Both the position numbers and the translations under genes were made by a program. DNA of 64,000 nt from Dethiobacter sp. (lineage in GTDB: Bacteria > Bacillota > Dethiobacteria > Dethiobacterales > Dethiobacteraceae). The notes under the pieces were generated by a model that was given only the letters and a program-made list of their open reading frames with translations, was not told where the DNA came from and did not search any database. The DNA lies in assembly GCA_018335875.1 (NCBI GenBank), contig JAGXRN010000067.1, positions 20,688-84,687 of the forward strand, in the 5' to 3' direction. How positions within the stretch are numbered: position 1 is the stretch's first letter; every line of letters begins with the position of its first letter. Shown piece after piece: positions 1 through 64,000 of the stretch.

Positions 1-1147
1 GCAGTTAGAAGAGCTTGAGCGTCTTTCTGAGTTAACCACCGAAGAAGCAAAAGAAATTATTCTTTCACGTGTCAGAGATGAAATCAGGCATGAGATGGCT
101 ATGATGATTAAGGACGTAGAGAGCCAGGCTAAAGAAGAAGCTGAGAAAAAAGCCAGGCATATTATTACCTACGCTATCCAGAAATTTGCGGCGGACCACG
201 TTTCAGAATCCACTGTTTCAGTGGTTACACTGCCCAATGATGAAATGAAGGGCAGGATTATCGGACGGGAAGGACGAAATATCAGGACGCTGGAAACAAT
301 GACAGGTATCGACCTCATCATTGATGACACACCTGAAGCAGTTATTCTATCCGGTTTTGATCCCATACGCCGTGAAGTGGCGCGGATTGCTCTGGAAAAA
401 CTGGTAGCAGATGGGCGCATTCACCCTGCACGTATCGAAGAAATGGTTGAAAAAGCAAGACAGGAAGTGGACGTGCGTATCCGAGAGGAAGGTGAGCAGG
501 CCACTTTTGAATCAGGAGTGCATGGTATACACCCTGAATTGGTAAAGCTTTTGGGCCGTCTCCGTTTTCGCACCAGCTATGGCCAGAATGTGTTAAAGCA
601 TTCGATTGAAGTTGCTCATCTGGCAGGCGCCATGGCCGCTGAGCTTGGATTGGATATCCAGTTTGCAAAAAGGGCGGGACTTCTCCATGATATAGGAAAA
701 GCAGCGGACCACGAGGTTGAGGGGCCGCACGTAACCATCGGCGGAGATCTGGCAAGAAAGTACCGCGAATCTCGTGAAATTGTAAATGCAATCGCTGCCC
801 ACCACGGCGACGAGGAATTTATGACTTTAGAGGCTGTACTCATACAGGCCGCGGACGCAGTTTCAGCCGCCCGGCCAGGAGCACGCCGCGAGACACTGGA
901 AAACTATATTAAGAGGTTGGAAAAACTTGAAGAAATAGCCGACTCCTTCGAAGGCGTAGATAAAGCTTACGCCATTCAGGCAGGACGGGAAATAAGAATC
1001 ATGGTTAAACCCGAAAAAGTGGACGACCTGTCCAGTGTACAGATGGCACGTGAAATAGTGAAAAAAATCGAAGAAGACCTTGAATATCCCGGACAGATAA
1101 AAGTTACTGTAATCCGGGAAACACGCGCCGTAGATTACGCTAAATAA
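1..1147 (+). CDS. rny: Ribonuclease Y, 5'-truncated at window edge
   Basis: Frame is open from nt 2 ([24 protein letters not shown]...). It has a KH domain ([15 protein letters not shown]) and an HD domain (LLHDIGKA...AHHGD). The rny-ymdB-spoVS order matches Bacillus. Confidence 0.95.
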
Positions 1148-1150
1148 ATA

Positions 1151-1185
1151 ACAGGCGGAGGTATACCCTCCGCTTGTTTATTTTT
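1151..1185 (+). terminator. Rho-independent terminator after rny
   Basis: Stem GCGGAGG (1155-1161) / CCTCCGC (1167-1173), followed by a T-rich run. Confidence 0.7.
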
Positions 1186-1305
1186 GCAGTGGGTCTGTCT
1201 GCAGGCAAAAATTGCATTGTTTTTTTAGGAAGAGAAAGCAGGAATTCTTTTGTCTGCTATGGAATTAACAGTTGACTGTCAGCGATTAACGGAGGATGTT
1301 TAATT

Positions 1306-1824
1306 GTGGGAAAAATAAAACAAAATACAAAACAGGATGCTTTTGTAACAAATCTGCTCATTTCACTTTTAATGCGTTTTCCAGAGATAATGGCCATTAA
1401 TTTTGATATGCCCAAAGAAAAATGTAAGTTTACCTTTATACTGCAGGGTGCGGTGTCAAAAGAAGAATATGCTCTTTTTAAGAGTAAGTTGGATGAATCG
1501 TTGGATGCTTTTAACGAATTAACGGGTGATGAACTTTCTGTTTTGACAAAACTGGTCCGCTCAGGCAAAATGAGTCTGATCGAGATAACATGCAAAACCG
1601 ACGCGCTTTGCCTGGAAAATATCCAACTGCTGACATCTCTGATTGACGTTTCTTTTCCTTCAATAATTCTTAAGGATACTGATATTGATGACATTGTAAG
1701 GGACGAGGAGATGTTCCGCCAGGAAGAGATTATAGAGTATCTGCTGAGCCACACCGCAGGCGCCAAAAAAGAAAACCTGATTGCATTCAGGGAAGCGGGT
1801 AAAGTCTATGTATATGATAAATAG
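1306..1824 (+). CDS. Hypothetical protein (172 aa) inserted between rny and ymdB
   Basis: Long ORF with a GTG start and coding-like composition. I recognise no motif. Confidence 0.5.
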   Translation: MGKIKQNTKQDAFVTNLLISLLMRFPEIMAINFDMPKEKCKFTFILQGAVSKEEYALFKSKLDESLDAFNELTGDELSVLTKLVRSGKMSLIEITCKTDALCLENIQLLTSLIDVSFPSIILKDTDIDDIVRDEEMFRQEEIIEYLLSHTAGAKKENLIAFREAGKVYVYDK

Positions 1825-1898
1825 GACGTAAAATTCTCATAATATGCGTAAGCTTTCATTTGTGTTTCCGTTCTATACCCCATTAAGGAGGATTCCGA

Positions 1899-2684
1899 TT
1901 GCGCATTCTGATGATTGGAGATGTGGTGGGACGTCCAGGGCGCGAATGTGTCCGTGACATGCTGCCGCGAATCAAGGAAAACTATAAAATCGATTTTACC
2001 ATCGCCAACGGTGAAAACCTGGCAGGAGGCATTGGTTTTAACGAGAAGACAGCTGGTGAGTTGTTTACATATGGTGTTGACGTGCTGACCATGGGCAACC
2101 ATGTCTGGGATAAAAAAGAATCGCTGAAATATCTTGCCGGTGAAAAACGAATAGTACGACCGCTTAATTATCCTGAAGGCGCGCCTGGGAGTGGTTCTGC
2201 GGTTTATAAATGCCAGGGCAAAAGCATTGCTGTTCTTAATATTAGCGGAAGAGTTTTTTTGCCGCCGCTTGATTGTCCCTTTCGCCTTGCTGCCGCCGAA
2301 GTGGAGCGGCTGCGCCTCAATACCCCTGTCTTAGTAGTGGACTTTCACGCCGAAGCCACTTCAGAAAAAATAGCTATGGGGCGATACCTGGACGGAAGTG
2401 TTTCTGCTGTTTTTGGTACTCATACACATGTTCAGACAGCTGATGAAAGAATTCTGTCAGGGGGCACCGCCTATATTACCGATGTGGGCATGACAGGGCC
2501 ATATGAGTCCATCCTTGGTGTGCAGCCCGAAGCTGTAATTGAAAAGTTCCTGACACAACTTCCCGTGCGCTTTGAGGTGGCCAAGAGCCCTGTCAGCCAA
2601 TTTAACGGTGTGATTGTAGAAATTGACACTGAGACAGGATTGGCTCTCTCCATACAAAGGTTATACGATCTTCACACTATTTAA
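1899..2684 (+). CDS. ymdB: YmdB-family metallophosphoesterase (2',3'-cyclic-nucleotide phosphodiesterase-like)
   Basis: TTG start 7 nt after AAGGAGG. N-terminus is RILMIGDVVGRPGRE, with GNH and GTHTHVQTAD motifs. Position after rny is conserved. Confidence 0.9.
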   Translation: MRILMIGDVVGRPGRECVRDMLPRIKENYKIDFTIANGENLAGGIGFNEKTAGELFTYGVDVLTMGNHVWDKKESLKYLAGEKRIVRPLNYPEGAPGSGSAVYKCQGKSIAVLNISGRVFLPPLDCPFRLAAAEVERLRLNTPVLVVDFHAEATSEKIAMGRYLDGSVSAVFGTHTHVQTADERILSGGTAYITDVGMTGPYESILGVQPEAVIEKFLTQLPVRFEVAKSPVSQFNGVIVEIDTETGLALSIQRLYDLHTI

Positions 2685-2768
2685 AAAAGTTTAACTCAAT
2701 TAGCAGGAATTCGTTAACTTTTGCTGAATTTAATTGTCAGAAAAGTCAAAATATCAGGAGGTCCCGCA

Positions 2769-3029
2769 ATGGATGTATTAAAGGTTTCAGCAAAATCAAA
2801 TCCGAATTCTGTGGCAGGAGCACTGGCAGGGGTTTTAAGAGAACGAGGCAACGCTGAAATGCAAGCCATCGGCGCCGGTGCACTCAATCAGGCAGTAAAG
2901 GCGGTGGCCATTGCCAGAGGTTTTGTGGCACCAAGCGGTATGGATTTAATTTGTATTCCGGCCTTTACTGATATTATCATTGACGGGGAAGAACGAACAG
3001 CAATTAAGCTCATAGTGGAGCCCCGTTGA
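2769..3029 (+). CDS. spoVS: Stage V sporulation protein S
   Basis: MDVLKVSAKSNPNSVAGALAGVLRERG...IKLIVEPR is a near-canonical SpoVS sequence. The ATG at 2769 is preceded by AGGAGG; the ORF-track start at 2721 is an upstream extension. Confidence 0.95.
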   Translation: MDVLKVSAKSNPNSVAGALAGVLRERGNAEMQAIGAGALNQAVKAVAIARGFVAPSGMDLICIPAFTDIIIDGEERTAIKLIVEPR

Positions 3030-3099
3030 GTAAATTCCAGAGAATTCCACCCAGAGGATGCTTTGGGTGTTTTTTTTATTTTTTTAGAGCATATTCTGA

Positions 3100-4155
3100 T
3101 TGTATGTTACTATATTAATGCGAAAAACAGTGGAGGTGCTCGGATTGAACGATGGGAACCTGGAATGCGCGTCTGAAAATAACGCAAAAATACTGATTGC
3201 TGACGGACATTGTGACACAATTCATCTGTTTTGCAAGCCAAAAGGAGAATACAGCTTTCATGTTGAAAATAACACAGGCCACATCGATCTGCCAAGATTG
3301 CGCAGGGGGGGTGTAAACTTACAGTGCTTTGCTGTTTGTTGTGTTGAACCCCGCTATACGCCCTGTGGCGCCCTGCGGCGGACCCTTGTCCTCTTTGAGC
3401 ATTTTGCCCGCGAGATGGGAAACAATAGTAATAATGTGGCAGTAGTAAAGAACTTGGATGAATTGGAAAGAACACTAAATGGGGGGAAATTGGCGGCACT
3501 TCTTACTGTGGAAGGAGGAGAGGCACTTGAAGGCGAATTGGAAGTCTTACACTGCCTCTACCACCTGGGTATGCGGGGTATGGGCCTTACCTGGAACCAC
3601 AGGAACGAACTGGCGGATGGCGTGGGAGTAGGCAGTGCTGCGGGAGGATTGACAGCGTTTGGCAGGGAAGTGGTGTCAGAGATGAATAAACTGGGCATAA
3701 TGGTTGATGCGTCCCACCTTTCACCCCGCTCTTTTTATGATGTCCTTGAACACTCTTCATCCCCGGTGGTAGTAACCCATGCCAATGCGGCAGGAGTCTG
3801 CAACCACAGAAGGAATCTCGATGACAGCCAACTGCGGGCTCTGCGTGACCAGGGGGGTACCATTGGTATCTGCTTTTACCCTCCATTTACAACTTCTGCC
3901 CCCGGCGTAAACCTTGACCATTTGCTGGACCATTTTTGTTATATTGCTGAACGCTTTGGCACCGGGATGCTGGCACTTGGGTCTGATTTTGACGGTATAC
4001 AAGAAACAATTCCGGGGCTGGAAGATGTATCGCACCTGCCAGCACTTACCGCAGGTTTGATAAAACGTGGTTTCAATATGGAAGAAATCAGGATGATATT
4101 GGGTGGCAATTTTCTGCAAGTGCTGGGGAAAATCTTAAAAGAACAGGGGACATGA
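3100..4155 (+). CDS. Membrane dipeptidase (peptidase M19 family)
   Basis: DGHCDT metal-binding start, plus SHLS, VTHANA and GSDFDG motifs. The start is uncertain; TTG at 3145 has the best RBS (GGAGGTG). Confidence 0.85.
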   Translation: MYVTILMRKTVEVLGLNDGNLECASENNAKILIADGHCDTIHLFCKPKGEYSFHVENNTGHIDLPRLRRGGVNLQCFAVCCVEPRYTPCGALRRTLVLFEHFAREMGNNSNNVAVVKNLDELERTLNGGKLAALLTVEGGEALEGELEVLHCLYHLGMRGMGLTWNHRNELADGVGVGSAAGGLTAFGREVVSEMNKLGIMVDASHLSPRSFYDVLEHSSSPVVVTHANAAGVCNHRRNLDDSQLRALRDQGGTIGICFYPPFTTSAPGVNLDHLLDHFCYIAERFGTGMLALGSDFDGIQETIPGLEDVSHLPALTAGLIKRGFNMEEIRMILGGNFLQVLGKILKEQGT

Positions 4156-4156
4156 A

Positions 4157-4975
4157 ATGGCCGTAGCAGCTGATTTGCACATACATACCACCGCCAGTGA
4201 TGGCTTATTGACCCCCCAGGAGGTTGTTGCGAGCGCAGCACGATTGGGGCTGCACGCCATCTCAGTTACTGACCATGATACAGTTGACGGGCTTAAAGAG
4301 GCGGTGCAGGCTGCGGAAAAAACTTCGCTTGAAGTTATCCCGGGTATTGAACTCAGTACTGAGCACCGGGATAAAGAAATTCACATCCTTGGCTATTATA
4401 TAGATATTAATAATTACGAACTTTCTTTGCTTCTGGCTGCACTGCAGAAAAGCCGCGCGGGCAGGGCAGAAAAAATGGTAGAAAAACTGGAGTCTTTGGG
4501 TAAAAATATTGAAATGAAATCAGTCAGCCGCATTGCGGGGCGGGCAGCTCCGGGAAGGCCTCATATAGCCAGAGCATTGCTGGAAAGAGGTTATGTAAAG
4601 AATATGAAACAGGCTTTCGATGAATTAATCGGCCATCAGGGGCCGGCTTATGTGGAGCGGTTTAAACTGACACCTCAGGAGGCAATCAATATTATTAAAA
4701 AAGCCGGTGGAGTTGCTGTTTGGGCGCACCCCGGCCTTACAGGCGACAACAGCTTACTGAAAGAGTTTTTGTGCAGTGGGCTTCAGGGCCTTGAAGTATA
4801 CCACCCTGAACACAGTTGGCACGCTGTTAGCCGCTATCGCTCCCTGGCCCGTGAATGGGGCTTGCTGGTTACAGGAGGGTCTGACTATCATGGTTGTGGT
4901 GAAGGCATTGCAGGCACACTGGCAGCTTGCGGTGTATCACGGCAGGAACTGTCTGCCCTGCGGGCCTGCAGGTAA
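4157..4975 (+). CDS. PHP-domain phosphoesterase (TrpH/YciV-like)
   Basis: ADLHIHTTASDG, VTDHDT, WAHPG and GGSDYHG motifs. Confidence 0.85.
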   Translation: MAVAADLHIHTTASDGLLTPQEVVASAARLGLHAISVTDHDTVDGLKEAVQAAEKTSLEVIPGIELSTEHRDKEIHILGYYIDINNYELSLLLAALQKSRAGRAEKMVEKLESLGKNIEMKSVSRIAGRAAPGRPHIARALLERGYVKNMKQAFDELIGHQGPAYVERFKLTPQEAINIIKKAGGVAVWAHPGLTGDNSLLKEFLCSGLQGLEVYHPEHSWHAVSRYRSLAREWGLLVTGGSDYHGCGEGIAGTLAACGVSRQELSALRACR

Positions 4976-5023
4976 TCATGCAGAATCTGCTTAAATTTTA
5001 CTGCAGTGCAGAGAAGGATTATT

Positions 5024-5052
5024 TTGACCATACAGCGAATAAATGATATAAT
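5024..5052 (+). promoter_or_regulatory. Candidate sigma-A promoter for the decarboxylase genes
   Basis: TTGACC (5024-5029), 17 nt spacer, TATAAT (5047-5052). It would leave a 5' UTR of roughly 200 nt. Confidence 0.4.
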
Positions 5053-5248
5053 TACTGTCAGTACCTGTATGTAAAAGGTATTTTTTTTAGAAATACATGA
5101 TAATTGCGGGAAATATTAAAATCTACGACTTTATTTTCGGCCAGCCTCAAATTTATAAGGCATGTTTTGATGAAAGGCATTCATCTTGCCGAAAGCAGGC
5201 AAGTATTCTGCCGTGGTCGTAATAACAGCTGTACGGGAGGAGATATAG

Positions 5249-5683
5249 ATGCCCAGCAACATAATCTTTGGTTTGGAAACTATGGTTATTGGCTTTACTG
5301 TAGTTATGATTACGTTATATATGCTGTACCTGATTTTGATTGGGTTTAGCCGCTGTCTGGCAAAGCCCGTCAAAACCGAGCCAAAGCAGGAAAAAATCAA
5401 TGTGCTGCCGCCGGTTGCACTTGAAGAAACCGTGGCGGCGCCCGTTGCGGCAGCAGCGGCAGTTTGCAGGCAGTCCTACGGAACACCCCCGGAAGTTGTA
5501 GCAGCTATTGCCTCAGTTCTCGGAGTGTGTGTGGACTCACCTGCCATGGAGTTTTCTGTAGTCCCGGCGCAAACATCGGCCCCTGTGGCCAAACAGATGT
5601 CAACATGGTCGCTCCTGGGCAGAAAAACTTTGATGGAAAGGCGTCAGGATCTATTTCTTTTTCGAAGGGAGAGAAGAAAATGA
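5249..5683 (+). CDS. Sodium-pump decarboxylase gamma subunit (OadG-like)
   Basis: N-terminal TM helix (GLETMVIGFTVVMITLYMLYLILIGF), an Ala/Pro linker and PEVVAAIASVL. It overlaps the next gene by ATGA. Confidence 0.6.
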   Translation: MPSNIIFGLETMVIGFTVVMITLYMLYLILIGFSRCLAKPVKTEPKQEKINVLPPVALEETVAAPVAAAAAVCRQSYGTPPEVVAAIASVLGVCVDSPAMEFSVVPAQTSAPVAKQMSTWSLLGRKTLMERRQDLFLFRRERRK

Positions 5684-6123
5684 GAAAGTTCAGAGTTACT
5701 GTAAACGGACAACCCTATGATGTTCTCGTAGAGGAGTTTGGTGCGCCTGCAACAGCCACACCCACTTTTGTACCAACCGCCAGGCCTCCCGCGCCAATTC
5801 AGCCAGCTTCAGTCCCTAAATCCCCACCCCCGGCTCCTTTGGCAGCACCGCCAATGGCAGTAAAGCCGTCCCCGGCACCTCAGTCAAAACCGGTTCAGCC
5901 TGCGGGAGGGAGTACTGTCATTTCTGCGCCAATGCCCGGGGTTATTTTAAACGTACTTGTAAGCAGCGGGCAGTCGGTTAAAATAGGAGATGTTTTATTA
6001 ATTCTTGAAGCAATGAAAATGGAAAATGAGGTTACTGCGTCAACAGCAGGAGTGGTTAAAGAAGTTGCCGTCAGTAAAGGGAGCAACGTAAACACCGGTG
6101 ATTTGATGGTCGTCATAGAGTAA
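5680..6123 (+). CDS. Biotin carboxyl-carrier subunit (biotinyl domain with Pro/Ala linker)
   Basis: EAMKMENE biotinylation motif and a PA-rich linker. ATG at 5680 starts MRKFRVTVNG; the part of the ORF-track frame upstream of it is not coding. Confidence 0.85.
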   Translation: MRKFRVTVNGQPYDVLVEEFGAPATATPTFVPTARPPAPIQPASVPKSPPPAPLAAPPMAVKPSPAPQSKPVQPAGGSTVISAPMPGVILNVLVSSGQSVKIGDVLLILEAMKMENEVTASTAGVVKEVAVSKGSNVNTGDLMVVIE

Positions 6124-6138
6124 AGGAGGCGAGTCTAA

Positions 6139-7287
6139 ATGCTGGAGAAGCTGCTTATATTTTTACAGGGTACCGGGTTCGCCTCTATGACAATTCCCCA
6201 ACTAATCATGATTATTGCTGCCTGCATCCTGCTTTACCTTGGCGTGGAAAAAAAATACGAACCACTGCTGCTTGTACCGATAAGTTTTGGCATGCTGCTT
6301 GTAAACCTGCCCCTTGGCGGTATCATGACAGCCCCTGTCTTTGACGAAGCAGGAAAGCTTATTTCCTCCGGTGGGCTGGTGTACTATTTTTACCAGGGAA
6401 TAGGCCTGGGAATATTCCCTCCGCTGATATTCCTTGGCATTGGTGCAATGACGGATTTTGGGCCTCTAATCGCCAACCCCAGGACACTTTTGCTTGGGGC
6501 TGCTGCACAGTTCGGTATCTTCACCACTTTAATCGGCGCTATATTGCTGGGATTCACTCCCGCTGAAGCAGGCTCTATCGGTATAATCGGCGGCGCTGAC
6601 GGCCCAACGGCAATTTTTCTGACTTCCAAACTCGCCCCTCATCTGTTGGGATCAGTTGCTATCGCAGCATATTCATATATGGCGTTGGTGCCTATTATCC
6701 AGCCGCCTATAATGAAACTGCTGACTACCAAGGCGGAGAGACAAATTGTGATGGAGCAGTTGAGGCCTGTCTCACGCACAGAGCGGATTCTTTTCCCTGT
6801 AATTGTTGTCATACTTTGCGGCCTTCTCCTGCCGCCGGCCATACCTCTTCTTGGTATGCTCATGTTCGGCAATTTACTGCGTGAGTCCGGGGTAACCGAC
6901 AGGCTTAGCAAGACAGCACAAAACGACTTTAATAATATAATTGTGATTATGCTCGGGATAGCAGTCGGTGCATCAGCAAGTCACGATAAGTTTTTGACTG
7001 TGAGCACTATTTCAATTGTTGTCTTAGGTCTGGCTGCCTTTGCCGTGGGAACCGCCACCGGTGTACTGATGGGTAAAATAATGTGCAAAGCAAGCGGTGG
7101 GAAAGTTAACCCTTTAATCGGCTCAGCCGGTGTTTCTGCAGTGCCAATGGCTGCCCGTGTATCTCAGGTGGTGGGGAGGGAAGCAAACCCCAATAATTAT
7201 CTGCTCATGCACGCCATGGGGCCAAATGTGGCAGGTGTTATCGGCTCAGCCATTGCTGCCGGGATTTTACTCTCACTTCTTGGTTAA
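6139..7287 (+). CDS. Na+-translocating decarboxylase beta subunit (OadB/GcdB/MmdB family)
   Basis: 382-aa polytopic membrane protein. It has [20 protein letters not shown] and [14 protein letters not shown] motifs typical of the beta subunit. Confidence 0.9.
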
Positions 7288-7297
7288 AAAAATAAAA

Positions 7298-7381
7298 AAC
7301 GAACCTCACAGGAAGGCTTTTGTTTGGTGTAATGTAAATTGAGCCATTTACATTAGACTTTCGGCCGCTGTGAGGTTCGTT
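7298..7381. other. Nested perfect inverted repeats (14-bp outer stem, 10-bp inner stem)
   Basis: Outer arms are AACGAACCTCACAG (7298-7311) and CTGTGAGGTTCGTT (7368-7381). Inner arms are TAATGTAAAT (7330-7339) and ATTTACATTA (7346-7355). An A-run lies 5' on the plus strand, which is a T-run 3' on the minus strand. Confidence 0.6.
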
Positions 7382-7499
7382 CTTATTATGGCCTTTTTTA
7401 AAATTAATATACATTGCAAAAAAAAATATCGTAAACATAAACTTATCGGTTTTCCCATAAAATGAACGTAGCAGATTAAAAATAGAAGTAGGTGGTAGA

Positions 7500-8912
7500 A
7501 TGCCAAAAAAGGTCCACCTGCATACGTGTATGATTTTGACTGCCGCAATCATATCGCTTTTTTCACTTTTAATAGTCGCGGATTATCTTTATTTTGGGCA
7601 GCGTGTTTACCACGGTGTATATCTTGGCGATATGGCTGTTGGTGGGTTGACACCTGAGGAGGCAGGCAGACTTTTAGATTTAAAACTGGCTGAAGAGGGG
7701 TTTGCTGCCATGCCTCTCTTTTTCAGCTTGGGTGACAATAAATGGAATATCACCTGCGAAGAGCTGGGGGTGGAAGTTGATTACCAAAGCTGCTTTGATG
7801 CCTATCATACAGGCGGGAGAGAGAACCACCTGCTTTCTTATCCTGCACGTTTAACGCTGCTATTTAAGCCAGTTACTGTTCCACTTGTCTTTTCAGTTAA
7901 CAGAGAGGTCTTTTATGCTGCCGTAGAGCAAATTCGTCAGGATGTCAGCACACCGGCAAAAGATGCGGAGCTGAATCTGACTGAGGATAGAAAAAAAGCA
8001 GTCATCATTGGGGATATCCCCGGACGCGAATTGGATATAGAAGGGACCTTAGAACGCCTTAATTCAGCACTCTCTTATTATCCATCCCTACCCACCATTG
8101 AAATTGCGCTAGAGGAGACAGCAGCAGCGCAGACCGCTGCGCACCTTGAATCTTTGTTCATCAGGGAAGAAATTGCCACATATACAACTGTATTCTCAAA
8201 TGCCATACCAAATCGGGTACACAATATTCGTCTTTCCGCCGCTGCCCTGGATGGCGTCTTGGTTGAACCTGATGGAGTATTTTCCTTCAATGATAATGTT
8301 GGCAATGTCGGGGCGGCACAGGGGTACAAGCCGGCGCCGGTTATTGTCAACAGGCAACTGGTTGAAGGGATAGGGGGGGGGATCTGCCAGGTTTCATCCA
8401 CACTTTATAACGCCATTCTACTGGCTGACCTGAGTATAGTTGAACGCACCAACCACGGGCTTACAGTAGGGTATCTTCCACCGGGCCTTGACGCCACAGT
8501 CTCTTACGGTTGGCTTGACTTCAAGTTTCTTAATAACAGGAACCACGCTGTGTGGATCAGGACATTCTTATCTGGCAACAATATTACTATCAGTATTTAC
8601 GGCGACCCTATTCCGGGCCACGAAGTAAAAATATTGGTGACGGACCGCGAAATGATCGCTCAGGGGGCTGTGTATACCGAGACAGACGAACTGCCCGCCG
8701 GGGCGGTGGAGAAGATAAAGGACGGGCAGCCCGGCTGGAGAGTAACTGTCTGGCGTATTACCTATCTTTACGGAGAAGAAATTAGAAGGGAAAAATTGTC
8801 AAGGGATGTGTACTCACCTGTCCCGGCGCAGTACAGAACGGGCAAGCCTGAGCAGAATATACCTGCTGCCGGGGATGACAGGAAGGAAAAGGGCGAAGAG
8901 GCGGAGAATTAA
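7500..8912 (+). CDS. VanW-family protein with N-terminal TM helix and C-terminal G5-like domain
   Basis: GGGICQVSSTLYNA VanW core and a signal-anchor N-terminus. Confidence 0.85.
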   Translation: MPKKVHLHTCMILTAAIISLFSLLIVADYLYFGQRVYHGVYLGDMAVGGLTPEEAGRLLDLKLAEEGFAAMPLFFSLGDNKWNITCEELGVEVDYQSCFDAYHTGGRENHLLSYPARLTLLFKPVTVPLVFSVNREVFYAAVEQIRQDVSTPAKDAELNLTEDRKKAVIIGDIPGRELDIEGTLERLNSALSYYPSLPTIEIALEETAAAQTAAHLESLFIREEIATYTTVFSNAIPNRVHNIRLSAAALDGVLVEPDGVFSFNDNVGNVGAAQGYKPAPVIVNRQLVEGIGGGICQVSSTLYNAILLADLSIVERTNHGLTVGYLPPGLDATVSYGWLDFKFLNNRNHAVWIRTFLSGNNITISIYGDPIPGHEVKILVTDREMIAQGAVYTETDELPAGAVEKIKDGQPGWRVTVWRITYLYGEEIRREKLSRDVYSPVPAQYRTGKPEQNIPAAGDDRKEKGEEAEN

Positions 8913-8928
8913 AGTTTGGGTGATATAA

Positions 8929-9477
8929 GTGAAGCAGATTAACATCTTTGCCCTGGGAGATTCGATTACCTATGGCTTTCCTTACGGGCCACGTTATTCC
9001 TGGGTGGAAATGGCGTCTCAAAAACTTGAAATAAAAATAATTAACGGTGGCATCAATGGTGATACCACCGCTTTTATGCTGCAGAGGCTGCCTCAGGCTC
9101 TTTCCTGCCGCCCAAGCCACCTGCTTATATTAGGCGGAGCCAATGATGCTTACTGGGGCCAGCCTGTTTCCAGCGTAGGTTTAAACATAAAAGAAATATG
9201 CCAAAACTGCCGGCAGGAAGGGATTGAGGCCATTATCGGCCTGCCCACCCCGGTGGACGAGCCCGGGGTGGAAGTGCTCCTGTCGGAATATCGTTCATAT
9301 TTTCTTAACATTGCCGCTGCTTACAACAATGTTGTCATTCCCTTTCACCAGGCATTTTTTGACAGTGACGGCAGATTCAGGGCTGAACTGACCACCGATG
9401 GCTGCCATCCCAATATTGAAGGGTATGAGGCAATGGCAGAAGTTGCAGAGAAAGCTTTAATGGAAATACTGGCGTAA
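8929..9477 (+). CDS. SGNH/GDSL hydrolase
   Basis: FALGDSITYG (block I), GGANDA (block III) and DGCHPN (block V). Confidence 0.8.
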   Translation: MKQINIFALGDSITYGFPYGPRYSWVEMASQKLEIKIINGGINGDTTAFMLQRLPQALSCRPSHLLILGGANDAYWGQPVSSVGLNIKEICQNCRQEGIEAIIGLPTPVDEPGVEVLLSEYRSYFLNIAAAYNNVVIPFHQAFFDSDGRFRAELTTDGCHPNIEGYEAMAEVAEKALMEILA

Positions 9478-9547
9478 ACCAACACGGTGGCTGAATGAGA
9501 TTATTTATGTTATAATAAAAGAGAACATATATTCGGGGGGTGGTTTG

Positions 9548-10726
9548 ATGCGGCATATTATCCACGTGGACATGAATGCCTTTTTTGCATCGTGCCACCA
9601 GGCCGAAAACCCTGCATGGAAAGGCAAACAACTTCTGGTGGCAGGCGACCCCCAAAAGAGGCACGGTATTATACTCACCGCGTCTTATGAAGCCAGAAGG
9701 TGCGGTGTGAAAACAGCAATGGCTGTCTGGCAGGCCAGAAAGCTTTGCCCCCACGCAATCTTTGTCCCGCCTGACCACAGGCTTTACCTGGATTACTCAT
9801 TTAGGATACTGGAAATACTGCGCAGCTATACGCCCCTGGTGGAGCCTTTTTCTATTGATGAAGCATGGCTCGATGTATCAGGCTGTGAACGTTTATTGGG
9901 TACAGCTGCCGATATCGGCCGTGATTTACAGTTCCGTATTGAGCAGGAATTAAATATCCCCTCTTCAATCGGCATATCCTGTAACAAGTTTTTGGCCAAG
10001 ATGGCGTCGGAGCGCCGCAAACCCCGTGGCTTTACAGAAATTCGCCCGGAAGATGTGCCGGCGGTCCTCTGGCCCCTGCCGGTGGGAGAACTGGTGGGAG
10101 TGGGCAGGAAGATGGCTCCTAAGCTGGCGGAGATGGGAGTGGAGACTATCGGACAACTGGCGGCCATGCCTGTACGCTTGCTGGAGAGCCGCTTTGGTGT
10201 TATCGGCGAGGCACTGCATCGCCTGGCCCATGGCCGTGACGATTCCCCTGTGGATCCTGCAGCCCTCGATGATGTAAAGTCAGTAGGCCACTCAATAACG
10301 CTGCCTGCAGACATTAACAATCCTGAGGACGTGGCGGCGGTACTGCTTGATTTAAGTGAGCGTGTGGGCAGACGGCTGCGGCATGGCGATTATATGTCAA
10401 GAACAATTACTCTTACTGTTAAAGACCATAATTTTGTCACTACTACACGTTCCCGCACTCTAACTGAACCCACCAGTTTAACTGATGTAATTTATCAGAC
10501 AGCAAGGGAAATTTACCACAGAAGTTTTGAGCCCTGGAGAAAAGTAAGGCTGCTCGGCATCAGTGCTTCGAATCTGTCAAAGCCCGAAAACGGCCACCAA
10601 CTCCGCCTGTTTGACAGCGGAGGCGAGAGACTCAACCTCCTCACAAAGGCAGTGGACCGTGTCAGAGACCGCTTTGGTGAAGACGCCCTGATGCGGGCAA
10701 GGCTGTATGGAAAGGAAGAGGAATAA
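9548..10726 (+). CDS. dinB: DNA polymerase IV (Y-family)
   Basis: IIHVDMNAFFASC, SIDEAWLDV and the little-finger region. ATG at 9548 follows a G-rich RBS. Confidence 0.93.
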   Translation: MRHIIHVDMNAFFASCHQAENPAWKGKQLLVAGDPQKRHGIILTASYEARRCGVKTAMAVWQARKLCPHAIFVPPDHRLYLDYSFRILEILRSYTPLVEPFSIDEAWLDVSGCERLLGTAADIGRDLQFRIEQELNIPSSIGISCNKFLAKMASERRKPRGFTEIRPEDVPAVLWPLPVGELVGVGRKMAPKLAEMGVETIGQLAAMPVRLLESRFGVIGEALHRLAHGRDDSPVDPAALDDVKSVGHSITLPADINNPEDVAAVLLDLSERVGRRLRHGDYMSRTITLTVKDHNFVTTTRSRTLTEPTSLTDVIYQTAREIYHRSFEPWRKVRLLGISASNLSKPENGHQLRLFDSGGERLNLLTKAVDRVRDRFGEDALMRARLYGKEEE

Positions 10727-10731
10727 TAATT

Positions 10732-11145
10732 TCAGATAGCACGGTGGCCGAGCCCTATAGCCACCTCATTTAAGTGCAGTAGTCCGATGGCAAAGAAAAT
10801 GGCCACAGCTACATGGTCTCCTTTGCGGGCAATACCCACTTTGCCACCCACATTTAACCCCAGGGCTTTGGGCATGATCTGTGAAAGAGCTTCGCGCGTA
10901 GCGCCGGCCACTCCACCCTCACCAAGGTGAGTGGTTTCGATCACACCCTCTCTCTTGGCTGCTACCACAGCTCTTTCCACAACTTTCTGTACAGAGGAAA
11001 TAAATTCACCGCCGTAGTCGACGGCGGTTGCACGTATACCCTCCCTTGCCAGTTCGGATTTTAGTTCACGTTCATGTTCACGGTCAACTGTAAGGGCAAG
11101 ACGGATGGCAGCGCTTGCTATTACTTTACTTTCCAATTGGCTCAT
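10732..11145 (-). CDS. HutP-family RNA-binding antiterminator homolog
   Basis: The C-terminus DHVAVAIFFAIGLLHLNEVAIGLGHRAI resembles the B. subtilis HutP C-terminus (...IAVSLYGTIGAPIKGLEHETFGVGINHI). Length is 137 aa. It has its own TTGTCT-N17-TATAAT promoter upstream. Confidence 0.8.
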   Translation of the reverse strand: MSQLESKVIASAAIRLALTVDREHERELKSELAREGIRATAVDYGGEFISSVQKVVERAVVAAKREGVIETTHLGEGGVAGATREALSQIMPKALGLNVGGKVGIARKGDHVAVAIFFAIGLLHLNEVAIGLGHRAI

Positions 11146-11292
11146 TATTTCACCTTCCAGCGGTATAATCCGTTTATTATCGCTGGCTTCATTATACAGG
11201 AAGAATTAGTTAAAGACAATAAAAAGGCACGCTGTGCCACCTTTAAACTGAGCAAGGGAAATGCTCATATTTTTTTGTCCATCTGTTTGACT

Positions 11293-11544
11293 TCAGAAAA
11301 TATTAAGCTCAAGCGCCTCAGACAACATGTCCTTTTTAAAGCCTACTATAACAGAGTCATTAACTGTGGTCACCGGTGCTGCTTTTTGTCCTGATATAAG
11401 CCACATTTCCTCGAAGGCGTTTCGGTCTTCAATGATATTGTATTCTTTGAATTCAAAGTTATGCTGTGAAAGGAACTCTTTCACCTCAAGGCACGACATT
11501 CAGAACTTTCCCGCTGCATAAACCGTAATCACGGGTTGAGACAT
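11293..11544 (-). CDS. Glutaredoxin/NrdH-like selenoprotein candidate (UxxC), in-frame TGA at 11500-11502
   Basis: RBS GGAGAG is followed by an ATG at 11544. Translation reads MSQPVITVYAAGKF-TGA-MSCLEVKEFLSQHNFEFKEYNI...APVTTVNDSVIVGF. This is a thioredoxin fold with TGA exactly at the first position of the CxxC motif. The ORF track sees only the part 3' of the TGA. Confidence 0.7.
11466..11484 (-). promoter_or_regulatory. SECIS-like hairpin for the glutaredoxin-like gene
   Basis: On the mRNA the hairpin is GUGAAAG-AGUUC-CUUUCAC. It is a 7-bp perfect stem that begins 15 nt after UGA, with G at the second loop position. Confidence 0.45.
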
Positions 11545-11577
11545 TTTCTATCACTCTCCGTAGTCGATTCTGTAACG

Positions 11578-11799
11578 CTACTTTTTGCGGGTTGGCCAAC
11601 CCAGCAAGTCAAGTAAAATTCAATAACGCGACACACCTTCAATTATAAGGAAAACGCCCAAGAGAACGGCAACTGCAGCACCAATATAACTGCCGGGAAA
11701 AACACGCAGCGCCCCCAAAGCGACGAGTATGCTGCCTGCTATGATGCGGATGGCCATATCAAGACGGCCGATATTGCGTTTTAAACGGAATAAATACAT
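11578..11799 (-). CDS. DUF2892 (YgaP-like TM domain) selenoprotein candidate, in-frame TGA at 11620-11622
   Basis: RBS GGGAGG lies 8 nt before the ATG at 11799. Translation reads MYLFRLKRNIGRLDMAIRIIAG...IIEGVSRY-TGA-ILLDLLGWPTRKK-TAG. The TGA sits where the family has its conserved Cys (..G.CPLY.LLG..T). Confidence 0.7.
11587..11605 (-). promoter_or_regulatory. SECIS-like hairpin for the DUF2892 gene
   Basis: On the mRNA the hairpin is GC-U(bulge)-GGGUU-GGCC-AACCC-GC. It begins 14 nt after UGA, has a loop starting GG and carries a bulged U. Confidence 0.55.
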
Positions 11800-11856
11800 A
11801 AAAAAACCTCCCGCTTTAGTGTTTGGCTGCAGGAGGAAATTATGCGCCATTTAAAA

Positions 11857-12111
11857 CTATAGCATACTTAGAATGGCATACTTTACCGCCTGAAGCACCA
11901 CCCAGGCCAGCAGGGGGGAAAGATCGACCGGTAAAGAGGTTTTTGGCAATATCTTTCTGAAAGGTGCCAGCAGCGGCTCTGTGCCTTCGTAAAGCAGGCG
12001 TATCAGGGGACTTTTAGGATTGTGGGGAAGCCAAGATAATATAACGCGCGCTATTATCAGCCAAATGAGTAAATCAAAAAATAGTGCAATAATATTTGGC
12101 AGTTGTGACAC
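11857..12111 (-). CDS. YggT-family membrane protein
   Basis: 84 aa with two TM segments. The motifs ARVILSWLP and PLLAPFRKILP are typical of YggT/Ycf19. GTG start follows GGGAAGGAG, and an extended -10 (TGATACAAT) lies upstream. Confidence 0.85.
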   Translation of the reverse strand: MSQLPNIIALFFDLLIWLIIARVILSWLPHNPKSPLIRLLYEGTEPLLAPFRKILPKTSLPVDLSPLLAWVVLQAVKYAILSML

Positions 12112-12201
12112 AAAACCAGCTCCTTCCCAATACTAAGATTTATTGTATCATAAGCATCCCGGTTTGGGTAGGTGCATGCGCTTGTTTTGTATTTTTGTAT
12201 T

Positions 12202-12480
12202 TTATTGTGCGTCCCACGGCCCCGGGCAGGATACAGCGCTTAAGCTCCTGTGGTTAGAGGAGAAATGATAAATATTTTCCACCTCAGCCTGGCCTGAGGC
12301 TATAAGACGGGTGACTTTCTCAAGCCTGTCTAGGGGGAAACGGGCAGCGATGCCGCACGATGAAGAGATAATACGAGGCACAGGAATGAGTGTAACCGGC
12401 TCCTGTAGTGAATTCATCAGTTTTTCAAAGCGCAGGGCGTGGGAAACCGATGGAAATGAGGCAACGCAATATGTTTCCAA
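12202..12480 (-). CDS. DUF3343 protein (putative Se/S carrier, YedF C-terminal-like)
   Basis: FPSVSHALRFEKLM...LIPVPRIISSSCGIAARF matches the DUF3343 signature (PxPRxISSxCGxAxRF). Confidence 0.65.
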   Translation of the reverse strand: METYCVASFPSVSHALRFEKLMNSLQEPVTLIPVPRIISSSCGIAARFPLDRLEKVTRLIASGQAEVENIYHFSSNHRSLSAVSCPGPWDAQ

Positions 12481-12496
12481 GTCATTTGTCAGTCCT

Positions 12497-12721
12497 TTAT
12501 TTTTGTTTTATACTGATAATAAAATGAGTTTCCTTTTCCTCAACAGCAAAAGTATATCCGGAATTTTTCGCAAAGCGGCTGATATTCTCCACAGACACCT
12601 TGCTGTCGGATAAAATAGTCATACTGCCGGTGGATATTTTGCCCAGAAAGTCCTTTGTCCTGACAACGGGCTCAGGGCAGGATAGGCCGCGTACATCGAG
12701 GACTTCACTCTTAGACGTCAT
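12497..12721 (-). CDS. TusA/SirA-like sulfur(selenium)transferase (YedF N-terminal-like)
   Basis: LDVRGLSCPEPVVRTK carries the CPxP active-site motif. Length is 74 aa. It overlaps the yedE 3' end by 11 nt. Confidence 0.85.
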   Translation of the reverse strand: MTSKSEVLDVRGLSCPEPVVRTKDFLGKISTGSMTILSDSKVSVENISRFAKNSGYTFAVEEKETHFIISIKQK

Positions 12722-13802
12722 AGGAAACCTCTCCTTTTAAAGGAACTTTAATTTTGGGTAAAACAGCAGTGAAACCAATACTTAAAAGGAACATAAAACC
12801 AAGGACAACTCCCCATTTTCCATTGGGCGTGGCGCCTGCAGCACTCGAAGCCAGCCCGAAGTTGTGGGCGAATGCCGCACCCACGAGCATCCCCAGGAAA
12901 GACATGCCTGCATCGGCGTCACCCTCACCTGCCATCACTGTCTGACGCAGAGGGCACCCTCCAAGCAAGGTTGAACCCAGTCCCACCAAAGCCAGGCCCA
13001 GGAAATTCCAGATGCCGTCTGTGTGCGCCACGGGCTGTGAGCTAAAGCCAAGCCTGAAATAGCCAAAGCCAAGGTTAAAGATAAGGGCGGTGATAAAAAT
13101 AGCCAGTGAGCCGTAGAGAAGATGAGGGTCTTTTAAAAGAAACAGATCACGGAAGCAGCCTGCCTGGCAGAGCCTGCTGCGCTGAACAACTATTCCTATG
13201 AGCAGCCCTGCGGCAAGAGAGACAGCGAAAGGGGCTCGAAAAGAGCCGGGACCGCTTTCACTGAAAAATATAAATGCCGGTGCAACCACTGCCAGTAAAA
13301 CCAAGATAATTGCTACGGCAGGGATGGAGAGGCCGTTGGCACGGACCAGATTGACGGAGCGTCCAAGCGAAAATCCCCGCCGCAGGAAAAAGACGCCTGC
13401 AAAAATCCCGGCAATAAATCCAAAGAGTCCGACAAGAGCATTAAGGTCGCCTGCTGAGAGTCGAAGCAGCATGCGCAGCGGGCAGCCCAAAAAAACGAGT
13501 GCTCCAATCATGACAGTGAATCCCAGCAGGAAACGAAGCATAGGGGAGGAGCCGCCGCGGGCGCGAAACTCGCCTGTAAATAGAGATATCAGGAAGGAAC
13601 CAAGAATAAAGCCGGATATTTCAGGCCTCAAATATTGGACTGCTGCGGTACGGTGCAGTCCCAATCCACCCGCTATATCGCGGTAAAAGCATGCCACACA
13701 TACTCCCATGTTGGCAGGATTGCCAAATTTAACAAGCACTACGCCAAGCAATCCCAAAAAAACGCCGGAACAAACTATGAGCCGCCTTTCCAAACAGATC
13801 AC
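12711..13802 (-). CDS. yedE: YedE/YeeE-family membrane protein (selenium/thiosulfate-related transporter)
   Basis: 363-aa polytopic protein. It has GNPANMGVCVACFYRDIAG near the N-terminus and a second Cys motif (RLCQAGCFRD). Confidence 0.85.
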   Translation of the reverse strand: MICLERRLIVCSGVFLGLLGVVLVKFGNPANMGVCVACFYRDIAGGLGLHRTAAVQYLRPEISGFILGSFLISLFTGEFRARGGSSPMLRFLLGFTVMIGALVFLGCPLRMLLRLSAGDLNALVGLFGFIAGIFAGVFFLRRGFSLGRSVNLVRANGLSIPAVAIILVLLAVVAPAFIFFSESGPGSFRAPFAVSLAAGLLIGIVVQRSRLCQAGCFRDLFLLKDPHLLYGSLAIFITALIFNLGFGYFRLGFSSQPVAHTDGIWNFLGLALVGLGSTLLGGCPLRQTVMAGEGDADAGMSFLGMLVGAAFAHNFGLASSAAGATPNGKWGVVLGFMFLLSIGFTAVLPKIKVPLKGEVSYDV

Positions 13803-13869
13803 CTCTTGTAAATATTTTCACATTTACCCTAATTATATTGGCAAAACTTTGTCAGGACAAATAGCTTTC

Positions 13870-13896
13870 ATCTATAACATATTCTGACCTATAGAT
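13870..13896. promoter_or_regulatory. Inverted repeat in the divergent promoter region (candidate LysR-type operator)
   Basis: ATCTATA-N13-TATAGAT lies between yedE and the LysR gene. Confidence 0.3.
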
Positions 13897-13977
13897 AAGA
13901 TAAGGAACAAAGATTCAAAAATTCATGCAGGAATTCTACCCTGCCATGTGAAAATACTCGCACAGGAGAGTGAAAAA

Positions 13978-14889
13978 ATGGAGTTTTATCAGCTTGAAGC
14001 TTTTGTAATGGTGGTATCTCAGCGCTCATTTTCACGGGCTGCCGATATGCTCTATCTCAGCCAACCTACTGTGAGCGCTCATGTGAAGAGTCTGGAAAAC
14101 ACGCTGGGCACTGCTTTGTTCGACCGCGGCAAAGGGGAGATAATGCTTACGCCGGCAGGAGAAACACTTTACCGTTATGCCTGTGATATGCTTGATTTGA
14201 GAAAAAAAACTATCTGCGAGATCAGTGAGAAAAAAGTTAGCGCTGAAGTCCTGACAATGGCAGCCTCGTCAGTGCCCTGCCAGTATTTTTTACCAGGCGC
14301 CATAGCACGGTTTGAAAAAAAAATCCCCACTGCCACCGTGTGCCTTAAACAGGAAAACTCCCGCCGTGTTTGCGAAAGTGTGTTTAACTATCAGTACCCG
14401 CTTGGAGTAGTCGGAGAAAGACACAATCTGCCGCGGCTGGCCTATGTTCCTTTGATGGAAGATATTTTGGTGGCGGCAATCCCCAATCGTGAAGAATATA
14501 AAAGTGTTCTGGCACGAAAAGAATTGTCGGTTGAAGATCTGACAGAATTCAGGCTTCTCCTGCGGGAGCCCGGTTCAGGCACACGCTCTTTGCTGGAAAA
14601 AGAACTGCAGCGCGTGGGGGTGGGCTTGGGCCGCTTTCGTATCAGCATTTATGAAAGCCAGGAGACTATTAAGCAGGCTGTTAGACAGGGCCTTGGCGTT
14701 ACAGTAATTTCGCGCTTTGTGGTGGAAGACTATGAACAGTTCGGCTTATTGTCAACCCGTCCCTTAAGAGGGCTTGAGCTTGCGCGCCGGTTTTCTCTTG
14801 TCTACCATGACAAGCGTGTGCTATCCAATGCGGGCAGGGAACTGCGCCGGTTTTTGATATCTTTTTTTACAGCTGAGGAGGAGAAATAA
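13978..14889 (+). CDS. LysR-family transcriptional regulator
   Basis: MEFYQLEAFVMVVSQRSFSRAADMLYLSQPTVSAHVKSLE is an HTH. The ATG at 13978 follows GGAGAG. Confidence 0.9.
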   Translation: MEFYQLEAFVMVVSQRSFSRAADMLYLSQPTVSAHVKSLENTLGTALFDRGKGEIMLTPAGETLYRYACDMLDLRKKTICEISEKKVSAEVLTMAASSVPCQYFLPGAIARFEKKIPTATVCLKQENSRRVCESVFNYQYPLGVVGERHNLPRLAYVPLMEDILVAAIPNREEYKSVLARKELSVEDLTEFRLLLREPGSGTRSLLEKELQRVGVGLGRFRISIYESQETIKQAVRQGLGVTVISRFVVEDYEQFGLLSTRPLRGLELARRFSLVYHDKRVLSNAGRELRRFLISFFTAEEEK

Positions 14890-16046
14890 TGCGCGAAATC
14901 TATGCCGACCATGCAGCTACCACTTTCCCCCGCCCGCCTGCAGTGGCTGCTGCTATGACAGCTTACCTCAATAACATCGGCTGCAGTCCCGGGCGGGGAG
15001 GCTATAAAAGGTCTCTCGATGCCGCCAGGCTTGTCTATGAATCCAGGTCCCGCCTGGCGGAGTTGTTTAATGCCGCCCGCCCGGAGCAGGTGATATTTAC
15101 TCCCAGCGTTACCTACTCGCTAAACCTGTTGCTGAAAGGCCTGCTGCGCACTGGCGATCATGTGTTGGTTTCTTCTGTAGAACACAACTCAGTTGTCCGC
15201 CCCCTGTCACGCCTGGCGGGCGAACTTGAGCTCCAAGTTGAATTCCTCCAGTGCAACCCGGACTCATCCCTCGACCCGCTACAGGTGAAGAAAAAACTGC
15301 GGCCCAGTACAAGACTTGTGATTCTTACCCACGCCTCAAATGTCACCGGGGCGCTGCTGCCGGTCTATGAAACAGGGGAAATACTGGCTGGGACTGACAC
15401 TTTCTATGCCGTTGATGCGGCACAAACTGCCGGTAGTGAAGAAGTTGACTTTGCTGCTCTGCGCTGTGACTACCTGGCCTTTACCGGCCATAAAGGATTG
15501 CTTGGCCCGCCGGGAATCGGGGGCATGTGCATCAGTGAACGTGCAGCCGAGATTACAGAGCCTTTGGTAGAAGGGGGGACAGGCAGCCGCTCCGAACAGG
15601 AGCGCCAACCCGGCTTTCTGCCGGATAAATTTGAGAGCGGCACACAAAACGTGCCTGGAATTGCCGGTTTGAATGCCGGAGTTTTGACTGTACTTGATGC
15701 TGGAACAGAAGCTTTGGGCAGGCAAAAACGAGAGCTGACAGAGCGTTTCCGGCAGGGGCTTGCGCAAATCCCCGGCATCAAAGTTTACGGACCCACTGAC
15801 GCCGCCGCGACAACGGCTACAATATCTGTCAGCATAGAAGGTATGGACAGCGGAGATCTCAGCTTTATACTCGATCAGGCATACGGTATCATGACACGCT
15901 CCGGGCTCCACTGCGCTCCTTACGCCCACCGCACCTTGGGCACATTCCCCGCAGGTACGCTTCGTTTCTCATTCGGTTATGGCAGCACCCAGCTGGACGT
16001 GACAGAAATTCTTGCTGCACTAAAGGAAATAACAACCGCCAGGTAA
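14889..16046 (+). CDS. Class-V aminotransferase: cysteine desulfurase / selenocysteine lyase family
   Basis: THASNVTG, the PLP lysine in FTGHKGLLGPPGIG, and the active-site Cys in RSGLHCAP. It is translationally coupled to the LysR gene (TAATG). Confidence 0.85.
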   Translation: MREIYADHAATTFPRPPAVAAAMTAYLNNIGCSPGRGGYKRSLDAARLVYESRSRLAELFNAARPEQVIFTPSVTYSLNLLLKGLLRTGDHVLVSSVEHNSVVRPLSRLAGELELQVEFLQCNPDSSLDPLQVKKKLRPSTRLVILTHASNVTGALLPVYETGEILAGTDTFYAVDAAQTAGSEEVDFAALRCDYLAFTGHKGLLGPPGIGGMCISERAAEITEPLVEGGTGSRSEQERQPGFLPDKFESGTQNVPGIAGLNAGVLTVLDAGTEALGRQKRELTERFRQGLAQIPGIKVYGPTDAAATTATISVSIEGMDSGDLSFILDQAYGIMTRSGLHCAPYAHRTLGTFPAGTLRFSFGYGSTQLDVTEILAALKEITTAR

Positions 16047-16141
16047 GTGTCACTCAAAAATATTGCTTGGGAGATAATGTTTAAAGAAGAGGATTAATCT
16101 TTTTAAAATTATGCATACTATGGTGTGAAAGGGGTGGTTTG

Positions 16142-16327
16142 ATGCAAATTAAGAGGGCCCAGGAAATAATGGCTGCGCCGGAGAAAATTGAAGTGGTCTA
16201 CAGAGAAGAGCCGGTTTGGCTGGAAGATATTATGAATAACGGAAATGCGTATATAACAGTTGTAGGCAGCTGCCGGACAATGGAGGTGCCTGTTGCAGAA
16301 TTGGTGGAGACAGGAAAAATGGAGTAA
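16142..16327 (+). CDS. sspH: H-type small acid-soluble spore protein
   Basis: MQIKRAQEIMAAPEKIEVVYREEPVWLEDI... parallels B. subtilis SspH (MNIQRAKEIVESPDM..VTYNGVPIYIQHV). Confidence 0.8.
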   Translation: MQIKRAQEIMAAPEKIEVVYREEPVWLEDIMNNGNAYITVVGSCRTMEVPVAELVETGKME

Positions 16328-16332
16328 ATTAC

Positions 16333-16365
16333 AAGACGCAGCGTGCCAAACGGTGCGTCTTTTTG
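16333..16365 (+). terminator. Rho-independent terminator after sspH
   Basis: AGACGCA (16334-16340) / TGCGTCT (16354-16360), then TTTT. Confidence 0.7.
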
Positions 16366-16545
16366 TACAGTAAAGCAGTGTGATAATTTTAATTTCTGAG
16401 AAATAGTATGTAGGGAGACAGGATTTTATTTAAAGTATGAAAGCGAAAAACGGCAGGAGAAAGTAAAACTGTCGCGAAGAATTATAGTAATAGATCAACT
16501 GCCCGTATTTTACCGGTTGCACAAACTTCAGGGAGGGATATTGAG

Positions 16546-16863
16546 ATGTGTGAATACTATTTTGACGACGAGCGGGCCATTGCTTACAAAATCTATCCTG
16601 TTGTTTCCTCTACTCTCAAGGATGAAAAATCTGGTGTGGAAAAAGCCATTCTTGTACATACAAATGTTAAAGCAACTAATTTTAAAAAAGAAAAAGCACG
16701 CAGGCCACTGTCTGAAGTTTACCCCTTAAGCCACTATGACAAGGAGACTGCGGTCGCGGCCTTTTATGAAAAAATACTGGCCAGGGTTTTAGACGGAGCA
16801 CGAAAAATATCTGAACAGGAATATGATTTAATCAAGAACAGAGTAGAGGTAGGGACAGTTTAA
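16546..16863 (+). CDS. Hypothetical protein (105 aa)
   Basis: ATG lies 8 nt after GGGAGGG. I recognise no motif. Confidence 0.5.
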   Translation: MCEYYFDDERAIAYKIYPVVSSTLKDEKSGVEKAILVHTNVKATNFKKEKARRPLSEVYPLSHYDKETAVAAFYEKILARVLDGARKISEQEYDLIKNRVEVGTV

Positions 16864-16914
16864 ACCTATTCACTGCGCTCTGAAAAGGAAAATATTAATA
16901 GCAGGATATTAAGA

Positions 16915-17067
16915 ATTTGGGAGAGACCGTAATGATTAGCGGTCGCCGAAGGATAAATTCAGCTGTGCTGAAAAATCTCTCAGGTCTCAAGGGCAGGGCA
17001 GAATTTACCTCCATAGTACATTGTAAATAGTGTGCAATGGTGAACTCTGGAACTGTCTTTTGTTTTG
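16915..17067 (+). promoter_or_regulatory. Single glycine-riboswitch-like aptamer plus degenerate terminator (duplicate of aptamer 2 of the downstream tandem)
   Basis: GGGAGAGACC...CGCCGAAGGA...CTCTCAGGT...GGCAG core. By eye it is about 75-80% identical to 17394-17540, including the expression platform. Confidence 0.6.
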
Positions 17068-17284
17068 AAAAATTTTAGTAACAACAAAAATAGAACCTTT
17101 AACATAGTGATTTTGGTGCTGCAGTTGGGCCGCTTTTTGCCTGCCTGACAATTATGTTAAAGGTGCAACCTGGCCGATTTACTGTGGAAAACTAAATAAA
17201 AAATTCACACTAAAGCAGGAGATCATTAATTTATATAGAAATAAAATGATTATAAAAATTTAATGTTTTTAAAATTAATATTCT

Positions 17285-17536
17285 ACCGGATGAGGATTGT
17301 GGGAGAGACCTTTAAGTATACACTTAAGGGCACCGAAGGGGCAAAGTCGCTGACTGAAACTCTCAGGTAAAAGTACCGCATTCTGACGGAGCTCTGGAGA
17401 GACCGTGCTGCTTAGCGGTCACCGAAGGAGAAATTCAGCATGCTGAAGAATCTCTCAGGTCAAAGGACAGAGAAGAATTTACCGCTAAAGTACATATTAT
17501 TGGTGTGCAGAGGTAAATTCTGAGACTGTCTTTTTG
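17285..17536 (+). promoter_or_regulatory. Tandem glycine riboswitch with terminator expression platform
   Basis: Aptamer 1 reads GGGAGAGACC..CACCGAAGGGGCAA..CTCTCAGGTAAAAGTAC. Aptamer 2 reads CTGGAGAGACC..CACCGAAGGAG..CTCTCAGGTCAAAGGACAG. A long imperfect terminator follows (GACAGAGAAGAATTTACC / GGTAAATTCTGAGACTGTC + TTTTT), and its 5' arm overlaps the 3' end of aptamer 2. Confidence 0.85.
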
Positions 17537-17640
17537 TCTACAAAAACCTGTTTCATTTTTTTGACATTCTGTAGATAATAATAAAGTGCGCGGCACAATT
17601 AGAATTAAAGAAAGCGGGTGATTGCAGGCATTAAAGAAAG

Positions 17641-18399
17641 GTGTTCCGGTCGAGGAGAGTATTAAAAAAACGCGGAGGAGTGAATATATTGGCTGAAGAA
17701 ATTTTAAGAATTGCTAATGAGTTTGGAGTTTGGGTTATTGCTGCCATCCTGGTAAGCTTGGTTGCAGTACAATCAATAATGTATGTTAAGCTTGCTTATG
17801 CTGCAGCCGACAAGATTGGCATGAGCCAAGCAACCTGTAAGACTGCTTTCAGGACAGGTCTTATCACTGCCATCGGTCCTGTAATAGCAATCTTTATTAT
17901 CATGGTTGGCATGATGTCGGTTATTGGAGGCCCCATGAGTTGGATGAGATTATCAATTATCGGCGCCGCCCCGACAGAATTAACCGCAGCCCGGGTAGGC
18001 GCAGAAGCTTATGGCGTTGGGTTTGGCTCACCGGAATACGACATGATGGCGCTGGCAACTTCATGGTGGACAATGGCCATAAATGGCGTGGGCTGGCTGC
18101 TCCTGGTGGGGCTTTTCAGCCATAAACTGGAAACTCTCAGAGATGTTATCGGGGGCGGAAATGCAAAATGGCTGGCAATGCTAAGCGGCGCCGCCATGCT
18201 TGGAGTTTTTGGCTATCTCAATTCAGGCGATGTAGTAGCGGGAGGGGCAAGGCTTGTTGCTGTAATTGTGGGCGGAATTTCCATGGTCCTAATGGTTACA
18301 GTCGTTATAAAAAAAGTCCCTGCGCTTAAGGAGTATTCACTTGGTATAGCCATGCTGATCGGCATGTTTGGGGCTGTAATTGTCAGCTTAATGAGTTAA
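17641..18399 (+). CDS. Uncharacterised polytopic membrane protein A (about 6 TM)
   Basis: Hydrophobic and Gly/Ala-rich. It is the first gene after the glycine riboswitch. The start is uncertain; TTG at 17689 lies 8 nt after GGAGGAG. Confidence 0.75.
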   Translation: MFRSRRVLKKRGGVNILAEEILRIANEFGVWVIAAILVSLVAVQSIMYVKLAYAAADKIGMSQATCKTAFRTGLITAIGPVIAIFIIMVGMMSVIGGPMSWMRLSIIGAAPTELTAARVGAEAYGVGFGSPEYDMMALATSWWTMAINGVGWLLLVGLFSHKLETLRDVIGGGNAKWLAMLSGAAMLGVFGYLNSGDVVAGGARLVAVIVGGISMVLMVTVVIKKVPALKEYSLGIAMLIGMFGAVIVSLMS

Positions 18400-18421
18400 A
18401 TTATAACTTGGAGGTGAAGTT

Positions 18422-19099
18422 ATGTCAGATAAAAATTTTAACATGGATAAAGACTGGAGAGCGCCGGCGATAAAGCTTGGCATGATTACTCTGTTGCTTG
18501 CCTCAGTTTTGTCTTTTCTGCCCGTTATATATTTATACCTGGTTCATGGAGTGATTCCGCCGGTATCACTGATGTTAAAATCCTGGGGGATGATTGCACT
18601 ACTTTTTGGCGCTTTTTATATCGTTGAGCCTGTTTCATATTACGCAGTTCTGGGCCTTGCCGGAACATACATGTCATTTTTGTCAGGAAACATTTCCAAC
18701 CTTCGTTTACCCTGCGCTGCCATGGCCCTGGATGTCACAGAGACAGAGCCCGGGACCAAAGAGGCGGAGGTAGTATCTACACTTGGTATTGCCGGCTCAA
18801 TCATTACAAACCTGATAGGTGTGACATTGGCCGCGTTTATCGGCACTGCCTTAATCAGGGTTTTCCCGCCGGTAATTGCCAATGCTTTCAGGACATATAC
18901 AGTTCCTGCTATTTTCGGGGCCGTCTTTGGCCAGTTTGCCATTAAATATCCGAAGCTGGCAATTGTTGGTTTTGCCATACCGGTGGGCCTCAGGTTATTT
19001 ACCACCCTGCCTGTGTGGGTATTAATTGCCGCTTCCGTTCTTGGCACAATTGCCGTGGCAAAACTAATATTCAGCAGGGAAACTCCTGCTTCCGTCTAA
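18422..19099 (+). CDS. Uncharacterised polytopic membrane protein B (about 6 TM)
   Basis: ATG follows GGAGGTG. The protein is hydrophobic, and the gene is tightly linked to gene A. Confidence 0.75.
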   Translation: MSDKNFNMDKDWRAPAIKLGMITLLLASVLSFLPVIYLYLVHGVIPPVSLMLKSWGMIALLFGAFYIVEPVSYYAVLGLAGTYMSFLSGNISNLRLPCAAMALDVTETEPGTKEAEVVSTLGIAGSIITNLIGVTLAAFIGTALIRVFPPVIANAFRTYTVPAIFGAVFGQFAIKYPKLAIVGFAIPVGLRLFTTLPVWVLIAASVLGTIAVAKLIFSRETPASV

Positions 19100-19109
19100 T
19101 AACCAAAAA

Positions 19110-19140
19110 AAGACCTAGAGCCTTATTGGCTCTAGGTCTT
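19110..19140 (+). other. 13-bp perfect hairpin inside the operon
   Basis: AAGACCTAGAGCC-TTATT-GGCTCTAGGTCTT. An A-run precedes it and only TTT follows, so it may be a partial terminator or a stabiliser. Confidence 0.5.
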
Positions 19141-19185
19141 TAACCAAATCAAATAGCAGCCAATTTAATTATAAAGGAGGTAATA

Positions 19186-20379
19186 ATGTTGATTAATGTG
19201 GTGGAAGAGGCCAAAAAAATTCAGGCAGAGTTAATCAGTTGGCGCAGGGAACTTCATCAATTTCCGGAAGTAGGCCTTGAATTACCCGAGACAGCTGCTT
19301 ATGTATCTAAAAAACTAACAGAGCTTGGCATTGAGCACAAAACAGGGATTGGGGTTTCCGGTATTGTCGGCCTGATCAGGGGGAAAGAGGAAGGCAAAAC
19401 AATTGCAATCAGGGCGGACATGGACGGTCTGGCTATTAAAGAAGAAACAGGCCTGCCCTTTGCCTCCCAAAACGGAAATATGCATGCGTGCGGACACGAT
19501 GCCCACACATCGATGCTTCTTGGTGTAGCTAAAATTTTAAATGAAAATAAGGACAAGTTAAAAGGCAACATTAAGCTTCTTTTCCAGGCGGCAGAAGAAG
19601 GCCCTGGAGGAGCTAAGCCAATGATTGACGACGGCGCAATGGAAAATCCCCGGGTAGACGCTGTCATCGGCCTGCATATAGGGACAATCTTCAAAGAAAT
19701 TGGCCCTGGTGTTGTTGGTGTAGCTTACGGCAACCTGATGGCGTGTCTTGACAGGTTTGACATAAAAGTTATCGGCAAGGGATGTCACGGCGCCATGCCG
19801 GATACAGGAATAGACCCCATTGTTATGGCTGCCCAGGTAGTTAACGCCCTGCAAACTATTGTCAGCAGGGAAATTAAACCGACTGAACCTGCTGTGGTAA
19901 CTATCGGAGAAATCCATGGCGGCAGGTCATACAACATCATTCCCGACGCTGTTGATATAGTGGGGACGGCGCGGGCGACCAGCCAGGATGTCAGGGAGAA
20001 AATAGCTTCCCGGATGGAAGAGATAGTGGCCTCTGTTACCAAAGCAATGAGGGGAAGCTACGAGTTTAATTACACTTTCGGCTATCCTCCATTGGTAAAC
20101 GATGCAGGCTTTACTAAAGGCTTTGTTGAAACTGCCAAAAAAATTGTGGGGGAAGAAAAGATATTTGAGATCACCAAGCCTACCATGGGCGGTGAAGACA
20201 TGGCTTTCTTTTTGGAAAAAGTGCCGGGCACATTCTTCTTTCTTGGTGGAGGGAACGAAAGCAAAGGGATCGTTACCCCACATCACAATTCCAAATTTGA
20301 TGTTGACGAAGACGTATTTTGGATCGGAACTGCCCTCCTCGCACAGGGCGCAGTAGACTGGCTGGAAAAAAACTCCTAG
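19186..20379 (+). CDS. M20D amidohydrolase (N-acyl-amino-acid / hippurate hydrolase family)
   Basis: WRRELHQFPE, ACGHDAH, GGAKPMIDDG and GGEDMAFF motifs. Confidence 0.9.
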   Translation: MLINVVEEAKKIQAELISWRRELHQFPEVGLELPETAAYVSKKLTELGIEHKTGIGVSGIVGLIRGKEEGKTIAIRADMDGLAIKEETGLPFASQNGNMHACGHDAHTSMLLGVAKILNENKDKLKGNIKLLFQAAEEGPGGAKPMIDDGAMENPRVDAVIGLHIGTIFKEIGPGVVGVAYGNLMACLDRFDIKVIGKGCHGAMPDTGIDPIVMAAQVVNALQTIVSREIKPTEPAVVTIGEIHGGRSYNIIPDAVDIVGTARATSQDVREKIASRMEEIVASVTKAMRGSYEFNYTFGYPPLVNDAGFTKGFVETAKKIVGEEKIFEITKPTMGGEDMAFFLEKVPGTFFFLGGGNESKGIVTPHHNSKFDVDEDVFWIGTALLAQGAVDWLEKNS

Positions 20380-20402
20380 TAGTATAACAGGAGGGATGTA
20401 TA

Positions 20403-21647
20403 TTGAAAATCGCAGATAAAGTCAGCAAAAACAGGATCGAGAATCAGATTAAAACACTGGCACAAATAGGCGCCACCGGTGAAGGCGGCATTACACGTCT
20501 GCCATATACAAAAGACGAGCGAGCTGCTGTTGCTTTGGTTAAAAGCTATATGGAAGAAGCAGGCCTTCAAACATTCTTCGATCAGTTCGGTAACTTATTC
20601 GGTAAATTAGAAGGCAAAAGTACTGAAGCTCCTGTTGTCATGACAGGCTCCCATGTTGATACTGTAATAAACGGCGGCGCTTTTGACGGGGTTATAGGCA
20701 CCCTTGGCGCCATCGAAGCGTTGAGAGTTATCAGGGAAAACAATATACCTCATGTTCACACTCTGGAGGCGTGTGTCTTTGTTTCCGAAGAACCTGTAAG
20801 ATTTCGGGCGGGCACATTAGGCAGCAAAGCTGCCATCGGAGACTTTACACAAAGTGATTTGGACAGACTTAAGGATAAAGATAACATAAGCTTAGCGCAG
20901 GCAATTAAGGAGTGTGGCTTTAATCCTGAACAATTGGAAAGTGTAAGAAGGGATCCGGCAAAAATAAAGTGTTTTGTGGAACTGCATATTGAACAAAGCA
21001 TTATTCTTGAGACAAAGAAACTGCCAATTGGTGTGGTAGACCAAATAGCCGCCCCAACTAACTTCCGGTTGACATTAAAAGGGAAGGCCGGGCACGCCGG
21101 GGCCACCCCTATGAACATGCGCAATGATGCTTTTATGGCTGCGGCAGAAATCGCGCTCGAAATTGAAAGAATTGCAATCACCATAGGAAAGGAAGCAGTT
21201 GGCACTGTGGGGGAAGTTAAAGTTATACCAAACGCTATAAATGTTATCCCAGGCGAGGTGATACTGGGGATTGATGTAAGGGATGTTACCTCAAAAAGAA
21301 AAGATGAAGCAATCGCGGAAATAGAAAAGTCGATCAACAACATCGCCGCCAGAAGAAATATAGAAGCTGTGATTGAGATCATTCAAAAGCAGGAACCCGT
21401 TAAAACTTCTCCTCAGATTGTAGACATTATTTCATCCACCTGCAACGAACTTGGACTGCCCTGGTGCAACATAACAAGCGGTGCGTATCATGATGCCTTA
21501 AATATGGCTAAGATTACAGACATAGGTATGATTTTTATTCCCAGTGCCGGTGGCATAAGCCATGCAAAAGAGGAATTCAGCAGTATTGATGATATTTACC
21601 AGGGTGCACGGGTGCTGGCAGAAGTTTTGGTGAAACTGGCCTCCTGA
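20403..21647 (+). CDS. M20 Zn-hydrolase (N-carbamoyl-L-amino-acid / allantoate amidohydrolase family)
   Basis: GITRLPYT, GSHVDTVINGGAFDGVIG, GHAGATPM and SGAYHDA motifs. TTG start. Confidence 0.85.
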   Translation: MKIADKVSKNRIENQIKTLAQIGATGEGGITRLPYTKDERAAVALVKSYMEEAGLQTFFDQFGNLFGKLEGKSTEAPVVMTGSHVDTVINGGAFDGVIGTLGAIEALRVIRENNIPHVHTLEACVFVSEEPVRFRAGTLGSKAAIGDFTQSDLDRLKDKDNISLAQAIKECGFNPEQLESVRRDPAKIKCFVELHIEQSIILETKKLPIGVVDQIAAPTNFRLTLKGKAGHAGATPMNMRNDAFMAAAEIALEIERIAITIGKEAVGTVGEVKVIPNAINVIPGEVILGIDVRDVTSKRKDEAIAEIEKSINNIAARRNIEAVIEIIQKQEPVKTSPQIVDIISSTCNELGLPWCNITSGAYHDALNMAKITDIGMIFIPSAGGISHAKEEFSSIDDIYQGARVLAEVLVKLAS

Positions 21648-21744
21648 CTCAAGCCTCCATTTTAATCTAGTTAAACAGAAAAATTATATTTACTTTACTT
21701 TTTATAAAAGTTACAGCATATACTATAAAAATAAATAAAAGCGA

Positions 21745-21970
21745 ATGAATCTGGCGGGAGAGGCCCAATCTTGGGACACCGAAGGAGAAACCTTTATGGC
21801 ATGGCAGTCTGGAGGGAAACTCTCAGGTATAAGTACCGGCAGGGGACGCGTCCCTGGAGAGAGCCCGCTTAACGTGGGACACCAAAGGGGTAATGCCCGG
21901 ATATCCGGGTTAATCTCTCAGGTAAAAAGGACAGGGGAAACGGCCGGTTGGTTGTTTTCCCTGTTTTTTT
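21745..21970 (+). promoter_or_regulatory. Tandem glycine riboswitch upstream of gcvT
   Basis: Aptamer 1 reads GGCGGGAGAGGCC..CACCGAAGGAG..CTCTCAGGTATAAGTAC. Aptamer 2 reads CTGGAGAGAGCC..CACCAAAGGGGTAA..CTCTCAGGTAAAAAGGACAG. The terminator is ACAGGGGAAA / TTTTCCCTGT + T7. Confidence 0.85.
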
Positions 21971-21999
21971 ATATCTAAAGTTAAAAAAGAGGTGAGAAA

Positions 22000-23103
22000 A
22001 TGTCACTCAGGAGAACGCCTTTTTATGGGAAACATATCGAGTTGAAAGGAAAGATGGTGGATTTCCTCGGTTGGTCGCTGCCTGTGCAATATGAAGGGAT
22101 TATTGCAGAAGTGCAAAAAGTAAGGCAAAGCGCCGGTATTTTTGACGTTTCCCATATGGGAGAAATTCTGGTCGAAGGCAAAGGTGCGCTTCCTTTTCTA
22201 CAGAAAATTGCTACAAACGATATCTCCCGCCTGAAGGCACACGGGATCATGTACAGCCCTGTCTGCTATAGCAGTGGTGGTACAGTGGATGATATCTTAA
22301 TCTACTGCTATAATCCTGAAAAATACCTGCTTGTTGTCAACGCGAGCAACGCCCAGAAAGATTTGGCCTGGCTAAAAGAGCACTGCAGCGGGATTGTCAC
22401 TGTCCGTGACATCTCTGAAGACATAGCACAAATCGCGCTGCAGGGGCCAAACAGCCTGGAAATACTGCTTTCACTCACAGATAAGTCGCTGGCAGTGTTG
22501 AAGTATTATACTTTTGTCCCTGAGGCAAGGGTAGCCGGCATTAAATGCCTGATATCACGGACCGGCTATACAGGCGAGGATGGGTTTGAAGTCTACTGCC
22601 AGGCAAGTGAAGCACGGGAACTGTGGGGTGAAATATGGAGCGCAGGCGGGGAAGACGGATTAGGGCTTGCTGCTGCAGGCCTTGGCGCGCGGGATATACT
22701 GCGTCTGGAGGCCGCGCTGCCCCTCTACGGCCATGAACTCACGGCAGATATTACACCCCTCGACGCCGGTCTCGACAGGTTTGTATCCTTTACAAAAGGG
22801 ATAAACTTTATTGGAAGGGGTGCATTAGTTAAACAAAAAGAGGAAGGCACTCTGAAAAGACTGTGCGGTCTTGAGATGTTGGAAAGGGGCATCGCACGGG
22901 AAGGCTACAGTGTAAGAGCGCAGGAGGAGGAAGTAGGTTGGGTGAGCAGTGGTTCTTATTCACCCACGCTGGACAAAGCAGTGGCTCTGGCGTTTTTAAA
23001 TCCTGAGCATGCACCTCTTGGAAATCAGGTTCAGGTTGTTATCCGGGGCAGGGAATACAATGCACGGGTTGTTAAAATACCTTTTTACAGGAGGGAAAAA
23101 TAA
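22000..23103 (+). CDS. gcvT: Glycine cleavage system T protein (aminomethyltransferase)
   Basis: RRTPFY, FDVSHMGE and RTGYTGEDGFE motifs. Confidence 0.95.
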   Translation: MSLRRTPFYGKHIELKGKMVDFLGWSLPVQYEGIIAEVQKVRQSAGIFDVSHMGEILVEGKGALPFLQKIATNDISRLKAHGIMYSPVCYSSGGTVDDILIYCYNPEKYLLVVNASNAQKDLAWLKEHCSGIVTVRDISEDIAQIALQGPNSLEILLSLTDKSLAVLKYYTFVPEARVAGIKCLISRTGYTGEDGFEVYCQASEARELWGEIWSAGGEDGLGLAAAGLGARDILRLEAALPLYGHELTADITPLDAGLDRFVSFTKGINFIGRGALVKQKEEGTLKRLCGLEMLERGIAREGYSVRAQEEEVGWVSSGSYSPTLDKAVALAFLNPEHAPLGNQVQVVIRGREYNARVVKIPFYRREK

Positions 23104-23510
23104 TGAAGTGGCAGGTACCTGATGGCGTATTATTTACACGTAAGCACGAGTGGGTGAGACAGGAAGAGGGAAATACCGTAGCGGTAGGTATTTCCGACTA
23201 TGCCCAGGATAAACTGGGAAGTATTGTTTTTGTTGAACTGCCTGAGATAGGGCGGGAGCTGAAGGCCCTTGAAGCAATGGCCGTAATAGAGTCTGTGAAA
23301 GCAGTGGCTGACACCTACTCACCGGTCGACGGCACAGTCGTGGAAGTAAATGAAGAGGTTCTGGACCAACCGGAGCTGTTGAACCAGGATCCTTACGGTG
23401 CAGGTTGGATGGTGAAGATAGAGCTCAAAGCAGGATATGTGTTTAGCGGCCTTTTGAACTCTCAGGAATACAAAGATCTTCTCCTGCAGGAGGAGGATGG
23501 TGCAGAGTGA
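23103..23510 (+). CDS. gcvH: Glycine cleavage system H protein
   Basis: Lipoyl-lysine motif ESVKAV, plus GISDYAQ. Confidence 0.95.
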   Translation: MKWQVPDGVLFTRKHEWVRQEEGNTVAVGISDYAQDKLGSIVFVELPEIGRELKALEAMAVIESVKAVADTYSPVDGTVVEVNEEVLDQPELLNQDPYGAGWMVKIELKAGYVFSGLLNSQEYKDLLLQEEDGAE

Positions 23511-24856
23511 GCGGAAGGCACTATCTCCCACTAACTGATGCAGAGAGGAAGGAAATGCTGTCTGCCGCCGGCGCAGCCACTGTTGAGGACTTGTTTGCCG
23601 ATATTCCCGCCAATGTCCGGCTGCAGCGCGAAATGAATCTGCCCCCGGCTCTGGCGGAAAGGGAGGCACTCCTTCATCTGGCCGCGCTTGCCGGCAGAAA
23701 TAAAAACAGTATAGACTGCATCTCTTTTCTGGGCGCAGGCATCTACGACCATTTCACACCAAGCGCAGTCAAACATGTGACTGGAAGAAGTGAATTCTAT
23801 ACATCATACACGCCATACCAGGCTGAAATCAGCCAGGGCGTACTACAGGCAATCTTTGAATACCAGACAATGATCTGTGAACTGACAGGGATGGATGTTG
23901 CCAACGCTTCACTTTACGATGGCGCCACAGCGCTGGCGGAGGGAGCCATTATGGCCTGCGGTTCGACACGCCGGGAAAAGGTGCTTGTGTCTCGTACAGT
24001 CAATCCTTTTTACAGGCAGGTCCTTGGCACATACCTCTCCAGCAGAGGCCTGCAGCTGGAAGAAGTACCGATGCTGGACGGGGAAACCGACTTAATAAAA
24101 TTGGAGGGCCTAATCGGCAGCGATATAGCTGCCTTCATACTCCAACGGCCAAATTTCTTTGGCATACTTGAAAATGTTGATAAAGTAGCTGACATCCTTC
24201 ATGCAAAAGGTGCCCTCTTAATAATGAGTGTGGACCCCCTTTCGCTGCCGCTTGTGGGGGCGCCTGCAGAGTACGGCGCCGATATTGTAGCGGGAGAAGG
24301 CCAGGGACTGGGGAATTCGCCCTCTTTTGGCGGCCCTCTGCTTGGGTTTTTCGCCTCCACCGACAAGCTGATCAGGCGCATGCCAGGACGCATTGTGGGT
24401 GAAACAGTCGATAAAGAAGGAAACAGAGGTTTTGTTCTTACACTGCAAACACGCGAGCAGCATATCCGGCGTGAGCGGGCAACATCTAATATCTGTTCCA
24501 ACCAAGCGTTAAACGCGCTGGCCGCAGCAGTTTACATGGCATGTCTGGGACCGGAGGGTATGAAAGAAGTTGCTTTTCAGTGCCTGCAAAAATCAGCGTA
24601 TGCGCGTGAAAAAATATCTTCTCTGGGGAACTACAGCATTGCTTTTAACGGTACTCACTTTAAAGAATTTGCTGTCAAAGTGCCGGGGGGCGCCCGCGCA
24701 CTTAACGCTGAACTTTTGAAAAGCAATATTCTCGGAGGTTTTGACTTAACGCCATATTACCCTGAATTAAAAAACACGATTCTTTTTTGCGTGACAGAGA
24801 ACAGAACAAAAGAGGAAATTGATATGCTTGTCCGTGTATTGGAGGGATGGAGATGA
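23507..24856 (+). CDS. gcvPA: Glycine dehydrogenase (decarboxylating) subunit 1
   Basis: Typical P-protein N-terminal half ([17 protein letters not shown]). GTG start overlaps the gcvH stop. Confidence 0.95.
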
Positions 24857-26313
24857 GAAAGCACAAAGAGCTTCTTTTTGAAATGGGGAGAGCCGGACGG
24901 CGCGGCTATTCCTTACCAGCCTGTGACGTCCCTGTAAAACCTGTCTCTGAGCTGCTGCCCGCTTCCATGCAGCGCAAACTACCCCTTGATTTGCCCGAGC
25001 TGTCGGAGGGCGAGGTAATGCGGCATTATACAGCCCTTTCCACACGCAATCACGGGGTTGATTCCGGTTTTTACCCCCTTGGCTCCTGCACAATGAAATA
25101 CAATCCAAAGGTGAATGAAGAGGCTGCAGCGCTTGCGGGCTTTGCTTTTGCTCACCCCTGCCAGGATGAGTCAACAGTCCAGGGTGCGCTGGAACTACTC
25201 TTTAAGGCTGAAGAAAGCCTGAAAGAAATCACCGGCATGGACAGGATTACTTTCCAGCCTGTGGCCGGAGCTCACGGTGAGTTGACAGGGTTGATGATGA
25301 TTGGAGCCTACCACCGCTCGCGAAATGAAAACAGAAATAAAGTGCTGGTTCCCGACTCAGCCCATGGCACAAATCCCGCCACGGCAGCTATGGCAGGTTT
25401 CGAAGTGGTACAGATACCCTCCGATGACAGGGGCTTGGTCGATATTAGAGCGCTAAAAGAAGCATTGGGGAGCGACACTGCGGCGTTGATGCTGACAAAC
25501 CCAAATACGCTGGGCCTGTTTGAAGAGGAGATTCTGGAGATTGCAGCTGCAGTCCATGAAGCAGGAGGGCTGCTCTACTATGACGGAGCAAACCTCAATG
25601 CTGTCATGGGCTATGCCCGCCCAGGCGATATGGGGTTTGATGTTGTCCACTTAAACCTGCATAAAACATTTTCCACACCGCACGGCGGGGGCGGCCCCGG
25701 CAGCGGCACAGTGGGTGTCAAAGAAAAACTTGTGCCTTTCCTGCCGCTTCCCCTGGTGGGACGCAATGAAGAAAGGTATTACTTTGACTATGACCGCCCG
25801 GCCAGCATTGGGAAAATTCACAGTTTTCACGGTAATTTCGGCGTGGTTGTCAAAGCGTACACCTATATCTGTATGATGGGAAGCTCCGGGCTAAAACAGG
25901 TAAGCGCAGACGCCGTACTCAATGCCAATTACCTGATGAGCAGGCTTAAAAGTTCTTATAACCTTCCATACGACAGATTATGCAAGCATGAATTTGTGCT
26001 TTCCGCCCGTGAGCAGAAGAAAAATGGAGTCAGCGCCTCCGATATAGCCAAGGCTCTTTTGGACTTTGGCTATCATCCCCCCACGGTATATTTTCCCCTT
26101 GTGGTGGAGGAAGCACTGATGATTGAGCCCACCGAGACAGAAAGCAAGGAGACGCTGGACTCTTTCGCCGGGGTCATGGAAAAGATCGCATGCCTGGCCC
26201 GGGATAACCCGGCAAGGGTGAAAGAGGCGCCGCACACCACCGTGGTGGGCAGGCTGGATGAAGTTAGGGCGGCGCGCCAGCCCCGGGTCCGTTGGCGCCG
26301 CAGTGACTCCTGA
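24853..26313 (+). CDS. gcvPB: Glycine dehydrogenase (decarboxylating) subunit 2
   Basis: The PLP-lysine region is [21 protein letters not shown] at 24853 overlaps the gcvPA stop (ATGA). Confidence 0.95.
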
Positions 26314-27182
26314 TGCAGCAACAAGACATAGAAGAGCTGCTTGAAGAGACTTGGGCTTTGCGCAGAGCCTATTTCCCGCATCGCATTGAATTTGTATATC
26401 CCATCCAGACACTGCCAGTAAGTATAACAGGAAGTGACTGTGCCCTGAACTGTGCCCATTGCGGCCGGGAATATATTAAACGGATGTCTACCCTTAAGGA
26501 GGCTGTGCAGGGTAAAAGAGGAGACTGCAAAAGCTTCCTGCTCAGCGGAGGCTGCGACACACGCGGCGCTGTTCCTCACCTGCTGCACCGTCAGGAAATC
26601 AATGAACTCGCAAGGCGGGGCCGCCTTAACATCCATGCAGGTTTGGTTGGGGAAGATGAGACAAGTGAACTGGCTAAATTGTCCACTGTAATCTCCTTTG
26701 ATTTTGTAGTGGATGACGAGACTATCGAGGAAGTCTACGGATTGCCTGTCAGCAGCGCCAGTTATATAGAGTCCTACCGCCGCCTGCGCCGCCTGACCCA
26801 CGTTGTCCCACATATTTGCATCGGCCTCAAAGGCGGTGAAATCAAGGGGGAGTACAAAGCGCTGGAGGCTCTGAAGCGCGAGGGGGCGCAAGCTATAAGT
26901 TTTATTATATTTCGACCCACTCCCAACACTGCATTTGCAGACTGCACTCCCCCCCCCGCAGCTGAAGTAGTCAGGATACTGTCAACTGCCCGCATCATGT
27001 TTCCACGCGTGCCGATTTACCTTGGCTGCATGCGTCCCGGGGGCAACTACAGAAGTATGCTGGACTGCCTGGCTATCAGGGCAGGTGTCAATAAGCTTGT
27101 CCACCCAAGCCCTGCAGCCCGCAATCTGGCTCAGGTACTGGGCCTAAATATAGTACGTAAAGAGGAGTGCTGCTCACTGTGA
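26313..27182 (+). CDS. Radical SAM protein (BioB/LipS-like), member 1 of a pair
   Basis: CX3CX2C motif CALNCAHC near the N-terminus. It is translationally coupled to gcvPB (TGATG). Confidence 0.8.
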   Translation: MQQQDIEELLEETWALRRAYFPHRIEFVYPIQTLPVSITGSDCALNCAHCGREYIKRMSTLKEAVQGKRGDCKSFLLSGGCDTRGAVPHLLHRQEINELARRGRLNIHAGLVGEDETSELAKLSTVISFDFVVDDETIEEVYGLPVSSASYIESYRRLRRLTHVVPHICIGLKGGEIKGEYKALEALKREGAQAISFIIFRPTPNTAFADCTPPPAAEVVRILSTARIMFPRVPIYLGCMRPGGNYRSMLDCLAIRAGVNKLVHPSPAARNLAQVLGLNIVRKEECCSL

Positions 27183-28174
27183 TACGCATGTCAGCCGGAA
27201 CGGCAGCCTGCCTGGGCTTAAAAACTATAAAGATGGATGTTCATCCAACCACGGCTTACCTGCTTTTGGGAGACAGCTGTACCATGAAATGTTCTTTTTG
27301 TCCTCAGGGGAAAGAAAGCAGCGGAGCAGCAGGCCGGCTCGGCAGGGTCACGTGGCCGTCTTTTTCTTTGCCGGAGTTGGAACAGGGACTGGAAAAAGCA
27401 GAAGAGTCAGGGATAAAAAGAATATGCCTGCAGGGTGTAAGGAATGAATTGAGTACAGCTGCTTTCCCGGCACTGGTAAAAAAGCTCAAAGAAATCTCGT
27501 CGCTGCCTGTCTGCACTTCTGCCTGGATTAAAGATGAAAATGAAGCTGCCCACCTGTTTGAATCCGGCGCAGACCGTGTCAGTATTGCACTTGATGCTGC
27601 CAGTGAAGAGGCGTATAAACAGTTTAAGGGCGGCTCCCTTGCACAAAGAAAAGAACTTCTTATTTCCTGTGCCCGCCGCTGGCCCGGGCGTATCAGCACA
27701 CACCTTATTTGCGGTCTGGGTGAAACAGAGCAGGAACTGCTGGCACTGACAGCAGAGCTCCTAATGGAGCAGGTAGCTGTGGCACTTTTTGCTTTTACTC
27801 CCCTTAAGGGGACTGCCCTGGCCGGCCAGCCTCCTCCAGAGGCGGGGAAATACAGGCGCATACAGGCGGCATCTTATTTGTTGCGTAAGAAACACCTTTC
27901 ATTTTCTCAGCTTGTCTTTGGCGAAAATGGCAGTCTGGAATCACTTGGCGTTACACCTGAAATGCTGCTGAATTTACTAAAAGGGAAAGAAGCGTTTTGT
28001 ACCAGCGGCTGCCCCGACTGCAACCGTCCTTATTATAACGAAAGGCCGGGGGGCTTTATCTACAACTTTCCAAGGCTCTTAACAGAGCCTGAGGAAAGAG
28101 AAGCCCTGGGGCTTATCACAGCAAGCCTGCAGGAGGTGAAAAGGAATGCGGGAAGTATGGCGGCTAATCTGTGA
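27167..28174 (+). CDS. Radical SAM protein (BioB/LipS-like), member 2 of a pair
   Basis: CX3CX2C motif CTMKCSFC, plus C-terminal Cys motif CTSGCPDCNRPYYNE. The start is uncertain (GTG 27167 or 27179, or ATG 27188). Confidence 0.8.
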   Translation: MLLTVIRMSAGTAACLGLKTIKMDVHPTTAYLLLGDSCTMKCSFCPQGKESSGAAGRLGRVTWPSFSLPELEQGLEKAEESGIKRICLQGVRNELSTAAFPALVKKLKEISSLPVCTSAWIKDENEAAHLFESGADRVSIALDAASEEAYKQFKGGSLAQRKELLISCARRWPGRISTHLICGLGETEQELLALTAELLMEQVAVALFAFTPLKGTALAGQPPPEAGKYRRIQAASYLLRKKHLSFSQLVFGENGSLESLGVTPEMLLNLLKGKEAFCTSGCPDCNRPYYNERPGGFIYNFPRLLTEPEEREALGLITASLQEVKRNAGSMAANL

Positions 28175-28880
28175 CGAACAACTGCCGGGTGAAAAAAATA
28201 TGTCACGGGATTTAGCCATTCTTGACGAAGTGGCAAAGGCTGCAGCGCCGCCAACTCTCCGTTTCTATACCTGGAGCCCTCCAGCCTTATCGCTGGGCTA
28301 TTTTCAGCAAGCTGAGGACGTGGCTGATATAGAGGCTTGCAGGCGCCTTGGCATAGAAATTGTGAGGAGGCCAACCGGAGGCAGAGCGCTGCTTCACCAC
28401 CGCGAACTAACTTATAGCGTGGCTGTGCCAGAAGGCCACCCGCTTATACCCACTGCAGTACTGCCTGCCTATAAGTTTCTCAGCAGTGCAATCATTAACG
28501 GTCTTTCCCTGTTAGGCGTAGAGGCTGACCTCTCAGCGGGTGAGAACAGGGGGAGGGGAAAGGCGCCGGGTTCGTGTTTTGATACTCCTTCAGCCTATGA
28601 AATACAAATTGGGGGCAAGAAAGTGGTAGGAAGCGCTCAGCTTCGCCGCAATGGAGCTCTTCTGCAGCACGGCTCTATTCTGCTTGAACTCTCACTGGAC
28701 CTCTACCGCCATGTCCTGCGCCATGACTGCAGGGAGGATAATTATATTGATATTCTGGGCAAAAGGGCGGCAGGGCTTCATGATCTTGGTTACAATACAC
28801 CCATAGAGGATCTTACGGGGGCAATGGTCAGTGGTTTTTCAGAGCTGCTGTCGACCGACTTCTTAAGGGAGGATTTATGA
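28146..28880 (+). CDS. Lipoate-protein ligase / octanoyltransferase family protein (catalytic domain only)
   Basis: WRLI...NMSRDLAILDE, RRPTGGRALLH and KKVVGSAQLRR (lipoyl-AMP lysine region). Length is 244 aa. Confidence 0.85.
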   Translation: MREVWRLICDEQLPGEKNMSRDLAILDEVAKAAAPPTLRFYTWSPPALSLGYFQQAEDVADIEACRRLGIEIVRRPTGGRALLHHRELTYSVAVPEGHPLIPTAVLPAYKFLSSAIINGLSLLGVEADLSAGENRGRGKAPGSCFDTPSAYEIQIGGKKVVGSAQLRRNGALLQHGSILLELSLDLYRHVLRHDCREDNYIDILGKRAAGLHDLGYNTPIEDLTGAMVSGFSELLSTDFLREDL

Positions 28881-28881
28881 T

Positions 28882-30282
28882 ATGGAACACTACCAGCTGA
28901 CTGTAATAGGAGGGGGTCCAGGCGGTTATGCAGCTGCCCTGCGCGCCGCTGCCCTGGGGCAGAAAACCCTCTTGATTGAGAAAGAAACACTGGGTGGCAC
29001 ATGCCTCAATCACGGGTGCATCCCAACCAAAACTTTGTTTCACAGCGCACAGCTCTATAATAAAATAAAAAAAGCAGGTGAATTCGGTTTTAGTACCGGT
29101 GAAGTTACTTTTTCTTATGGAAAAATACAGGACAGAAAAATTGCCGTTGTGGACAAACTTGTCACCGGTCTTTCAGGCTTGCTCAAAAGAGCCGGTGTTG
29201 AAACTTGTTTTGGCACGGCACAGCTTATTTCAGCCAACTTGGTTGAGATAGAAAAGGCAGATGGGAACAGGCTTAGGGCAGGTACAGACAAAATTATACT
29301 GGCGCCGGGCAGCGAGGAAATAATTCCCTCCGTCACCGGGATAGAACTGCCAGGAATTCTTACTTCAAGAGAGGCACTGGCGCTGAGGGAAGTTCCATCC
29401 AGCCTGGCAGTAATCGGCGGTGGTGTCATCGCTGTTGAGATGGCTTCAATCTTTGCATCTTTTGGCTGCTCTGTGACCATTGTGCAGAGAAGTATAATAC
29501 TGCGCCGGGAAGACAGGGAAATGGTGCGCCGCCTGATTCCTTATCTGCGCAAACAAGGCATTAAGATCATGACAGACACTCAGCTGGAAAAAATCGAACA
29601 GTCTGCAAACGGCTATGCTCTCACTGTCAGTGCAAGGCAAAAAGAAGAAACCGTAAAGGCGGAAGCTGTGCTGGTGGCAGTTGGCCGCAAGGCTTCAAGC
29701 GGAGGCCTTGACCTTAACTCCCTGGGGATTAAGTGCAGTTCCAGGGGCATTGATGTAAGTGATACAATGGAAACAAGTGCTGCGGGAGTCTATGCCATCG
29801 GGGACGCAGCTGCCCCGGGTTACTTCCTGGCTCACGTAGCAACCCACCAGGGGATTGTGGCAGCAGAAAACGCCGCCGGCCTGCAATCTGTTTTTAAAGG
29901 AGAAGTTGTGCCTGTCTGCATCTTTACACAGCCGGAACTGGCGCGAGTCGGGCTCACTGAAGAAGAGGCCAGAGAAAAAGGTTATGACGTTAAAGTAGGC
30001 AAATTTCCTTTTTCCGCCAACGGCAAGGCCTTTTTGCAAGGAGAAGGGGAAGGCGCCGTTAAAATTGTCTGTGACGGCAAAGACGGCCCTGTGCTTGGCG
30101 TCCATATATTGGGTCCGCATGCTTCCGACCTGATACAGGAGGGAGCGCTGGCAGTTTCTGCCGGCATTAAAATAAGTGAACTGGCGGATTTAATCCATCC
30201 CCATCCAACATTAAGCGAAGCTGTCTGGGAGGCTGCCCTTACTGTGGGAAAATCGCCGCTGCATCTTGAACACTGGGGGTAA
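28882..30282 (+). CDS. lpdA: Dihydrolipoyl dehydrogenase (L protein / E3)
   Basis: GGGPGGY..GGTCLNHGCIPTK redox disulfide and the C-terminal HPHPTLSE motif. Confidence 0.93.
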   Translation: MEHYQLTVIGGGPGGYAAALRAAALGQKTLLIEKETLGGTCLNHGCIPTKTLFHSAQLYNKIKKAGEFGFSTGEVTFSYGKIQDRKIAVVDKLVTGLSGLLKRAGVETCFGTAQLISANLVEIEKADGNRLRAGTDKIILAPGSEEIIPSVTGIELPGILTSREALALREVPSSLAVIGGGVIAVEMASIFASFGCSVTIVQRSIILRREDREMVRRLIPYLRKQGIKIMTDTQLEKIEQSANGYALTVSARQKEETVKAEAVLVAVGRKASSGGLDLNSLGIKCSSRGIDVSDTMETSAAGVYAIGDAAAPGYFLAHVATHQGIVAAENAAGLQSVFKGEVVPVCIFTQPELARVGLTEEEAREKGYDVKVGKFPFSANGKAFLQGEGEGAVKIVCDGKDGPVLGVHILGPHASDLIQEGALAVSAGIKISELADLIHPHPTLSEAVWEAALTVGKSPLHLEHWG

Positions 30283-30328
30283 TGATGATACTATAGATAA
30301 AATACCTTTTAGCCTGAGGGGGAAAAAT

Positions 30329-31906
30329 ATGAGGGTACTTGTCAGCGAGGAAATATCAGAACAAGGTTTGGACAAGCTTAGGGAAAAAGCGCTTGTGGAC
30401 GTGTTAACAGGCCTTTCTCCCGACGAACTGATGGAAAAAATCCCTGCCTACGACGCTTTAATCGTACGCAGTTCTACCAAGGTAACACGCAGCGTGCTGG
30501 AAGCCGGGGTCAGGCTTAAAGTAGTGGGGCGTGCAGGCGTTGGTGTGGATAATATAGATGTGGAAGCAGCAACAGAGCGCGGCATAATCGTCATCAACGC
30601 CCCGGAAGGAAATATTATTTCTGCTGCTGAACATACCATCGCCATGATGACATCTCTGGCCAGGAATATCCCGTCGGCAGTTTCTTCTCTCAAAGCAGGA
30701 CTGTGGAAGCGGTCGGAACACATGGGTGTTGAGCTGTTTAAAAAAACCCTTGGTGTGATTGGAATAGGGCGGGTCGGCAGCGAGGTCAGTAAAAGGGCCA
30801 GAGCTATGGGTATGGAGATCATCGCCTACGACCCCTATATTTCAGTAGAGCATGCCGCAAAAATAGGCGCAACAATGGCCAGTGTGGAAGAAGTCTGCCG
30901 CAGGGCCGATTTTATTACGCTGCATGCCCCGTTGACTCCCAAAACACGTTATATTATAGGTAAGAGCGAGTTGGCAGTAATGAAAGACGGTGTAAGGCTG
31001 ATTAACTGCGCACGAGGTGGCCTCATTGACGAGCAGGCACTCTACGATGCACTCAAATCAGGTAAAGTTGCCGGCGCTGCTCTGGATGTTTTCGAGCAGG
31101 AGCCGGCCCTGAATAATCCGCTCTTTGAGTTTGACAATGTGCTCGCCACTCCGCATCTTGGCGCCTCCACTGCAGAGGCACAGGTGAATGTGGCCGTTCA
31201 GGTAGCGGAGCATGTGATAAGCGCCCTTTTGGGAGAACCGCTGCTGAGCGCAGTCAATGTGCCTGTCATTCCGCCTGAAACAATGGCCGGCGTGCTCCCG
31301 TTCATACCGCTCATGAAAACATTGGGCTCCTTTTATACCCAGGTCTTTAACGGCAAAGTGGAAGCAGTCGATATCATTTACAGCGGAGAGATAGCAGGTT
31401 ATCCTGTCACTCCCCTGACCAACTCACTGCTGATTGGCCTGCTTTCTTCAATCCTTCATGAAACCGTGAACTATGTGAACGTGGCCGTGGTAACCAAGCA
31501 ACGCGGCATCAGGGTGCGGGAAATAACCAGCAAAACAGTAGAAAATTTCGCAAACCTGATTACAGTCAACATTAAATCAAATGGAGGGACCAATACGATC
31601 GCGGGCACACTCTTCCACAAAAACGATCCCCGCATCGTGCAGATAGGAAAACACAGAATTGAAGTGTCCCCGTCGAGGTATATGCTTGTAACAACACATA
31701 TCGATTTGCCCGGTGTCATCGGCAGTGTGGGGACTCTCCTGGGTAAAAATAACGTCAACATCGCAGGAATGCAGGTCGGGCGGGAATCAATCGGCGGCGA
31801 AGCCGTGATGGTGCTTCAGGTTGACGGCCCCGTCCCCGAAGAGATACTAAGTCAGGTTGAACAGCTCACTCCCATATCTTCAGTCTTCTTTGTCAGACTG
31901 GACTAA
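30329..31906 (+). CDS. serA: D-3-phosphoglycerate dehydrogenase (long form with ACT domain)
   Basis: MRVLVSE start, GIGRVGSEV NAD-binding motif, CARGG and HLGAST. Length is about 525 aa. Confidence 0.93.
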   Translation: MRVLVSEEISEQGLDKLREKALVDVLTGLSPDELMEKIPAYDALIVRSSTKVTRSVLEAGVRLKVVGRAGVGVDNIDVEAATERGIIVINAPEGNIISAAEHTIAMMTSLARNIPSAVSSLKAGLWKRSEHMGVELFKKTLGVIGIGRVGSEVSKRARAMGMEIIAYDPYISVEHAAKIGATMASVEEVCRRADFITLHAPLTPKTRYIIGKSELAVMKDGVRLINCARGGLIDEQALYDALKSGKVAGAALDVFEQEPALNNPLFEFDNVLATPHLGASTAEAQVNVAVQVAEHVISALLGEPLLSAVNVPVIPPETMAGVLPFIPLMKTLGSFYTQVFNGKVEAVDIIYSGEIAGYPVTPLTNSLLIGLLSSILHETVNYVNVAVVTKQRGIRVREITSKTVENFANLITVNIKSNGGTNTIAGTLFHKNDPRIVQIGKHRIEVSPSRYMLVTTHIDLPGVIGSVGTLLGKNNVNIAGMQVGRESIGGEAVMVLQVDGPVPEEILSQVEQLTPISSVFFVRLD

Positions 31907-31947
31907 ATGCAGCACAGGTAAGCTCAGAAAAATATCTCTATAAAGCA

Positions 31948-31985
31948 AAAAGTCGGCATCAGTTATTCGGGTGCCGACTTTTGTG
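31948..31985 (+). terminator. Rho-independent terminator after serA
   Basis: AAGTCGGCA (31950-31958) / TGCCGACTT (31972-31980), then TTGT. Confidence 0.7.
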
Positions 31986-32055
31986 ACGATACCAGGATTT
32001 CCAGCCGGCATGATGTTGACTAAATTGGAAAGCCATGGTATTATTATGCAAATAG

Positions 32056-32093
32056 TAGACTCACGAGTCATAATATAGACCCATGAGTCATAA
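32056..32093. promoter_or_regulatory. Two direct 18-nt repeats, each with an internal palindrome (candidate TetR operators)
   Basis: TAGACTCACGAGTCATAA (32056-32073) and TAGACCCATGAGTCATAA (32076-32093). The cores are GACTC-AC-GAGTC, and the centres are 20 nt apart. Confidence 0.45.
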
Positions 32094-32109
32094 AGGAGAA
32101 CGAACAGTC

Positions 32110-32757
32110 ATGTCACGCAATGAAAAAGAGAGGTCTTTTCGCAGAAAACTGCTGGCAGAAACCGCAGCACGCCTTTTCAGGGAAAGGTCTTACCATACCA
32201 TTAAAGTTGAGGAAATTACAAATGATGCTGAATTCAGCAAGGGGAGTTTCTACAAATACTTTTACAATAAAGACGAACTTGTATGTGAAATAGTTTACAG
32301 TGAGACGCAAAAACTCAGTGCACAACTGGCTGTCATATTGAATAAATCAGAACCTATCTACGATATTCTGATGTTTATGGCACAAGCGCTTCTTACTTAT
32401 CACTGCAATACAATACATCTGACGTTTATATTGGATGAATTGCTGCCTGGGGACAATTCCAGACATAGCACGCCTGATCGTCAAAACTTTGTAGCGGAAA
32501 AATTAATGCAGTCCTGGAAATTGAAAATAGCCACAGCACTGGAGCAAAATTATTCTTTGCTGAATAAAATCTTTGCTGCTGCTGTGAGCAATAAACAATT
32601 AAGGGAAATTCCGGTTCCCTTACTCTCTTTGCTGTTAGATAATCTGGCAAAAGGAATGTCATACAGATGTCAGTCAGGCTCATCAAATAATTATAAAGAC
32701 AACATTTTACCCCTCGCTGAAACTGTCAGGCTTTTGCTTGAGGGTATAAAAGCTTAA
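32110..32757 (+). CDS. TetR/AcrR-family transcriptional regulator
   Basis: HTH region ITNDAEFSKGSFYKYFYNKDEL. ATG at 32110 lies after AAAGGAG; the ORF-track start at 32083 sits inside the operator repeat. Confidence 0.85.
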   Translation: MSRNEKERSFRRKLLAETAARLFRERSYHTIKVEEITNDAEFSKGSFYKYFYNKDELVCEIVYSETQKLSAQLAVILNKSEPIYDILMFMAQALLTYHCNTIHLTFILDELLPGDNSRHSTPDRQNFVAEKLMQSWKLKIATALEQNYSLLNKIFAAAVSNKQLREIPVPLLSLLLDNLAKGMSYRCQSGSSNNYKDNILPLAETVRLLLEGIKA

Positions 32758-32809
32758 ATAAAACGCAATCCCGGTAATTACTGTTTTCCGAGAATGCTGT
32801 ATTTGCAAC

Positions 32810-33409
32810 TTACCTGCGCACAACCAGCACTTCCTCCGGAGGCCCGCACACAAACTCGTTGCAGCCTATGATGAAAAGTGTGCCGCGTGTACCCGCCGGG
32901 ACATCCCAGGTGAAACGAACTGAACGCTGCCTTGGCACTACTTCTTCAATGGCTATCAGGTGAGCAGGGTGGAAAATCCTTGTTCCTGCCGGGGCGAGGA
33001 AGAAAAAAACCTGGGTGACAGGGCTGGAAAAGATGACCCTGATGAAGGTGCGGGCAGCCAGCACAACAGAACCATTCTGTACCTGTAAGGGCTCACCGGA
33101 TGGCCCCAGGAATTCAACAAACAGCACTTTGGGCGCAAAGGGTTGAAAAACCGGTAATACTCTGATCTCGGGTACGCAGATAATCTGCCTGACAAAGATA
33201 TTTCGCGATCTGCTGCTGATTTGAGGGTTTGCTTCCAGTAACTTTGGTACAGAGCAGCCGAATTTCTTAGCAATGGTATGAAGGCTGTCTTTTGAGTGTA
33301 CTGTGTGCAGGAAACCGTTACAGCTGGACGGGGGACCGGGAATTATATGAGAGTGTACCGCACGCGGGCTCCTATACACCCTCCTGCGTTTAGATTCCAT
33401 TATATCCAC
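32810..33409 (-). CDS. LysM-domain protein
   Basis: HTVHSKDSLHTIAKKFGCSVPKLLEANPQI...ICVP is a LysM domain. I do not recognise the C-terminal beta-rich domain. Confidence 0.7.
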   Translation of the reverse strand: MDIMESKRRRVYRSPRAVHSHIIPGPPSSCNGFLHTVHSKDSLHTIAKKFGCSVPKLLEANPQISSRSRNIFVRQIICVPEIRVLPVFQPFAPKVLFVEFLGPSGEPLQVQNGSVVLAARTFIRVIFSSPVTQVFFFLAPAGTRIFHPAHLIAIEEVVPRQRSVRFTWDVPAGTRGTLFIIGCNEFVCGPPEEVLVVRR

Positions 33410-33642
33410 CTCGCATTAATAACTTATATAGTTCAGTATATGGCGATATGGCAAGTTTGGTGAAATACAGTTGTGCCTATAAAATAGCACACCGTCTGCG
33501 GGATAAGCTGCAGAAAATAGTACATAAGTCCCAGAATAACCAGGAAAAATTTCCCGGGCAATATCCCATAATTATTATAGTTGTGATACTTTTTGTAAAT
33601 TTCGGCAAGCAAAGCCAACGAATTATTGCGTTAACACTATCA

Positions 33643-33671
33643 GGCGGGTGCAAGCGCCCGCTTTGCTTTTT
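33643..33671 (+). terminator. Orphan terminator-like hairpin about 85 nt upstream of miaB
   Basis: GCGGGTG-CAAG-CGCCCGC followed by TTTGCTTTTT. No plus-strand gene lies upstream of it. Confidence 0.45.
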
Positions 33672-33755
33672 GGGAAAATTATATTACAATGGTAACAATA
33701 CATAAAACCTGTGGGACAAACAGCTTGTCCTTTGTCTCTTGGAGGAAAATAAGAC

Positions 33756-35081
33756 ATGGAAAAAAATAAATATATTATGACTGTTTTTGGCTGTCAGATG
33801 AACGAGCGTGACGCGGAGACTTTGCGCGGCTTTTTGGATGAATTGGGATATGAAGAGGTAGAGAAAGTTAAGGATGCCGGCCTGGTGATAATGAATACCT
33901 GCGCTGTGCGGCAGAAGGCGGAAGAGAAGGTTTTCGGCCATATCGGCAGGCTGGGTAAGCTGAAACAGGAGAACCCCGACCTGACTATAGCTATTTGTGG
34001 CTGCATGGTGCAGCAGGAAGAAGTGGCCAAGAAAATAAAAAAGAGTTACCCCTACGTAGACCTCATTTTCGGTACTCATAATATAGCAACTTTTCCTGAG
34101 CTTTTGCAGAGAGCACAGGAGAGTGAAGAGACAATACTGGACCTCTGGGATGATGCCGGCCAGGTTGTGGAGGGCCTGCCGGTTACCCGCAAGGACGGTA
34201 TTAAGGCTTGGGTGAATATCACCTATGGGTGCAATAATTTTTGTTCTTACTGTGTTGTACCTTATGTGCGCGGCAGGGAAAGAAGCCGCTTGCCCGGAGA
34301 TATTGTTGCCGAGGTCAGCTCGCTTGCCGCTAAAGGTTTCAGGGAAGTGACACTGCTTGGCCAGAATGTAAATTCATACGGCAAGGATCTGGACGAGCTT
34401 GTGGATTTTGCCTCCCTGCTGCATCGGGTTGATACTGAAACGGAGATTGACCGTGTACGCTTTATGACCTCTCATCCCCGTGATTTTAACGAGAAGCTGG
34501 CAAAAGTGATAGCTGAGGGCAGGAGCGTCTGCGAACACGTGCACCTGCCTATACAGTCGGGCAGCAACAGGATACTTGAACTGATGAACAGGGGTTACAC
34601 GCGCGAGCATTACCTGGCGCTTGCAGAGATGCTGAGGGGTTATGTACCGTCATGCGCTCTGACTACAGATATAATTGTGGGCTTCCCCGGAGAAACTGAA
34701 GAAGATTTTGCCATGACGCTTGAGATTGTGGAAATAGTGGGCTTTGACTCTGCATTTACTTTTCTTTACTCCCCCCGCAAAGGCACCCCTGCGGCAAAGA
34801 TGCCGGGACAGGTGGACAACGGTGTTAAAAAAGAGCGCTTTTCCAGACTGTTGGAGGCGCAGAACCGCTGGAGCCTGGAGCGCAGCAAAGCACTTGTCGG
34901 CAGCGTGCACGAGTTGCTGGTGGAAGGCCCCAGCAAGACGGAAAAACATGTGCTCACAGGAAGGACGCGTCAGAACAAAACTGTTAACTTTACAGGAGAA
35001 AATGTGATGCCAGGCGAATTGGTTATGGTGGAGATTATTGAAGCCAGGACCTGGAGCCTGGCCGGGAGGCTGAAGACTTGA
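33756..35081 (+). CDS. miaB: tRNA-2-methylthio-N6-dimethylallyladenosine synthase
   Basis: FGCQMNERD, a radical SAM CNNFCSYC motif and a TRAM domain. Confidence 0.93.
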   Translation: MEKNKYIMTVFGCQMNERDAETLRGFLDELGYEEVEKVKDAGLVIMNTCAVRQKAEEKVFGHIGRLGKLKQENPDLTIAICGCMVQQEEVAKKIKKSYPYVDLIFGTHNIATFPELLQRAQESEETILDLWDDAGQVVEGLPVTRKDGIKAWVNITYGCNNFCSYCVVPYVRGRERSRLPGDIVAEVSSLAAKGFREVTLLGQNVNSYGKDLDELVDFASLLHRVDTETEIDRVRFMTSHPRDFNEKLAKVIAEGRSVCEHVHLPIQSGSNRILELMNRGYTREHYLALAEMLRGYVPSCALTTDIIVGFPGETEEDFAMTLEIVEIVGFDSAFTFLYSPRKGTPAAKMPGQVDNGVKKERFSRLLEAQNRWSLERSKALVGSVHELLVEGPSKTEKHVLTGRTRQNKTVNFTGENVMPGELVMVEIIEARTWSLAGRLKT

Positions 35082-37696
35082 GCAGGGAAACACCGATGAT
35101 TCGCCAGTACAGAGAGATAAAGGACCAAAACAGGGACAAAATACTTTTTTTCCGCGTCGGAGATTTCTACGAAATGTTCTATGAAGATGCCAAAATTGGC
35201 GCCAGGGAACTGGAAATTACCCTGACTTCCCGTGAGACCGGTAAAGACCACCATGTACCTTTGGCCGGATTTCCGTATCACGCCCTTGATTCATACCTGG
35301 GACGTTTGATTGAGCGTGGTTATAAGGTAGCTATCTGCGACCAGGTTGAAGATCCAAAACTGGCTAAAGGGCTGGTTAAAAGAGAAATCGTCCGTGTGAT
35401 TACGCCGGGGACAGTGATAGAATCAGCCCTGCTCGATGAAAAGACAAATAATTACCTGGTTGCCGTCTATGGCAGCCACGGCAGTTTTGGCCTGGCTACT
35501 GTGGATGTATCTACCGGTGACTTTTTTCTGGCAGATATTAGGGGAAAAAGGGCGGGGCAGATGCTGTCCGACGAGTTGTTCCGTCTGTGCCCGGCAGAAA
35601 TCATAGTGAATGAATCGGCTGCAGCCGGAAGTGCGCTGGCGGATGCCCTGAGCCGCCTCCCTGAAAGAGTTTCTGTCAATCCGATGGGGGAGAAGAATTT
35701 TGCTGCAGCGAAAGCTAAGGCAGTTACCCTGGCACAGTTTGGTGTGCAGAGCCTGGAGAGCCTTGGCTGCGCAGGGATGCCGGCGGCTGTGGCCGCGGCC
35801 GGCGCTGCACTCTGTTACCTGCAGGAAAACCAGCAGAGCAGCCTGAGCCACCTGCGCCGGCCCACTATTTACGCTGCGCAAGGATTTATGGCCCTTGACT
35901 CTGCCACAAGGCGCAACCTTGAACTGACCAGGACGATTCGCGGCGAAAGTAAGCAGGGTTCACTGCTGTGGGTGCTGGACAAGACACGCACAGCCATGGG
36001 GGGGAGGCTGCTGCGGCGCTGGCTTGAGCAGCCGCTGCTTAACATGGATGCTGTCAACCGGCGACTGGATGCTGTGGAAGAACTGGCAGGCACTGTTCAG
36101 CTGCTTGAAGATTTAAATTCTTTGTTGGAGCGTGCCTATGACCTGGAGCGCCTGATGGGCAGGATAAATTGCGGCAGTGCCAATGCCAGGGACCTGGTGG
36201 CTTTGCGCGGGACTCTTGATGTGCTGCCGGCCGTACGCCACATGCTTGAAGCCGGGGGAGGCGAACAGTTGAAATCCCTTGCCGGGCGGCTGCCGCAGCT
36301 TGAGAGCCTGGCATCTTTTCTGAAAGCTGCCATAGTGGATGAGCCTCCCTTGGGTATAAAAGAGGGGGGAGTTATAAACGCAGGCTTCCACCCTGAAGTC
36401 GACAGGCTGCGCCGGGATTGTGGCGACGGCAGAGAATATATCCTCGGCCTTGAGCAGCGCGAGAGGGAACGCACAGGCATTAAGTCGCTTAAAGTTGGCT
36501 ACAACAGAGTATTTGGCTATTATATTGAAATTACAAGAGCCAATGATCACCTGGCGCCTGATGATTACCTGCGAAAACAGACACTGGCAAATGCCGAGCG
36601 CTACCTGACGCCGGAACTTAAGGAATACGAGGCTCTGGTGCTGGGAGCGGAAGAAAAGATATGCGCCCTGGAATATGACATATTTCTTGAAGTGAGGGGG
36701 AAAGCAGCAGCATACACACATGCTATTCAGGAAGCCGCCGATGTGATTGCCAACATAGACGTTTTTGCTTCACTGGCAAGGGTGGCCAGGGATAACCGTT
36801 ATATAAGGCCCTTGGTAGATGACAGCGATGTGATTGAAATCAGGGACGGTCGGCACCCTGTGGTGGAAAAGGTTTTAAAAGAGCAGCTGTTTGTGGCGAA
36901 CGACACCAATCTTGACGGAAGCAAGCGGCGGATACTGATCATTACCGGCCCCAATATGGCGGGAAAGTCTACTTACATGCGGCAGGTTGCCCTTATCGTC
37001 CTGCTTGCCCAAATCGGCAGTTTTGTGCCGGCCAAAAAAGCACGCATCGGCCTGGTGGACCGCATTTTTACACGCATCGGTGCTGCTGATGACCTTGTAG
37101 GAGGGCAGAGCACTTTTATGCTGGAGATGAGTGAAGTGGCCAATATTCTCCATGGCGCCACTTCAAGGAGCCTGGTACTGCTGGACGAGGTGGGGAGAGG
37201 TACAAGTACTTTCGACGGTATAAGCATTGCAAGGTCGGTGGTGGAATATTTGCAGCGCAGAGTAAAGGCTCGTACTCTTTTTGCCACCCATTACCACGAA
37301 CTGACTTCGCTGGCTGACGAGCTGGACGGCGTCATCAACCTTGCCACAGCAGTGAAGGAAAGGGGAGAAGATATACTTTTCCTGCACAAAGTGGTGGCAG
37401 GCAGTGTCGACAGGAGTTATGGCATACAGGTGGCGCGCCTGGCAGGCCTGCCGCCACAGGTCATAGACAGGGCCCGGGAACTGCTGGCGGTCCTTGAGTG
37501 CACTCAGGCAGGGGTGATGGCGGAAACGGCTGCTGCCGCAGAACCGGGGCAGCTCCAGCTTTTTGTGCCTGACCCGGAACTGGCCTCAGTTCTTGATGTG
37601 CTGGAGAATACGGACATAATGACTACAACACCTCTGGAAGCCATGCAGTTCCTCTACAGGCTCCAGCAGGCCCTGAAAAAAGGAGAACGGCCTTAA
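35078..37696 (+). CDS. mutS: DNA mismatch repair protein MutS
   Basis: TPMIRQY, GPNMAGKST Walker A and DEVGRGTST. Confidence 0.97.
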   Translation: MSRETPMIRQYREIKDQNRDKILFFRVGDFYEMFYEDAKIGARELEITLTSRETGKDHHVPLAGFPYHALDSYLGRLIERGYKVAICDQVEDPKLAKGLVKREIVRVITPGTVIESALLDEKTNNYLVAVYGSHGSFGLATVDVSTGDFFLADIRGKRAGQMLSDELFRLCPAEIIVNESAAAGSALADALSRLPERVSVNPMGEKNFAAAKAKAVTLAQFGVQSLESLGCAGMPAAVAAAGAALCYLQENQQSSLSHLRRPTIYAAQGFMALDSATRRNLELTRTIRGESKQGSLLWVLDKTRTAMGGRLLRRWLEQPLLNMDAVNRRLDAVEELAGTVQLLEDLNSLLERAYDLERLMGRINCGSANARDLVALRGTLDVLPAVRHMLEAGGGEQLKSLAGRLPQLESLASFLKAAIVDEPPLGIKEGGVINAGFHPEVDRLRRDCGDGREYILGLEQRERERTGIKSLKVGYNRVFGYYIEITRANDHLAPDDYLRKQTLANAERYLTPELKEYEALVLGAEEKICALEYDIFLEVRGKAAAYTHAIQEAADVIANIDVFASLARVARDNRYIRPLVDDSDVIEIRDGRHPVVEKVLKEQLFVANDTNLDGSKRRILIITGPNMAGKSTYMRQVALIVLLAQIGSFVPAKKARIGLVDRIFTRIGAADDLVGGQSTFMLEMSEVANILHGATSRSLVLLDEVGRGTSTFDGISIARSVVEYLQRRVKARTLFATHYHELTSLADELDGVINLATAVKERGEDILFLHKVVAGSVDRSYGIQVARLAGLPPQVIDRARELLAVLECTQAGVMAETAAAAEPGQLQLFVPDPELASVLDVLENTDIMTTTPLEAMQFLYRLQQALKKGERP

Positions 37697-37697
37697 A

Positions 37698-39452
37698 ATG
37701 GGGAAAATTGTATTGCTTGACGATTCCACAGTGAATAAAATTGCGGCTGGCGAAGTGGTGGAAAGGCCGGCAGCAGTGGTGAAGGAACTGATAGAGAACG
37801 CCATAGATGCAGGTGCTGCAAAGATTGATATCGCAGTGGCAGGCGGCGGCCTGGCAAGCATCCGTGTGGCCGATGACGGCACCGGAATAGCTCCAGAAGA
37901 TGTTCTCCTTGCATTGCAGCGGCACGCCACCAGTAAAATAAGCGAGGCCAGTGACCTTGCAACAGTACTGACTCTGGGGTTTCGCGGGGAGGCGCTGCCA
38001 AGTATTGCGTCGGTTTCGCGCCTGATACTTTCAACAAGGCAGGAGAGCGCCCTGGCTGGTACATTGGTAGAAATACACGGCGGCACCATTGTGCGGCACG
38101 GTGAGCACGGTTGCGCGGCGGGTACTGAAGTGCGTGTTGAGGACCTATTCTATAACACACCGGCACGCTTGAAATTTACTAAGAGCGAGGGAGCGGAGAC
38201 AGCTCGCATCACCGATACAGTGCAGCGCCTGGCGTTGGCTTCGCCGCAGATTTCTTTTTCACTGTCGGTAAATGACAGAAATGTCCTGACAACAGCGGGC
38301 AACACACAGCTCTTTGATGTCATCCACCAGGTATACGGGCGGGCGAACAGCCGCCTCTTTTTGCCGCTGAAGTGGCAGGGCCCGCTTCTTAGTGTAAGCG
38401 GCTATATTTCCCAACCGGCGCTGGCCAGGGCCAACAGGAATATGCAGTCTTTTTTCATTAACCGCAGGCATATACGTTCACCATTGTTAAGTGACGCGCT
38501 CCAGACAGCTTACCAGACACTCCTTCCCCGCAACCGTTTCCCGGCTGCTGTGCTTTTTATTGAGATTGATACAACTGAAGTAGACATCAACGTACACCCG
38601 TCTAAACGGGAAGTCCGCTTTTCCCGGGAGCGCGACGTCTACCGCCAGGTTCTGGCTGCAGCAAAGCAGTCGCTGCAGGCATCTTCGCTTGTAACTGAAC
38701 TGTCTCCGGTGTACAGCGCATACCCTGCCCGGCGCCAAAGTGAAGCAGCACAATTTTTCCCCGCAAAACTTTTTGAGCACGAGCAGAAACAGCATGCTTA
38801 CCATCCGGTTGGCGGACTGTCAGCAAGTCAGGAACAGCCAACACCTGAGCTCGAAAATTTTGATTTAAAGGAAAAGGATGCGTTTCCGCTCCTGCAGCCG
38901 GTGGGTCGTCTGAGTGATGGATATATCCTTGCCCAGTCTGAAAACAAGGATTTTTATATTATTGACCAGCATGCCGCCCACGAGCGAATACTGTTCGAAA
39001 TGTTCAGGCAGGACGTGGAGGGGGGCAATCTTCCGGTGCAGTCGATAATCCCACTGAAGTTGGAGCTTGATGCGATTACTGCCGGCGCGTTGACTGCAAA
39101 ACAAAAAATATTTGCCGACCTTGGATTAAATTTTGAAGTATTTGGCAATAATACCTTCATCCTGCGTACAGTACCATTATTTTACCGCGACTTCCTGAGC
39201 CAGGACAGTATCATGGAGCTTGTCAGTGCTGCCGGGAAAGAGCATGACAGGGCGTCAGTATTTGAAGAGACTCTTAAGATGATGGCCTGCAAGTCTGCGG
39301 CAAAGGCCAACGATACCCTGAGCGGGGAAGAGATGGCAAACCTGCTAAAAAACCTGCGCTCCACCCACCGTCCTTATACCTGCCCTCACGGGCGCCCCAC
39401 GGTACTTGTCTTTACAAGAGCGGCAGTGGACAGCCACTTTCGGAGACGTTAA
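37698..39452 (+). CDS. mutL: DNA mismatch repair protein MutL
   Basis: NKIAAGEVVERPAAVVKELIENAIDAG and FRGEAL; the C-terminus carries the DQHAAHERI endonuclease motif. Confidence 0.97.
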   Translation: MGKIVLLDDSTVNKIAAGEVVERPAAVVKELIENAIDAGAAKIDIAVAGGGLASIRVADDGTGIAPEDVLLALQRHATSKISEASDLATVLTLGFRGEALPSIASVSRLILSTRQESALAGTLVEIHGGTIVRHGEHGCAAGTEVRVEDLFYNTPARLKFTKSEGAETARITDTVQRLALASPQISFSLSVNDRNVLTTAGNTQLFDVIHQVYGRANSRLFLPLKWQGPLLSVSGYISQPALARANRNMQSFFINRRHIRSPLLSDALQTAYQTLLPRNRFPAAVLFIEIDTTEVDINVHPSKREVRFSRERDVYRQVLAAAKQSLQASSLVTELSPVYSAYPARRQSEAAQFFPAKLFEHEQKQHAYHPVGGLSASQEQPTPELENFDLKEKDAFPLLQPVGRLSDGYILAQSENKDFYIIDQHAAHERILFEMFRQDVEGGNLPVQSIIPLKLELDAITAGALTAKQKIFADLGLNFEVFGNNTFILRTVPLFYRDFLSQDSIMELVSAAGKEHDRASVFEETLKMMACKSAAKANDTLSGEEMANLLKNLRSTHRPYTCPHGRPTVLVFTRAAVDSHFRRR

Positions 39453-39453
39453 T

Positions 39454-40395
39454 ATGGGCGAGTTAGTTGTGATTGTCGGCCCTACCGCCGTGGGGAAATC
39501 AGATGCTGCAATACACGTGGCACAAAAGATGGGTGGGGAAATTGTATCCGCCGACTCTGTCCAGGTATTTCGCGGACTTGATATCGGCACGGCTAAGCCA
39601 TCTTTGGCAGAACAGATGTCAGTGCCGCACCATATGATTGATGTTGCAGAACCGAATCAGGATTACACAGTAGCTGACTTTCAGCGTGACGCGCGTGCTG
39701 TCATTGCTGATATTCATAAGCGAAAACGCCTGCCCATTCTGGTAGGTGGTTCCGGACTTTATGTGAGGTCGGTTGTGCAGAACTACTCTTTTACTGCAAG
39801 CGGGCAGAATAATGATATCAGACGTAGTTTAAGCGAGTCGGCAAAGCAGTACGGCCTCTTGTGCCTCTATCAGAAACTGCAGGAAGTTGACCCGCTGACC
39901 GCAACTAAAGTCCACCCGCGTGACCAGCGCCGTATCATCAGAGCGCTTGAAGTGTATGAGCAAAACAGGCGGCCGCTGTCAGAGCAGATTGAGAAGACAA
40001 GAAGCAGCGCCTCCCGTTACAGGCTGTTTATGTATGGGCTCACGATGCCGCGTCAGCTTCTTTACCAAAAGATTGAGGAACGCACAGACAAAATGATTGC
40101 TGCAGGGCTTGTGGACGAGGTGAAGCGATTGTTGGCAGAGGGCTGTTCGCCGTCTGACAAGGCGCTGACAAGCATTGGTTACAGGCATATAGTTTCATTC
40201 CTGAGAGGAGAAAGCACTTTTGAGCAGGCAGTGCAACTCCTGAAGCGTGATACACGCCGCTTTGCCAAGAGACAGCTGACCTGGTTTGCCCGTGACAGTG
40301 AGATAACATGGTTTGACGTAAGCGCGGCAGGCGGCGCCGGGGCGGCAGCGGAAAATATTTGCAATTTATTGGCAGGATATTACCAATTAAAATAG
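39454..40395 (+). CDS. miaA: tRNA dimethylallyltransferase
   Basis: VVIVGPTAVGKS P-loop, plus VGGSGLY. Confidence 0.95.
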   Translation: MGELVVIVGPTAVGKSDAAIHVAQKMGGEIVSADSVQVFRGLDIGTAKPSLAEQMSVPHHMIDVAEPNQDYTVADFQRDARAVIADIHKRKRLPILVGGSGLYVRSVVQNYSFTASGQNNDIRRSLSESAKQYGLLCLYQKLQEVDPLTATKVHPRDQRRIIRALEVYEQNRRPLSEQIEKTRSSASRYRLFMYGLTMPRQLLYQKIEERTDKMIAAGLVDEVKRLLAEGCSPSDKALTSIGYRHIVSFLRGESTFEQAVQLLKRDTRRFAKRQLTWFARDSEITWFDVSAAGGAGAAAENICNLLAGYYQLK

Positions 40396-40432
40396 AATAA
40401 ATAAATAGTTAAACAATTCTGGAGGGATCGGC

Positions 40433-40666
40433 ATGAACAAAGTAACTGTCAACTTACAGGACAACTTCTTAAACATTGCACGGAAAGAGGATATGATGTT
40501 AACCGTTTTTCTTGTCAACGGTTATCAGATTAAAGGGACCGTGCGCAGCTTCGACAACTTTACAATTTTACTTAACGTCGATAATAAACAGCAGTTGGTA
40601 TATAAGCATGCCGTTTCGACGATTATCCCTTTTCGTAATTTCAATTTAAATCAGACAACTGAATAA
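40433..40666 (+). CDS. hfq: RNA chaperone Hfq
   Basis: [42 protein letters not shown] covers Sm1 and Sm2. Confidence 0.95.
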
Positions 40667-40813
40667 CAATTCCACGAATAAGTATACGGATAAATAGTCT
40701 AAAGAATAAAAAGGCAGCACGGGACTGAAGCTTTTGCTTCTGCCTCGTAACTGTCTTTTTTTTGTTCACTTTTTAGCGCAGAGCATATAATGGTCTTATG
40801 GGGGAGGGGAATC

Positions 40814-41818
40814 ATGAAAAAGTCAGTACGGCAGAGCTTCATCTACAGTCCGGGAGATTTGGAGATGAAGCGCAGGCTCGAGGAAGGAAGCCTTTCAGTA
40901 AACGGCGCTATCTCGCTCCTTAGCAGGGTGGAGAGTGAAGCACAGCTGCCGGACACTCACAGCATCAGTGAACAGAACATACAGTCTATTATGCGTGAAG
41001 TGGACGGCCTTGTGGGTTTAAGTAAAGTCAAAGGGCTGATTAAGGAAATCAGGGCCTTCGTGGAAATTTCACAGCGCCGGCGTCAGCACCAGTTAAAGAG
41101 TGACGGACTAGTCCTGCACATGGTTTTTAAAGGGAACCCTGGCACGGGTAAGACAACCATGGCGAGAATATTGGGCAAACTGCTGTGCGAGCTTCATGTC
41201 CTCCCCAAGGGCCACCTGGTAGAAGTGGAAAGGGCGGACCTTGTCGGGGAGTATATCGGGCACACTGCGCAAAAAACCAGGGAACAAGTTAAGAAAGCTA
41301 TGGGGGGCATTCTTTTTATTGATGAGGCATATTCATTAGCACGGGGGGGAGAAAAAGATTTCGGCAAAGAAGCCATAGACACACTGGTCAAAGCCATGGA
41401 AGATTACAAAAACCAGTTTATACTTATCCTTGCGGGATACCGCCTGGAGATGGAAATTTTTATGCGTTCAAACCCCGGCCTGCGCTCCCGCTTTCCTATC
41501 CAGATAAGTTTTCCTGATTACAGCAGTGAAGAACTGCTGGAAATAGCATTTTTAATGTTGCGTGAACGCCAGTACCGCCTATCCGGGCAGGCACGCGAGT
41601 ACTTAGCAATTTATCTGCAGGAGAAGGCAGGAGAAAAGGGAGTAAATTTCAGCAACGCGAGACTTGTGAGAAACCTTTTAGAGCTAGCCATCAGGCGGCA
41701 GGCGTTGCGCCTTGTGGAAAACAAAGCCTGCAGCCGTGAGGAATTAATGCTGATTGACAGGGACGATCTGACACCTGAGGAAGGTGACGGTGGTGAAGAA
41801 TGGATTAGTGCTTGGTAA
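40814..41818 (+). CDS. spoVK: Stage V sporulation protein K-like AAA+ ATPase
   Basis: GNPGTGKTT Walker A, ILFIDEAY Walker B, and the SpoVK/CbbX-type layout. Confidence 0.85.
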   Translation: MKKSVRQSFIYSPGDLEMKRRLEEGSLSVNGAISLLSRVESEAQLPDTHSISEQNIQSIMREVDGLVGLSKVKGLIKEIRAFVEISQRRRQHQLKSDGLVLHMVFKGNPGTGKTTMARILGKLLCELHVLPKGHLVEVERADLVGEYIGHTAQKTREQVKKAMGGILFIDEAYSLARGGEKDFGKEAIDTLVKAMEDYKNQFILILAGYRLEMEIFMRSNPGLRSRFPIQISFPDYSSEELLEIAFLMLRERQYRLSGQAREYLAIYLQEKAGEKGVNFSNARLVRNLLELAIRRQALRLVENKACSREELMLIDRDDLTPEEGDGGEEWISAW

Positions 41819-42401
41819 ACCCAATGCAGGCAAAACACTATTTATTATAAATTTTGCCGGCTTTCTTGGCTTGCGCGGCCTCCGGGCCGATGTGACAGGG
41901 GTTGACGGCTATACCCGCCGGGTAACCCTTTCACTGGAACAGGCAAAAAGAGAGTGGGTGTCGCAGCGGCCGCACAAAACACGACAGCTATACAGGGTAC
42001 ACCTGCTGCTGCCTAAAGGAAAAGGGAAAAAGCAGCTCACTCTGACGGACAGCACAGGTCTTTTGGAAGGAATACCTGGGGATCCGGAACTGCGCAGAGC
42101 AATCGGCCAGACTCTGCTCACAGTGCGCCAGGCAGACTTTATAATACATATAGTAGACGCTTCTCAAGCAGTGACAAATGACTGGGTGCTATCGCCGGGT
42201 GAGGTTGATATGCAACTGGCCCGGTATGGACGCTTCAGGCGTAATTATCTGATGTTGGCCAACAAAATGGACCTTCCCGCGGCTGCGCATGGTTTGGAGA
42301 CGCTGCAAAAAACTTTTGCCGGGACTGCTATCCTTCCTGTAAGCGCTCTGCAAAAAACAGGATTTATCGAGGTGAGGGATTATATACGCAGCTATTTTTA
42401 A
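41784..42401 (+). CDS. Small P-loop GTPase-like protein
   Basis: GKPNAGKT (G1), DSTG (G3), NKMD (G4) and SAL (G5). GTG start overlaps the spoVK 3' end. Confidence 0.7.
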   Translation: MTVVKNGLVLGKPNAGKTLFIINFAGFLGLRGLRADVTGVDGYTRRVTLSLEQAKREWVSQRPHKTRQLYRVHLLLPKGKGKKQLTLTDSTGLLEGIPGDPELRRAIGQTLLTVRQADFIIHIVDASQAVTNDWVLSPGEVDMQLARYGRFRRNYLMLANKMDLPAAAHGLETLQKTFAGTAILPVSALQKTGFIEVRDYIRSYF

Positions 42402-42405
42402 AGAT

Positions 42406-42939
42406 GTGTGCGGTATCATTCTCTCCGGCTCGGCAATAAAACTGCTAGACAACCTGCTGGACGGCGACACTCTCTTGCCGCCGGAAAAAAGGCTGAATTT
42501 GACAGCTTATACCATCTTATTTCTGGCAATGGGCACAGCGCTTTCTCCTTCTTATGCCGCAGCCCTTTTTCTGGCAGCATACGCGGTAGGGATGGTGAAA
42601 GCCGGAGATGATATTTTCCCACTGGGTTTCGGCAGCATGGAGTCTGCTGCAATTTTATTGTTTTCCTTGTTGTTTATAGGCGGCAGGACTTTTCTTTTCT
42701 CTTTGGCTGTAATGATGGCAGTGCAGCTTGCCGATGACCTGGCAGATGTAAGGCGGGATAAATTGCATGGACAGGATAACCTGGCGGTGAGATTTGGCAC
42801 GGTTGAAGCAGTGCTGGCGCTTTTGATAACATCCTTGTCGGCGCTGACACTTGATGCGGTGGGCACAGTACTTGTAATTGCGTCTGTGCCGGTTTCGCTT
42901 TGCATAGCCACTATGTTTGAAAGGAAAATGTTATGCTGA
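42406..42939 (+). CDS. Hypothetical membrane protein with two Asp-rich motifs
   Basis: About 5 TM segments. LDNLLDGD and LADDLADVRRD are reminiscent of UbiA-type prenyltransferase motifs, but 177 aa is far too short for a standard UbiA enzyme. Confidence 0.5.
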   Translation: MCGIILSGSAIKLLDNLLDGDTLLPPEKRLNLTAYTILFLAMGTALSPSYAAALFLAAYAVGMVKAGDDIFPLGFGSMESAAILLFSLLFIGGRTFLFSLAVMMAVQLADDLADVRRDKLHGQDNLAVRFGTVEAVLALLITSLSALTLDAVGTVLVIASVPVSLCIATMFERKMLC

Positions 42940-43178
42940 CAAAACTTATATTCCTGTTATGCCTGCTGCTTGCAGGTTACTTCGCGGGAAGAAGGACAGG
43001 ACTGGTTGAAGGCGCCAGGCATGGCCTTAAAGTCGCCCGCCTTGAACTGCTTGGAGAGTCGCTTGACTTGGGCGAGTGCCTTCTTTGCAGGCGTAAATTC
43101 AGCAGAGAAGAGGAGTACAGCATCAATACGCAGCAGGCAGCAGTGACAGACAGCAGTGGCAGTGACAATAATTGCTAA
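42933..43178 (+). CDS. Hypothetical small membrane-anchored protein (81 aa)
   Basis: N-terminal TM helix, and the start overlaps the preceding gene. No motif recognised. Confidence 0.35.
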   Translation: MLTKLIFLLCLLLAGYFAGRRTGLVEGARHGLKVARLELLGESLDLGECLLCRRKFSREEEYSINTQQAAVTDSSGSDNNC

Positions 43179-43223
43179 GCCTCCCGCTTTTTGATACAAT
43201 AGAAGTGAGAGGCAGGGTCAACG

Positions 43224-44492
43224 ATGGAAAAAGCAATCCTGGCAGGACTTGAAACACCCAAAATGGAATGGGATATCGACGAGACAATGCGTGAGTTGGT
43301 AAAGCTTGCGGAAACGGCAGGGGCACAGTCCGTGGCGGAAACGGTGCAGAAAAGGCCGTTATCGGACCGGGCTTTTTATATGGGCAGGGGAAAAGTCGAT
43401 GAAATTAAAATATTAGTCTCGGAGCTGGAGGCAGACCTCGTCATATTCAACGACGAGCTTTCGCCCACACAGACTAGAAACCTGGAAAAGATGATTGGTG
43501 TCCGTGTCATTGACCGTACGGCACTGATTCTTGACATTTTTGCTCAGAGGGCACGCACCAGGGAAGGAAAACTGCAGGTGGAACTTGCGCAGCTCAGTTA
43601 TATGCTGCCGAGATTGGCAGGTCGGGGAGAAGAGCTCTCACGGCTCGGTGGCGGCATAGGAACCCGGGGCCCCGGTGAAACAAAGCTGGAGACAGACAGA
43701 AGGACCATTCGCAAACGCATTGCCGACCTGAAAAAAGAAATTGAGGAAATCAGAAGACACAGAAGCCTTCACCGTAAGGCCAGGAAAGCCATACCTCTGC
43801 AGGTGGTAACACTTGTAGGCTATACCAACTCAGGCAAATCAACATTACTGAATGCGCTGACTGAGGCCGGTGTGTTTACAGAGGACAAGCTGTTTGCCAC
43901 CCTTGACCCTACTACAAGAAAAGTTAAGCTGCCGGGCGGCAGAACCTTTCTGCTGACTGATACGGTGGGTTTTATTCAGAAGCTGCCTCATCACCTGGTG
44001 GCCGCTTTCAGAGCAACGCTGGAGGAAGTGCTGGAAGCAGATTTGCTTCTGCATGTGGTGGATGCTTCCCACCCTCTGACAGGGGAACAAATGGCGGTTG
44101 TGAGCACTATCTTAAATGACCTGGAGGCCTCATCTCGTCCAGTGCTCATGGTGTTTAATAAAATGGACCTTCCCGAAAGCAACAAAGCACTGCAGTTGCT
44201 TTCATCAGGGTGCAGGGGCATGGCCGCTGTATCAGCTCAAAACCGGCAGGGGCTTGATAAACTGTTGGCTCAGATAGACGCGATTCTGCGTGAGAACTAC
44301 ATTCACCTGGAACTGACCATTCCTTACGGCAGTGAATCGCTTCTGGCAACCATACGCAGGTATGGCAAAATTGAAAAAATTGAATACCTGCCCGAGGCGA
44401 CGCAGGTTTTGGCTGTACTGCCCGCAGTCCGGGCCCATAGTATAAAGAAGATGCTGGCAAAAGAAATGGATGGTGTGGTTGGTGAATTATAG
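43224..44492 (+). CDS. hflX: GTPase HflX
   Basis: HflX N-terminal domain ([20 protein letters not shown]), then [14 protein letters not shown] and NKMD. Confidence 0.95.
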
Positions 44493-45729
44493 AGAATTGC
44501 TTAAACAGTGCAGTAAATTCAGAGCTGTGGAAAACAGCATTTCTCCGCAGCTGCGCCGGATTGAAAATATTGTACTAACAAACCAGGCCAGGGTTCTCAC
44601 TGCATTTCAGGAGCAGCGCGTTGATGAAACATGCTTCTATGATTCCACGGGCTATGGTTATAACGACCTTGGCAGAGAGAAGCTCGATTCACTTTTTGCC
44701 CTTGTCTTTGGAGGTGAAGCGGGACTTGTAAGGCCTCAGTTCGTTTCAGGCACACATGCCATTGCATCCTGCCTGTTCGGGATTTTACGCCCGGGAGACA
44801 GGATTGTTTCAATGACCGGCAAACCTTATGATACACTGCAAAAAACTATCGGTCTCGCAGGGTCATCACCGGACAGCCTGCTTGGCCAGGGTATCCTTTA
44901 CAGTGAGGCTGACTTGTGCGGCGGCATAAATGATGAAGTATTGGACAGGGTGTTGGATAAAAAAACAGGTGTTGTGTTTATCCAGCGTTCACGCGGTTAT
45001 AGCGAACGCCGCTCACTGACAGTAGAAGACATTGCTGCCATGGTAAAAGCAGTAAAAAGCCGCATCCCCGAAACAGTGGTTCTTGTGGACAACTGTTATG
45101 GCGAGTTTGTACAAGAACTTGAACCATGCCATGTCGGCGCCGATTTGGTAGCTGGGTCGCTGATAAAAAATCCGGGAGCGGGGCTGGCACCCGGCGGCGG
45201 GTATGTAGTGGGACGTGCCGACCTGGTGGAGAGGGCTGCATGGCGATTAACAGCGCCCGGACTTGGCGCAGGTATTGGCTGCATGACAGGAGTGAAAAGG
45301 CAGCTCTTCCAGGGACTGTTTCTCGCGCCGCACCAGGTGGGCGAATCACTCAAAGGCATGACACTGGCCGCCGCTCTTTTTGCCCGCCTTGGCTTTACTG
45401 TAAGCCCCCACTGGCACGAAAAGAGAGGCGATACTGTGCAGTCTGTGCGCCTTGGGGACCCGCAGCTGCTTAAGAAGTTTTGCCAGGCTATCCAGGCTGC
45501 TTCACCTGTTGACAGCTATGTTGCCCCGCAGGCTGCGCCCATGGTGGGGTACAGCGACAATATAATCATGGCTGCCGGCACATTCGTGCAGGGCTCCAGC
45601 AGCGAATTCTCTGCCGATGCCCCGCTGCGCCCTCCTTTTACTGTCTTTATACAGGGAGGACTCACCTTTGAACACGTCAAACTGGCGCTTTCTGCAGTGA
45701 TGGTTGAACTGGGGCTTGAAATCAGTTAG
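44470..45729 (+). CDS. YnbB-like PLP-dependent enzyme (Cys/Met metabolism / aluminium-resistance family)
   Basis: [18 protein letters not shown] and [16 protein letters not shown]. Its position between hflX and glnA matches B. subtilis ynbB. Confidence 0.8.
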
Positions 45730-45735
45730 TGTTTC

Positions 45736-45765
45736 TTGACAGTATTCCTTATATAAGGATATAAT
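45736..45765 (+). promoter_or_regulatory. Candidate glnA promoter with embedded 12-nt palindrome
   Basis: TTGACA (45736-45741), 18 nt spacer, TATAAT (45760-45765). The perfect palindrome CCTTATATAAGG (45747-45758) sits in the spacer. Confidence 0.5.
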
Positions 45766-45808
45766 TTTATTTGTTACATCTTAATCGGGATAAAAAGGGG
45801 AATATAGT

Positions 45809-47137
45809 ATGGGTAATAACAGGGAGGACATAATTAATTTTGTCAGGGAGTTGAAAATTAAATTTATCAGGCTCCAATTCTCTGATGTGTTGGGAATCAG
45901 TAAGAATGTGGCTATCCCCGTACAGCAGCTGGAAAAAGCTTTAGACGGCGAGCTCATGTTTGACGGCTCAGCAATTGAAGGATTTGTGCGCATCGAAGAA
46001 TCAGACATGTACCTGCGGCCTGACCCAAATACATTTGCAGTATTCCCCTGGAATAGCATGGAAGGCGCCACAGCACGCCTGATCTGTGACATCTATAACC
46101 CTGACGGCTCTCCGTTTGGAGGCTGCCCGCGCTACGCGCTGCGCAGGGCCATTGCTGATGCCGCGTCCATGGGTTATGAAATGAACGCCGGGCCGGAAGC
46201 AGAGTTTTTCCTGTTTCTAAAGGATGAAAACGGCGTGGCCACCACAGACACGCATGACCAGGGCAGCTATTTTGATTTAATGCCCGTGGACATGGGTGAA
46301 AACGCCAGGCGCGATATGGTCCTTACCCTGCAGGAGATGGGCTTTGAAGTAGAAGCATCTCATCACGAAGTTGCGCCCGGCCAGCATGAAATTGCCTTCA
46401 AATACGCCGATGCCCTTACCACGGCGGACAATATAGCTACCTTCAAACTGGTGGTACGCACAGTTGCCATGCAGCACAATCTCCATGCCACCTTCATGCC
46501 AAAGCCGATTTTTGGCATTGCCGGTTCAGGGATGCATACCCACCAATCTTTGTTCAAAGATGGAAAGAACGCATTCTACGATCCTCAGAACCCCACAGGG
46601 GTCTCAAATGTGGCCCGACATTACATTGCCGGGCTGATAGAACATGTCAAGGGATTTACAGCTGTGACCAACCCGCTTGTCAACTCTTACAAGCGCCTTG
46701 TACCCGGCTACGAGGCTCCTGTCTATATCGCCTGGAGTGAGCGCAATCGCAGCCCTCTTATCCGCATCCCCGCCCGGCGTGGGGTGGGCACACGCATCGA
46801 ACTACGCAGCCCTGACCCATCCTGTAACCCTTATCTGGCGCTGGCAGTGACTCTGGCATGCGGCCTGGACGGCATACGCAGGAAGCTTGACCCCCCGGCT
46901 CCTGTCAATCCAAATATTTATGACATGACCGAGGCAGAAAGGCTGGCTCACGGCATTGATACACTGCCGCTTACATTGGGTGATGCCATAAAGGAAATGA
47001 TAAATGACGATGTGGTGCGTAGAGCACTTGGCGAGCATATATTTGACCGTTTTCTGGCAGCAAAAAGAATTGAGTGGAGCCGCTACCGCACCCAGGTTCA
47101 TAAATGGGAGCTTGATCAATACCTGACAGTATTTTAA
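45809..47137 (+). CDS. glnA: Glutamine synthetase type I
   Basis: [17 protein letters not shown] and NPYLA motifs. Length is 442 aa. Confidence 0.97.
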
Positions 47138-47141
47138 CCGG

Positions 47142-47170
47142 CAGCCCGCATTGTGCGGGCTGTGTTTCTG
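47142..47170 (+). terminator. Terminator after glnA
   Basis: CAGCCCGCA (47142-47150) / TGCGGGCTG (47154-47162), then TGTTTCT. Confidence 0.6.
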
Positions 47171-47231
47171 CGTACATATTGACAACGCCAGTAATAAGAA
47201 GGAAATTTATAAGCTTAAACAGGAGTAATAT

Positions 47232-47900
47232 ATGACAAAACGCAGCGAAAAGGCAGGGCGAATCCTGGCTTCCCTTGCCAAAGATAATCCTGACCCTCTT
47301 ACTGAGTTGAAGTTTAAAACACCGTGGCAGCTGCTGGTGGCCACAATCCTATCTGCTCAATCCACCGACAGGCAGGTTAACAGGGTGACAGAACATCTCT
47401 TTAAAAAGTATCCCGGTCCGGCTGATATGGCTTTCCTGACGCCGGAGGAACTGGCCCTTGATATACAGGGTGTGGGGTTATTCAGAAATAAAAGCAGGCA
47501 CCTGGTGGCTACGGCCAGGGATGTAATGGAAAAATACAGCGGTGAAGTACCAGGCACGCTGGATGAGCTGCTAACACTGCCTGGCGTAGGGCGCAAGACT
47601 GCCAATGTTGTTTTAAGCAATGCTTTCGGCATTCCCGCCCTGGGTGTAGATACCCATGTTTTTCGTGTAGCCAACAGGATAGGCCTGGCCAGGGCTAAAA
47701 CGCCGGAGGAAACAGAAAAGCAACTGACAAGGGCCATACCGGTAAAATCATGGTCTCGTGCCCACCACTGGCTGATCCTGCACGGCCGCTATGTCTGCAT
47801 TGCCCGCAAGCCAAAGTGCCACACCTGTATCATAAGCGGCGACTGCGCCTATTACATGAAGTTCCAGAAACAAAACGCTGATTCGGAGGCATATACATGA
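47232..47900 (+). CDS. nth: Endonuclease III
   Basis: HhH-GPD motif LPGVGRKTANVVL, and Fe-S cluster motif CIARKPKCHTCIISGDC. Confidence 0.95.
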   Translation: MTKRSEKAGRILASLAKDNPDPLTELKFKTPWQLLVATILSAQSTDRQVNRVTEHLFKKYPGPADMAFLTPEELALDIQGVGLFRNKSRHLVATARDVMEKYSGEVPGTLDELLTLPGVGRKTANVVLSNAFGIPALGVDTHVFRVANRIGLARAKTPEETEKQLTRAIPVKSWSRAHHWLILHGRYVCIARKPKCHTCIISGDCAYYMKFQKQNADSEAYT

Positions 47901-48526
47901 GAACAATTCGCAGAATTTTTATTACAGGACTGGTAATCTCGCTGCCGGCCCTGATTACCATTTACATACTTGGTTTTACTTTTAATACGGTGGATTCGCT
48001 GTTTGGCAATTATATTGAACTCTACTTCGGGCGTACACTGCCCGGCCTCGGGTTTCTGGTCACTGTGACGGCAATCTTCTTGGTTGGCCTGGTGGCCACC
48101 AATGTCTTTGGGCACAGACTGATAAGAATGCTGGAGACATCATTTGCCAGGCTGCCGGTAATCAAGCCGGTGTATTCCGCCGCCCGGCAGATCATAGAAG
48201 CATTTTCCGCGCAGCGCCGCAGTTTGTTTCAATCAGTTGTAATGCTGGAATACCCGAAAAAAGGAATTTATGCCCTGGCTTTTATCACTGTGGAGGGGTC
48301 TGCAGAAATTCAAAGCAAAACAAAAGCTGATGTTGTCACAGTCTTTTTACCTACCACTCCAAACCCTACCTCCGGGTTCCTTTTGATGGTGCCGCGCAGT
48401 GACCTGATATTCATGGACATGTCGGTTGAAGAGGCGTTAAAACTTATTATCTCAGGTGGGGTTGTTGCTCCCCACTGGCCTCCGCAAAAAAACAACTGCA
48501 ATTCTTCTGATGCTGCCCCAAATTAA
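47897..48526 (+). CDS. DUF502-family membrane protein
   Basis: GLVISLPALITIY and PTTPNPTSGFL motifs. Confidence 0.8.
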   Translation: MRTIRRIFITGLVISLPALITIYILGFTFNTVDSLFGNYIELYFGRTLPGLGFLVTVTAIFLVGLVATNVFGHRLIRMLETSFARLPVIKPVYSAARQIIEAFSAQRRSLFQSVVMLEYPKKGIYALAFITVEGSAEIQSKTKADVVTVFLPTTPNPTSGFLLMVPRSDLIFMDMSVEEALKLIISGGVVAPHWPPQKNNCNSSDAAPN

Positions 48527-48532
48527 AAAGTT

Positions 48533-48559
48533 AAAAAACCGCATATGCGGGTTTTTTTT
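48533..48559 (+). terminator. Rho-independent terminator
   Basis: CCGCA-TA-TGCGG flanked by an A-run and T8, so it could act in both directions. Confidence 0.8.
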
Positions 48560-48609
48560 GATTCAGATAAGGAAATATTTTAAAGTGTGTTATTTTGCGG
48601 AGGATCCAT

Positions 48610-49791
<1,182 letters not shown>

Positions 49792-50697
49792 TATCTTTCT
49801 TTTTACTGAAGCTGATTCCTCTGAATTCCGACAACAACATACCTGCCACAATTAAAGCTCCACCCAAGTAAACATTGGAAGTTAAAGTTTCCTGTAGCAG
49901 CCAGACTGCAAAAAATGCCGCAAAAACAGGCTCGGTGGTAAAGATTATTGCTGTATGGCTGGGCGAGGTGAAACGCTGCATGTAGTTTTGTGTAAAAAAA
50001 GCCAGGCATGTGGCCAGCAGCGCAGTAATAATAAGGGCAGGCCAAATACCTGGTACAAATTTACCGCTCCCTGGTTCAAAAATCAGCGAGGAAACGCCGC
50101 TCAGCACTGCCACCGCAGCGATTTGCAGTGTAACAAGCCAAACAGTGGAATGATGAGTGCAGTATTTTCCGACAAAGATTATATGCAAGGCAAAGGAGAC
50201 TGCACAACATAAAACGAGTATATCTCCAAAATTGAATTGATATAACTCGCCTGCTGAAATAAAAACAAGCCCTGCAGTGGCGCATAATACACCCAGAATT
50301 ACGCCTGCGCCGGGACGCTTTCCGGTTAAAAAAGTACTTATCAACGGTACGAAAACTACAGAAAGCCCGGTTATAAAGCCGGCATTGGAGGCGGTCGTGT
50401 AAAGCAGTCCGGCTGTCTGAAAAGAATAACCGGCAAAAAGAAAAACACCGAGCATTAAGCCGGCCCTCACTGTAACTCTATTCACCTTCCTCCAGCGTGG
50501 AACGGAGAAGAGAAACATGATGAGGGCCGCCAGGCTAAAGCGGTAAAAATTAAAACTAAAGGGGGGCAGCAAAATGATGGCATTTTTCACTGTAACAAAA
50601 GTAAGGCCCCAAACAGCCGCCACGCTAATAAGTGATCCGTCGGCAAGCAGTACTTTGCGCAATTCCCTGGACAATTGGCGTATCTCCTTTGTGCCTG

Positions 50698-51321
50698 TCA
50701 GTGCAAGTTGCGGAATACTCCGATAACTTTACCTATAACAGATACATCAGGCGAGCGCAGAGGTTCGTAGAAGTCATTTTCCGGCTGCAGCCTGATGTGG
50801 TCGCTTTCCCTGAAAATGCGCTTTACTGTAGCCTCTCCGTCGAGCATGGCCACAACTATTTCCCCGTTGTTAGCGGATGACTGCTGGCGGACAATTACAT
50901 AATCTCCGTCGATGATGCCTGCGTTAACCATGCTGTCGCCCCTCACTCTGAGCATAAAGACTGTGTCCTGATGGACAATCTGCTTAGGCAGAGGGAAGTA
51001 GTCCTCAATATTCTGCTCTGCCAGGATAGGCTCGCCGGCTGTTACATGACCTACAACCGGCACACTTACTATGTCGTTGATAAAAGCCAAAGAAAGGTTA
51101 TCATCCAATAATTCAAGTGCCCTTGGCTTTGACGGGTCTCTTCGTATGTAACCTTTACTTTCGAGTTTACTAAGGTGGGCATGCACAGTGGAGCTGGAAG
51201 AGAGGCCTACTGCTTCCCCGATTTCACGCACCGAGGGAGGATAGTTCTTTTCTCTCACTTCACGGCGTATAAATTCTAATATCTGTATTTGCCTTGGGGT
51301 TAAGTCATCCATTGTCAGCAC
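50698..51321 (-). CDS. lexA: LexA repressor
   Basis: [35 protein letters not shown], an AG cleavage site, and the S..K dyad (GDSM...VKR). Confidence 0.97.
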
Positions 51322-51361
51322 CTCGCTTTGCCTTATTATAACAATTCAGAATTCAAAAGTC

Positions 51362-51373
51362 AAACACTTGTTC
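51362..51373. promoter_or_regulatory. SOS (Cheo) box 1, lexA-proximal
   Basis: The reverse complement is GAACAAGTGTTT, one mismatch from GAAC-N4-GTTC. Confidence 0.65.
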
Positions 51374-51398
51374 GTTTTTTTAAAATGGGCATTGACAG

Positions 51399-51410
51399 GA
51401 ACATGTGTTC
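51399..51410. promoter_or_regulatory. SOS (Cheo) box 2, perfect
   Basis: GAACATGTGTTC lies in the spacer between TTGACA (51392-51397) and TAAATT (51415-51420) of the yneA-like promoter. Confidence 0.8.
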
Positions 51411-51427
51411 GTGTTAAATTAAAAGCA

Positions 51428-51439
51428 AACAAATGTTTG
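51428..51439. promoter_or_regulatory. SOS-box-like site 3 (degenerate)
   Basis: AAACAAATGTTT has both half-sites weakened. Confidence 0.35.
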
Positions 51440-51450
51440 GGGGATTGTGT

Positions 51451-51765
51451 ATGAGAACACGGCAGCCAACTAATAAAAAAAGATATAAATCAGGTAAGAA
51501 CAGGATGGTATACCTGAAATTGCTCATTCCCGTACTGTTTTTTATATTCTTGATAAGCATGTCATTTCTCCATGTCCTGGCATCCGGTCAGGGCAGGGAA
51601 CCGATGGAGGCAGTGGTTGCCTCCGGAGACACTCTCTGGTCGCTGGCCAAGACTTATTCTCCGGCAGGTGTCGACCTGCGGGCATATGTGGACAAAGTTA
51701 TCACAGTTAACAGCCTGTCGGGTGCAGTCATTTACCCGGGCCAGGTTTTGCTCATGCCCCAGTAA
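51451..51765 (+). CDS. YneA-like SOS cell-division inhibitor (TM + LysM)
   Basis: Basic N-terminus, one TM helix, and a LysM domain (VASGDTLWSLAKTY...VNSLSGAVIYPGQVLLMP). It is divergent from lexA and has SOS boxes in its promoter. The ATG follows GGGGGA. Confidence 0.7.
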   Translation: MRTRQPTNKKRYKSGKNRMVYLKLLIPVLFFIFLISMSFLHVLASGQGREPMEAVVASGDTLWSLAKTYSPAGVDLRAYVDKVITVNSLSGAVIYPGQVLLMPQ

Positions 51766-51826
51766 ATTTCCCGGTAATAAAAAATAAACCTCCGGCAATG
51801 CTAATAAGCAATCGGAGGTGTATAAC

Positions 51827-52000
51827 ATGACCAATGATGTGCCATGGCAGGTGTCTGATATCTATCATGACGATCCCGAATCATTCCCGCTGGAAGACTA
51901 TTTTCCACTCCTGGCAGAATACAGTGATGCCGCTGACAGCAAAGCTGCAAGGTGGCAGGATGAGGCAGCAGACTATTATTTCAACGATGGCCAACACTAA
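51827..52000 (+). CDS. Hypothetical small acidic protein (57 aa)
   Basis: ATG lies 7 nt after GGAGGTG. The protein is strongly acidic with Asp/Tyr repeats, and I recognise no family. Confidence 0.4.
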   Translation: MTNDVPWQVSDIYHDDPESFPLEDYFPLLAEYSDAADSKAARWQDEAADYYFNDGQH

Positions 52001-53563
52001 CTAGGGTTGGCCTTTTACTATATCTTTTTTGTAGTCTCCGTTTCCGTTTAAAGCTGAAATCATAATATATTTGTTTATCCCATGCAGGTAAGCTTTGACT
52101 GAAGCTTCGATGATGTCAGTGGAAGTACCGCGGCCTGTAATTGTTTTTTCACCGAAAGTGAGCTTGATGGATACCTCGCCCAGAGCTTTTCTGCCTTCAG
52201 TTACGCCGCGCAGGTTATAATTGTCCAGGCGCGGGTTAATACCGGTAATCTTATCAATGGCGTTGTAGGCAGCATCGATGGGACCTGCCCCACAGTCAGT
52301 GGAGATAAAAGTGCTGTCTTCTTTTTTAAGTTTTACCACAGCCGAGGGAATGCTTTTTGTGCCGCTTACAGTCTGCAGGTAATCCAGTGTATAAGTTGGC
52401 GCTGCATAAGCGAGGCGGTCCGCCATCAAAGCTTCCAGGTCTTCGCGGAAAACCTCTTTTTTCTTGTCGGCAAGATCGATGAAATCGTGGTAAAATTGCT
52501 CAAGCTCCTCATCGCCAAGTGTAAATCCCATCTCCTGCAGTTCATTCTTCACAGCATGGCGGCCTGAACGCGCTGTAAGCACCATGACGGCAGCCCGGCC
52601 CCCGATTAGCTCAGCGTCGATAATTTCGTACGTGGATTTATCTTTCAGTACGCCATCCTGGTGGATACCCGATGAATGAGCGAAGGCATTGATCCCAATC
52701 ACAGCTTTGTTGACAGGAATCGGTATCCCTGTCAGGCTGCTTACAAGACGGCTGGTTTTGTAAATCTCACGCAGGTTTATATCAGTTCTATAATTGGCAA
52801 AATAGTCCTGCCTGATGAGAAGAGCAACCACTATCTCCTCCAGCGACGCATTGCCGGCGCGTTCCCCAATCCCATTGATATTGCACTCAACCTGACGGGC
52901 GCCGTTTTGGACTGCTATCAGCGAATTGGCCACGGCCATACCCAGGTCATTATGGCAGTGTACGCTCAGTGTAACTTTATCAATAAGTGGGACACGGTTA
53001 ACAATATTTTTAATCAGCTGCCCGTACTGTTCCGGGACGGCGTATCCTACAGTATCAGGGATATTAACCACCGTAGCGCCGGCTTTGATAACAGCTTCGA
53101 TTACACGACACATATAATCTTCGTCGCTGCGTGTAGCATCTTCAAGGGAGTACTGAATGTCTGAAGTTAATCTCTTGCCGTATTTAACAGCTTCCACAGC
53201 TAAGTCAAGAATGGTATCCCTGTCTTTGCCGAATTTCTTCTGGATGTGTATGTCCGAAGAACCGGCAAAGATATGGATACGGGGGCGTTCGGAATACTTT
53301 ACAGCTTCCCAGGCATCATCTATATCCCCTTGGACGATACGCGCCAGGCCGGTAATAATCGGGCCTTTTACTTCTTTGGCTATATTCTGTACCGCCTTTA
53401 ATTCCCCGGGTGATGAAACAGGAAACCCGGCTTCAATTATATCTACATTCAGCCTTGCCAGTTGTTTGGCTATTTTAAGCTTTTCTTCCTGGTTAAGCTT
53501 TGCACCAGGAGTTTGCTCCCCGTCACGCAGCGTAGAATCAAAAATCATCACCTTTTCAGTCAT
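52001..53563 (-). CDS. leuA: 2-isopropylmalate synthase (long form with C-terminal regulatory domain)
   Basis: IFDSTLRDGEQ, HCHNDLGMAVANS and the LeuA dimerisation/regulatory C-terminus. ATG at 53563 follows GAGGAGGT. A Leu-specific T-box lies upstream. Confidence 0.9.
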   Translation of the reverse strand: MTEKVMIFDSTLRDGEQTPGAKLNQEEKLKIAKQLARLNVDIIEAGFPVSSPGELKAVQNIAKEVKGPIITGLARIVQGDIDDAWEAVKYSERPRIHIFAGSSDIHIQKKFGKDRDTILDLAVEAVKYGKRLTSDIQYSLEDATRSDEDYMCRVIEAVIKAGATVVNIPDTVGYAVPEQYGQLIKNIVNRVPLIDKVTLSVHCHNDLGMAVANSLIAVQNGARQVECNINGIGERAGNASLEEIVVALLIRQDYFANYRTDINLREIYKTSRLVSSLTGIPIPVNKAVIGINAFAHSSGIHQDGVLKDKSTYEIIDAELIGGRAAVMVLTARSGRHAVKNELQEMGFTLGDEELEQFYHDFIDLADKKKEVFREDLEALMADRLAYAAPTYTLDYLQTVSGTKSIPSAVVKLKKEDSTFISTDCGAGPIDAAYNAIDKITGINPRLDNYNLRGVTEGRKALGEVSIKLTFGEKTITGRGTSTDIIEASVKAYLHGINKYIMISALNGNGDYKKDIVKGQP

Positions 53564-53585
53564 TGCAATAACCTCCTCGTTGTTT

Positions 53586-53833
53586 TTTAAAAACAAAAAA
53601 CCCTTTTCACTCCATAGAGACGAAAAGGGTAATCCGCGGTACCACTCTAATTGGCATAGTATGCCCACTTAAGCCCGTAACGAGGGAATGCGGCCAGGTC
53701 TACTCGTTTCCTTTCGGCTGGCACTCCGGGGTGAGTTTCAGTCAGGATCTAGGGCCGCCTCACACCTACCCGGCGGCTCTCTGTTTCCTAATGCCGGACT
53801 TACTGTCCCCGTCATCGTTTTAAATATTAATTA
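53586..53833 (-). promoter_or_regulatory. T-box riboswitch leader, CUC (Leu) specifier
   Basis: All elements are on the minus strand. There is an AGAGAG box. The specifier loop reads GAAA-CUC-A, with CUC at 53733-53735. The T-box sequence is AATTAGAGTGGTACCGCGG (53634-53652). The terminator is ACCCTTTTC / GAAAAGGGT + T6 (53595-53630). Confidence 0.85.
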
Positions 53834-53839
53834 CTGTCT

Positions 53840-53867
53840 ATCATACCAAATTTCAGGCAAATGTCAA
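53840..53867 (-). promoter_or_regulatory. Candidate promoter for the T-box/leuA transcript
   Basis: TTGACA, 16 nt spacer, TATGAT on the minus strand. Confidence 0.5.
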
Positions 53868-53958
53868 ATACTTTTTTCAGGATTTTTTTGCAACATTTGC
53901 CAACGAAGTCAATTATGGGTTAATATAGGGTAATAAGACCCAAAAGAGAGGCTGTATT

Positions 53959-54918
53959 GTGAAAAACAAACTCTACGCCGCAATAGATTTGGGAGGCACT
54001 AAAATTTATACTGTCCTCGCTGACAGCCAGGGCGCCATTTTAGCCGCCGCCAGACTGCCAAGCGCCGCTGCTCTGGGACCAGATGCTGTTATGCAGCAGA
54101 TGGCAGTGTCAGTTGGCACGGTGCTTGACGAAGCTCAACTTAACAGAGAAGACGTCTTGGCTGTGGGTGTTTGTGCCGCCGGCTTTTTTGACTGGCAGGA
54201 AAAGGTGATGGTTAGTTCACCGAATCTGCCCGGATTTTCCGGAGTGGCCCTGGAGAAGCGCCTCAGCAGCCTTCTGGGGCTTAAAGTGCTGGCTGAGAAT
54301 GACGCAAACGCTGCGGCTCTGGGCGAGGCGCGACTGGGCGCCGGCCGGGGTTGCAGTGAGGTGGTGTATGTTACAGTTAGTACCGGTATTGGTGCAGGAC
54401 TGATCATTAATGGCCGCATTTATCGCGGCGGCAGAGGATTTGCCGGCGAATTGGGGCACATGGTTGTTAAACCGGATGGACCTGTGTGTGGCTGCGGCCG
54501 CCGCGGTTGCCTGGAGGCGGTCTCCTCCGGTACGGCCATTGCCAGGGCGGCAAAGGAAGCGGTGAACCAGGGAGCAGCAACAATATTAAAAACTGCAGCT
54601 GACGGCCAACTGACGGCGCCCGCTGTGTTTGCAGCGGCTTCACAGGGGGACGCGGTCGCCCTGTCTGTGTTGCAACACGCCGTCCATTACCTTGGTATGG
54701 GCCTGGTTAATGTCGTCAACATGTTTAATCCTGAAGTTATAGTAATCGGCGGGGGTGTGGCGGAGGCGGGCGAAACTTTTCTGTCGCCGCTCTCGGAAAT
54801 TATTGCTGCCCGGGCTGTCCCACCGGCAGCTTCATCGGTTGCGCTGAAGAAAGCGCAACTTGGTGTAAAAGCAGGCGTTGCAGGTATGATATGCCTGTTG
54901 GCCGAGACGGATGGTTAA
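53959..54918 (+). CDS. glk: ROK-family glucokinase
   Basis: IDLGGTK, ENDANAAALGE and the Zn motif GHM..CGCGRRGCLE. Confidence 0.88.
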   Translation: MKNKLYAAIDLGGTKIYTVLADSQGAILAAARLPSAAALGPDAVMQQMAVSVGTVLDEAQLNREDVLAVGVCAAGFFDWQEKVMVSSPNLPGFSGVALEKRLSSLLGLKVLAENDANAAALGEARLGAGRGCSEVVYVTVSTGIGAGLIINGRIYRGGRGFAGELGHMVVKPDGPVCGCGRRGCLEAVSSGTAIARAAKEAVNQGAATILKTAADGQLTAPAVFAAASQGDAVALSVLQHAVHYLGMGLVNVVNMFNPEVIVIGGGVAEAGETFLSPLSEIIAARAVPPAASSVALKKAQLGVKAGVAGMICLLAETDG

Positions 54919-54996
54919 TCTAAGATTAAAGCAAGAAAAAAGGGAAACTTCTGAGCTTCCCCCTGTATTTACAGCTATACAGCTGCTGTTGAATCT

Positions 54997-55749
54997 TCAC
55001 GATAGTTTTGGGCCAAAAGCTTTATCCGCAAAAGACGGGTAGATATTGGCCACTTCCTGGCGCACAGCGCCCCGCAGGAGTTTCAATTCATCCTCAGTCG
55101 GCGCCTTTGTCTCAAAACATTGGCCGCGGTGGAATGACAGCTCAAAGCCGGTATTAGCCTGAACCTCTTCTGGTGTGTAGCCGGGGTGGACGGAGAGGAG
55201 TTCAAGGAAGCCTGTTTCACTGTTTCTTACCATCACAGCAAGGGGCGTAATCACAATATGCAGTCCTCCTGGGCGGTAGACGGAGGGAGGCGGGGAGGCG
55301 CTGCTGGTGATGAAATCAACTTTTTCCACAAAAGTCCTCACTGTATGATCGGTCTTAAAAAGGATAACTTTTTTTACCATGTAATACAGCATCGATGATC
55401 CGGCGCCGCCGGGCAGTCTGACACTGGGTTTTTTATAGTCTCCAATGGCATGCAGGTTGATGTTGCCGAGGCGGTCAATTTGAGCGCCGCTTAGAAAAAA
55501 GTAATCAAAACGGCCCCTCTGGGCAGCGTGAAAAAATTCGAAGCTCCCTTCTGAGAAAGGCCACCAGTCTTTGCTGCCAAGGATATAAACGTCGCTTTGT
55601 GGCGCGTGACTTGCTTTTGCCAGAATACCAGCGGTGGCGGGGATGGGTGAGAAGGTGCCTACGGCCACAACCTCACCGTTTTTTATTTCCCTGGAGATAA
55701 TAGTTGCCATTAATTCTTCTGTTGTATAAGTACGCCCGGCGTCTGTCAA
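54997..55749 (-). CDS. CoA-transferase subunit B (glutaconate/3-oxoacid CoA-transferase family)
   Basis: FLSGAQIDRLGNINL and RLPGGAGS motifs. It overlaps the A-subunit stop. Confidence 0.85.
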   Translation of the reverse strand: MTDAGRTYTTEELMATIISREIKNGEVVAVGTFSPIPATAGILAKASHAPQSDVYILGSKDWWPFSEGSFEFFHAAQRGRFDYFFLSGAQIDRLGNINLHAIGDYKKPSVRLPGGAGSSMLYYMVKKVILFKTDHTVRTFVEKVDFITSSASPPPSVYRPGGLHIVITPLAVMVRNSETGFLELLSVHPGYTPEEVQANTGFELSFHRGQCFETKAPTEDELKLLRGAVRQEVANIYPSFADKAFGPKLS

Positions 55750-56576
55750 GAAAAGTCACCTCCGTTTTGCAAGCGGCGGCAGAATTCTTCCAGATAAGTG
55801 GAAAATGCTGAAGCATCCTTAGCCGCGCGCAGGTATGCCTGCATCTCTGCCATATTGAGCGGGTATATACTGCCGCAGGCGGTGGGGTAGGCGCCACCGG
55901 GCAAATGTACTACTGCATCCACATGGACGCGGCTGACAAAGTTGCCGCGCTGAGTGGCCTTTAGTTCTTTTGAGTCCACTATTTCTTCGGCTGACACTAT
56001 TACTTTTTGTGAAGACTTTGCTAATAGTGCATCGTCGGTGCCGCTGTTTAGAATACAGTTGCCGAACTTATCCGCTCTGAACGCATGTATTATGGTAAAA
56101 TCAGGGCTTAGCGCAGGCACTACCAAAATGTCATCGTCGCCAAAGGGATTGCGGATTATTTTAAAATCCGGCCTGACACGCGGGTAGTCGGTACCTATCA
56201 CCCCGCGAACCGGCATAAAGGGAATTCCCATCGCTCCAGCCTGGAGCGCAGAAAGTAAGCCGGGTCAGGTATGGTCCAGTGTGGCAATACTGCCGTCCTG
56301 CGCCCTGCGCCTGAAATTAGGGGCCATACCAAGTTCCTCAAAACCGACCTGGGCAAATTCTATGATACGTGCAGCGCCGGCACCAATCAGCATGTCAGCC
56401 ACAAATCCACCTGTGGGAGATACCACCAGGTGAAAATCTTTCTTCCCAAGTAAAATCAGATTGGCTGCCAGGGAAACCGCGTTCATGGACATGGGGTCTC
56501 CACCCAAGCCCAGTATCGATCCGTCCCGGACAAGGGAAATAGCTTCTTGTGGAGACATAATTTTTTCAGCAGGCAA
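55746..56576 (-). CDS. CoA-transferase subunit A interrupted by one in-frame TGA (56265-56267): selenocysteine candidate or pseudogene
   Basis: ORFs 56265..56576 and 55746..56231 are in the same frame, separated only by TGA plus 11 sense codons. The joined sequence reads ...SIATLDHT-TGA-PGLLSALQAGAMGIPFMPVRGVIGTDY..., colinear with family-I CoA-transferase alpha subunits. The hairpin CGCUCCA-GGC-UGGAGCG (56232-56248) starts 16 nt after the UGA. Confidence 0.6.
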
Positions 56577-56738
56577 TCAGTACACCCCCTTGTTTTCATA
56601 CTATTTTGACATAAAATTAAGAAGTCCTGCAAGTTAAAAAAAATAGCAATGTTGTATACATTGTCAAAATTTGCTGTAGTAAACAGGAATTGGGCTTAGT
56701 TCTGTAGAAAAGCTATTTGATTAGAATAATAGAAGCAG

Positions 56739-57479
56739 GTGAAAACTTTGATTAAAGCAATCCTGTTTGACCTGGACGGAACACTGCTTGCTGTCGATAT
56801 GGATGAATTCCTGAGAAAATACTTTGTCAGTCTGTCGGCGCATTTTGCACACCTGGTGGAACCTCATGATTTTATCTCCACACTGCTGGCTTCCACGCAG
56901 GCAATGATGGTAAATGACGACCCGCATCTGACAAACCGCGAAGTTTTTATGGACGATTTTTTCAGGCGTCTTTCTCAACCACCTGAGGTGATAATGCCTA
57001 TGATTGACAGCTTTTATGAAAATGTTTTCCCGGAACTGCGGCAATTTGTGTCTGTTTTTCCTGAGGCGCCCGAAATTGTGTCCGCGGCAAAAAGCCTGGA
57101 TTGCAGGGTTGTGATTGCCACCAATCCGCTCTTTCCGTCTAGGGCTATCAGGCACCGCATGAACTGGGCCGGCATCTCCGGTTTCGATTTTGACCTTGTC
57201 ACTACTTACGAAAACATGCACTATTGTAAACCAAACCCCAATTACTACCTGGAAATCTGCAGCCAGATCGGTCTTGATCCCAATCAGTGCCTTATGGTTG
57301 GCAACGATGTGGAAGATGATATAGCCGCTGCTGCCAATGTGGGGATGAAAACAGTTTTTGTAAATACCATGGCAGTTAACAAATCCGGCATTGAACCACT
57401 GGCGGACTATACAGTCTCAGTAGGAGAGCTAAAAGATCTTCTCGTGCAGATTGTACAGTCAGGCAACGGGAGGGTTTAA
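56739..57479 (+). CDS. HAD-superfamily hydrolase
   Basis: ILFDLDGTLL (motif I), ATN (motif II) and VGNDVEDDI (motif IV). Confidence 0.85.
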   Translation: MKTLIKAILFDLDGTLLAVDMDEFLRKYFVSLSAHFAHLVEPHDFISTLLASTQAMMVNDDPHLTNREVFMDDFFRRLSQPPEVIMPMIDSFYENVFPELRQFVSVFPEAPEIVSAAKSLDCRVVIATNPLFPSRAIRHRMNWAGISGFDFDLVTTYENMHYCKPNPNYYLEICSQIGLDPNQCLMVGNDVEDDIAAAANVGMKTVFVNTMAVNKSGIEPLADYTVSVGELKDLLVQIVQSGNGRV

Positions 57480-57480
57480 A

Positions 57481-59313
57481 GTGAGTGCCGTCTACTCAAA
57501 TAAACTTTATGATGTTTCTGGGCGCCTGGTTGATGTGGCTATGGGAAGGGCCCCGGCAGACCTTGTTATACAGGGAGGAGCGCTGGTTAATGTTAACACC
57601 GCCGAAGTTCTTCAGGGGGTGGATGTGGCAATTGTCAGCGGCAGGATTGTCATTGTGGGCGATGCCTCTCATACCGTGGGTCCCTCCACAGAAATAATAG
57701 ATGCAGCAGGCTGCTTTATGGCCCCTGGGTTTTTAGACGGGCATATACACGTGGAAAGCAGTATGGTTACTGTATCCGGCTTCGCCCGTGCAGTACTGCC
57801 TCACGGCACCACCGGCATTTTTATGGATCCTCACGAAATTGCAAATGTACTGGGACTTGAAGGGGTCCGCATGATGCACGAGGAGGGCAAAACCCTGCCG
57901 CTTCGTGTTTTTACCACAGTACCATCCTGTGTTCCTGCCGCTCCCGGCATGGAGGATGCAGGCGCCGTTATCGGCCCGGACGAGGTCAGGGAAGCCTTAT
58001 CGTGGGACGGCGTAGTCGGATTGGGTGAGATGATGAACTTCCCCGGAGTACTGGCCAATGATTCGCAAATCCTGTCTTTGCTGAGAGAGGCTCTGGCGGC
58101 CGGCAAGGTGGCAACAGGGCATTATGCCATGCCCGAAAACGGCAATGGCCTGCAGGCATATACAGCCGCCGGCATTTCGTCGTGCCACGAGTCGGTGCGG
58201 AAGGAAGATGCACTGGCTAAAATGCGACTCGGCATGTACGCCATGCTGCGCGAGGGCTCAGCCTGGCACGATGTCAGAGAGACTATACGTGCCGTTACTG
58301 AGCATAGAATCGACAGCAGCCTTTGTTTACTCGTTTCAGATGACACTCATCCTGACACTTTACTCGCCAAAGGGCATCTCAACCATGTGATAAAAAGGGC
58401 CATCGAGGAGGGTGTTAACCCTGTGCGTGCTATCCAGATGGCAACAATAAACGTGGCGCGCTACTTTAACCAGGCACATGAACTGGGCAGCATTTCACCC
58501 GGCAAATATGCTGACATTGTCCTCTTGTCAAGTCTTGCCGGAGTGAGAGTTGAGCAGGTGCTCGTTGCCGGTAAAACGGTGGCGCAAAACGGCCGCCTGC
58601 TTGCCGACCTGCCGCAGGTCAAATACCCTGTTTCAGCTTACCACTCAATACGTATGGCAAAACTGCTGGAAGAAGATGATTTTACCGTTAAGGCGCCACA
58701 GCAAACAGGCACTGTAACCCTGAGGGCAATCAGGATAGAAGAGGCTCAGGTGGGCACAAAACAGGAGCTGGTGAGCGTTGCTGTAAAAGACGGGAAAGTC
58801 AGTGCAGACACTGAAATCGACCTGGCTAAAGCCGCAGTATTTGAACGTCACAGCGGTAACGGTAGTTACTCGCTGGGTTTTGTGCGAGGCTTCGGCTTCA
58901 GGCACGGCGCAGTCGCCTCCACAGTGGCACATGACAGCCACAATCTCCTTATTCTCGGCACCAATGATGCAGACATGGCTGTGGCCGGGAATATTCTGGC
59001 CGAGCACGGAGGAGGGATGGTGGCGGTTGCTGACGGCGAAGTGCTGGCTCTTGTTGAACTTCCCATAGCGGGCTTGCTCTCTGACAGGCCTGTGGCAGAA
59101 GTAGCCCGTGCAGTTTCAGAGCTTAGCTTTGCCTGGCGCAGGCTGGGGTGTCAGTTGGTTTCGCCTTTTATGACCATGGCCCTCTTATCACTCCCCGTAA
59201 TCCCTGAACTGCGCCTGACCAATCGTGGCCTTGTTGACGTCACCAGTTTCTCCCTTGTAAGCCTTTTTGCCTCACAGAACAGTATAGAGTCAGCATCATT
59301 CGGTAATAACTAA
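57481..59313 (+). CDS. ade: Adenine deaminase
   Basis: DLVIQGG..VDVAIVSGRI, PGFLDGHIHVESS, and the VAHDSHNL and VADG regions. GTG at 57481 follows GGGAGGG. Confidence 0.92.
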   Translation: MSAVYSNKLYDVSGRLVDVAMGRAPADLVIQGGALVNVNTAEVLQGVDVAIVSGRIVIVGDASHTVGPSTEIIDAAGCFMAPGFLDGHIHVESSMVTVSGFARAVLPHGTTGIFMDPHEIANVLGLEGVRMMHEEGKTLPLRVFTTVPSCVPAAPGMEDAGAVIGPDEVREALSWDGVVGLGEMMNFPGVLANDSQILSLLREALAAGKVATGHYAMPENGNGLQAYTAAGISSCHESVRKEDALAKMRLGMYAMLREGSAWHDVRETIRAVTEHRIDSSLCLLVSDDTHPDTLLAKGHLNHVIKRAIEEGVNPVRAIQMATINVARYFNQAHELGSISPGKYADIVLLSSLAGVRVEQVLVAGKTVAQNGRLLADLPQVKYPVSAYHSIRMAKLLEEDDFTVKAPQQTGTVTLRAIRIEEAQVGTKQELVSVAVKDGKVSADTEIDLAKAAVFERHSGNGSYSLGFVRGFGFRHGAVASTVAHDSHNLLILGTNDADMAVAGNILAEHGGGMVAVADGEVLALVELPIAGLLSDRPVAEVARAVSELSFAWRRLGCQLVSPFMTMALLSLPVIPELRLTNRGLVDVTSFSLVSLFASQNSIESASFGNN

Positions 59314-59344
59314 AGAACAAATTTCTGCAGCAGGGGCGGCGACA

Positions 59345-59743
59345 ATGAAGCAAAGGGTGGTAATAGGAAAATTCCGTTCACAGGATAATGCCAGGCTGGC
59401 AATTTGGGAATTGGGTGAACAGGGTTACTGCCAGGTCTTTTTCTATCAGATAGGAAAAGAGCCGGTGCAGGGGGTGGATCCAATGAACAACCCATACTCC
59501 GGCGAACTTCCGGCTTATGCCCGCGGTGTAATGGGCAGCGACATTGCTGTGGAGGGGCGCTCCAGCGCCAATCTCTACAGCGCTGAAGACGCAAAACGGA
59601 TTATGGGCGGGCAGACGGGCGAACCGCCCGCTTATGCCGTGGCGGTCAATGTCACTGACAGCGAGAAACCCCACTTCGCTGAGGATATACTCAACAAACA
59701 CGGTGCGGACTCCGAAACGCACGAGATTGAAACAGACAACTAA
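59345..59743 (+). CDS. Hypothetical protein (132 aa)
   Basis: Coding-like ORF followed by a terminator. No motif recognised. Confidence 0.5.
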   Translation: MKQRVVIGKFRSQDNARLAIWELGEQGYCQVFFYQIGKEPVQGVDPMNNPYSGELPAYARGVMGSDIAVEGRSSANLYSAEDAKRIMGGQTGEPPAYAVAVNVTDSEKPHFAEDILNKHGADSETHEIETDN

Positions 59744-59748
59744 ATACT

Positions 59749-59769
59749 GCGCCAAACGGCGCTTTTTTT
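59749..59769 (+). terminator. Rho-independent terminator
   Basis: GCGCC-AAAC-GGCGC + T7. Confidence 0.75.
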
Positions 59770-59772
59770 ATT

Positions 59773-59801
59773 GCATAGGAAATCATAAAGATTTCCTATG
59801 C
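59773..59801. repeat. Perfect 12-bp inverted repeat
   Basis: GCATAGGAAATC-ATAAA-GATTTCCTATGC. Confidence 0.6.
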
Positions 59802-59891
59802 AAGGGGGTTTGTAAGGGGGATTCCCCTTTACTCTTTGCGGGGTGCTCAGGGCCTCAGGCCCGCCGAAGGGGCGGCAGCCCCTAGCGGAAT

Positions 59892-59931
59892 AAAAAAGAC
59901 GTTCCTCTGAAAAACGCGAAGCGTCTTTTTT
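59892..59931. terminator. Bidirectional terminator-like hairpin
   Basis: AAAAAAGACG ... CGTCTTTTTT, flanked by an A-run and a T-run. Confidence 0.55.
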
Positions 59932-59995
59932 ATTTAGCAGCAGGGTTTTCCCCCAAAAAGTAGAAATTTAATATTAAAGAGAGAGGGGGAGGCAG

Positions 59996-60847
59996 ATGAC
60001 TAAAATATTGGCCCTTGTGGCATCACGACGCAAATACGGCAACAGCCATGTCCTGGCTCTGGAAGCCATGGCAGGTGCAAAAAGTGCGGGGTCAGACGTA
60101 GAATTGCTCAATATATCAGACCTGCAAATAGATTTCTGCGAAGGATGCCTGCGTTGTGTTTTTACGGGGAAATGCTCAGGCAAAGATGATATGGGCCTGC
60201 TGCTCGCTAAAATCCTTGAGGCGGACGGGTTGATAGTAAGCGCCCCTGTCTATCTGCTCAGTCCGGCCTCAGTTATAAAAAAACTTTTAGACAGAGCTTT
60301 GGTTATTGCACTATATGCCGATGAATTAAGTGAGAGGCTTCGTGGTGCACTGACTATAAGTGTGGCAGGCAAAGAGGATTGGAGCCCCCTGGGCCCGGAA
60401 ATACTAAACCAATTTGCCCTGGCTTACGGCTTCACCGTTTACAACTATCTTGAAGCCTTCGCGCCCGGACCCGGTGAAATCCTGCTGCAGGATGAGGTTG
60501 TCACACAGGCAAATACATTGGGCCATGGTTTAGTTGAATATGTTCTGGGGAAAGCGCAGCCTCGCACCCCTGATCCAGGCCAGTGTCCGGTCTGCTACAG
60601 CCGTTCTTTTCGTTTTCTGGGCGGCCGAAATGTCCAGTGCCCTATCTGCCTGATAAAAGGTGAGTTGGAGGAGTCCGGCATTATCAGGATAACTTCCGAT
60701 CTAAAAAAAGACTCTTTCTGGGAGCCGGGACACCGCAAACGTCATTTGGAAGAATGGATTAAAGTGACCCGTGTAACTTATCTTAAAAACCGCGCTCTGA
60801 TCAAAGATAAACAAAAAAAATATTTACCTGAAAATAACATTTATTAA
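59996..60847 (+). CDS. Flavodoxin-like NAD(P)H-dependent FMN reductase family protein with C-terminal Cys4 ribbon
   Basis: The N-terminus ILALVASRRKYGNSHVLA is typical of the FMN_red fold. The C-terminus carries CPVC..x17..CPIC. Confidence 0.7.
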   Translation: MTKILALVASRRKYGNSHVLALEAMAGAKSAGSDVELLNISDLQIDFCEGCLRCVFTGKCSGKDDMGLLLAKILEADGLIVSAPVYLLSPASVIKKLLDRALVIALYADELSERLRGALTISVAGKEDWSPLGPEILNQFALAYGFTVYNYLEAFAPGPGEILLQDEVVTQANTLGHGLVEYVLGKAQPRTPDPGQCPVCYSRSFRFLGGRNVQCPICLIKGELEESGIIRITSDLKKDSFWEPGHRKRHLEEWIKVTRVTYLKNRALIKDKQKKYLPENNIY

Positions 60848-60914
60848 TAATGACACGAATTAATGCTTCCATGAAGAACTATTTCCATTGACAATATTTA
60901 AATGGAGGCTGCCA

Positions 60915-62669
60915 ATGGCCCGCAACAAATCTTCTAATCTGCAGCAGAATAGAATAGAAAATCAGAAGTGGGAACAAAAACTCCGTGAAAGTGAGGAGAA
61001 GTTTCGCTCTCTTTTTGAGAATGCCCAGGAAGGAATCTACCAGAGCACTCCGGACGGGCGCATAATTCTTGCCAACCCGGCTTTTGTCATTCTGCTTGGC
61101 TATTCGTCACTCGATGAGGTAATGAAACTTAACATGAACAAAGATGTGTATCAGAGTGAAAAAATGCGCGAGTGGGTGATTGCAGAATTCGGTAAGCGCG
61201 ACACGTTTGAGAATGTGGAACTTGGCTGGAAGAAAAAAGACGGCGGTCCCATTATCGTACGCGCCAATGGCAGGGTGATTGCCTGGAACAGGGCGATGGA
61301 ACTCATCACCAAAGTTAAGTCGACTGAAATTCTCGGCAAAGGTGATTATGAGTACGCACTGCCCCTCTACGGAGTCAGAAGGCCGATTTTAATCGATTAC
61401 GCTCTTACCAAAAACCCGCTGCCCACTGATCAGTACTCATATGTGCGCTGGGAAGGGGAGAGCCTGGTAGCAGAGAAGTTTGCTCCACTACTGCGTGGAG
61501 GCAAGGGTGCATTCATTTGGGGTTCAGCTACACAGCTTTGCGACTCCGACGGAGAAGTTATCGGTGCCATTAACACCATAAAAGACTTTACCGAATACAA
61601 AGAGGCCCAAAGACAACTTGAATACCTCACTATGCACGACACACTGACCGGTCTCTACAACCGTATTTATTTCGATGAAGAAATGAAGCGCCTCGATAAT
61701 ACGCGTTTTTTCCCGGTGACAGTGATTATCTGTGACGTGGACTGCCTGAAACTTATTAATGACACCATGGGCCACTTTAAAGGAGACCAGCTTCTCAAAG
61801 CAGCAGCTTCAGTAATAAAGGAACCATTCCGCGCCTCCGACGTGGTGGCCAGAATCGGCGGTGATGAATTTGCATTACTTATGCCCAATACAGACGACGA
61901 CGCTGCACAGAATGCCTGCCGACGCATCAGGGAATCAATAAAAAAGTATAATCTCGGCAACCCCGAGTTCCCCCTCAGCCTTTCAGTCGGTTGGGCCTGT
62001 GGGAGCGGGCCGGTCCATGATGTTTTCATAGAAGCCGACAATAAAATGAACAAAGAAAAATTAAGGCAAAGTGCACTTACTAAAAAGCATTTCCTAGACA
62101 CACTTACCGCGGTACTTTCTGATCGCGACTTTTTTAACCAGGGCCACCCGGAACGTATGAAGGTAATGGCAGAGCTCATGGCTAAAAAAGCCTATCTCTC
62201 ACCAAGGGATACATCCGATCTTGTTTTGCTTGCCAGATATCATGATATTGGTAAAGTAGCAATTCCCACTAAAATATTATTCAAAAAGGGCAGTCTAAAT
62301 GAAGAAGAAGCGGATGAAATAAAGAGGCACTGCGAGATTGGCTTTCGCATTGCGCAAGCATCACCAGACCTCACTCATATTGCAAAGTATATCCTTCATC
62401 ATCACGAGTGGTGGAACGGAGAGGGCTACCCTCTAAAACTCAAGGGCGATGAAATTCCTTATCTTTCCCGCCTTATTTCAATTCTCGATACTTTTGACTC
62501 CATGATCAGCGACAGGCCTTACAGACAAGCACACAGCTGCTCCCAGACCATAGAAGAGATTATCGAAGGCAGTGGCACTAAATTTCAACCCGAGCTTGTA
62601 CAGGTGTTTATAGAGCTATATAGGGAAAGCGATTACATGAAGGAACTATGCTCAACAGAGCAGGCATAA
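60915..62669 (+). CDS. PAS - GGDEF - HD-GYP signalling protein
   Basis: PAS segment (FRSLFENAQEGIYQSTPDGRI), GGDEF (RIGGDEFALL) and HD-GYP (HDIGKV...HHEWWNGEGYP). ATG at 60915 follows GGAGG. Confidence 0.9.
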   Translation: MARNKSSNLQQNRIENQKWEQKLRESEEKFRSLFENAQEGIYQSTPDGRIILANPAFVILLGYSSLDEVMKLNMNKDVYQSEKMREWVIAEFGKRDTFENVELGWKKKDGGPIIVRANGRVIAWNRAMELITKVKSTEILGKGDYEYALPLYGVRRPILIDYALTKNPLPTDQYSYVRWEGESLVAEKFAPLLRGGKGAFIWGSATQLCDSDGEVIGAINTIKDFTEYKEAQRQLEYLTMHDTLTGLYNRIYFDEEMKRLDNTRFFPVTVIICDVDCLKLINDTMGHFKGDQLLKAAASVIKEPFRASDVVARIGGDEFALLMPNTDDDAAQNACRRIRESIKKYNLGNPEFPLSLSVGWACGSGPVHDVFIEADNKMNKEKLRQSALTKKHFLDTLTAVLSDRDFFNQGHPERMKVMAELMAKKAYLSPRDTSDLVLLARYHDIGKVAIPTKILFKKGSLNEEEADEIKRHCEIGFRIAQASPDLTHIAKYILHHHEWWNGEGYPLKLKGDEIPYLSRLISILDTFDSMISDRPYRQAHSCSQTIEEIIEGSGTKFQPELVQVFIELYRESDYMKELCSTEQA

Positions 62670-62692
62670 TGTTGTCGGGCAACAGCCTGCCG

Positions 62693-63943
62693 TTAAAAGA
62701 TACCAGAAAAGTCAAAAGTGGCAAAGTAATCAGACGGTGTTTCCGCGCGGCGTATCAGCTCGGTTGTGCCGTCTTCTTTTAACAGGACTTCGGCGGAGCG
62801 CAGTTTTCCATTGTAATTATAGCCCATGGCAAAACCGTGTGCACCGGTATCATGTATTACAACCAGATCACCCATATCAATTTTAGGCAGCATACGGTCA
62901 ATAGCAAATTTGTCGTTATTCTCACACAATCCCCCTGTAATATCGTACTTATGATCACAGGGCTCATTTTCCCTGCCCATAACAGTAATATGATGATATG
63001 CGCGATACATTGCAGGGCGCATGAGGTTTGCCGCACAAGCGTCCAGCCCTATATACTCCTTATATATATGCTTTTCCTGAATGGCGGTTGTTACAAGGCA
63101 GCCATAAGGCCCTAACATATATCTGCCAAGCTCGGCATATATGTCGACATCACCCATACCGGCAGGTATAAGAACTTCTTTAAAAGCCTTGTGAACCCCC
63201 TGGCCGATTGTATAGATATCAGCAGCCTGTTCCCCGGGGCGATAAGGGATGCCAATACCCCCGGAAAGATTTATAAAAGCGATATGTGAGCCGGTTTCAC
63301 GGTTCAACTCTACCACAGTCTCAAAAAGAATTTGGGCCAGTAGAGGGTAGTATTCATTATCAGTTGTGTTGCTCACCAGGAATGCGTGCAGGCCAAAGTG
63401 TTTTACTCCCTTTTCTTGCAGTATTTGAAAACCTTCTTTTAACTGTGCCATCGTAAAACCATATTTTGCCTCAGCAGGTGTATCCATGATTGCATTATTA
63501 ATTATAAAAGTACCTCCCGGATTATAACGACAGCTCACAGTTTCGGGAAGGCCGGCGATATTTTGCAAATAATCGATTTGAGTAATATCGTCAAGATTAA
63601 TGGTGGCATCCAATTCTCTGGCAAGAAGGAAATCCTCTTTTGGAGTCATATTTGATGAGAACATTATCTCATTTCCTCTAAAGCCCACGGCATCAGCCAT
63701 CATCAATTCGGTCAGTGACGAACAGTCCACGCCACAACCCTCTTCCATGAGAATTCTCAGTATTGTCGGGTTCGGCGTGGCTTTGACTGCAAAATATTCT
63801 TTAAAGCCTTTATTCCAAGAGAATGCTTCTTTTAGACGGCGCGCGTTTTCTCTGATACCTTTTTCATCGTAGAGGTGAAAGGGGGTAGGGTATTTCTTAG
63901 TAATCTCCCTTAACTGCTCCGATTCGACAAACAGCTTTTTCAT
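62693..63943 (-). CDS. lysA: Diaminopimelate decarboxylase-family PLP enzyme (group IV decarboxylase)
   Basis: YPTPFHLYDE, FAVKATPN (PLP lysine), GGGIGIPY and CENNDKF motifs. Confidence 0.85.
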   Translation of the reverse strand: MKKLFVESEQLREITKKYPTPFHLYDEKGIRENARRLKEAFSWNKGFKEYFAVKATPNPTILRILMEEGCGVDCSSLTELMMADAVGFRGNEIMFSSNMTPKEDFLLARELDATINLDDITQIDYLQNIAGLPETVSCRYNPGGTFIINNAIMDTPAEAKYGFTMAQLKEGFQILQEKGVKHFGLHAFLVSNTTDNEYYPLLAQILFETVVELNRETGSHIAFINLSGGIGIPYRPGEQAADIYTIGQGVHKAFKEVLIPAGMGDVDIYAELGRYMLGPYGCLVTTAIQEKHIYKEYIGLDACAANLMRPAMYRAYHHITVMGRENEPCDHKYDITGGLCENNDKFAIDRMLPKIDMGDLVVIHDTGAHGFAMGYNYNGKLRSAEVLLKEDGTTELIRRAETPSDYFATFDFSGIF

Positions 63944-64000
63944 TACCACAGCACCTTTCTTTTATCATCTGTATTTTTCTAGTACGAAAACGGCACGGCA

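What the first reader, a model, noticed from the sequence alone, without database searches (positions are those of the whole stretch)
17285..21647. Glycine riboswitch controlling two uncharacterised membrane proteins and two M20 amidohydrolases
A canonical tandem glycine riboswitch with a terminator platform precedes a four-gene set. The set is two adjacent polytopic membrane proteins (252 and 225 aa, no transporter motif I recognise), an M20D N-acyl-amino-acid/hippurate-hydrolase-type enzyme, and an M20 N-carbamoyl-amino-acid/allantoate-amidohydrolase-type enzyme. It ends directly in front of the second glycine riboswitch and the gcv operon. Glycine riboswitches classically switch on glycine cleavage or glycine/alanine transporters. 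A glycine-induced pair of amidohydrolases plus a putative two-component permease instead suggests uptake and hydrolysis of glycine conjugates (N-acyl-, N-carbamoyl- or peptide-linked glycine) feeding the cleavage system. An alternative is that the membrane pair is a glycine exporter. The substrate and the membrane-protein family are open questions.
Basis: partly seen in the sequence, partly recalled or inferred. Interest (0 to 1): 0.75.

Follow-up and report, generated by a model that had tools for sequence, protein, structure and literature searches.

The report
Glycine riboswitch controls amidohydrolase uptake operon
A genuine glycine-sensing RNA switch turns on four genes: two amide-cleaving enzymes and a widespread, never-studied pair of membrane proteins that sits beside such enzymes in almost every genome examined, which suggests they import blocked amino acids such as N-carbamoyl- or N-acyl-glycine.

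Summary
A canonical tandem glycine riboswitch lies at 17286-17480 (aptamers 66.8 and 59.6 bits). Its terminator (17462-17540) shares its 5' arm with aptamer 2, which makes it an ON switch. It precedes four same-strand genes: A (DUF5058), B (no Pfam or NCBIfam family), C (M20D aminoacylase) and D (M20 L-carbamoylase type). A second tandem riboswitch and the gcv operon follow.

- **A and B are an obligate pair.** They are adjacent in 78 of 80 genomes, and their divergence correlates at r=0.93.
- **An amide hydrolase is almost always next to them.** One lies within 1.5 kb in 70 of 80 genomes: M20D, M20 carbamoylase, ArgE/DapE-type M20, M42, or in Tissierellia an N-carbamoylsarcosine-amidase homologue. 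In three Tissierellia loci this sits near glycine/sarcosine-reductase genes.
- **Neither protein resembles a known fold or family.** No accessible paper mentions DUF5058.
- **Riboswitch control is rare.** Most lineages, including the closest A-B-C-D relatives, have a PucR, sigma-54 or XRE regulator gene beside the cassette. A glycine riboswitch was found only here and in Clostridium acetireducens, out of about 140 loci.

Best reading: a two-subunit importer plus hydrolases for N-blocked glycine, induced by the product and feeding glycine cleavage. The transport role and the substrate are inferred, not shown.

The parts
16908..17075 (+). Partial upstream duplicate of the riboswitch: one glycine aptamer (16908-16999) plus a terminator-like hairpin and a U-run. 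No ORF follows it before the main riboswitch.
   Evidence: RF00504 at 33.1 bits, just above the 32-bit gathering score, with mismatches in P1. It is 81% identical to aptamer 2 plus the platform of the main riboswitch, at about 474 nt spacing. The hairpin folds at -26.3 kcal/mol, z = -2.9.
17286..17480 (+). Tandem glycine riboswitch: aptamer 1 at 17290-17388, aptamer 2 at 17384-17480, with leader-linker pairing.
   Evidence: RF00504 at 66.8 bits and 59.6 bits. The whole tandem aligns to the tandem-architecture model over positions 1-177.
17462..17540 (+). Intrinsic terminator that serves as the expression platform. Its lower stem, AAAGGACAG:CUGUCUUUU, uses the conserved 3' core and the P1 3' strand of aptamer 2.
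   Evidence: -28.4 kcal/mol, z = -5.9. In the fold of the whole leader the terminator forms and aptamer-2 P1 does not. If the shared strand is withheld, only the upper hairpin forms, and it ends 9 nt before the U-run.
17689..18399 (+). Gene A: polytopic membrane protein of family DUF5058 (236 aa from TTG 17689; the open frame extends upstream to GTG 17641).
   Evidence: PF16481 at 228 bits, E 1e-67. There are 414 homologues at 90% clustering, all named only 'DUF5058 family protein' or 'hypothetical'. Invariant motifs include IGAAPTELTAA.
18422..19099 (+). Gene B: polytopic membrane protein (225 aa) of a family that no library models; the obligate partner of A.
   Evidence: No Pfam or NCBIfam hit, also none for 43 distant members. 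The family has 832 clusters at 50% identity. B directly follows A in 78 of 80 genome loci. AF2 model has pLDDT 78.7 and the best Foldseek match in the PDB has E = 2.4.
19109..19141 (.). Perfect 14-bp hairpin in the 86-nt spacer between B and C.
   Evidence: -27.3 kcal/mol, z = -5.2. On the + strand no U-run follows it. On the - strand it fits a terminator pattern. The closest relatives (L083 group) have a different 21-bp hairpin at the same place.
19186..20379 (+). Gene C: M20D-type amidohydrolase (aminoacylase / hippurate-hydrolase / CpsA-like), 397 aa.
   Evidence: PF01546 plus PF07687. TIGR01891 at 371 bits against a cutoff of 154. CpsA model at 427 bits, below its 500 cutoff. Nearest solved relatives are 1ysj YxeP, 1xmb ILL2 and 6slf N-acyl-glutamine aminoacylase. 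The HACGHD metal-site motif is present in the sequence.
20403..21647 (+). Gene D: M20 amidase of the hydantoinase/carbamoylase family (L-carbamoylase / allantoate-amidohydrolase type), 414 aa.
   Evidence: TIGR01879 at 439 bits. NF006771 at 474 bits, above its 399 cutoff. The nearest solved relative is the N-carbamoyl-L-amino-acid hydrolase 3n5f at 319 bits, followed by ureidoglycolate hydrolase and allantoate amidohydrolase.
21745..21970 (+). Second tandem glycine riboswitch with its own terminator, also of the ON type.
   Evidence: RF00504 at 59.4 and 41.3 bits. The terminator GGACAGGGGAAAC...GUUUUCCCUGU followed by U7 folds at -30 kcal/mol, z = -8.1. There is no hairpin between the stop codon of D and this element.
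22000..30282 (+). Glycine cleavage operon: gcvT, gcvH, gcvPA, gcvPB, LipS1, a radical-SAM gene, a lipoate ligase and dihydrolipoamide dehydrogenase.
   Evidence: Pfam GCV_T, GCV_H, GDC-P, Radical_SAM, LplA-B_cat and Pyr_redox_2. NCBIfam LipS1.

Best explanation
The window, which comes from a Dethiobacter sp. genome, carries a glycine-induced operon A-B-C-D for taking up and hydrolysing N-blocked small amino acids.

Mechanism. Without glycine, transcription from upstream of 17286 stops at the terminator 17462-17540. Glycine bound to the tandem aptamers locks aptamer-2 P1 and its core, which removes the 5' arm of the terminator stem, so RNA polymerase reads on (an ON switch, as read from the sequence and predicted folds).

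Read-through expresses two membrane proteins that I infer form a heteromeric secondary importer. A is DUF5058 and B belongs to an unnamed family. It also expresses two cytoplasmic amide hydrolases: C, an M20D aminoacylase, and D, an M20 L-carbamoylase type. These would release a free amino acid from N-acyl or N-carbamoyl (ureido) conjugates. The most likely product here is glycine, from N-carbamoylglycine (hydantoate), N-acylglycines, or possibly glycyl peptides.

The glycine produced would sustain induction of this operon (product induction). It would also switch on the second riboswitch and the gcv operon immediately downstream, which consumes the glycine.

The cassette is ancient and widespread, and in most lineages has a protein-regulator gene beside it. 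In this lineage a glycine riboswitch occupies the place of the PucR gene.

Shown by computation: the riboswitch, the terminator overlap, the gene classes and the conserved gene linkage. Inferred: transport, the direction of transport, the A-B complex, the substrate and co-transcription.
For: Riboswitch and switch logic.

A and B as one functional unit:
- B follows A in 78 of 80 species-level genome loci across Clostridia, Tissierellia, Halanaerobiales, Synergistota, Lachnospiraceae and Oscillibacter.
- Pairwise divergence of A and B correlates at r = 0.93, against 0.83-0.84 for either with C.
- Both are polytopic, with invariant polar or charged motifs in membrane segments.

Linkage to amide hydrolases:
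- A hydrolase gene lies within 1.5 kb in 70 of 80 loci. Seven of the ten exceptions have under 850 bp of sequence on at least one side of the pair.
- The counts are M20D 50, carbamoylase type 13, ArgE/DapE-type M20 11, isochorismatase type 10 and M42 3.
- The isochorismatase-type neighbour in Tissierella creatinini is closest to Arthrobacter N-carbamoylsarcosine amidohydrolase 1nba (217 bits, E 2e-63). Its product would be sarcosine, which is N-methylglycine.
- In Tissierellia locus L064 the gene order is GrdE-GrdB-sigma54 activator-amidase-A-B.
- So two unrelated enzyme folds, each closest to N-carbamoyl-amino-acid amidases, sit next to the same membrane pair.

Regulators and relatives:
- PucR-family regulators, a class known from ureide and purine catabolism, are adjacent in 30-35 of 80 loci.
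- The same A-B-C-D set occurs in C. aceticum and in three metagenome contigs. PucR lies upstream in C. aceticum and one contig; the other two are cut off at the contig end on that side.
- A second, independent riboswitch-cassette pairing exists in C. acetireducens, where the riboswitch was duplicated together with the cassette.

Position and precedent:
- There is no terminator between D and the gcv riboswitch.
- C. difficile has a lysine riboswitch in front of the transporter gene yfcC and an M20D amidohydrolase (PMC11477304).
Against: - No experiment, and no homology or fold match, shows that A-B transport anything. Pfam, NCBIfam, PDB profile searches and Foldseek were all negative. The AF2 model of A is poor (pLDDT 60).
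- Glycine as the product is inferred only from the riboswitch and the gcv neighbourhood. The substrates of C and D cannot be read from sequence. NCBIfam places D in an 'allantoate amidohydrolase' subfamily.
- Riboswitch control is found in only 2 lineages among about 140 loci with enough upstream sequence. It is therefore a local rewiring, not a property of the cassette.
- An ON switch on an acquisition system is the opposite of the OFF logic reported for glycine-riboswitch-controlled transporters (PMC6944388).
- About 150 nt lie between the terminator and the start codon of A. They contain a perfect TTGACA at 17561-17566, so some glycine-independent transcription cannot be excluded.
- A strong hairpin between B and C might uncouple the expression of C-D from that of A-B.
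- In C. acetireducens the terminator does not overlap the aptamer, so its switching logic could not be read.
Confidence: 0.5

Rival explanations
1. The cassette salvages or catabolises N-blocked amino acids or short peptides in general and is not specific for glycine. In this lineage the glycine riboswitch only ties its expression to amino-acid-rich conditions, or it was captured by chance when the cassette landed next to the gcv riboswitch.
For: - The cassette is usually flanked by PucR, sigma-54 or XRE regulator genes and has no link to glycine genes. None of 156 loci has gcv genes nearby and only 3 have Grd genes.
- The neighbouring hydrolases are diverse and include M42 aminopeptidases and ArgE/DapE-type enzymes.
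- Local riboswitch duplications are evident: a remnant lies 474 nt upstream, and the cassette is flanked by two riboswitches.
Against: - Two unrelated lineages carry a tandem glycine riboswitch directly in front of A.
- In Tissierellia the pair sits with an N-carbamoylsarcosine-amidase homologue, and in three loci near glycine/sarcosine-reductase genes.
- The riboswitch and its terminator are intact and well structured.
Confidence: 0.22
2. A-B is an exporter. It would remove glycine or another hydrolysis product when glycine is in excess, working alongside glycine cleavage as a detoxification response.
For: - An ON switch that responds to excess ligand is the typical logic for efflux and degradation genes.
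- It is co-induced with gcv.
- Both proteins are small polytopic membrane proteins, as two-part amino-acid exporters such as AzlCD are (from memory, not tested).
Against: - A dedicated glycine exporter would not need a hydrolase gene next to it in 70 of 80 genomes, nor PucR- or sigma-54-type regulators.
- No similarity to any known exporter family was found.
Confidence: 0.12
3. A and B are not transporters. They could be membrane-bound enzyme subunits, anchors or sensors that work with the soluble hydrolases.
For: - There is no sequence or fold similarity to any transporter.
- No literature mentions the family.
Against: - Both consist almost entirely of membrane helices with no soluble domain.
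- The hydrolase neighbours come from three unrelated folds. This fits a shared supply of substrate better than a specific protein complex.
- The loci usually lack another transporter gene inside the cassette.
Confidence: 0.1
4. The riboswitch no longer governs the four genes. They would be transcribed mainly from a promoter between the terminator and A, and the riboswitch would be a decaying duplicate like the remnant upstream.
For: - A 150-nt gap after the terminator holds a perfect -35 hexamer, TTGACA (17561-17566), followed after 15 nt by TAAAGT.
- A degenerate riboswitch copy lies 474 nt upstream.
- C. acetireducens has an orphan riboswitch copy with no gene behind it.
Against: - Both aptamers score far above threshold and the terminator is intact with a proper U-run.
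- The promoter scan found no more sites than in shuffled sequence, and none with standard spacing in the gap apart from one 9/12 match overlapping the start codon.
Confidence: 0.06

Closest known systems
Bacillus subtilis gcvT-gcvPA-gcvPB tandem glycine riboswitch (ON switch with a terminator platform)
   Same: - Two RF00504 aptamers joined by a leader-linker helix.
- The terminator shares its 5' arm with the 3' part of aptamer 2.
- Glycine would therefore activate transcription (knowledge of the B. subtilis element; PMC6944388, PMC7161355).
   Different: The controlled genes are not glycine cleavage genes or a known glycine/alanine transporter. They are an uncharacterised membrane pair plus two M20 hydrolases. 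A second riboswitch of the same type follows the operon, and a half copy precedes it.
Escherichia coli abgABT (two M20-type hydrolase subunits plus the AbgT importer for p-aminobenzoyl-glutamate)
   Same: One operon combines a membrane uptake component with two M20-family amide hydrolases that free an amino acid from an N-acyl conjugate. An Abg-type protein (3io1) is a distant solved relative of C.
   Different: A and B show no similarity to AbgT or any other known transporter. The uptake component consists of two separate small proteins. Regulation is by a riboswitch, whereas abg has the LysR-type AbgR (from memory).
Clostridioides difficile lysine riboswitch - yfcC - M20D amidohydrolase operon
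   Same: An amino-acid riboswitch precedes a putative transporter gene and an M20D amidohydrolase (PMC11477304).
   Different: The ligand, the transporter family and, most probably, the logic all differ. Lysine riboswitches switch genes off, whereas this element switches them on.
PucR-linked A-B-C(-D) cassettes in other anaerobes (for example Clostridium aceticum CACET_c22830/c22820 and Lachnospiraceae loci)
   Same: The membrane pair and hydrolases are orthologous (66-78% identity in C. aceticum) and in the same gene order.
   Different: Those loci carry a PucR-family regulator gene and no riboswitch. The window has no PucR gene and has a glycine riboswitch instead.
N-carbamoylsarcosine step of anaerobic creatinine degradation in Tissierella
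   Same: In Tissierella creatinini and other Tissierellia, A-B follow a close homologue of N-carbamoylsarcosine amidohydrolase. In three of these loci they lie near glycine/sarcosine-reductase B components (pathway described in PMC5364220). This parallels the window's carbamoylase-type D plus a glycine sensor.
   Different: The amidase has a different fold (isochorismatase type rather than M20). Those loci carry a sigma-54 activator gene beside the genes. No role for the membrane pair has been proposed in that pathway.

Membership tests
Tandem glycine riboswitch (Rfam RF00504, two aptamers) | Two adjacent aptamers, each scoring above the family's gathering score and carrying the conserved cores | tested here: met
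   66.8 bits and 59.6 bits, against a threshold of 32. The GGAGAG, CCGAAGG and CUCUCAGG cores are present in both.
Tandem glycine riboswitch (Rfam RF00504, two aptamers) | Leader-linker helix with kink-turn-like GA motifs joining the two aptamers | tested here: met
   CCG(17286-88)GAUGA pairs with CUGACGG(17382-88) in the tandem-model alignment.
Tandem glycine riboswitch (Rfam RF00504, two aptamers) | An expression platform that competes with the aptamer | tested here: met
   The lower terminator stem uses AAAGGACAG of the aptamer-2 core and P1.
Tandem glycine riboswitch (Rfam RF00504, two aptamers) | Selective, cooperative glycine binding and glycine-dependent read-through | not testable with these tools
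   Needs in-line probing or ITC, and transcription or reporter assays.
glycine-GGAnGA variant riboswitch (RF03166) | Score above the gathering threshold and altered binding-site nucleotides | tested here: not met
   96.9 bits against a threshold of 110. Both aptamers keep the canonical glycine cores rather than the variant ones.
DUF5058 (PF16481) - gene A | Full-length match to the family model above its cutoff | tested here: met
   228 bits against a cutoff of 28.2, covering model positions 1-222 of 222.
Known transporter families (any Pfam or NCBIfam transporter model; solved transporter folds) - genes A and B | Sequence-profile or structural similarity to a characterised transporter | tested here: not met
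   - No further Pfam or NCBIfam hits, even at E up to 10.
- PDB profile searches returned nothing at E up to 10.
- The best Foldseek match has E = 2.4 with TM below 0.3.
- A and B are not homologous to each other (hhalign probability 1.4%).
M20D amidohydrolase / aminoacylase subfamily (TIGR01891) - gene C | Subfamily model above its cutoff, an M20 catalytic domain plus a dimerisation domain, and the metal-site motif | tested here: met
   371 bits against a cutoff of 154. PF01546 plus PF07687. HACGHD motif in the sequence. Nearest structures are YxeP and ILL2. Substrate not testable.
Hydantoinase/carbamoylase-family amidase (TIGR01879) - gene D | Subfamily model above its cutoff and closest similarity to characterised N-carbamoyl-amino-acid, ureidoglycolate or allantoate amidohydrolases | tested here: met
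   439 bits against a cutoff of 204. 3n5f L-carbamoylase at 319 bits. All equivalog models for specific enzymes (AllC, ErtE) are below their cutoffs, so the exact reaction is open.
Conserved 'DUF5058 - partner - amide hydrolase' cassette (defined here) | A directly followed by B on the same strand, with an amide hydrolase gene within 1.5 kb | tested here: met
   In the window, the A-B gap is 22 nt and C starts 86 nt after B. Across genomes, B follows A in 78 of 80 loci and a hydrolase is nearby in 70 of 80.

The most novel reading that the evidence does not exclude
DUF5058 and its unnamed partner form a previously unrecognised class of two-subunit secondary transporter, with a fold absent from the PDB, dedicated to ureido- and N-acyl-amino acids such as N-carbamoylglycine, N-carbamoylsarcosine and acylglycines. 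The glycine riboswitch in this genome would be the first natural clue to its substrate. It would also define a product-induced 'glycine-conjugate to glycine cleavage' pathway in anaerobes.
Probability: 0.3. Interest if true: 0.75.

Novelty: new variant of a known kind. Interest (0 to 1): 0.6.

Why it matters
Glycine riboswitches are textbook regulators of glycine cleavage and of sodium:alanine/glycine symporters. A canonical ON-type tandem switch driving amide hydrolases plus an unknown membrane pair extends the known regulon.

More usefully, it gives a ligand-level hint for an orphan protein pair. That pair is widespread in gut, sludge and sediment anaerobes: 832 sequence clusters at 50% identity for B alone. 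It has no family description beyond a DUF label, no fold match and no literature.

Two observations make a concrete hypothesis directly testable. The pair is constantly next to amide hydrolases, including two unrelated folds each closest to N-carbamoyl-amino-acid amidases. In some loci it also lies next to glycine/sarcosine-reductase genes. The hypothesis is uptake of ureido- or N-acyl-glycine-type compounds. It bears on anaerobic degradation of creatinine, hydantoins, ureides and acylglycines such as hippurate.

Tried and rejected
**Classifying A and B**
- Sequence searches gave nothing beyond DUF5058 for A: Pfam at E up to 10, NCBIfam, and PDB profile searches. Pfam on 43 distant B relatives also gave nothing.
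- Testing whether A and B are homologous halves of one transporter gave hhalign probability 1.4%, so this was rejected.
- AF2 of A with a 19-sequence alignment gave pLDDT 60, which is unusable. AF2 of B with 120 sequences gave pLDDT 78.7, but Foldseek against the PDB found nothing (E at least 2.4). The poor A model also found nothing.
- No natural A-B fusion appeared among the top 150 representatives of the B family.

**Looking for other riboswitch-controlled copies**
- I ran four Rfam gathering scans (58 locus entries, 57 distinct loci).
- I also ran my own covariance model. It missed aptamer-1-type training sequences, so its negatives are weak.
- A regular expression over all 156 loci was the third check.
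- The only other case is C. acetireducens. No other riboswitch class was found directly upstream of the pair in the scanned loci.

**Other ideas tested**
- I checked whether the upstream class-V aminotransferase (14889-16046) is a PucG-like ureidoglycine aminotransferase, which would link D to allantoate and glycine. Rejected: it is a cysteine-desulfurase / selenocysteine-lyase type with a selenium-associated LysR regulator.
- I tried to read ON or OFF logic for the C. acetireducens riboswitch. Its terminator does not overlap the aptamer, so the logic stays unresolved.
- An alignment of the regions between riboswitch or regulator and A found no conserved leader.
- Literature searches for DUF5058 and PF16481 returned no papers.

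Full report
**1. What is in the sequence**

Rfam finds four glycine aptamers at gathering score on the + strand:
- 17290-17388, at 66.8 bits;
- 21745-21848 and 21852-21936, at 59.4 and 41.3 bits;
- a borderline one at 16908-16999, at 33.1 bits.

The stretch directly after the first aptamer, 17384-17480, scores 59.6 bits when searched on its own. The element in the finding is therefore a true tandem. Both aptamers keep the canonical cores, and the leader pairs with the inter-aptamer linker. The whole tandem also aligns to the variant model RF03166. That match stays below threshold (96.9 against 110 bits) and the binding-site sequences are the ordinary ones, so this is a standard glycine riboswitch.

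**2. Switch logic**

Bases 17462-17536 form a long hairpin followed by UUUUUGU. It folds at -28.4 kcal/mol with z = -5.9 against shuffles.
- The lower stem (AAAGGACAG with CUGUCUUUU) is built from the conserved 3' core and the P1 3' strand of aptamer 2.
- In the unconstrained fold of the whole leader the terminator forms and aptamer-2 P1 does not.
- If the shared strand is withheld, only the upper hairpin remains, and it ends 9 nt before the U-run.

Glycine binding should therefore prevent termination, which makes this an ON switch. The second riboswitch has the same design. This is the arrangement known from B. subtilis gcvT (background knowledge; PMC6944388, PMC7161355). It is a reading of the sequence and predicted folds, not a measurement.

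**3. The genes**

Four same-strand ORFs follow the riboswitch.
- **A**: the open frame runs 17641-18399. Homologues and a GGAGGA box favour the TTG at 17689, giving 236 aa. A is a full-length DUF5058 protein (PF16481, 228 bits).
- **B**: 18422-19099. It matches nothing in Pfam or NCBIfam.
- **C**: 19186-20379. It is an M20D amidohydrolase. Its nearest solved relatives are YxeP, plant IAA-amino-acid hydrolase and a bacterial N-acyl-glutamine aminoacylase.
- **D**: 20403-21647. It belongs to the hydantoinase/carbamoylase M20 family and is nearest to a Geobacillus N-carbamoyl-L-amino-acid hydrolase.

The gaps between genes are 22, 86 and 23 nt. No terminator-like site on the + strand lies within the cluster or between D and the next riboswitch. 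The number of promoter-like matches is no higher than in shuffled sequence.

Three caveats apply:
- The terminator and the start of A are 150 nt apart.
- That gap contains a perfect TTGACA at 17561-17566.
- A perfect 14-bp hairpin sits between B and C.

Downstream are gcvT, gcvH, gcvPA and gcvPB, plus lipoylation genes and a dihydrolipoamide dehydrogenase.

**4. What the membrane pair is**

Both proteins are 100% identical to proteins of a Dethiobacter sp. metagenome-assembled genome.

In 80 species-level genome loci:
- B directly follows A in 78.
- Pairwise divergence of A and B correlates at r = 0.93, against 0.83-0.84 for either with the adjacent hydrolase.

This fits two subunits of one machine. 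Both are made almost entirely of membrane helices, with invariant polar and charged motifs: IGAAPTELTAA in A, and GTYxSFLxGNxxNxRxP and VEP in B.

They are not detectably related to each other, to any PDB sequence or to any solved fold. The B model has pLDDT 78.7 and its best Foldseek match has E = 2.4. The A model is poor. No paper in the library mentions DUF5058 or PF16481.

**5. What the pair keeps company with**

A hydrolase gene lies within 1.5 kb of A-B in 70 of 80 genome loci. Seven of the ten exceptions have under 850 bp of sequence on at least one side of the pair. The counts are:

| Neighbouring hydrolase | Loci |
|---|---|
| C-type M20D | 50 |
| D-type carbamoylase | 13 |
| ArgE/DapE-type M20 | 11 |
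| Isochorismatase-type hydrolase | 10 |
| M42 peptidase | 3 |

These assignments rest. The isochorismatase-type neighbour in Tissierella creatinini is by far closest to Arthrobacter N-carbamoylsarcosine amidohydrolase (1nba, 217 bits). In one Tissierellia locus the gene order is GrdE-GrdB-sigma-54 activator-amidase-A-B. Tissierella species ferment creatinine via sarcosine and glycine, and N-carbamoylsarcosine amidase is one of the associated enzymes (PMC5364220).

So the same membrane pair sits beside two unrelated enzyme folds, each closest to N-carbamoyl-amino-acid amidases, and beside aminoacylases. This is the main argument that A-B supply such enzymes with substrate, meaning they import N-blocked amino acids. 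It is also the argument that small glycine-type conjugates are plausible substrates. It is circumstantial.

**6. How the cassette is regulated elsewhere**

A PucR-family regulator gene is adjacent in 30-35 of the 80 loci. A sigma-54 PAS activator is adjacent in 6.

The relatives that share all four genes are C. aceticum and three metagenome contigs, at 66-78% identity. They have the order A-B-C-D and no riboswitch, and PucR lies upstream in C. aceticum and one contig; the other two are cut off at the contig end on that side. The closest relatives of all (80-87% identity) have a small XRE-type regulator, lack D and are followed by a TRAP transporter. The window has no PucR gene.

A glycine riboswitch in front of A was found in only one other place, Clostridium acetireducens. 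There a tandem riboswitch precedes A-B-C. A second, 89% identical copy follows the operon with no gene behind it. The repeat includes the 3' end of the preceding M20D gene, so the riboswitch was duplicated together with the cassette.

Of 141 loci with at least 300 nt upstream of A, a core-motif search finds an aptamer only there. Four Rfam scans (58 locus entries, 57 distinct loci) agree. Riboswitch control is therefore a rare, lineage-specific rewiring of an old cassette.

**7. Most likely mechanism**

Glycine switches on A-B-C-D and, through the second riboswitch, the cleavage system.
- If A-B import N-carbamoyl- or N-acyl-glycine and C and D release glycine, then basal expression yields glycine. 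That glycine induces the operon and the pathway that consumes it. This is induction by product.
- This explains the ON logic, the position next to gcv and the replacement of PucR.
- It does not explain why two hydrolases are needed, and it rests on the unproven transport role.

The rivals are a general, non-glycine substrate range with opportunistic regulation, an exporter, a non-transport role, and loss of riboswitch control. I rate them as given in the rival list. The exporter idea is weakened most by the near-constant hydrolase neighbourhood.

**8. Comparison with known systems**

The RNA is a member of the tandem glycine riboswitch family. All sequence-level criteria are met and ligand binding is untested.

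The gene set works like abgABT of E. coli (importer plus two M20 hydrolase subunits). It also resembles the C. difficile lysine-riboswitch-yfcC-M20D operon (PMC11477304). It is not a member of either, because A and B match no known transporter family.

I file the finding as a new variant of a known kind: a known riboswitch class with an unusual regulon that includes an uncharacterised membrane-protein pair.

**9. Verdict**

Interest is 0.6. The riboswitch itself is ordinary. It does provide a rare functional handle on a widespread orphan membrane module that has no detectable fold relatives.

Noticed in passing
window 16908-17075 (+): A half copy of the riboswitch lies 474 nt upstream of the real one. 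It comprises aptamer 2, a terminator-like hairpin and a U-run, and is 81% identical. It sits right after a 105-aa ORF with no family match (16546-16863), and no gene follows it. It could be a decaying duplicate, or a singlet-type first checkpoint for transcripts coming from upstream.
   Followed up: partly
window 19109-19141; L083 8428-8472: A perfect 14-bp hairpin lies in the B-C spacer (-27 kcal/mol) with no U-run on the coding strand. The closest relatives carry an unrelated 21-bp hairpin at the same place, while the C. aceticum group has none. It may be an RNA-stability or attenuation element that sets the ratio of membrane pair to enzymes.
   Followed up: partly
L003 (Clostridium acetireducens) 1300-1398 / 4686-4784 and 1710-1874 / 4909-5076; 5747-5848: The 3' end of an M20D gene together with a tandem glycine riboswitch is repeated on both sides of A-B-C (96% and about 89% identity). 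The second riboswitch has no ORF behind it. It is followed by a purine riboswitch and a 453-aa ORF. This looks like a partial tandem duplication of a riboswitch-cassette unit.
   Followed up: partly
L003 1875-1990: In C. acetireducens the strong terminator (12 bp plus U8) does not overlap the aptamer. A promoter-like TTGATA-N17-TATATA follows it. Whether that riboswitch is ON, OFF or bypassed could not be read from the folds.
   Followed up: partly
window 26313-30282 (+): The gcv operon continues with LipS1 (NF053742), a radical-SAM gene that may be the LipS2 partner, an LplA/B-type lipoate ligase and a dihydrolipoamide dehydrogenase. Together they make a self-contained glycine cleavage plus lipoylation operon behind the riboswitch.
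   Followed up: partly
window 13948-16046 (+): A selenium-metabolism-associated LysR regulator (NF040786, above its cutoff) overlaps by one base with a cysteine-desulfurase / selenocysteine-lyase-type gene (SclA-like). I checked this because a PucG-like aminotransferase would have linked D to ureide catabolism. It is not one.
   Followed up: yes
window 53613-53824 (-): A T-box leader (118.9 bits) lies upstream of a 2-isopropylmalate-synthase-type gene (52001-53560; HMGL-like plus LeuA_dimer domains). This is an ordinary leucine-biosynthesis control.
   Followed up: yes
L148 and L149, 5073-6969: Distant metagenomic relatives (32-38% identity) carry two A paralogues in tandem followed by one B. 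This hints at variable subunit composition in the family.
   Followed up: no
window 17561-17589 (+): A perfect -35 hexamer, TTGACA, is followed after 15 nt by TAAAGT, between the terminator and gene A. It could give weak glycine-independent expression, but it is not statistically remarkable.
   Followed up: no
L083-L085, L091-L094 (closest relatives of A/B/C): In these loci A-B-C lack D. They are preceded by an 86-aa XRE-type HTH gene and a 45-aa ORF, and are followed by a TRAP transporter (DctPQM), KduI and a sugar-phosphate-isomerase-type gene. This is a different regulatory and metabolic setting for near-identical proteins.
   Followed up: no

What the first reader, a model, noticed from the sequence alone, without database searches (positions are those of the whole stretch)
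26313..28880. Pair of radical-SAM genes plus LplA-type ligase embedded in the gcv operon: LipS1/LipS2-type lipoate assembly?
Two consecutive radical-SAM ORFs sit between gcvPB and a 244-aa catalytic-domain-only lipoate-protein ligase, followed by lpd. The first (289 aa) has CALNCAHC. The second (335 aa) has CTMKCSFC plus a C-terminal CTSGCPDCNRPYYNE motif. Start and stop codons overlap or abut through most of gcvT-to-lpd. Neither ORF has the canonical LipA N-terminal CX4CX5C motif. In Thermococcus kodakarensis, two BioB-like radical-SAM proteins (LipS1 and LipS2) together replace LipA. A ligase-plus-LipS1/LipS2 route has also been described in sulfur-oxidising bacteria. This arrangement suggests that route is dedicated here to lipoylating GcvH, under glycine-riboswitch control.
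Basis: partly seen in the sequence, partly recalled or inferred. Interest (0 to 1): 0.7.

Follow-up and report, generated by a model that had tools for sequence, protein, structure and literature searches.

The report
Lipoate-making genes inside glycine-cleavage operon
A Dethiobacter glycine-cleavage operon, switched on by a glycine riboswitch, also carries the three enzymes that build the lipoate cofactor on its H protein (a LipM-type octanoyl transferase plus the two-protein lipoyl synthase LipS1/LipS2), which is a tidy example of a pathway described in 2020-2023 rather than a new kind of system.

Summary

- **LipS1 and LipS2.** ORF 26313-27182 passes the curated NCBIfam LipS1 equivalog model (274 bits, cut-off 230). 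ORF 27167-28174 passes the LipS2 model (337 bits, cut-off 270). Both fail BioB and LipA. Both keep every cluster ligand mapped by mutagenesis in the Thermococcus enzymes.
- **The "ligase".** The 244-aa protein is most likely not an ATP-dependent ligase but a LipM-type octanoyl transferase. It is 44% identical to B. subtilis LipM. It keeps LipM's active-site cysteine loop and GGR motif, where true ligases have GGG and lack the loop. It has no LplB accessory domain.
- **Conservation.** The order gcvT-H-PA-PB-lipS1-lipS2-lipM-lpd recurs in 6 of 8 related Bacillota loci, 5 of them with a glycine riboswitch.
- **Fusions.** LipS2-LipM fusion proteins exist in other lineages.
- **Prior knowledge.** LipS1/LipS2 are biochemically characterised. 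Tanabe et al. 2023 already tabulate 41 Firmicutes genomes with LipS1/S2 plus LipM and no ligase.

Verdict: a new member of a known kind. The operon context and the fusions are modestly new. The LipM-dependent LipS route is still untested biochemically.

The parts
21745..21848 (+). Glycine riboswitch aptamer 1
   Evidence: Rfam RF00504, 59.4 bits (gathering 32), full model
21852..21936 (+). Glycine riboswitch aptamer 2 (tandem)
   Evidence: Rfam RF00504, 41.3 bits. A glycine riboswitch also lies upstream of gcvT in L002, L003, L006, L008 and L009
21931..21971 (+). Expression platform: terminator hairpin (ACAGGGGAAA...TTTTCCCTGT) plus T7 run, overlapping the 3' end of aptamer 2
   Evidence: Read directly from the sequence. 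That it works as a glycine-ON switch is inferred from the known behaviour of the riboswitch class
22000..23103 (+). gcvT, aminomethyltransferase (T protein)
   Evidence: TIGR00528 399.9 bits (cut-off 235.85)
23103..23510 (+). gcvH, H protein, the lipoyl acceptor (E-S-V-K66-A motif)
   Evidence: TIGR00527 152.7 bits (cut-off 115.85); the SVK motif starts at residue 64, so the lysine is K66
23507..24856 (+). gcvPA, glycine dehydrogenase subunit 1
   Evidence: PF02347 GDC-P in the precomputed gene table; 54-78% identical orthologs in syntenic loci
24847..26313 (+). gcvPB, glycine dehydrogenase subunit 2
   Evidence: PF02347 and PF21478; orthologs in syntenic loci
26313..27182 (+). lipS1, second-acting half of the two-protein lipoyl synthase (sulfur at C6)
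   Evidence: NF053742 LipS1 equivalog 274.3 bits (cut-off 230); bioB 29.1 bits (cut-off 225). C43/C47/C50, H167, C239 and C286-C287 are invariant in 11 bacterial and archaeal homologs
27167..28174 (+). lipS2, first-acting half (sulfur at C8 of octanoyl-lysine). GTG start; an alternative ATG at 27188 has no RBS
   Evidence: NF053743 LipS2 equivalog 336.6 bits (cut-off 270). C38/C42/C45, C87 and C282/C285 are invariant in 10 homologs
28146..28880 (+). LipM-type octanoyl transferase (LplA-family catalytic domain only), with active-site Cys144 and Lys159
   Evidence: 44% identity and 163 bits to B. subtilis LipM, with C144 aligned to LipM C150. The invariant core is shared with authentic LipMs. 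It has the GGR motif and the Cys loop that true ligases lack. AF2 model pLDDT 91.7
28882..30282 (+). lpd, dihydrolipoyl dehydrogenase (L protein)
   Evidence: TIGR01350 506.3 bits (cut-off 408.8)
30329..31906 (+). serA, phosphoglycerate dehydrogenase, last gene of the unit. Likely ATG start with a GAGGGGG RBS; the ORF is open from TTG 30266
   Evidence: TIGR01327 687.8 bits, with the model starting at residue 23 of the long ORF; sequence; also follows lpd in L003
31950..31985 (+). Candidate terminator hairpin after serA (AAGTCGGCA...TGCCGACTT followed by TTG)
   Evidence: Read from the sequence. It is weak and the consensus scan did not report it

Best explanation
This is one glycine-induced transcription unit in a Dethiobacter genome. 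It encodes the complete glycine cleavage system (T, H, P-alpha, P-beta, L) together with all the enzymes needed to build the lipoyl cofactor on the H protein.

Proposed steps:
1. Glycine binds the tandem riboswitch and prevents formation of the leader terminator.
2. The 244-aa LipM-type enzyme takes the octanoyl group from octanoyl-ACP onto Cys144 as a thioester and transfers it to Lys66 of apo-GcvH.
3. LipS2, a radical-SAM enzyme with an auxiliary [4Fe-4S] cluster on C87/C282/C285, inserts sulfur at C8.
4. LipS1, with an auxiliary cluster on C239/C286/C287 (+H167), inserts sulfur at C6, giving lipoyl-GcvH.
5. Lpd then reoxidises the cofactor during catalysis.

Shown here: gene identities by curated HMMs, conservation of ligand residues, synteny, the riboswitch, and LipS2-LipM fusions. 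Inferred: the acyl donor (ACP rather than free octanoate plus ATP), the order of action (taken from the Thermococcus enzymes), and that GcvH is the dedicated, possibly sole, target.
For: LipS1 and LipS2 pass the NCBIfam equivalog cut-offs and fail BioB and LipA. All residues shown by mutagenesis to be needed in TkLipS1 (C230, C276, C277, H159) and TkLipS2 (C85, C276, C279) (PMC9585515) have invariant counterparts across bacterial and archaeal homologs.

The 244-aa protein scores 163 bits at 44% identity to B. subtilis LipM. It scores 154 bits by phmmer with LipM, while E. coli LplA gives no hit, and 72 bits to T. acidophilum LplA. C144, equivalent to LipM's active-site Cys, and the CFDxPSxYE loop and GGR motif are invariant in LipM and this clade. 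They are absent from EcLplA, TaLplA and an archaeal Lpl(AB).

Of its 150 nearest 50%-identity representatives, 147 are 216-359 aa, that is, single-domain. No LplB-like, LipA or LipB sequence was found in the window or in 8 related loci.

The gene order is conserved in 6 of 8 bacterial loci, and a riboswitch is present in 5 of those 6. Natural LipS2-LipM fusions occur in L008, P0261 and P0289. They join the transferase to the enzyme that acts first on octanoyl-lysine.

Tanabe et al. 2023 list 41 Firmicutes genomes with LipS1/S2 plus LipM and no Lpl. They infer that in such bacteria LipS1/S2 act on transferase-octanoylated targets (PMC10332631).
Against: No activity is shown for any of these proteins. 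Cronan warns that function in the PF03099 family cannot be read from sequence alone (PMC7253636).

The nearest solved structure is a true ligase subunit, T. acidophilum LplA (TM 0.76). A separate LplB could be encoded elsewhere in the genome, which I could not scan. My LplB search used single sequences and has low sensitivity.

The window clade lacks the roughly 25-residue C-terminal helix present in B. subtilis LipM and in the L004 and L006-L009 homologs.

Whether the genome also has lipA, lipB or other lipoylated proteins is unknown; 42 of 106 LipS-positive Firmicutes in Tanabe's table also have LipA.
Confidence: 0.7

Rival explanations
1. One reading: the 244-aa protein is an ATP-dependent lipoate/octanoate:protein ligase. 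It would work either alone or with an LplB subunit encoded elsewhere. The operon would then encode the 'ligase + LipS1/S2' salvage-type route shown in sulfur oxidisers and Thermococcus, using free octanoate or lipoate.
For: It has the LplA-family fold, and the closest solved structure is the T. acidophilum LplA catalytic subunit. Experimental proof for LipS1/S2 partners exists only for ligases (PMC10332631). 64 of 106 LipS-positive Firmicutes have some Lpl. The rest of the genome was not available to search for LplB.
Against: It scores far below the NCBIfam ligase cut-offs: LplA_large 87.6 against 480, LplAB 68 against 550. There is no PF10437 domain, and no LplB-like ORF lies next to it in any of 7 syntenic loci. 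It carries GGR instead of the ligase GGG motif, and it carries the LipM Cys loop. It is more than twice as similar to characterised LipM as to any characterised ligase. The fusions to LipS2 also lack LplB.
Confidence: 0.2
2. The 244-aa protein is a LipL-like amidotransferase. It would relay octanoyl or lipoyl groups from GcvH to other lipoyl domains, while GcvH is loaded by an enzyme encoded elsewhere.
For: It belongs to the same protein family. GcvH is the relay hub in Bacillota (PMC7253636). LipL also uses an active-site cysteine (my own knowledge).
Against: The LipL homolog 2P5I matches only at E = 0.11. The NCBIfam LipL models give no hit to the window protein, while authentic LipM itself scores weakly on them. 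No E2 or other lipoyl-domain gene is in the window; the only Biotin_lipoyl protein is a biotin carrier next to OAD_beta.
Confidence: 0.04
3. The two radical-SAM proteins have another function (BioB-like biotin synthesis, HydE/thiazole-type chemistry or similar), and their position in the gcv operon is incidental.
For: Deposited annotations call them 'biotin synthase' or 'radical SAM protein'. The window also encodes a biotin-dependent decarboxylase.
Against: BioB scores 29 and 59 bits against a cut-off of 225, while the LipS1 and LipS2 equivalogs are passed. The LipS-specific auxiliary-cluster ligands are invariant. Adjacency to GcvH and a LipM-type enzyme is conserved, and fusion to that enzyme recurs.
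Confidence: 0.03

Closest known systems
LipS1/LipS2 two-protein lipoyl synthase of Thermococcus kodakarensis (Jin et al. 2020, my own knowledge; Neti et al. 2022, PMC9585515)
   Same: Both proteins pass the family equivalog HMMs. They have the same Cx3Cx2C motifs and the same auxiliary-cluster ligands: the CC pair at the C-terminus of LipS1 with its conserved His, and the CxxC plus an upstream Cys in LipS2. The genes are adjacent.
   Different: The host is bacterial (Dethiobacter, Bacillota). The genes sit inside a gcv operon under a glycine riboswitch. The partner enzyme is LipM-like, not the bipartite LplA-LplB ligase. LipS1 identity to the archaeal homologs fetched here is only 28-35%.
sLpl(AB)-LipS1/S2 pathway of sulfur-oxidising bacteria (Tanabe et al. 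2023, PMC10332631; Cao et al. 2018, PMC6067878)
   Same: It is a LipS1/S2-based lipoyl assembly encoded next to its dedicated GcvH-like acceptor protein.
   Different: There the acceptor is LbpA of the sHdr system, the partner is a two-domain ligase using free octanoate or lipoate, and lipT usually accompanies the genes. Here the acceptor is a bona fide GcvH, the partner is single-domain and LipM-like, there is no lipT, and lpd is a true TIGR01350 L protein.
LipM/LipA de novo pathway and GcvH-centred lipoyl relay of Bacillus subtilis (Christensen & Cronan 2010; Christensen et al. 2011; summarised in PMC7253636 and PMC6067878)
   Same: The single-domain LplA-family enzyme is 44% identical to BsLipM, with the same active-site Cys loop. 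GcvH is the specific acceptor.
   Different: Sulfur insertion is by LipS2 plus LipS1 instead of LipA. The genes are clustered with gcv and controlled by a riboswitch. The window clade lacks LipM's C-terminal helix. No LipL is seen nearby.
'LipS1 & LipS2 + LipM & no Lpl' genome category in Tanabe et al. 2023, S4 Table
   Same: This is exactly the enzyme combination found here. The table counts 41 Firmicutes and 8 Chloroflexota genomes.
   Different: The category exists only as a survey count. In the text and the supplements I could read, I found no description of the gcv-operon embedding, the riboswitch control or the LipS2-LipM fusions. The larger tables are truncated in the held copy.
gcvT-H-PA-PB-lpd-lplA1 operon of Thermacetogenium phaeum (PMC12674515)
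   Same: It is a gcv operon of an anaerobic Bacillota member that carries lpd and an LplA-family gene.
   Different: No lipS1/lipS2 are reported in that operon, and the gene order differs (lpd comes before the LplA-family gene).

Membership tests
LipS1 family lipoyl synthase | Scores above the curated NCBIfam NF053742 equivalog cut-off (230 bits) over the full length | tested here: met
   274.3 bits, residues 27-287 against model positions 1-268 of 268
LipS1 family lipoyl synthase | Radical-SAM Cx3Cx2C motif, plus auxiliary-cluster ligands equivalent to TkLipS1 C230, C276 and C277, plus the conserved His159 | tested here: met
   C43/C47/C50, C239, C286-C287 and H167 are all invariant in 11 homologs, including 2 archaeal ones. 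The residue definitions come from PMC9585515
LipS1 family lipoyl synthase | Inserts sulfur at C6 of 8-mercaptooctanoyl-lysine | not testable with these tools
   Needs an enzyme assay
LipS2 family lipoyl synthase | Scores above the curated NCBIfam NF053743 equivalog cut-off (270 bits) over the full length | tested here: met
   336.6 bits, residues 6-302 against model positions 1-292 of 292
LipS2 family lipoyl synthase | Radical-SAM Cx3Cx2C motif, plus auxiliary ligands equivalent to TkLipS2 C85, C276 and C279 | tested here: met
   C38/C42/C45, C87, C282 and C285 are invariant in 10 homologs
LipS2 family lipoyl synthase | Encoded together with LipS1 | tested here: met
   The two genes are adjacent and overlapping here and in L002-L010 and L012
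LipS2 family lipoyl synthase | Inserts sulfur at C8 of octanoyl-lysine | not testable with these tools
   Needs an enzyme assay
LipM octanoyl transferase | Single LplA-family catalytic domain without an LplB accessory domain | tested here: met
   Pfam finds PF21948 and PF03099 only. 147 of the 150 nearest representatives are 216-359 aa
LipM octanoyl transferase | Active-site cysteine on the LipM-specific loop. The residue number, B. subtilis Cys150, is from my knowledge of Christensen & Cronan 2010; that LipM has an 'active site cysteine' is stated in PMC7253636 | tested here: met
   C144 aligns with C150 of database-verified BsLipM P0123. It is invariant in 30 sequences. The loop is absent from EcLplA and L010 and from TaLplA
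LipM octanoyl transferase | Closer in sequence to characterised LipM than to characterised ligases, LipB or LipL | tested here: met
   BsLipM 163 bits at 44% identity. TaLplA 72 bits, S. pneumoniae LplA 38 bits, LipL homolog 2P5I 15 bits. EcLplA and EcLipB give no hit
LipM octanoyl transferase | No LplB partner encoded in the genome | tested here: inconclusive
   None was found in the 64-kb window or in 8 related loci, using single-sequence phmmer. The full genome was not available
LipM octanoyl transferase | ATP-independent octanoyl-ACP:GcvH transfer, with no ligase activity | not testable with these tools
   Needs an enzyme assay
Lipoate:protein ligase (LplA, LplAB, sLpl(AB)) | LplB accessory domain (PF10437), fused or encoded adjacently | tested here: not met
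   There is no PF10437 in the protein, and none next to it in 7 syntenic loci
Lipoate:protein ligase (LplA, LplAB, sLpl(AB)) | Passes the curated ligase HMM cut-offs | tested here: not met
   LplA_large 87.6 against 480, LplAB 68 against 550, TIGR00545 39 against 280
Biotin synthase BioB | TIGR00433 equivalog cut-off of 225 bits | tested here: not met
   29.1 bits (LipS1) and 58.7 bits (LipS2)
Canonical lipoyl synthase LipA | TIGR00510 cut-off of 310 bits; N-terminal CX4CX5C and C-terminal RSSY motifs | tested here: not met
   No hit for LipS1 and 20.2 bits for LipS2. The motifs are absent from the Cys maps
Glycine riboswitch (RF00504) | Passes the Rfam gathering score; tandem aptamers followed by an expression platform | tested here: met
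   59.4 and 41.3 bits against a gathering score of 32; terminator hairpin and T-run at 21931-21971

The most novel reading that the evidence does not exclude
In Dethiobacter and related anaerobic Bacillota, LipM, LipS2 and LipS1 may form a physically coupled, GcvH-dedicated assembly line that fully replaces LipA. It would be made only when glycine is present, because GcvH is the organism's only lipoylated protein. The recurrent LipS2-LipM fusion proteins would then mark direct hand-over of octanoyl-GcvH from the transferase to the first sulfur-inserting enzyme. A LipM-fed (octanoyl-ACP-dependent) LipS1/S2 route has so far only been inferred from genome co-occurrence and has never been demonstrated.
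Probability: 0.45. Interest if true: 0.45.

Novelty: new member of a known kind. Interest (0 to 1): 0.3.

Why it matters
It gives a clean, compact bacterial model for the LipS1/LipS2 lipoyl synthase working with a LipM-type transferase on an ordinary GcvH. That enzyme combination is known only from genome surveys.

It shows cofactor assembly being co-regulated with its single client enzyme by a metabolite riboswitch.

It also shows that deposited annotations ('biotin synthase', 'radical SAM protein', 'lipoate-protein ligase A') are wrong or uninformative for this widespread Bacillota gene set. This matters for metabolic reconstructions of glycine cleavage and the reductive glycine pathway in anaerobes. 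It does not change what is known about how lipoate is made.

Tried and rejected
1. **BioB, LipA, HydE-type and other radical-SAM identities.** Rejected on curated HMM scores.
2. **Reading the conserved Cys alone as proof of LipM.** A first automatic alignment put an 'ACF' of the archaeal two-domain homolog L010 in the same column. L010 has a weak PF10437 domain plus DUF116. A more careful alignment shows that L010 and EcLplA lack the 16-residue loop. I therefore rely on the loop plus the GGR motif plus overall similarity, not on the Cys alone.
3. **An NCBIfam LipM model.** None exists that even authentic B. subtilis LipM passes, so the missing named hit for the window protein says nothing.
4. 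**Literature confirmation of the residue number Cys150.** Christensen & Cronan 2010 and Cronan 2016 are not held, and a text search was unproductive. The number rests on my memory. The existence of a LipM active-site cysteine comes from PMC7253636.
5. **Dethiobacter in Tanabe's per-species tables.** The supplements are truncated in the held copy, so I could not read the lipA/lipB status of this genus.
6. **Genome-wide search for lipA, lipB or lplB.** Only the window and 8 loci were searched.
7. **Fold search.** It gives only the generic LplA/LipB scaffold, and the PDB holds no LipM structure. It does not discriminate.
8. **P0263.** This is an apparent fusion of the LipM-like domain to prephenate dehydratase. 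I judged it unrelated or a gene-call artefact.

Full report
**Observation.** The 289-aa ORF (26313-27182) and the 335-aa ORF (27167-28174) lie between gcvPB (24847-26313) and a 244-aa LplA-family ORF (28146-28880), which is followed by lpd (28882-30282). The quoted cysteine motifs are present. Junctions from gcvT to lpd are overlaps of 1 to 29 nt or a 1-nt gap. Rfam finds a tandem glycine riboswitch at 21745-21848 and 21852-21936. Directly after it, a hairpin (ACAGGGGAAA...TTTTCCCTGT) with a T7 run overlaps the end of aptamer 2 and precedes the gcvT ribosome-binding site. This is the usual layout of a glycine-ON transcriptional switch. The consensus scan found no convincing terminator between 22000 and 31906. 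serA (TIGR01327, 688 bits) follows lpd, most likely starting at ATG 30329, 46 nt after the lpd stop. A weak hairpin follows serA at about 31950-31985.

**Source.** The window is part of JGI metagenome contig Ga0439391_00317. Its LipS1 protein is identical to NCBI MBS4023460.1, 'radical SAM protein [Dethiobacter sp.]'. The organism is therefore a Dethiobacter (Bacillota, class Dethiobacteria). The flanking genes are ordinary chromosomal genes: rny and ymdB upstream; miaB, mutS, mutL and miaA downstream.

**The radical-SAM pair.** NCBIfam contains curated equivalog models for both halves of the two-protein lipoyl synthase.
- The 289-aa protein scores 274.3 bits on LipS1 (cut-off 230).
- The 335-aa protein scores 336.6 bits on LipS2 (cut-off 270).
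- Both matches are full length.
- BioB scores only 29 and 59 bits (cut-off 225), and LipA about 20 bits.

Neti et al. 2022 (PMC9585515) defined the functional residues of the Thermococcus enzymes by mutagenesis. In LipS1 these are the Cx3Cx2C motif, auxiliary-cluster ligands C230, C276 and C277, and a fully conserved H159. In LipS2 they are the Cx3Cx2C motif and C85, C276 and C279. I aligned the window proteins with homologs from eight bacterial and three archaeal loci. The counterparts are all present and invariant: C43/C47/C50, H167, C239 and C286-C287 in LipS1, and C38/C42/C45, C87 and C282/C285 in LipS2. The same paper shows that LipS2 acts first, turning octanoyl-lysine into 8-mercaptooctanoyl-lysine, and that LipS1 then adds sulfur at C6.

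**The 'ligase'.** Pfam sees only the LplA/LipB catalytic domain and no LplB accessory domain. The protein falls far short of every NCBIfam ligase cut-off. By sequence and by fold, the closest solved structure is the catalytic subunit of the bipartite T. acidophilum ligase (72 bits; TM 0.76). The PDB contains no LipM.

I retrieved database-verified B. subtilis LipM (P0123, 'octanoyltransferase LipM [Bacillus subtilis]'). For this I used a sequence recalled from memory, only as bait. The results were:
- The window protein is 44% identical to LipM over 190 residues (163 bits, E = 5e-54), and its Cys144 aligns with LipM Cys150.
- In phmmer, LipM matches the cognate gene of every related cluster at 154-291 bits, whereas E. 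coli LplA gives at most 38 bits and does not hit the window protein.
- In a 30-sequence alignment of the window clade plus authentic Bacillaceae LipMs, the block C144-F-D-x2-S-x2-E ... K159-V-x-G-S-A-Q is invariant, as is R80.
- A careful alignment shows two signatures shared by LipM and this clade and absent from true ligases (EcLplA, an archaeal two-domain homolog L010, TaLplA). One is TGG-R-(A/G)-(V/L)-LH where ligases have GGG-(A/T)-(V/I). The other is the 16-residue Cys-bearing loop.
- An exhaustive search shows that 147 of the 150 nearest 50%-identity representatives are 216-359 aa.
- NCBIfam has no LipM model that even B. subtilis LipM passes, so the lack of a named hit is uninformative.

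[quoted passage not shown] I therefore read the 244-aa protein as a LipM-type octanoyl transferase. Cronan's caveat applies: activities in this family cannot be assigned from sequence alone. One difference from LipM is that the window protein and its closest relatives (L002, L003) lack the C-terminal helix of about 25 residues found in LipM and in the L004 and L006-L009 homologs. The AlphaFold model is nevertheless a complete, confident domain (pLDDT 91.7), with the Cys loop as its only flexible part.

**Conservation and coupling.** I compared the window with loci carrying its closest ligase homologs and with a genome-collection scan using LipS1.
- The order gcvT-gcvH-gcvPA-gcvPB-lipS1-lipS2-lipM(-lpd) recurs in Dethiobacter alkaliphilus (L002), a second metagenome contig (L003) and four Bacillota MAGs (L006-L009). 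LipS1 identity in these is only 42-62%.
- Five of these six loci have a glycine riboswitch upstream of gcvT.
- One Clostridia MAG (L004) has lipS1-lipS2-lipM without gcv genes nearby. Haloimpatiens (L005) has lipS1 and a split lipS2 alone.
- In L008, LipS2 and the LipM-like protein form one uninterrupted 623-aa ORF with both domains.
- Two further cluster representatives, P0261 (634 aa) and P0289 (608 aa), have the same architecture, and their LipS2 halves pass the equivalog cut-off.

The fusion joins the transferase to the enzyme that acts first on octanoyl-lysine, which fits the proposed order LipM, then LipS2, then LipS1. No LipA, LipB or LplB-like sequence was detected in the window or in the eight related loci. 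GcvH has the canonical ESVK66A acceptor motif. The only other Biotin_lipoyl-domain protein in the window is a biotin carrier next to a decarboxylase beta subunit.

**Comparison with what is known.** LipS1/LipS2 are characterised in Thermococcus (PMC9585515). A ligase-based sLpl(AB)-LipS1/S2 route has been proven in sulfur-oxidising bacteria (PMC10332631). The same paper notes that in some bacteria lipS1/S2 co-occur with LipM instead of a ligase, 'implying' that LipS1/S2 act on transferase-octanoylated targets. Its S4 Table counts 106 Firmicutes genomes with LipS1+LipS2, of which 41 have 'LipM & no Lpl' and 42 also have LipA. So the enzyme combination is already catalogued. LplA-family genes inside gcv operons of anaerobic Bacillota are also on record, for example in T. 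phaeum (PMC12674515).

I could not find three things in the held literature: the full gcv-lipS1-lipS2-lipM-lpd operon as a conserved riboswitch-controlled unit, the LipS2-LipM fusions, and any experiment on a LipM-fed LipS route. The large supplementary tables of Tanabe et al. are truncated in the held copy, so I cannot exclude that such clusters are listed there. Deposited annotations of these genes remain generic or wrong ('radical SAM protein', 'biotin synthase', 'lipoate-protein ligase A').

**Verdict.** The partner enzyme is better described as LipM-type than as a ligase, with confidence of about 0.7 for the whole mechanism. This is a new member of a known kind, with a neat regulatory and genomic context but no new principle. 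Interest is about 0.3. The main open points are biochemical (acyl donor, order of action, dependence on C144) and genomic (absence of lipA, lipB and lplB, and of other lipoyl proteins, in complete Dethiobacter genomes).

Noticed in passing
window 16908-21647: A second glycine-riboswitch region lies just upstream of the gcv operon: RF00504 at 17290-17388 (66.8 bits) and a borderline hit at 16908-16999 (33.1 bits). It precedes a DUF5058 membrane protein (17641-18399), an unannotated membrane protein (18422-19099), an M20 amidohydrolase (19186-20379) and a carbamoylase/allantoate-amidohydrolase-family enzyme (20403-21647). This may be a glycine-induced uptake and hydrolysis module for N-acyl- or N-carbamoyl-amino acids feeding the glycine cleavage system.
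   Followed up: partly
L008 8948-10819; proteins P0261, P0289: Natural single-polypeptide fusions of LipS2 (N-terminal) with the LipM-like domain (C-terminal), 608-634 aa, occur in other Bacillota lineages.
   Followed up: yes
window 28146-28880; L002, L003: The Dethiobacter-clade LipM-like proteins (244-254 aa) lack the C-terminal helix of about 25 residues (consensus ..LTPEE....KY..D.W..R). That helix is present in B. subtilis LipM and in the homologs of L004 and L006-L009.
   Followed up: partly
window 30266-31906: serA (phosphoglycerate dehydrogenase) is the last gene of the glycine-induced unit here and in L003. Co-induction of a serine-biosynthesis enzyme with glycine cleavage is not obviously explained. 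The likely start is ATG 30329, not the TTG 30266 used in the public gene call.
   Followed up: partly
window 27167 / 27188 and 28146 / 28200: The public (JGI) gene calls start lipS2 at ATG 27188 and the LipM-like gene at ATG 28200 (226 aa). Homolog conservation and the RBS positions favour the upstream starts GTG 27167 and ATG 28146. The 226-aa call cuts off the conserved first beta-strand, WRLI.
   Followed up: yes
L005 8837-9806 (Haloimpatiens sp. FM7330): The LipS2 homolog is split into two ORFs (137 and 182 aa), with no LipM-like or gcv gene nearby. It may be a pseudogene or a frameshift.
   Followed up: no
L010 3191-4765 (Thermoplasmatales archaeon): The archaeal ligase homolog next to lipS1-lipS2 is 524 aa. 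It has the LplA catalytic domain, a weak LplB-like domain (18.8 bits, below the gathering score) and a C-terminal Cys-rich DUF116 domain.
   Followed up: no
window 53613-53824 (-): A T-box leader (RF00230, 118.9 bits) lies upstream of the minus-strand ORF 52001-53668.
   Followed up: no
window 32058-32089: A 32-nt near-perfect inverted repeat lies between serA and the TetR-family gene (32083-32757) and overlaps a promoter-like site at 32016-32044. It could be a TetR operator.
   Followed up: no
window 12711-16046: A YeeE-like sulfur-transport protein (minus strand), a LysR regulator and a cysteine-desulfurase-family protein (TIGR01977, 429 bits) sit 6-9 kb upstream. No link to the lipS genes was tested.
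   Followed up: no

What the first reader, a model, noticed from the sequence alone, without database searches (positions are those of the whole stretch)
55746..56576. CoA-transferase alpha subunit split by a single in-frame TGA followed by a SECIS-like hairpin
The two ORFs are in the same frame and are colinear with one family-I CoA-transferase A subunit of about 276 aa (...LDHT-TGA-PGLLSALQAGAMGIPFMPVRG...). There is no frameshift or other lesion, and the B subunit downstream is intact and overlaps by 4 nt. Sixteen nt after the UGA sits CGCUCCA-GGC-UGGAGCG (56232-56248). This is the same spacing (14-16 nt) and G-first loop seen at the two selenoprotein candidates 45 kb upstream. The position does not correspond to any catalytic Cys I know of in this family, so a recent nonsense mutation is an equally good explanation. 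If it is Sec, this would be an unexpected selenoprotein family.
Basis: partly seen in the sequence, partly recalled or inferred. Interest (0 to 1): 0.7.

Follow-up and report, generated by a model that had tools for sequence, protein, structure and literature searches.

The report
Selenocysteine in a CoA-transferase-like enzyme
The "broken" CoA-transferase gene is most likely intact: its internal TGA is conserved in relatives from several bacterial phyla and probably encodes selenocysteine at an active-site position, which would make it a selenoprotein family missing from current catalogues.

Summary
One minus-strand gene (56576..55746) has a single in-frame TGA (56267..56265), and a hairpin starts 16 nt after it.

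It is not a recent nonsense mutation. The same TGA sits at the same column in Dethiobacter alkaliphilus AHT1, in other Bacillota, and in Rokuibacteriota, Binatia and Thermodesulfobacteriota MAGs: 72 loci in all, down to about 36% identity. Full-length relatives carry Cys at that column. Both halves are under purifying selection.

The hairpin fits the published bacterial SECIS model. It is kept by compensatory changes in 39 distinct sequences and is mostly absent from Cys-type relatives. TGA is an ordinary stop elsewhere in the window. The window also holds a UxxC glutaredoxin candidate and a selenium-handling gene cluster.

The Sec column aligns with Glu105 of IpdA and with the Gln of the 'SQD' motif in GctA. 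The partner beta subunits of every Sec- and Cys-type member lack the canonical catalytic Glu. I therefore infer a CoA-thioester-processing enzyme like IpdAB or AibAB, with Sec or Cys as the catalytic residue, rather than a classical transferase. Substrate and reaction remain unknown.

A 2026 catalogue of 119 prokaryotic selenoprotein families has no such family, and NCBIfam has no matching model.

The parts
55746..56576 (-). Complete alpha-subunit gene of a GctA-like, CoA_trans-fold protein. It has 276 residues, with selenocysteine (UGA) as residue 104. The start is a TTG; the product begins MPAEK, like its orthologues.
   Evidence: Translation. Pfam PF01144, 6.7e-17. Colinear with full-length Cys-type homologues. 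Both halves are under purifying selection.
56265..56267 (-). In-frame UGA read as selenocysteine (Sec104), in the motif D-H-T-U-P-G.
   Evidence: TGA sits at the same column in 72 loci, 45 of them distinct sequences. Homologues carry Cys there. The column aligns with IpdA Glu105 and with the Gln of 'SQD' in GctA.
56232..56248 (-). Bacterial SECIS-type hairpin inside the coding sequence: CGCUCCA-GGC-UGGAGCG. The conserved core is 6 bp with an apical loop A-G-G-C-N. The stem starts 16 nt after the UGA and the loop about 22-23 nt after it. Energy is -11.1 kcal/mol.
   Evidence: Covariation on 39 sequences. Mostly absent from Cys-type relatives. Only 1-2% of synonymous codon combinations for ALQAGA or GLQAGA give this helix. 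Model constraints come from PMC13188914.
56584..56591 (-). Shine-Dalgarno-like AAGGGGG, 6-7 nt upstream of the TTG start of the alpha gene.
   Evidence: Read directly from the sequence. Its function is inferred.
54997..55749 (-). Beta-subunit gene (GctB-like, 250 aa). Its TTG start overlaps the alpha stop by 4 nt. It lacks the canonical catalytic Glu: VYILGS where GctB has IIVE54SG.
   Evidence: The same absence is seen in every Sec- and Cys-type locus.

Best explanation
The locus is an intact two-gene operon for a heteromeric protein with the CoA-transferase fold. UGA codon 104 of the alpha subunit is recoded to selenocysteine.

Proposed recoding route: the hairpin that begins 16 nt downstream, within the codons for A-L-Q-A-G-A, acts as a bacterial SECIS. 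It would recruit SelB carrying Sec-tRNA(Sec) to the ribosome paused at the UGA, so a single 276-residue alpha chain is made. The conserved TGA, the Cys homologues, the hairpin covariation and the purifying selection are shown here. SelB dependence and actual selenium insertion are inferred.

Proposed enzymology: Sec104 occupies the active-site column that holds a Gln beside the bound CoA in canonical family-I transferases and the catalytic Glu105 in the ring-opening hydrolase IpdAB. The beta subunit has lost the Glu that normally forms the enzyme-CoA thioester. The enzyme is therefore probably not a ping-pong CoA-transferase. More likely it binds an acyl-CoA and uses the selenolate (a thiolate in the Cys forms) as catalytic nucleophile or base on the acyl moiety, as a hydrolase, lyase, decarboxylase or isomerase in the manner of IpdAB or AibAB. 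This part is inferred. The substrate is unknown.
For: 1. The TGA and the 103-aa plus 161-aa split are conserved in D. alkaliphilus AHT1 and a Bacillota MAG with the same synteny. They are also found in 5 Bacillota, 12 Rokuibacteriota or Binatia, and 2 Thermodesulfobacteriota-like genomes, and in more than 50 metagenome loci.
2. About 45 of the top 120 database homologues are C-terminal halves that begin just after the TGA.
3. Full-length homologues have Cys at the column. Sec and Cys forms interleave on a neighbour-joining tree.
4. The 11 codons between the TGA and the next Met are conserved as protein while varying synonymously. Rokuibacteriota have no start codon there.
5. pN/pS is 0.20-0.42 in both halves, with pS 0.66-0.82.
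6. For the hairpin, 87% of cells are paired. Pair 32-48 is GC in 22 sequences and CG in 12; pair 34-46 is CG 35, AU 2, GU 2. None of 500 shuffles reaches the covariation score, and RNAalifold picks the same helix.
7. Sec-type sequences average 5.92 of 6 pairs, against 3.56 of 6 for Cys-type. Only 1.0-2.1% of synonymous codon sets for ALQAGA or GLQAGA give the helix.
8. The hairpin meets every constraint of the bSECIS model.
9. TGA is a normal stop for 14 of 48 long ORFs.
10. The window holds other Sec candidates and a cluster of TusA, Se_S_carrier and YedE-like genes.
11. The column aligns ungapped with IpdA Glu105; 6COJ shows Ala there where 6CO6 has Glu. It also aligns with the Gln of GctA.
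12. The beta-Glu is absent from all Sec- and Cys-type beta subunits but present as YESG in a neighbouring canonical subfamily.
13. A family III CoA-transferase gene lies next to the A-B pair in three Cys-type loci and one Sec-type locus. That suggests another enzyme makes the CoA thioester.
Against: - There is no experimental evidence of selenium incorporation.
- selA, selB, selC and selD could not be looked for.
- The hairpin in the window alone is not energetically exceptional (z = -0.78).
- It overlaps the conserved peptide LQAG, and one or two Cys-type Paenibacillus genes can form it too.
- The catalytic role is inferred from alignment to IpdA and GctA only. No structure of the heterodimer was examined.
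- Gene neighbourhoods are not conserved across phyla, so the reaction is unconstrained.
- The role of IpdA Glu105 as catalytic base is recalled from Crowe et al. 2018 (PNAS 115:E3378). That paper could not be read here.
Confidence: 0.8

Rival explanations
1. Recent nonsense mutation or pseudogene: the TGA inactivates the alpha subunit in this strain.
For: A single lesion with no frameshift is what a fresh mutation would look like. In several assemblies the gene is annotated as two fragments.
Against: The same TGA is found in 72 loci from at least four phyla, at 36-76% protein identity. Synonymous sites are saturated, yet both halves remain under purifying selection. There are no further lesions.
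Confidence: 0.01
2. A truly split gene: UGA terminates a 103-aa N-terminal polypeptide, and the C-terminal part is reinitiated at the ATG 12 codons downstream. The hairpin would serve translational coupling.
For: In Bacillota an ATG preceded by GGAG follows the hairpin, and gene callers annotate a 161-aa ORF from it.
Against: Rokuibacteriota and L006 have CAG or GCG at that position rather than a start codon. The 11 intervening codons are conserved as protein with synonymous variation, so they are translated in frame. Cys-type relatives are single colinear chains. A Cys codon aligned to a terminator has no explanation under this model.
Confidence: 0.04
3. UGA is read through, but by something other than Sec: near-cognate Trp, Cys or Arg tRNA suppression, or a reassigned code.
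For: UGA-C is a leaky stop context, and 34 of the 39 distinct sequences have C after the UGA.
Against: TGA ends 14 of 48 long ORFs in the window, so the code is standard. A conserved, covarying hairpin at SECIS spacing, Cys homologues, and selenium-related genes in the window all point to Sec.
Confidence: 0.03
4. Sec is inserted, but its role is redox or structural rather than catalysis on the acyl group. One possibility is a selenosulfide with the conserved Cys of the PTAC motif. Another is a mixed Se-S bond with CoA that regulates or protects the enzyme. A third is that the protein is still an ordinary CoA-transferase using another carboxylate.
For: Most known selenoproteins are redox proteins (PMC13188914). 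A nearly invariant Cys in GAxPTAC is present. A conserved Glu in the beta motif GSxEF (window E70) could in principle be a relocated nucleophile.
Against: There is no CxxU or UxxC motif. The column coincides with the position mutated in IpdA. The canonical beta-Glu is missing from the whole clade. An adjacent family III CoA-transferase in several loci makes a second transferase redundant.
Confidence: 0.2

Closest known systems
Bacterial selenoprotein genes decoded through an intragenic SECIS (FdhA, GrdA/B, Sec-glutaredoxin and others)
   Same: All of the following are shared: an in-frame UGA, a stem-loop immediately downstream inside the ORF with G in the first two loop positions and a 16-37 nt spacing, Cys-containing homologues, and misannotation as truncated ORFs.
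   Different: The host protein family (PF01144, CoA_trans) is not among the 119 catalogued families and subfamilies or in BSepDB. There is no UxxC or CxxU redox motif. The fold binds acyl-CoA and is not thioredoxin-like.
IpdAB (M. tuberculosis / Rhodococcus; PDB 6CO6, 6CO9, 6COJ, 6CON), a CoA-transferase-fold ring-cleaving retro-Claisen hydrolase
   Same: It is an alpha/beta heteromer with the GctAB fold whose beta subunit lacks the catalytic Glu. Its functional residue sits on the alpha subunit at exactly the column occupied here by Sec. E-value to the window alpha subunit is 1e-20.
   Different: IpdA has Glu where this protein has Sec or Cys. Identity is low. The window has no steroid-catabolism gene context, and the organisms are anaerobic or soil Bacillota and Rokuibacteriota.
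AibA/AibB 3-methylglutaconyl-CoA decarboxylase (Myxococcus xanthus; PDB 5MZW-5N03)
   Same: It is the best solved-structure match for the alpha subunit (1.8e-28) and the second-best for the beta subunit (about 5e-15 to 1e-14, after GctB 1POI_B at 8.8e-24). It is a CoA-transferase-fold protein that is not a transferase, and a thiol (Cys56 of AibB) replaces the catalytic Glu (PMC7756340).
   Different: The AibAB thiol is on the beta subunit; here that position is Ile or Leu. AibA has Gly at the Sec column. AibB Glu72 corresponds to window beta E66, which is not conserved in the Sec/Cys clade.
Glutaconate CoA-transferase GctAB (Acidaminococcus fermentans; PDB 1POI) and other family-I CoA-transferases (SCOT, AtoDA)
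   Same: Shared Pfam domain, two-subunit organisation and overall colinearity.
   Different: The defining beta-Glu54 nucleophile is missing, and the alpha Gln ('SQD' in GctA) is replaced by Sec. From a recalled SCOT sequence, that Gln corresponds to SCOT Gln99, which lines the bound CoA according to PMC12817287.

Membership tests
Bacterial selenoprotein gene (SelB/bSECIS-dependent UGA recoding) | In-frame UGA conserved at the same column in orthologues | tested here: met
   72 loci, 45 of them distinct, all with TGA. They include the isolate D. alkaliphilus AHT1.
Bacterial selenoprotein gene (SelB/bSECIS-dependent UGA recoding) | Homologues with Cys aligned to the UGA (Sec/Cys pair) | tested here: met
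   Cys in the motif [DE]-x-[AST]-C-[PG] of full-length homologues. Sec and Cys forms interleave on the tree.
Bacterial selenoprotein gene (SelB/bSECIS-dependent UGA recoding) | Downstream stem-loop meeting the bSECIS model: 3-9 nt loop, 4-16 bp stem, G in loop position 1 or 2, 16-37 nt from UGA to loop, MFE <= -7.5 kcal/mol | tested here: met
   Loop A-G-G-C-U (pattern N1-G-G-N-N2), 6-7 bp stem, 22-23 nt spacing, -11.1 kcal/mol. Model text from PMC13188914. Two divergent sequences, L145 and L024, reach only -6.9 and -6.6.
Bacterial selenoprotein gene (SelB/bSECIS-dependent UGA recoding) | RNA structure maintained by selection, not merely by the encoded peptide | tested here: met
   Compensatory GC to CG and CG to AU changes, with 0 of 500 shuffles reaching the score. 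Sec-type average 5.92 of 6 pairs against 3.56 of 6 for Cys-type. Only 1-2% of synonymous codon sets for ALQAGA or GLQAGA form the helix. The 18-nt core is identical in all Bacillota although pS is 0.66-0.82.
Bacterial selenoprotein gene (SelB/bSECIS-dependent UGA recoding) | Sequence after the UGA is translated in frame and under purifying selection | tested here: met
   pN/pS is 0.20-0.34 for the C-terminal half. The linker codons vary only synonymously.
Bacterial selenoprotein gene (SelB/bSECIS-dependent UGA recoding) | selA, selB, selC (tRNA-Sec) and selD present in the same genome | not testable with these tools
   No tRNA lies in the window and the whole genome was not available. Support is indirect only: a UxxC Grx candidate, a YgaP-like candidate, and a cluster of TusA, Se_S_carrier and YedE-like genes.
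Bacterial selenoprotein gene (SelB/bSECIS-dependent UGA recoding) | Selenium demonstrably incorporated (75Se labelling or mass spectrometry) | not testable with these tools
   Requires an experiment.
Family-I (class I) CoA-transferase, GctAB type | CoA_trans (PF01144) domain in adjacent alpha and beta genes | tested here: met
   62 bits for each subunit against a cut-off of 23. The genes overlap by 4 nt.
Family-I (class I) CoA-transferase, GctAB type | Catalytic Glu on the beta subunit that forms the glutamyl-CoA thioester (GctB Glu54 'VESG'; the SENG motif) | tested here: not met
   The window beta subunit has VYILGS at that place. All Sec- and Cys-type beta subunits have [ILMF]-[GN]-[SH] there, whereas a neighbouring subfamily shows YESG.
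Family-I (class I) CoA-transferase, GctAB type | Conserved alpha-subunit Gln lining the CoA/thioester site (GctA 'SQD'; SCOT Gln99) | tested here: not met
   Sec104 aligns ungapped with the Gln of GctA. The equivalence with SCOT Gln99 rests on a recalled sequence. PMC12817287 lists Gln99 among the residues around bound CoA.
IpdAB-type CoA-transferase-fold hydrolase | Beta subunit lacks the catalytic Glu, and the catalytic residue is on the alpha subunit at the Glu105 column | tested here: inconclusive
   The architecture matches: the beta-Glu is absent, and the Sec column equals the position that is Glu in 6CO6 and Ala in 6COJ. But the residue is Sec or Cys, not Glu, so the chemistry need not be the same.
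IpdAB-type CoA-transferase-fold hydrolase | Steroid ring-degradation gene context (KstR2-type cluster) | tested here: not met
   The window neighbours are a ROK kinase, a HAD hydrolase and an adenine deaminase. Other loci have variable contexts.
AibA/AibB decarboxylase | AibB Cys56 and Glu72 at the active site; Gly at the alpha column | tested here: not met
   Cys56 corresponds to Ile56 in the window. The Glu72 equivalent, E66, is not conserved in the clade. The alpha column is Sec rather than Gly.

The most novel reading that the evidence does not exclude
Sec104 (Cys in relatives) may have taken over the role of the lost beta-Glu as the covalent nucleophile of a CoA-transferase-fold enzyme. 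It would attack the acyl-CoA thioester, or an electrophilic carbon of the acyl chain, to form an acyl- or alkyl-selenoenzyme intermediate. That would be a new catalytic mechanism for this superfamily and a rare non-redox selenoenzyme acting on acyl thioesters, widespread in Rokuibacteriota and Dethiobacteria.
Probability: 0.25. Interest if true: 0.85.

Novelty: new variant of a known kind. Interest (0 to 1): 0.66.

Why it matters
If confirmed, this adds a selenoprotein family that current catalogues and annotation pipelines miss. Every database entry I saw is split into fragments of about 103 and 160 aa, including the cultured D. alkaliphilus AHT1. Correcting this would fix the annotation of dozens of genomes.

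It also places Sec in an acyl-CoA-binding, non-thioredoxin fold. The position is one where related enzymes carry a Gln lining the CoA site or a catalytic Glu, and the usual Glu nucleophile is gone. That gives a concrete, testable hypothesis about how the CoA-transferase fold has been repurposed with a chalcogen nucleophile or base. It also gives a natural Sec/Cys series for asking what selenium contributes outside redox chemistry.

The family is abundant in Rokuibacteriota, a poorly understood soil phylum.

Tried and rejected
- Pseudogene, split gene, and code reassignment or non-Sec read-through were each considered and rejected. The reasons are given under the rival explanations.
- Single-sequence folding as evidence for the hairpin: not significant (z = -0.78), so I relied on covariation and on the Cys-type control.
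- Rfam gathering scan of the window: no RNA family at the locus, only glycine riboswitches and a T-box elsewhere.
- tRNA scan: none in the window, so there is no tRNA-Sec evidence.
- First genome scan, using the broad alignment A1, failed because no stretch was conserved enough. It was repeated with the closer alignment A2.
- Search for a conserved gene neighbourhood to infer the substrate: no context is shared across phyla. A family III CoA-transferase recurs in only a subset of loci.
- NCBIfam: no specific model. The only match, pcaI_scoA, is far below its cut-off.
- The IpdAB paper (Crowe et al. 2018) could not be read. The role of Glu105 is therefore cited from memory plus the sequence difference between 6CO6 and 6COJ seen.
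- Window beta E66 ('PFSEG') as a relocated catalytic Glu: rejected, because it is Gly, Gln or Asn in Rokuibacteriota.
- I did not run structure prediction. The tool returns no coordinates and cannot model the heterodimer, so it could not give the distance from Sec to the thioester.
Full report
**What is in the window**

On the minus strand, 56576..55746 translates as one frame of 277 codons (276 residues plus the terminal stop). It has a single internal stop...IATLDHT-TGA-PGLLSALQAGAMGIPFMPVRG.... The TGA is at 56267..56265. Sixteen nucleotides later lies CGCTCCA-GGC-TGGAGCG, at 56248..56232. A second gene (55749..54997) starts with a TTG that overlaps the first gene's stop by 4 nt. Both products match Pfam CoA_trans (PF01144) at 62 bits against a cut-off of 23. 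An AAGGGGG motif sits 6-7 nt upstream of the TTG start.

**The TGA is ancient, not a recent lesion**

A database search with the joined protein identified the window as a Dethiobacter MAG. About 45 of the best 120 homologues, at 50-76% identity, are ORFs of 155-181 aa that begin just after the TGA position. The only full-length hits are 35-47% identical.

In the isolate genome of Dethiobacter alkaliphilus AHT1, and in a Bacillota MAG, the gene is split in the same way into 103 aa and 161-175 aa. Synteny is the same too: HAD hydrolase and adenine deaminase lie upstream. The DNA in both reads CAT ACC TGA CCG GG... followed by the identical hairpin.

Scans of a genome collection and a metagenome collection found the in-frame stop at the same column in 72 loci, 45 of them distinct sequences, and it is always TGA. 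They come from Bacillota and Dethiobacter, Rokuibacteriota, Binatia, Thermodesulfobacteriota-like MAGs and unassigned contigs, down to about 36% identity.

Between the window and eight Bacillota orthologues the synonymous sites are near saturation (pS 0.66-0.82). Even so, pN/pS is 0.25-0.42 for the N-terminal half and 0.20-0.34 for the C-terminal half. Both halves are being maintained.

The 11 codons between the TGA and the next Met are conserved as protein (P-G-L-L-A/S-A/G-L-Q-A-G-A) with synonymous variation. Rokuibacteriota have no start codon there. That stretch is therefore translated in frame, which excludes a split gene with reinitiation. TGA terminates 14 of the window's 48 long ORFs, so the genetic code is standard and the recoding is specific to this site.

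**Sec/Cys pair**

In the alignment of full-length relatives, the column opposite the TGA is Cys in the nearer homologues, in the motif [DE]-x-[AST]-C-[PG]. This holds for Paenibacillus, Alphaproteobacteria, Dormibacterota and others. In more distant subfamilies the column is Glu, Gly or His. On a rough neighbour-joining tree the Sec and Cys forms are interleaved, the usual pattern for real selenoprotein families.

**The hairpin**

Folded alone, the window hairpin is unremarkable. The 53-nt fold has z = -0.78, and the isolated hairpin has an energy of -11.1 kcal/mol. The comparative signal is strong.

- I aligned 39 distinct Sec-type sequences. The helix at columns 32-37 and 43-48 closes an A-G-G-C-N loop and is 87% paired overall.
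- Pair 32-48 is G-C in 22 sequences and C-G in 12. The switch follows an Ala to Gly replacement (GCG to GGG) that is compensated at a synonymous site (GCG to GCC).
- Pair 34-46 is C-G in 35 sequences, A-U in 2 and G-U in 2.
- None of 500 column shuffles reaches the observed covariation score, and sliding the partner columns destroys the pairing. RNAalifold predicts the same helix independently.
- As a control for the conserved peptide LQAG, Sec-type sequences average 5.92 of 6 pairs (34 of 37 have all six). Cys-type relatives average 3.56 of 6 (1 of 16 has all six), including genes that encode the same local peptide.
- Enumerating all synonymous codon sets, only 1.0% of those for ALQAGA and 2.1% of those for GLQAGA give the full helix.
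- The 18-nt core is identical in all ten Bacillota sequences despite saturated synonymous divergence elsewhere.

The element meets every constraint of the published bacterial SECIS model: a 3-9 nt loop, a 4-16 bp stem, the loop pattern N1-G-[G/U]-N-N2, 16-37 nt from UGA to loop, and MFE of -7.5 kcal/mol or lower (PMC13188914).

There is one caveat. One Paenibacillus Cys-type gene (L084) keeps all six pairs, and a second (L085) can pair with two G-U wobbles. This may be a fossil SECIS or simply GC-rich codon usage.

**Does the organism use Sec?**

No tRNA lies in the window, and the rest of the genome could not be searched. The sel genes are therefore untested. Indirect support is good.

- About 45 kb away lies a glutaredoxin-family gene with U-M-S-C, a UxxC motif (TGA at 11502..11500).
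- Nearby is a YgaP-like_TM gene with TGA (11622..11620) where that family's conserved Cys sits.
- Both have hairpins starting 15-17 nt after the TGA.
- Next to them are TusA, Se_S_carrier and YedE-like genes, a LysR regulator and a class-V aminotransferase.

**What the protein is**

The closest solved structures to the alpha subunit are AibA (5MZW, 1.8e-28), IpdA (6CO6/6COJ, 1e-20) and GctA (1POI, 6e-19). For the beta subunit they are GctB, AibB and IpdB.

The alignment from the Sec column to the strongly conserved xPF(M/L)P motif 15 residues later is ungapped. It places Sec104 opposite the Gln of 'SQD' in GctA and opposite the residue that is Glu in 6CO6 and Ala in 6COJ, which is IpdA Glu105.

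From my own knowledge of Crowe et al. 2018 (PNAS 115:E3378), which could not be read here, IpdAB lacks the beta-subunit Glu of CoA-transferases and uses Glu105 of IpdA as its catalytic base. Its reaction, a retro-Claisen ring hydrolysis, is confirmed by PMC6678751. From a recalled SCOT sequence, the same column is Gln99, which PMC12817287 lists among the residues lining the bound CoA.

In the beta subunit, GctB's IIV-E54-SG corresponds to VYI-L-GS in the window. All Sec- and Cys-type beta subunits have hydrophobic [ILMF]-[GN]-[SH] there. A neighbouring subfamily in the same search shows the canonical Y-E-S-G. AibB carries Cys56 at this position (PMC7756340); the window has Ile or Leu. The window beta E66 (PFSEG) corresponds to AibB Glu72 but is not conserved in the clade.

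**Mechanistic inference**

The clade has the CoA-transferase fold but fails the defining test for a ping-pong CoA-transferase, because it has no beta-Glu. It carries a selenol or thiol at the alpha-subunit position that faces the CoA thioester in the canonical enzymes and holds the catalytic residue in IpdAB.

Three Cys-type loci and one Sec-type locus place a family III CoA-transferase gene beside the A-B pair. The Sec-type locus L170 also holds acyl-CoA ligases, a thiolase with a DUF35 protein, an acyl-CoA dehydrogenase and an enoyl-CoA hydratase. This fits a scheme in which another enzyme makes the thioester and the A-B pair transforms it.

My best estimate is an acyl-CoA hydrolase, lyase, decarboxylase or isomerase that uses Sec or Cys as nucleophile or base. 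The substrate is unknown. In Dethiobacter, Rokuibacteriota and the Thermodesulfobacteriota-like locus the pair stands alone in variable contexts.

**Novelty**

A 2026 review tabulates 119 prokaryotic selenoprotein families and subfamilies with their domain identifiers. None is a CoA-transferase or PF01144. BSepDB (111 families) and the deep-Sep paper do not mention one either. Full-text searches combining selenoprotein terms with CoA-transferase terms returned nothing relevant. NCBIfam has no specific model, and the database entries are annotated as fragments.

The recoding mechanism is conventional. The host family and the implied chemistry are new.

**Verdict**

Sec decoding is very likely (about 0.9), an active-site role for Sec is probable (about 0.55-0.6), and the specific reaction is open.

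Noticed in passing
window 11578..11799 (-), TGA at 11620..11622: A YgaP-like_TM (DUF2892) gene has an in-frame TGA exactly where the family's conserved Cys sits (...EGVSRY-U-ILLDLLGW...). With U read as C it matches Pfam PF11127 at 3e-14. A hairpin GGGUU-GGCC-AACCC starts 17 nt after the UGA. This family is not in the 2026 list of 119 selenoprotein families, so it may be a second uncatalogued one.
   Followed up: partly
window 11293..11544 (-), TGA at 11500..11502: A glutaredoxin-family gene has U-M-S-C, a UxxC motif. A 7-bp hairpin with loop AGUUC starts 15 nt after the UGA. This is a member of the known Sec-glutaredoxin family and supports Sec use by this organism.
   Followed up: partly
window 12202..16046: A cluster of genes linked to selenium or sulfur handling: Se_S_carrier (12480..12202, -), TusA (12721..12497, -) and a YedE-like Sulf_transp gene (13802..12711, -), followed by a LysR regulator (13948..14889) and a class-V aminotransferase of the cysteine desulfurase / selenocysteine lyase type (14889..16046).
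   Followed up: partly
window 16908-16999, 17290-17388, 21745-21848, 21852-21936 (+); 53613-53824 (-): Four glycine riboswitch aptamers lie ahead of DUF5058 and M20 peptidase genes and of the glycine-cleavage T protein. A T-box leader lies ahead of a gene similar to 2-isopropylmalate or homocitrate synthase.
   Followed up: no
L084 4001-4921 (Paenibacillus sp. UNCCL117), around codon 108: This Cys-type homologue (TGC) still carries GCG CTC CAG GCG GGA GCG, which forms the full 6-bp helix. It could be a fossil SECIS left by a recent Sec-to-Cys switch, or a by-product of GC-rich codon usage.
   Followed up: partly
L084, L085, L087 (Cys-type); L170 9424-10605 (Sec-type): A gene set recurs around the A-B pair: a luciferase-like monooxygenase, A, B, a protein of about 200 aa with no Pfam match, a family III CoA-transferase, and DinB_2. 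In L170 the setting is a beta-oxidation-like cluster. This is a lead to the pathway.
   Followed up: partly
L168 11592-12140 (-): Two adjacent short ORFs of the UGSC family, a known selenoprotein family, lie about 5 kb from a Sec-type A-B pair. Together they probably form another gene split by TGA.
   Followed up: no
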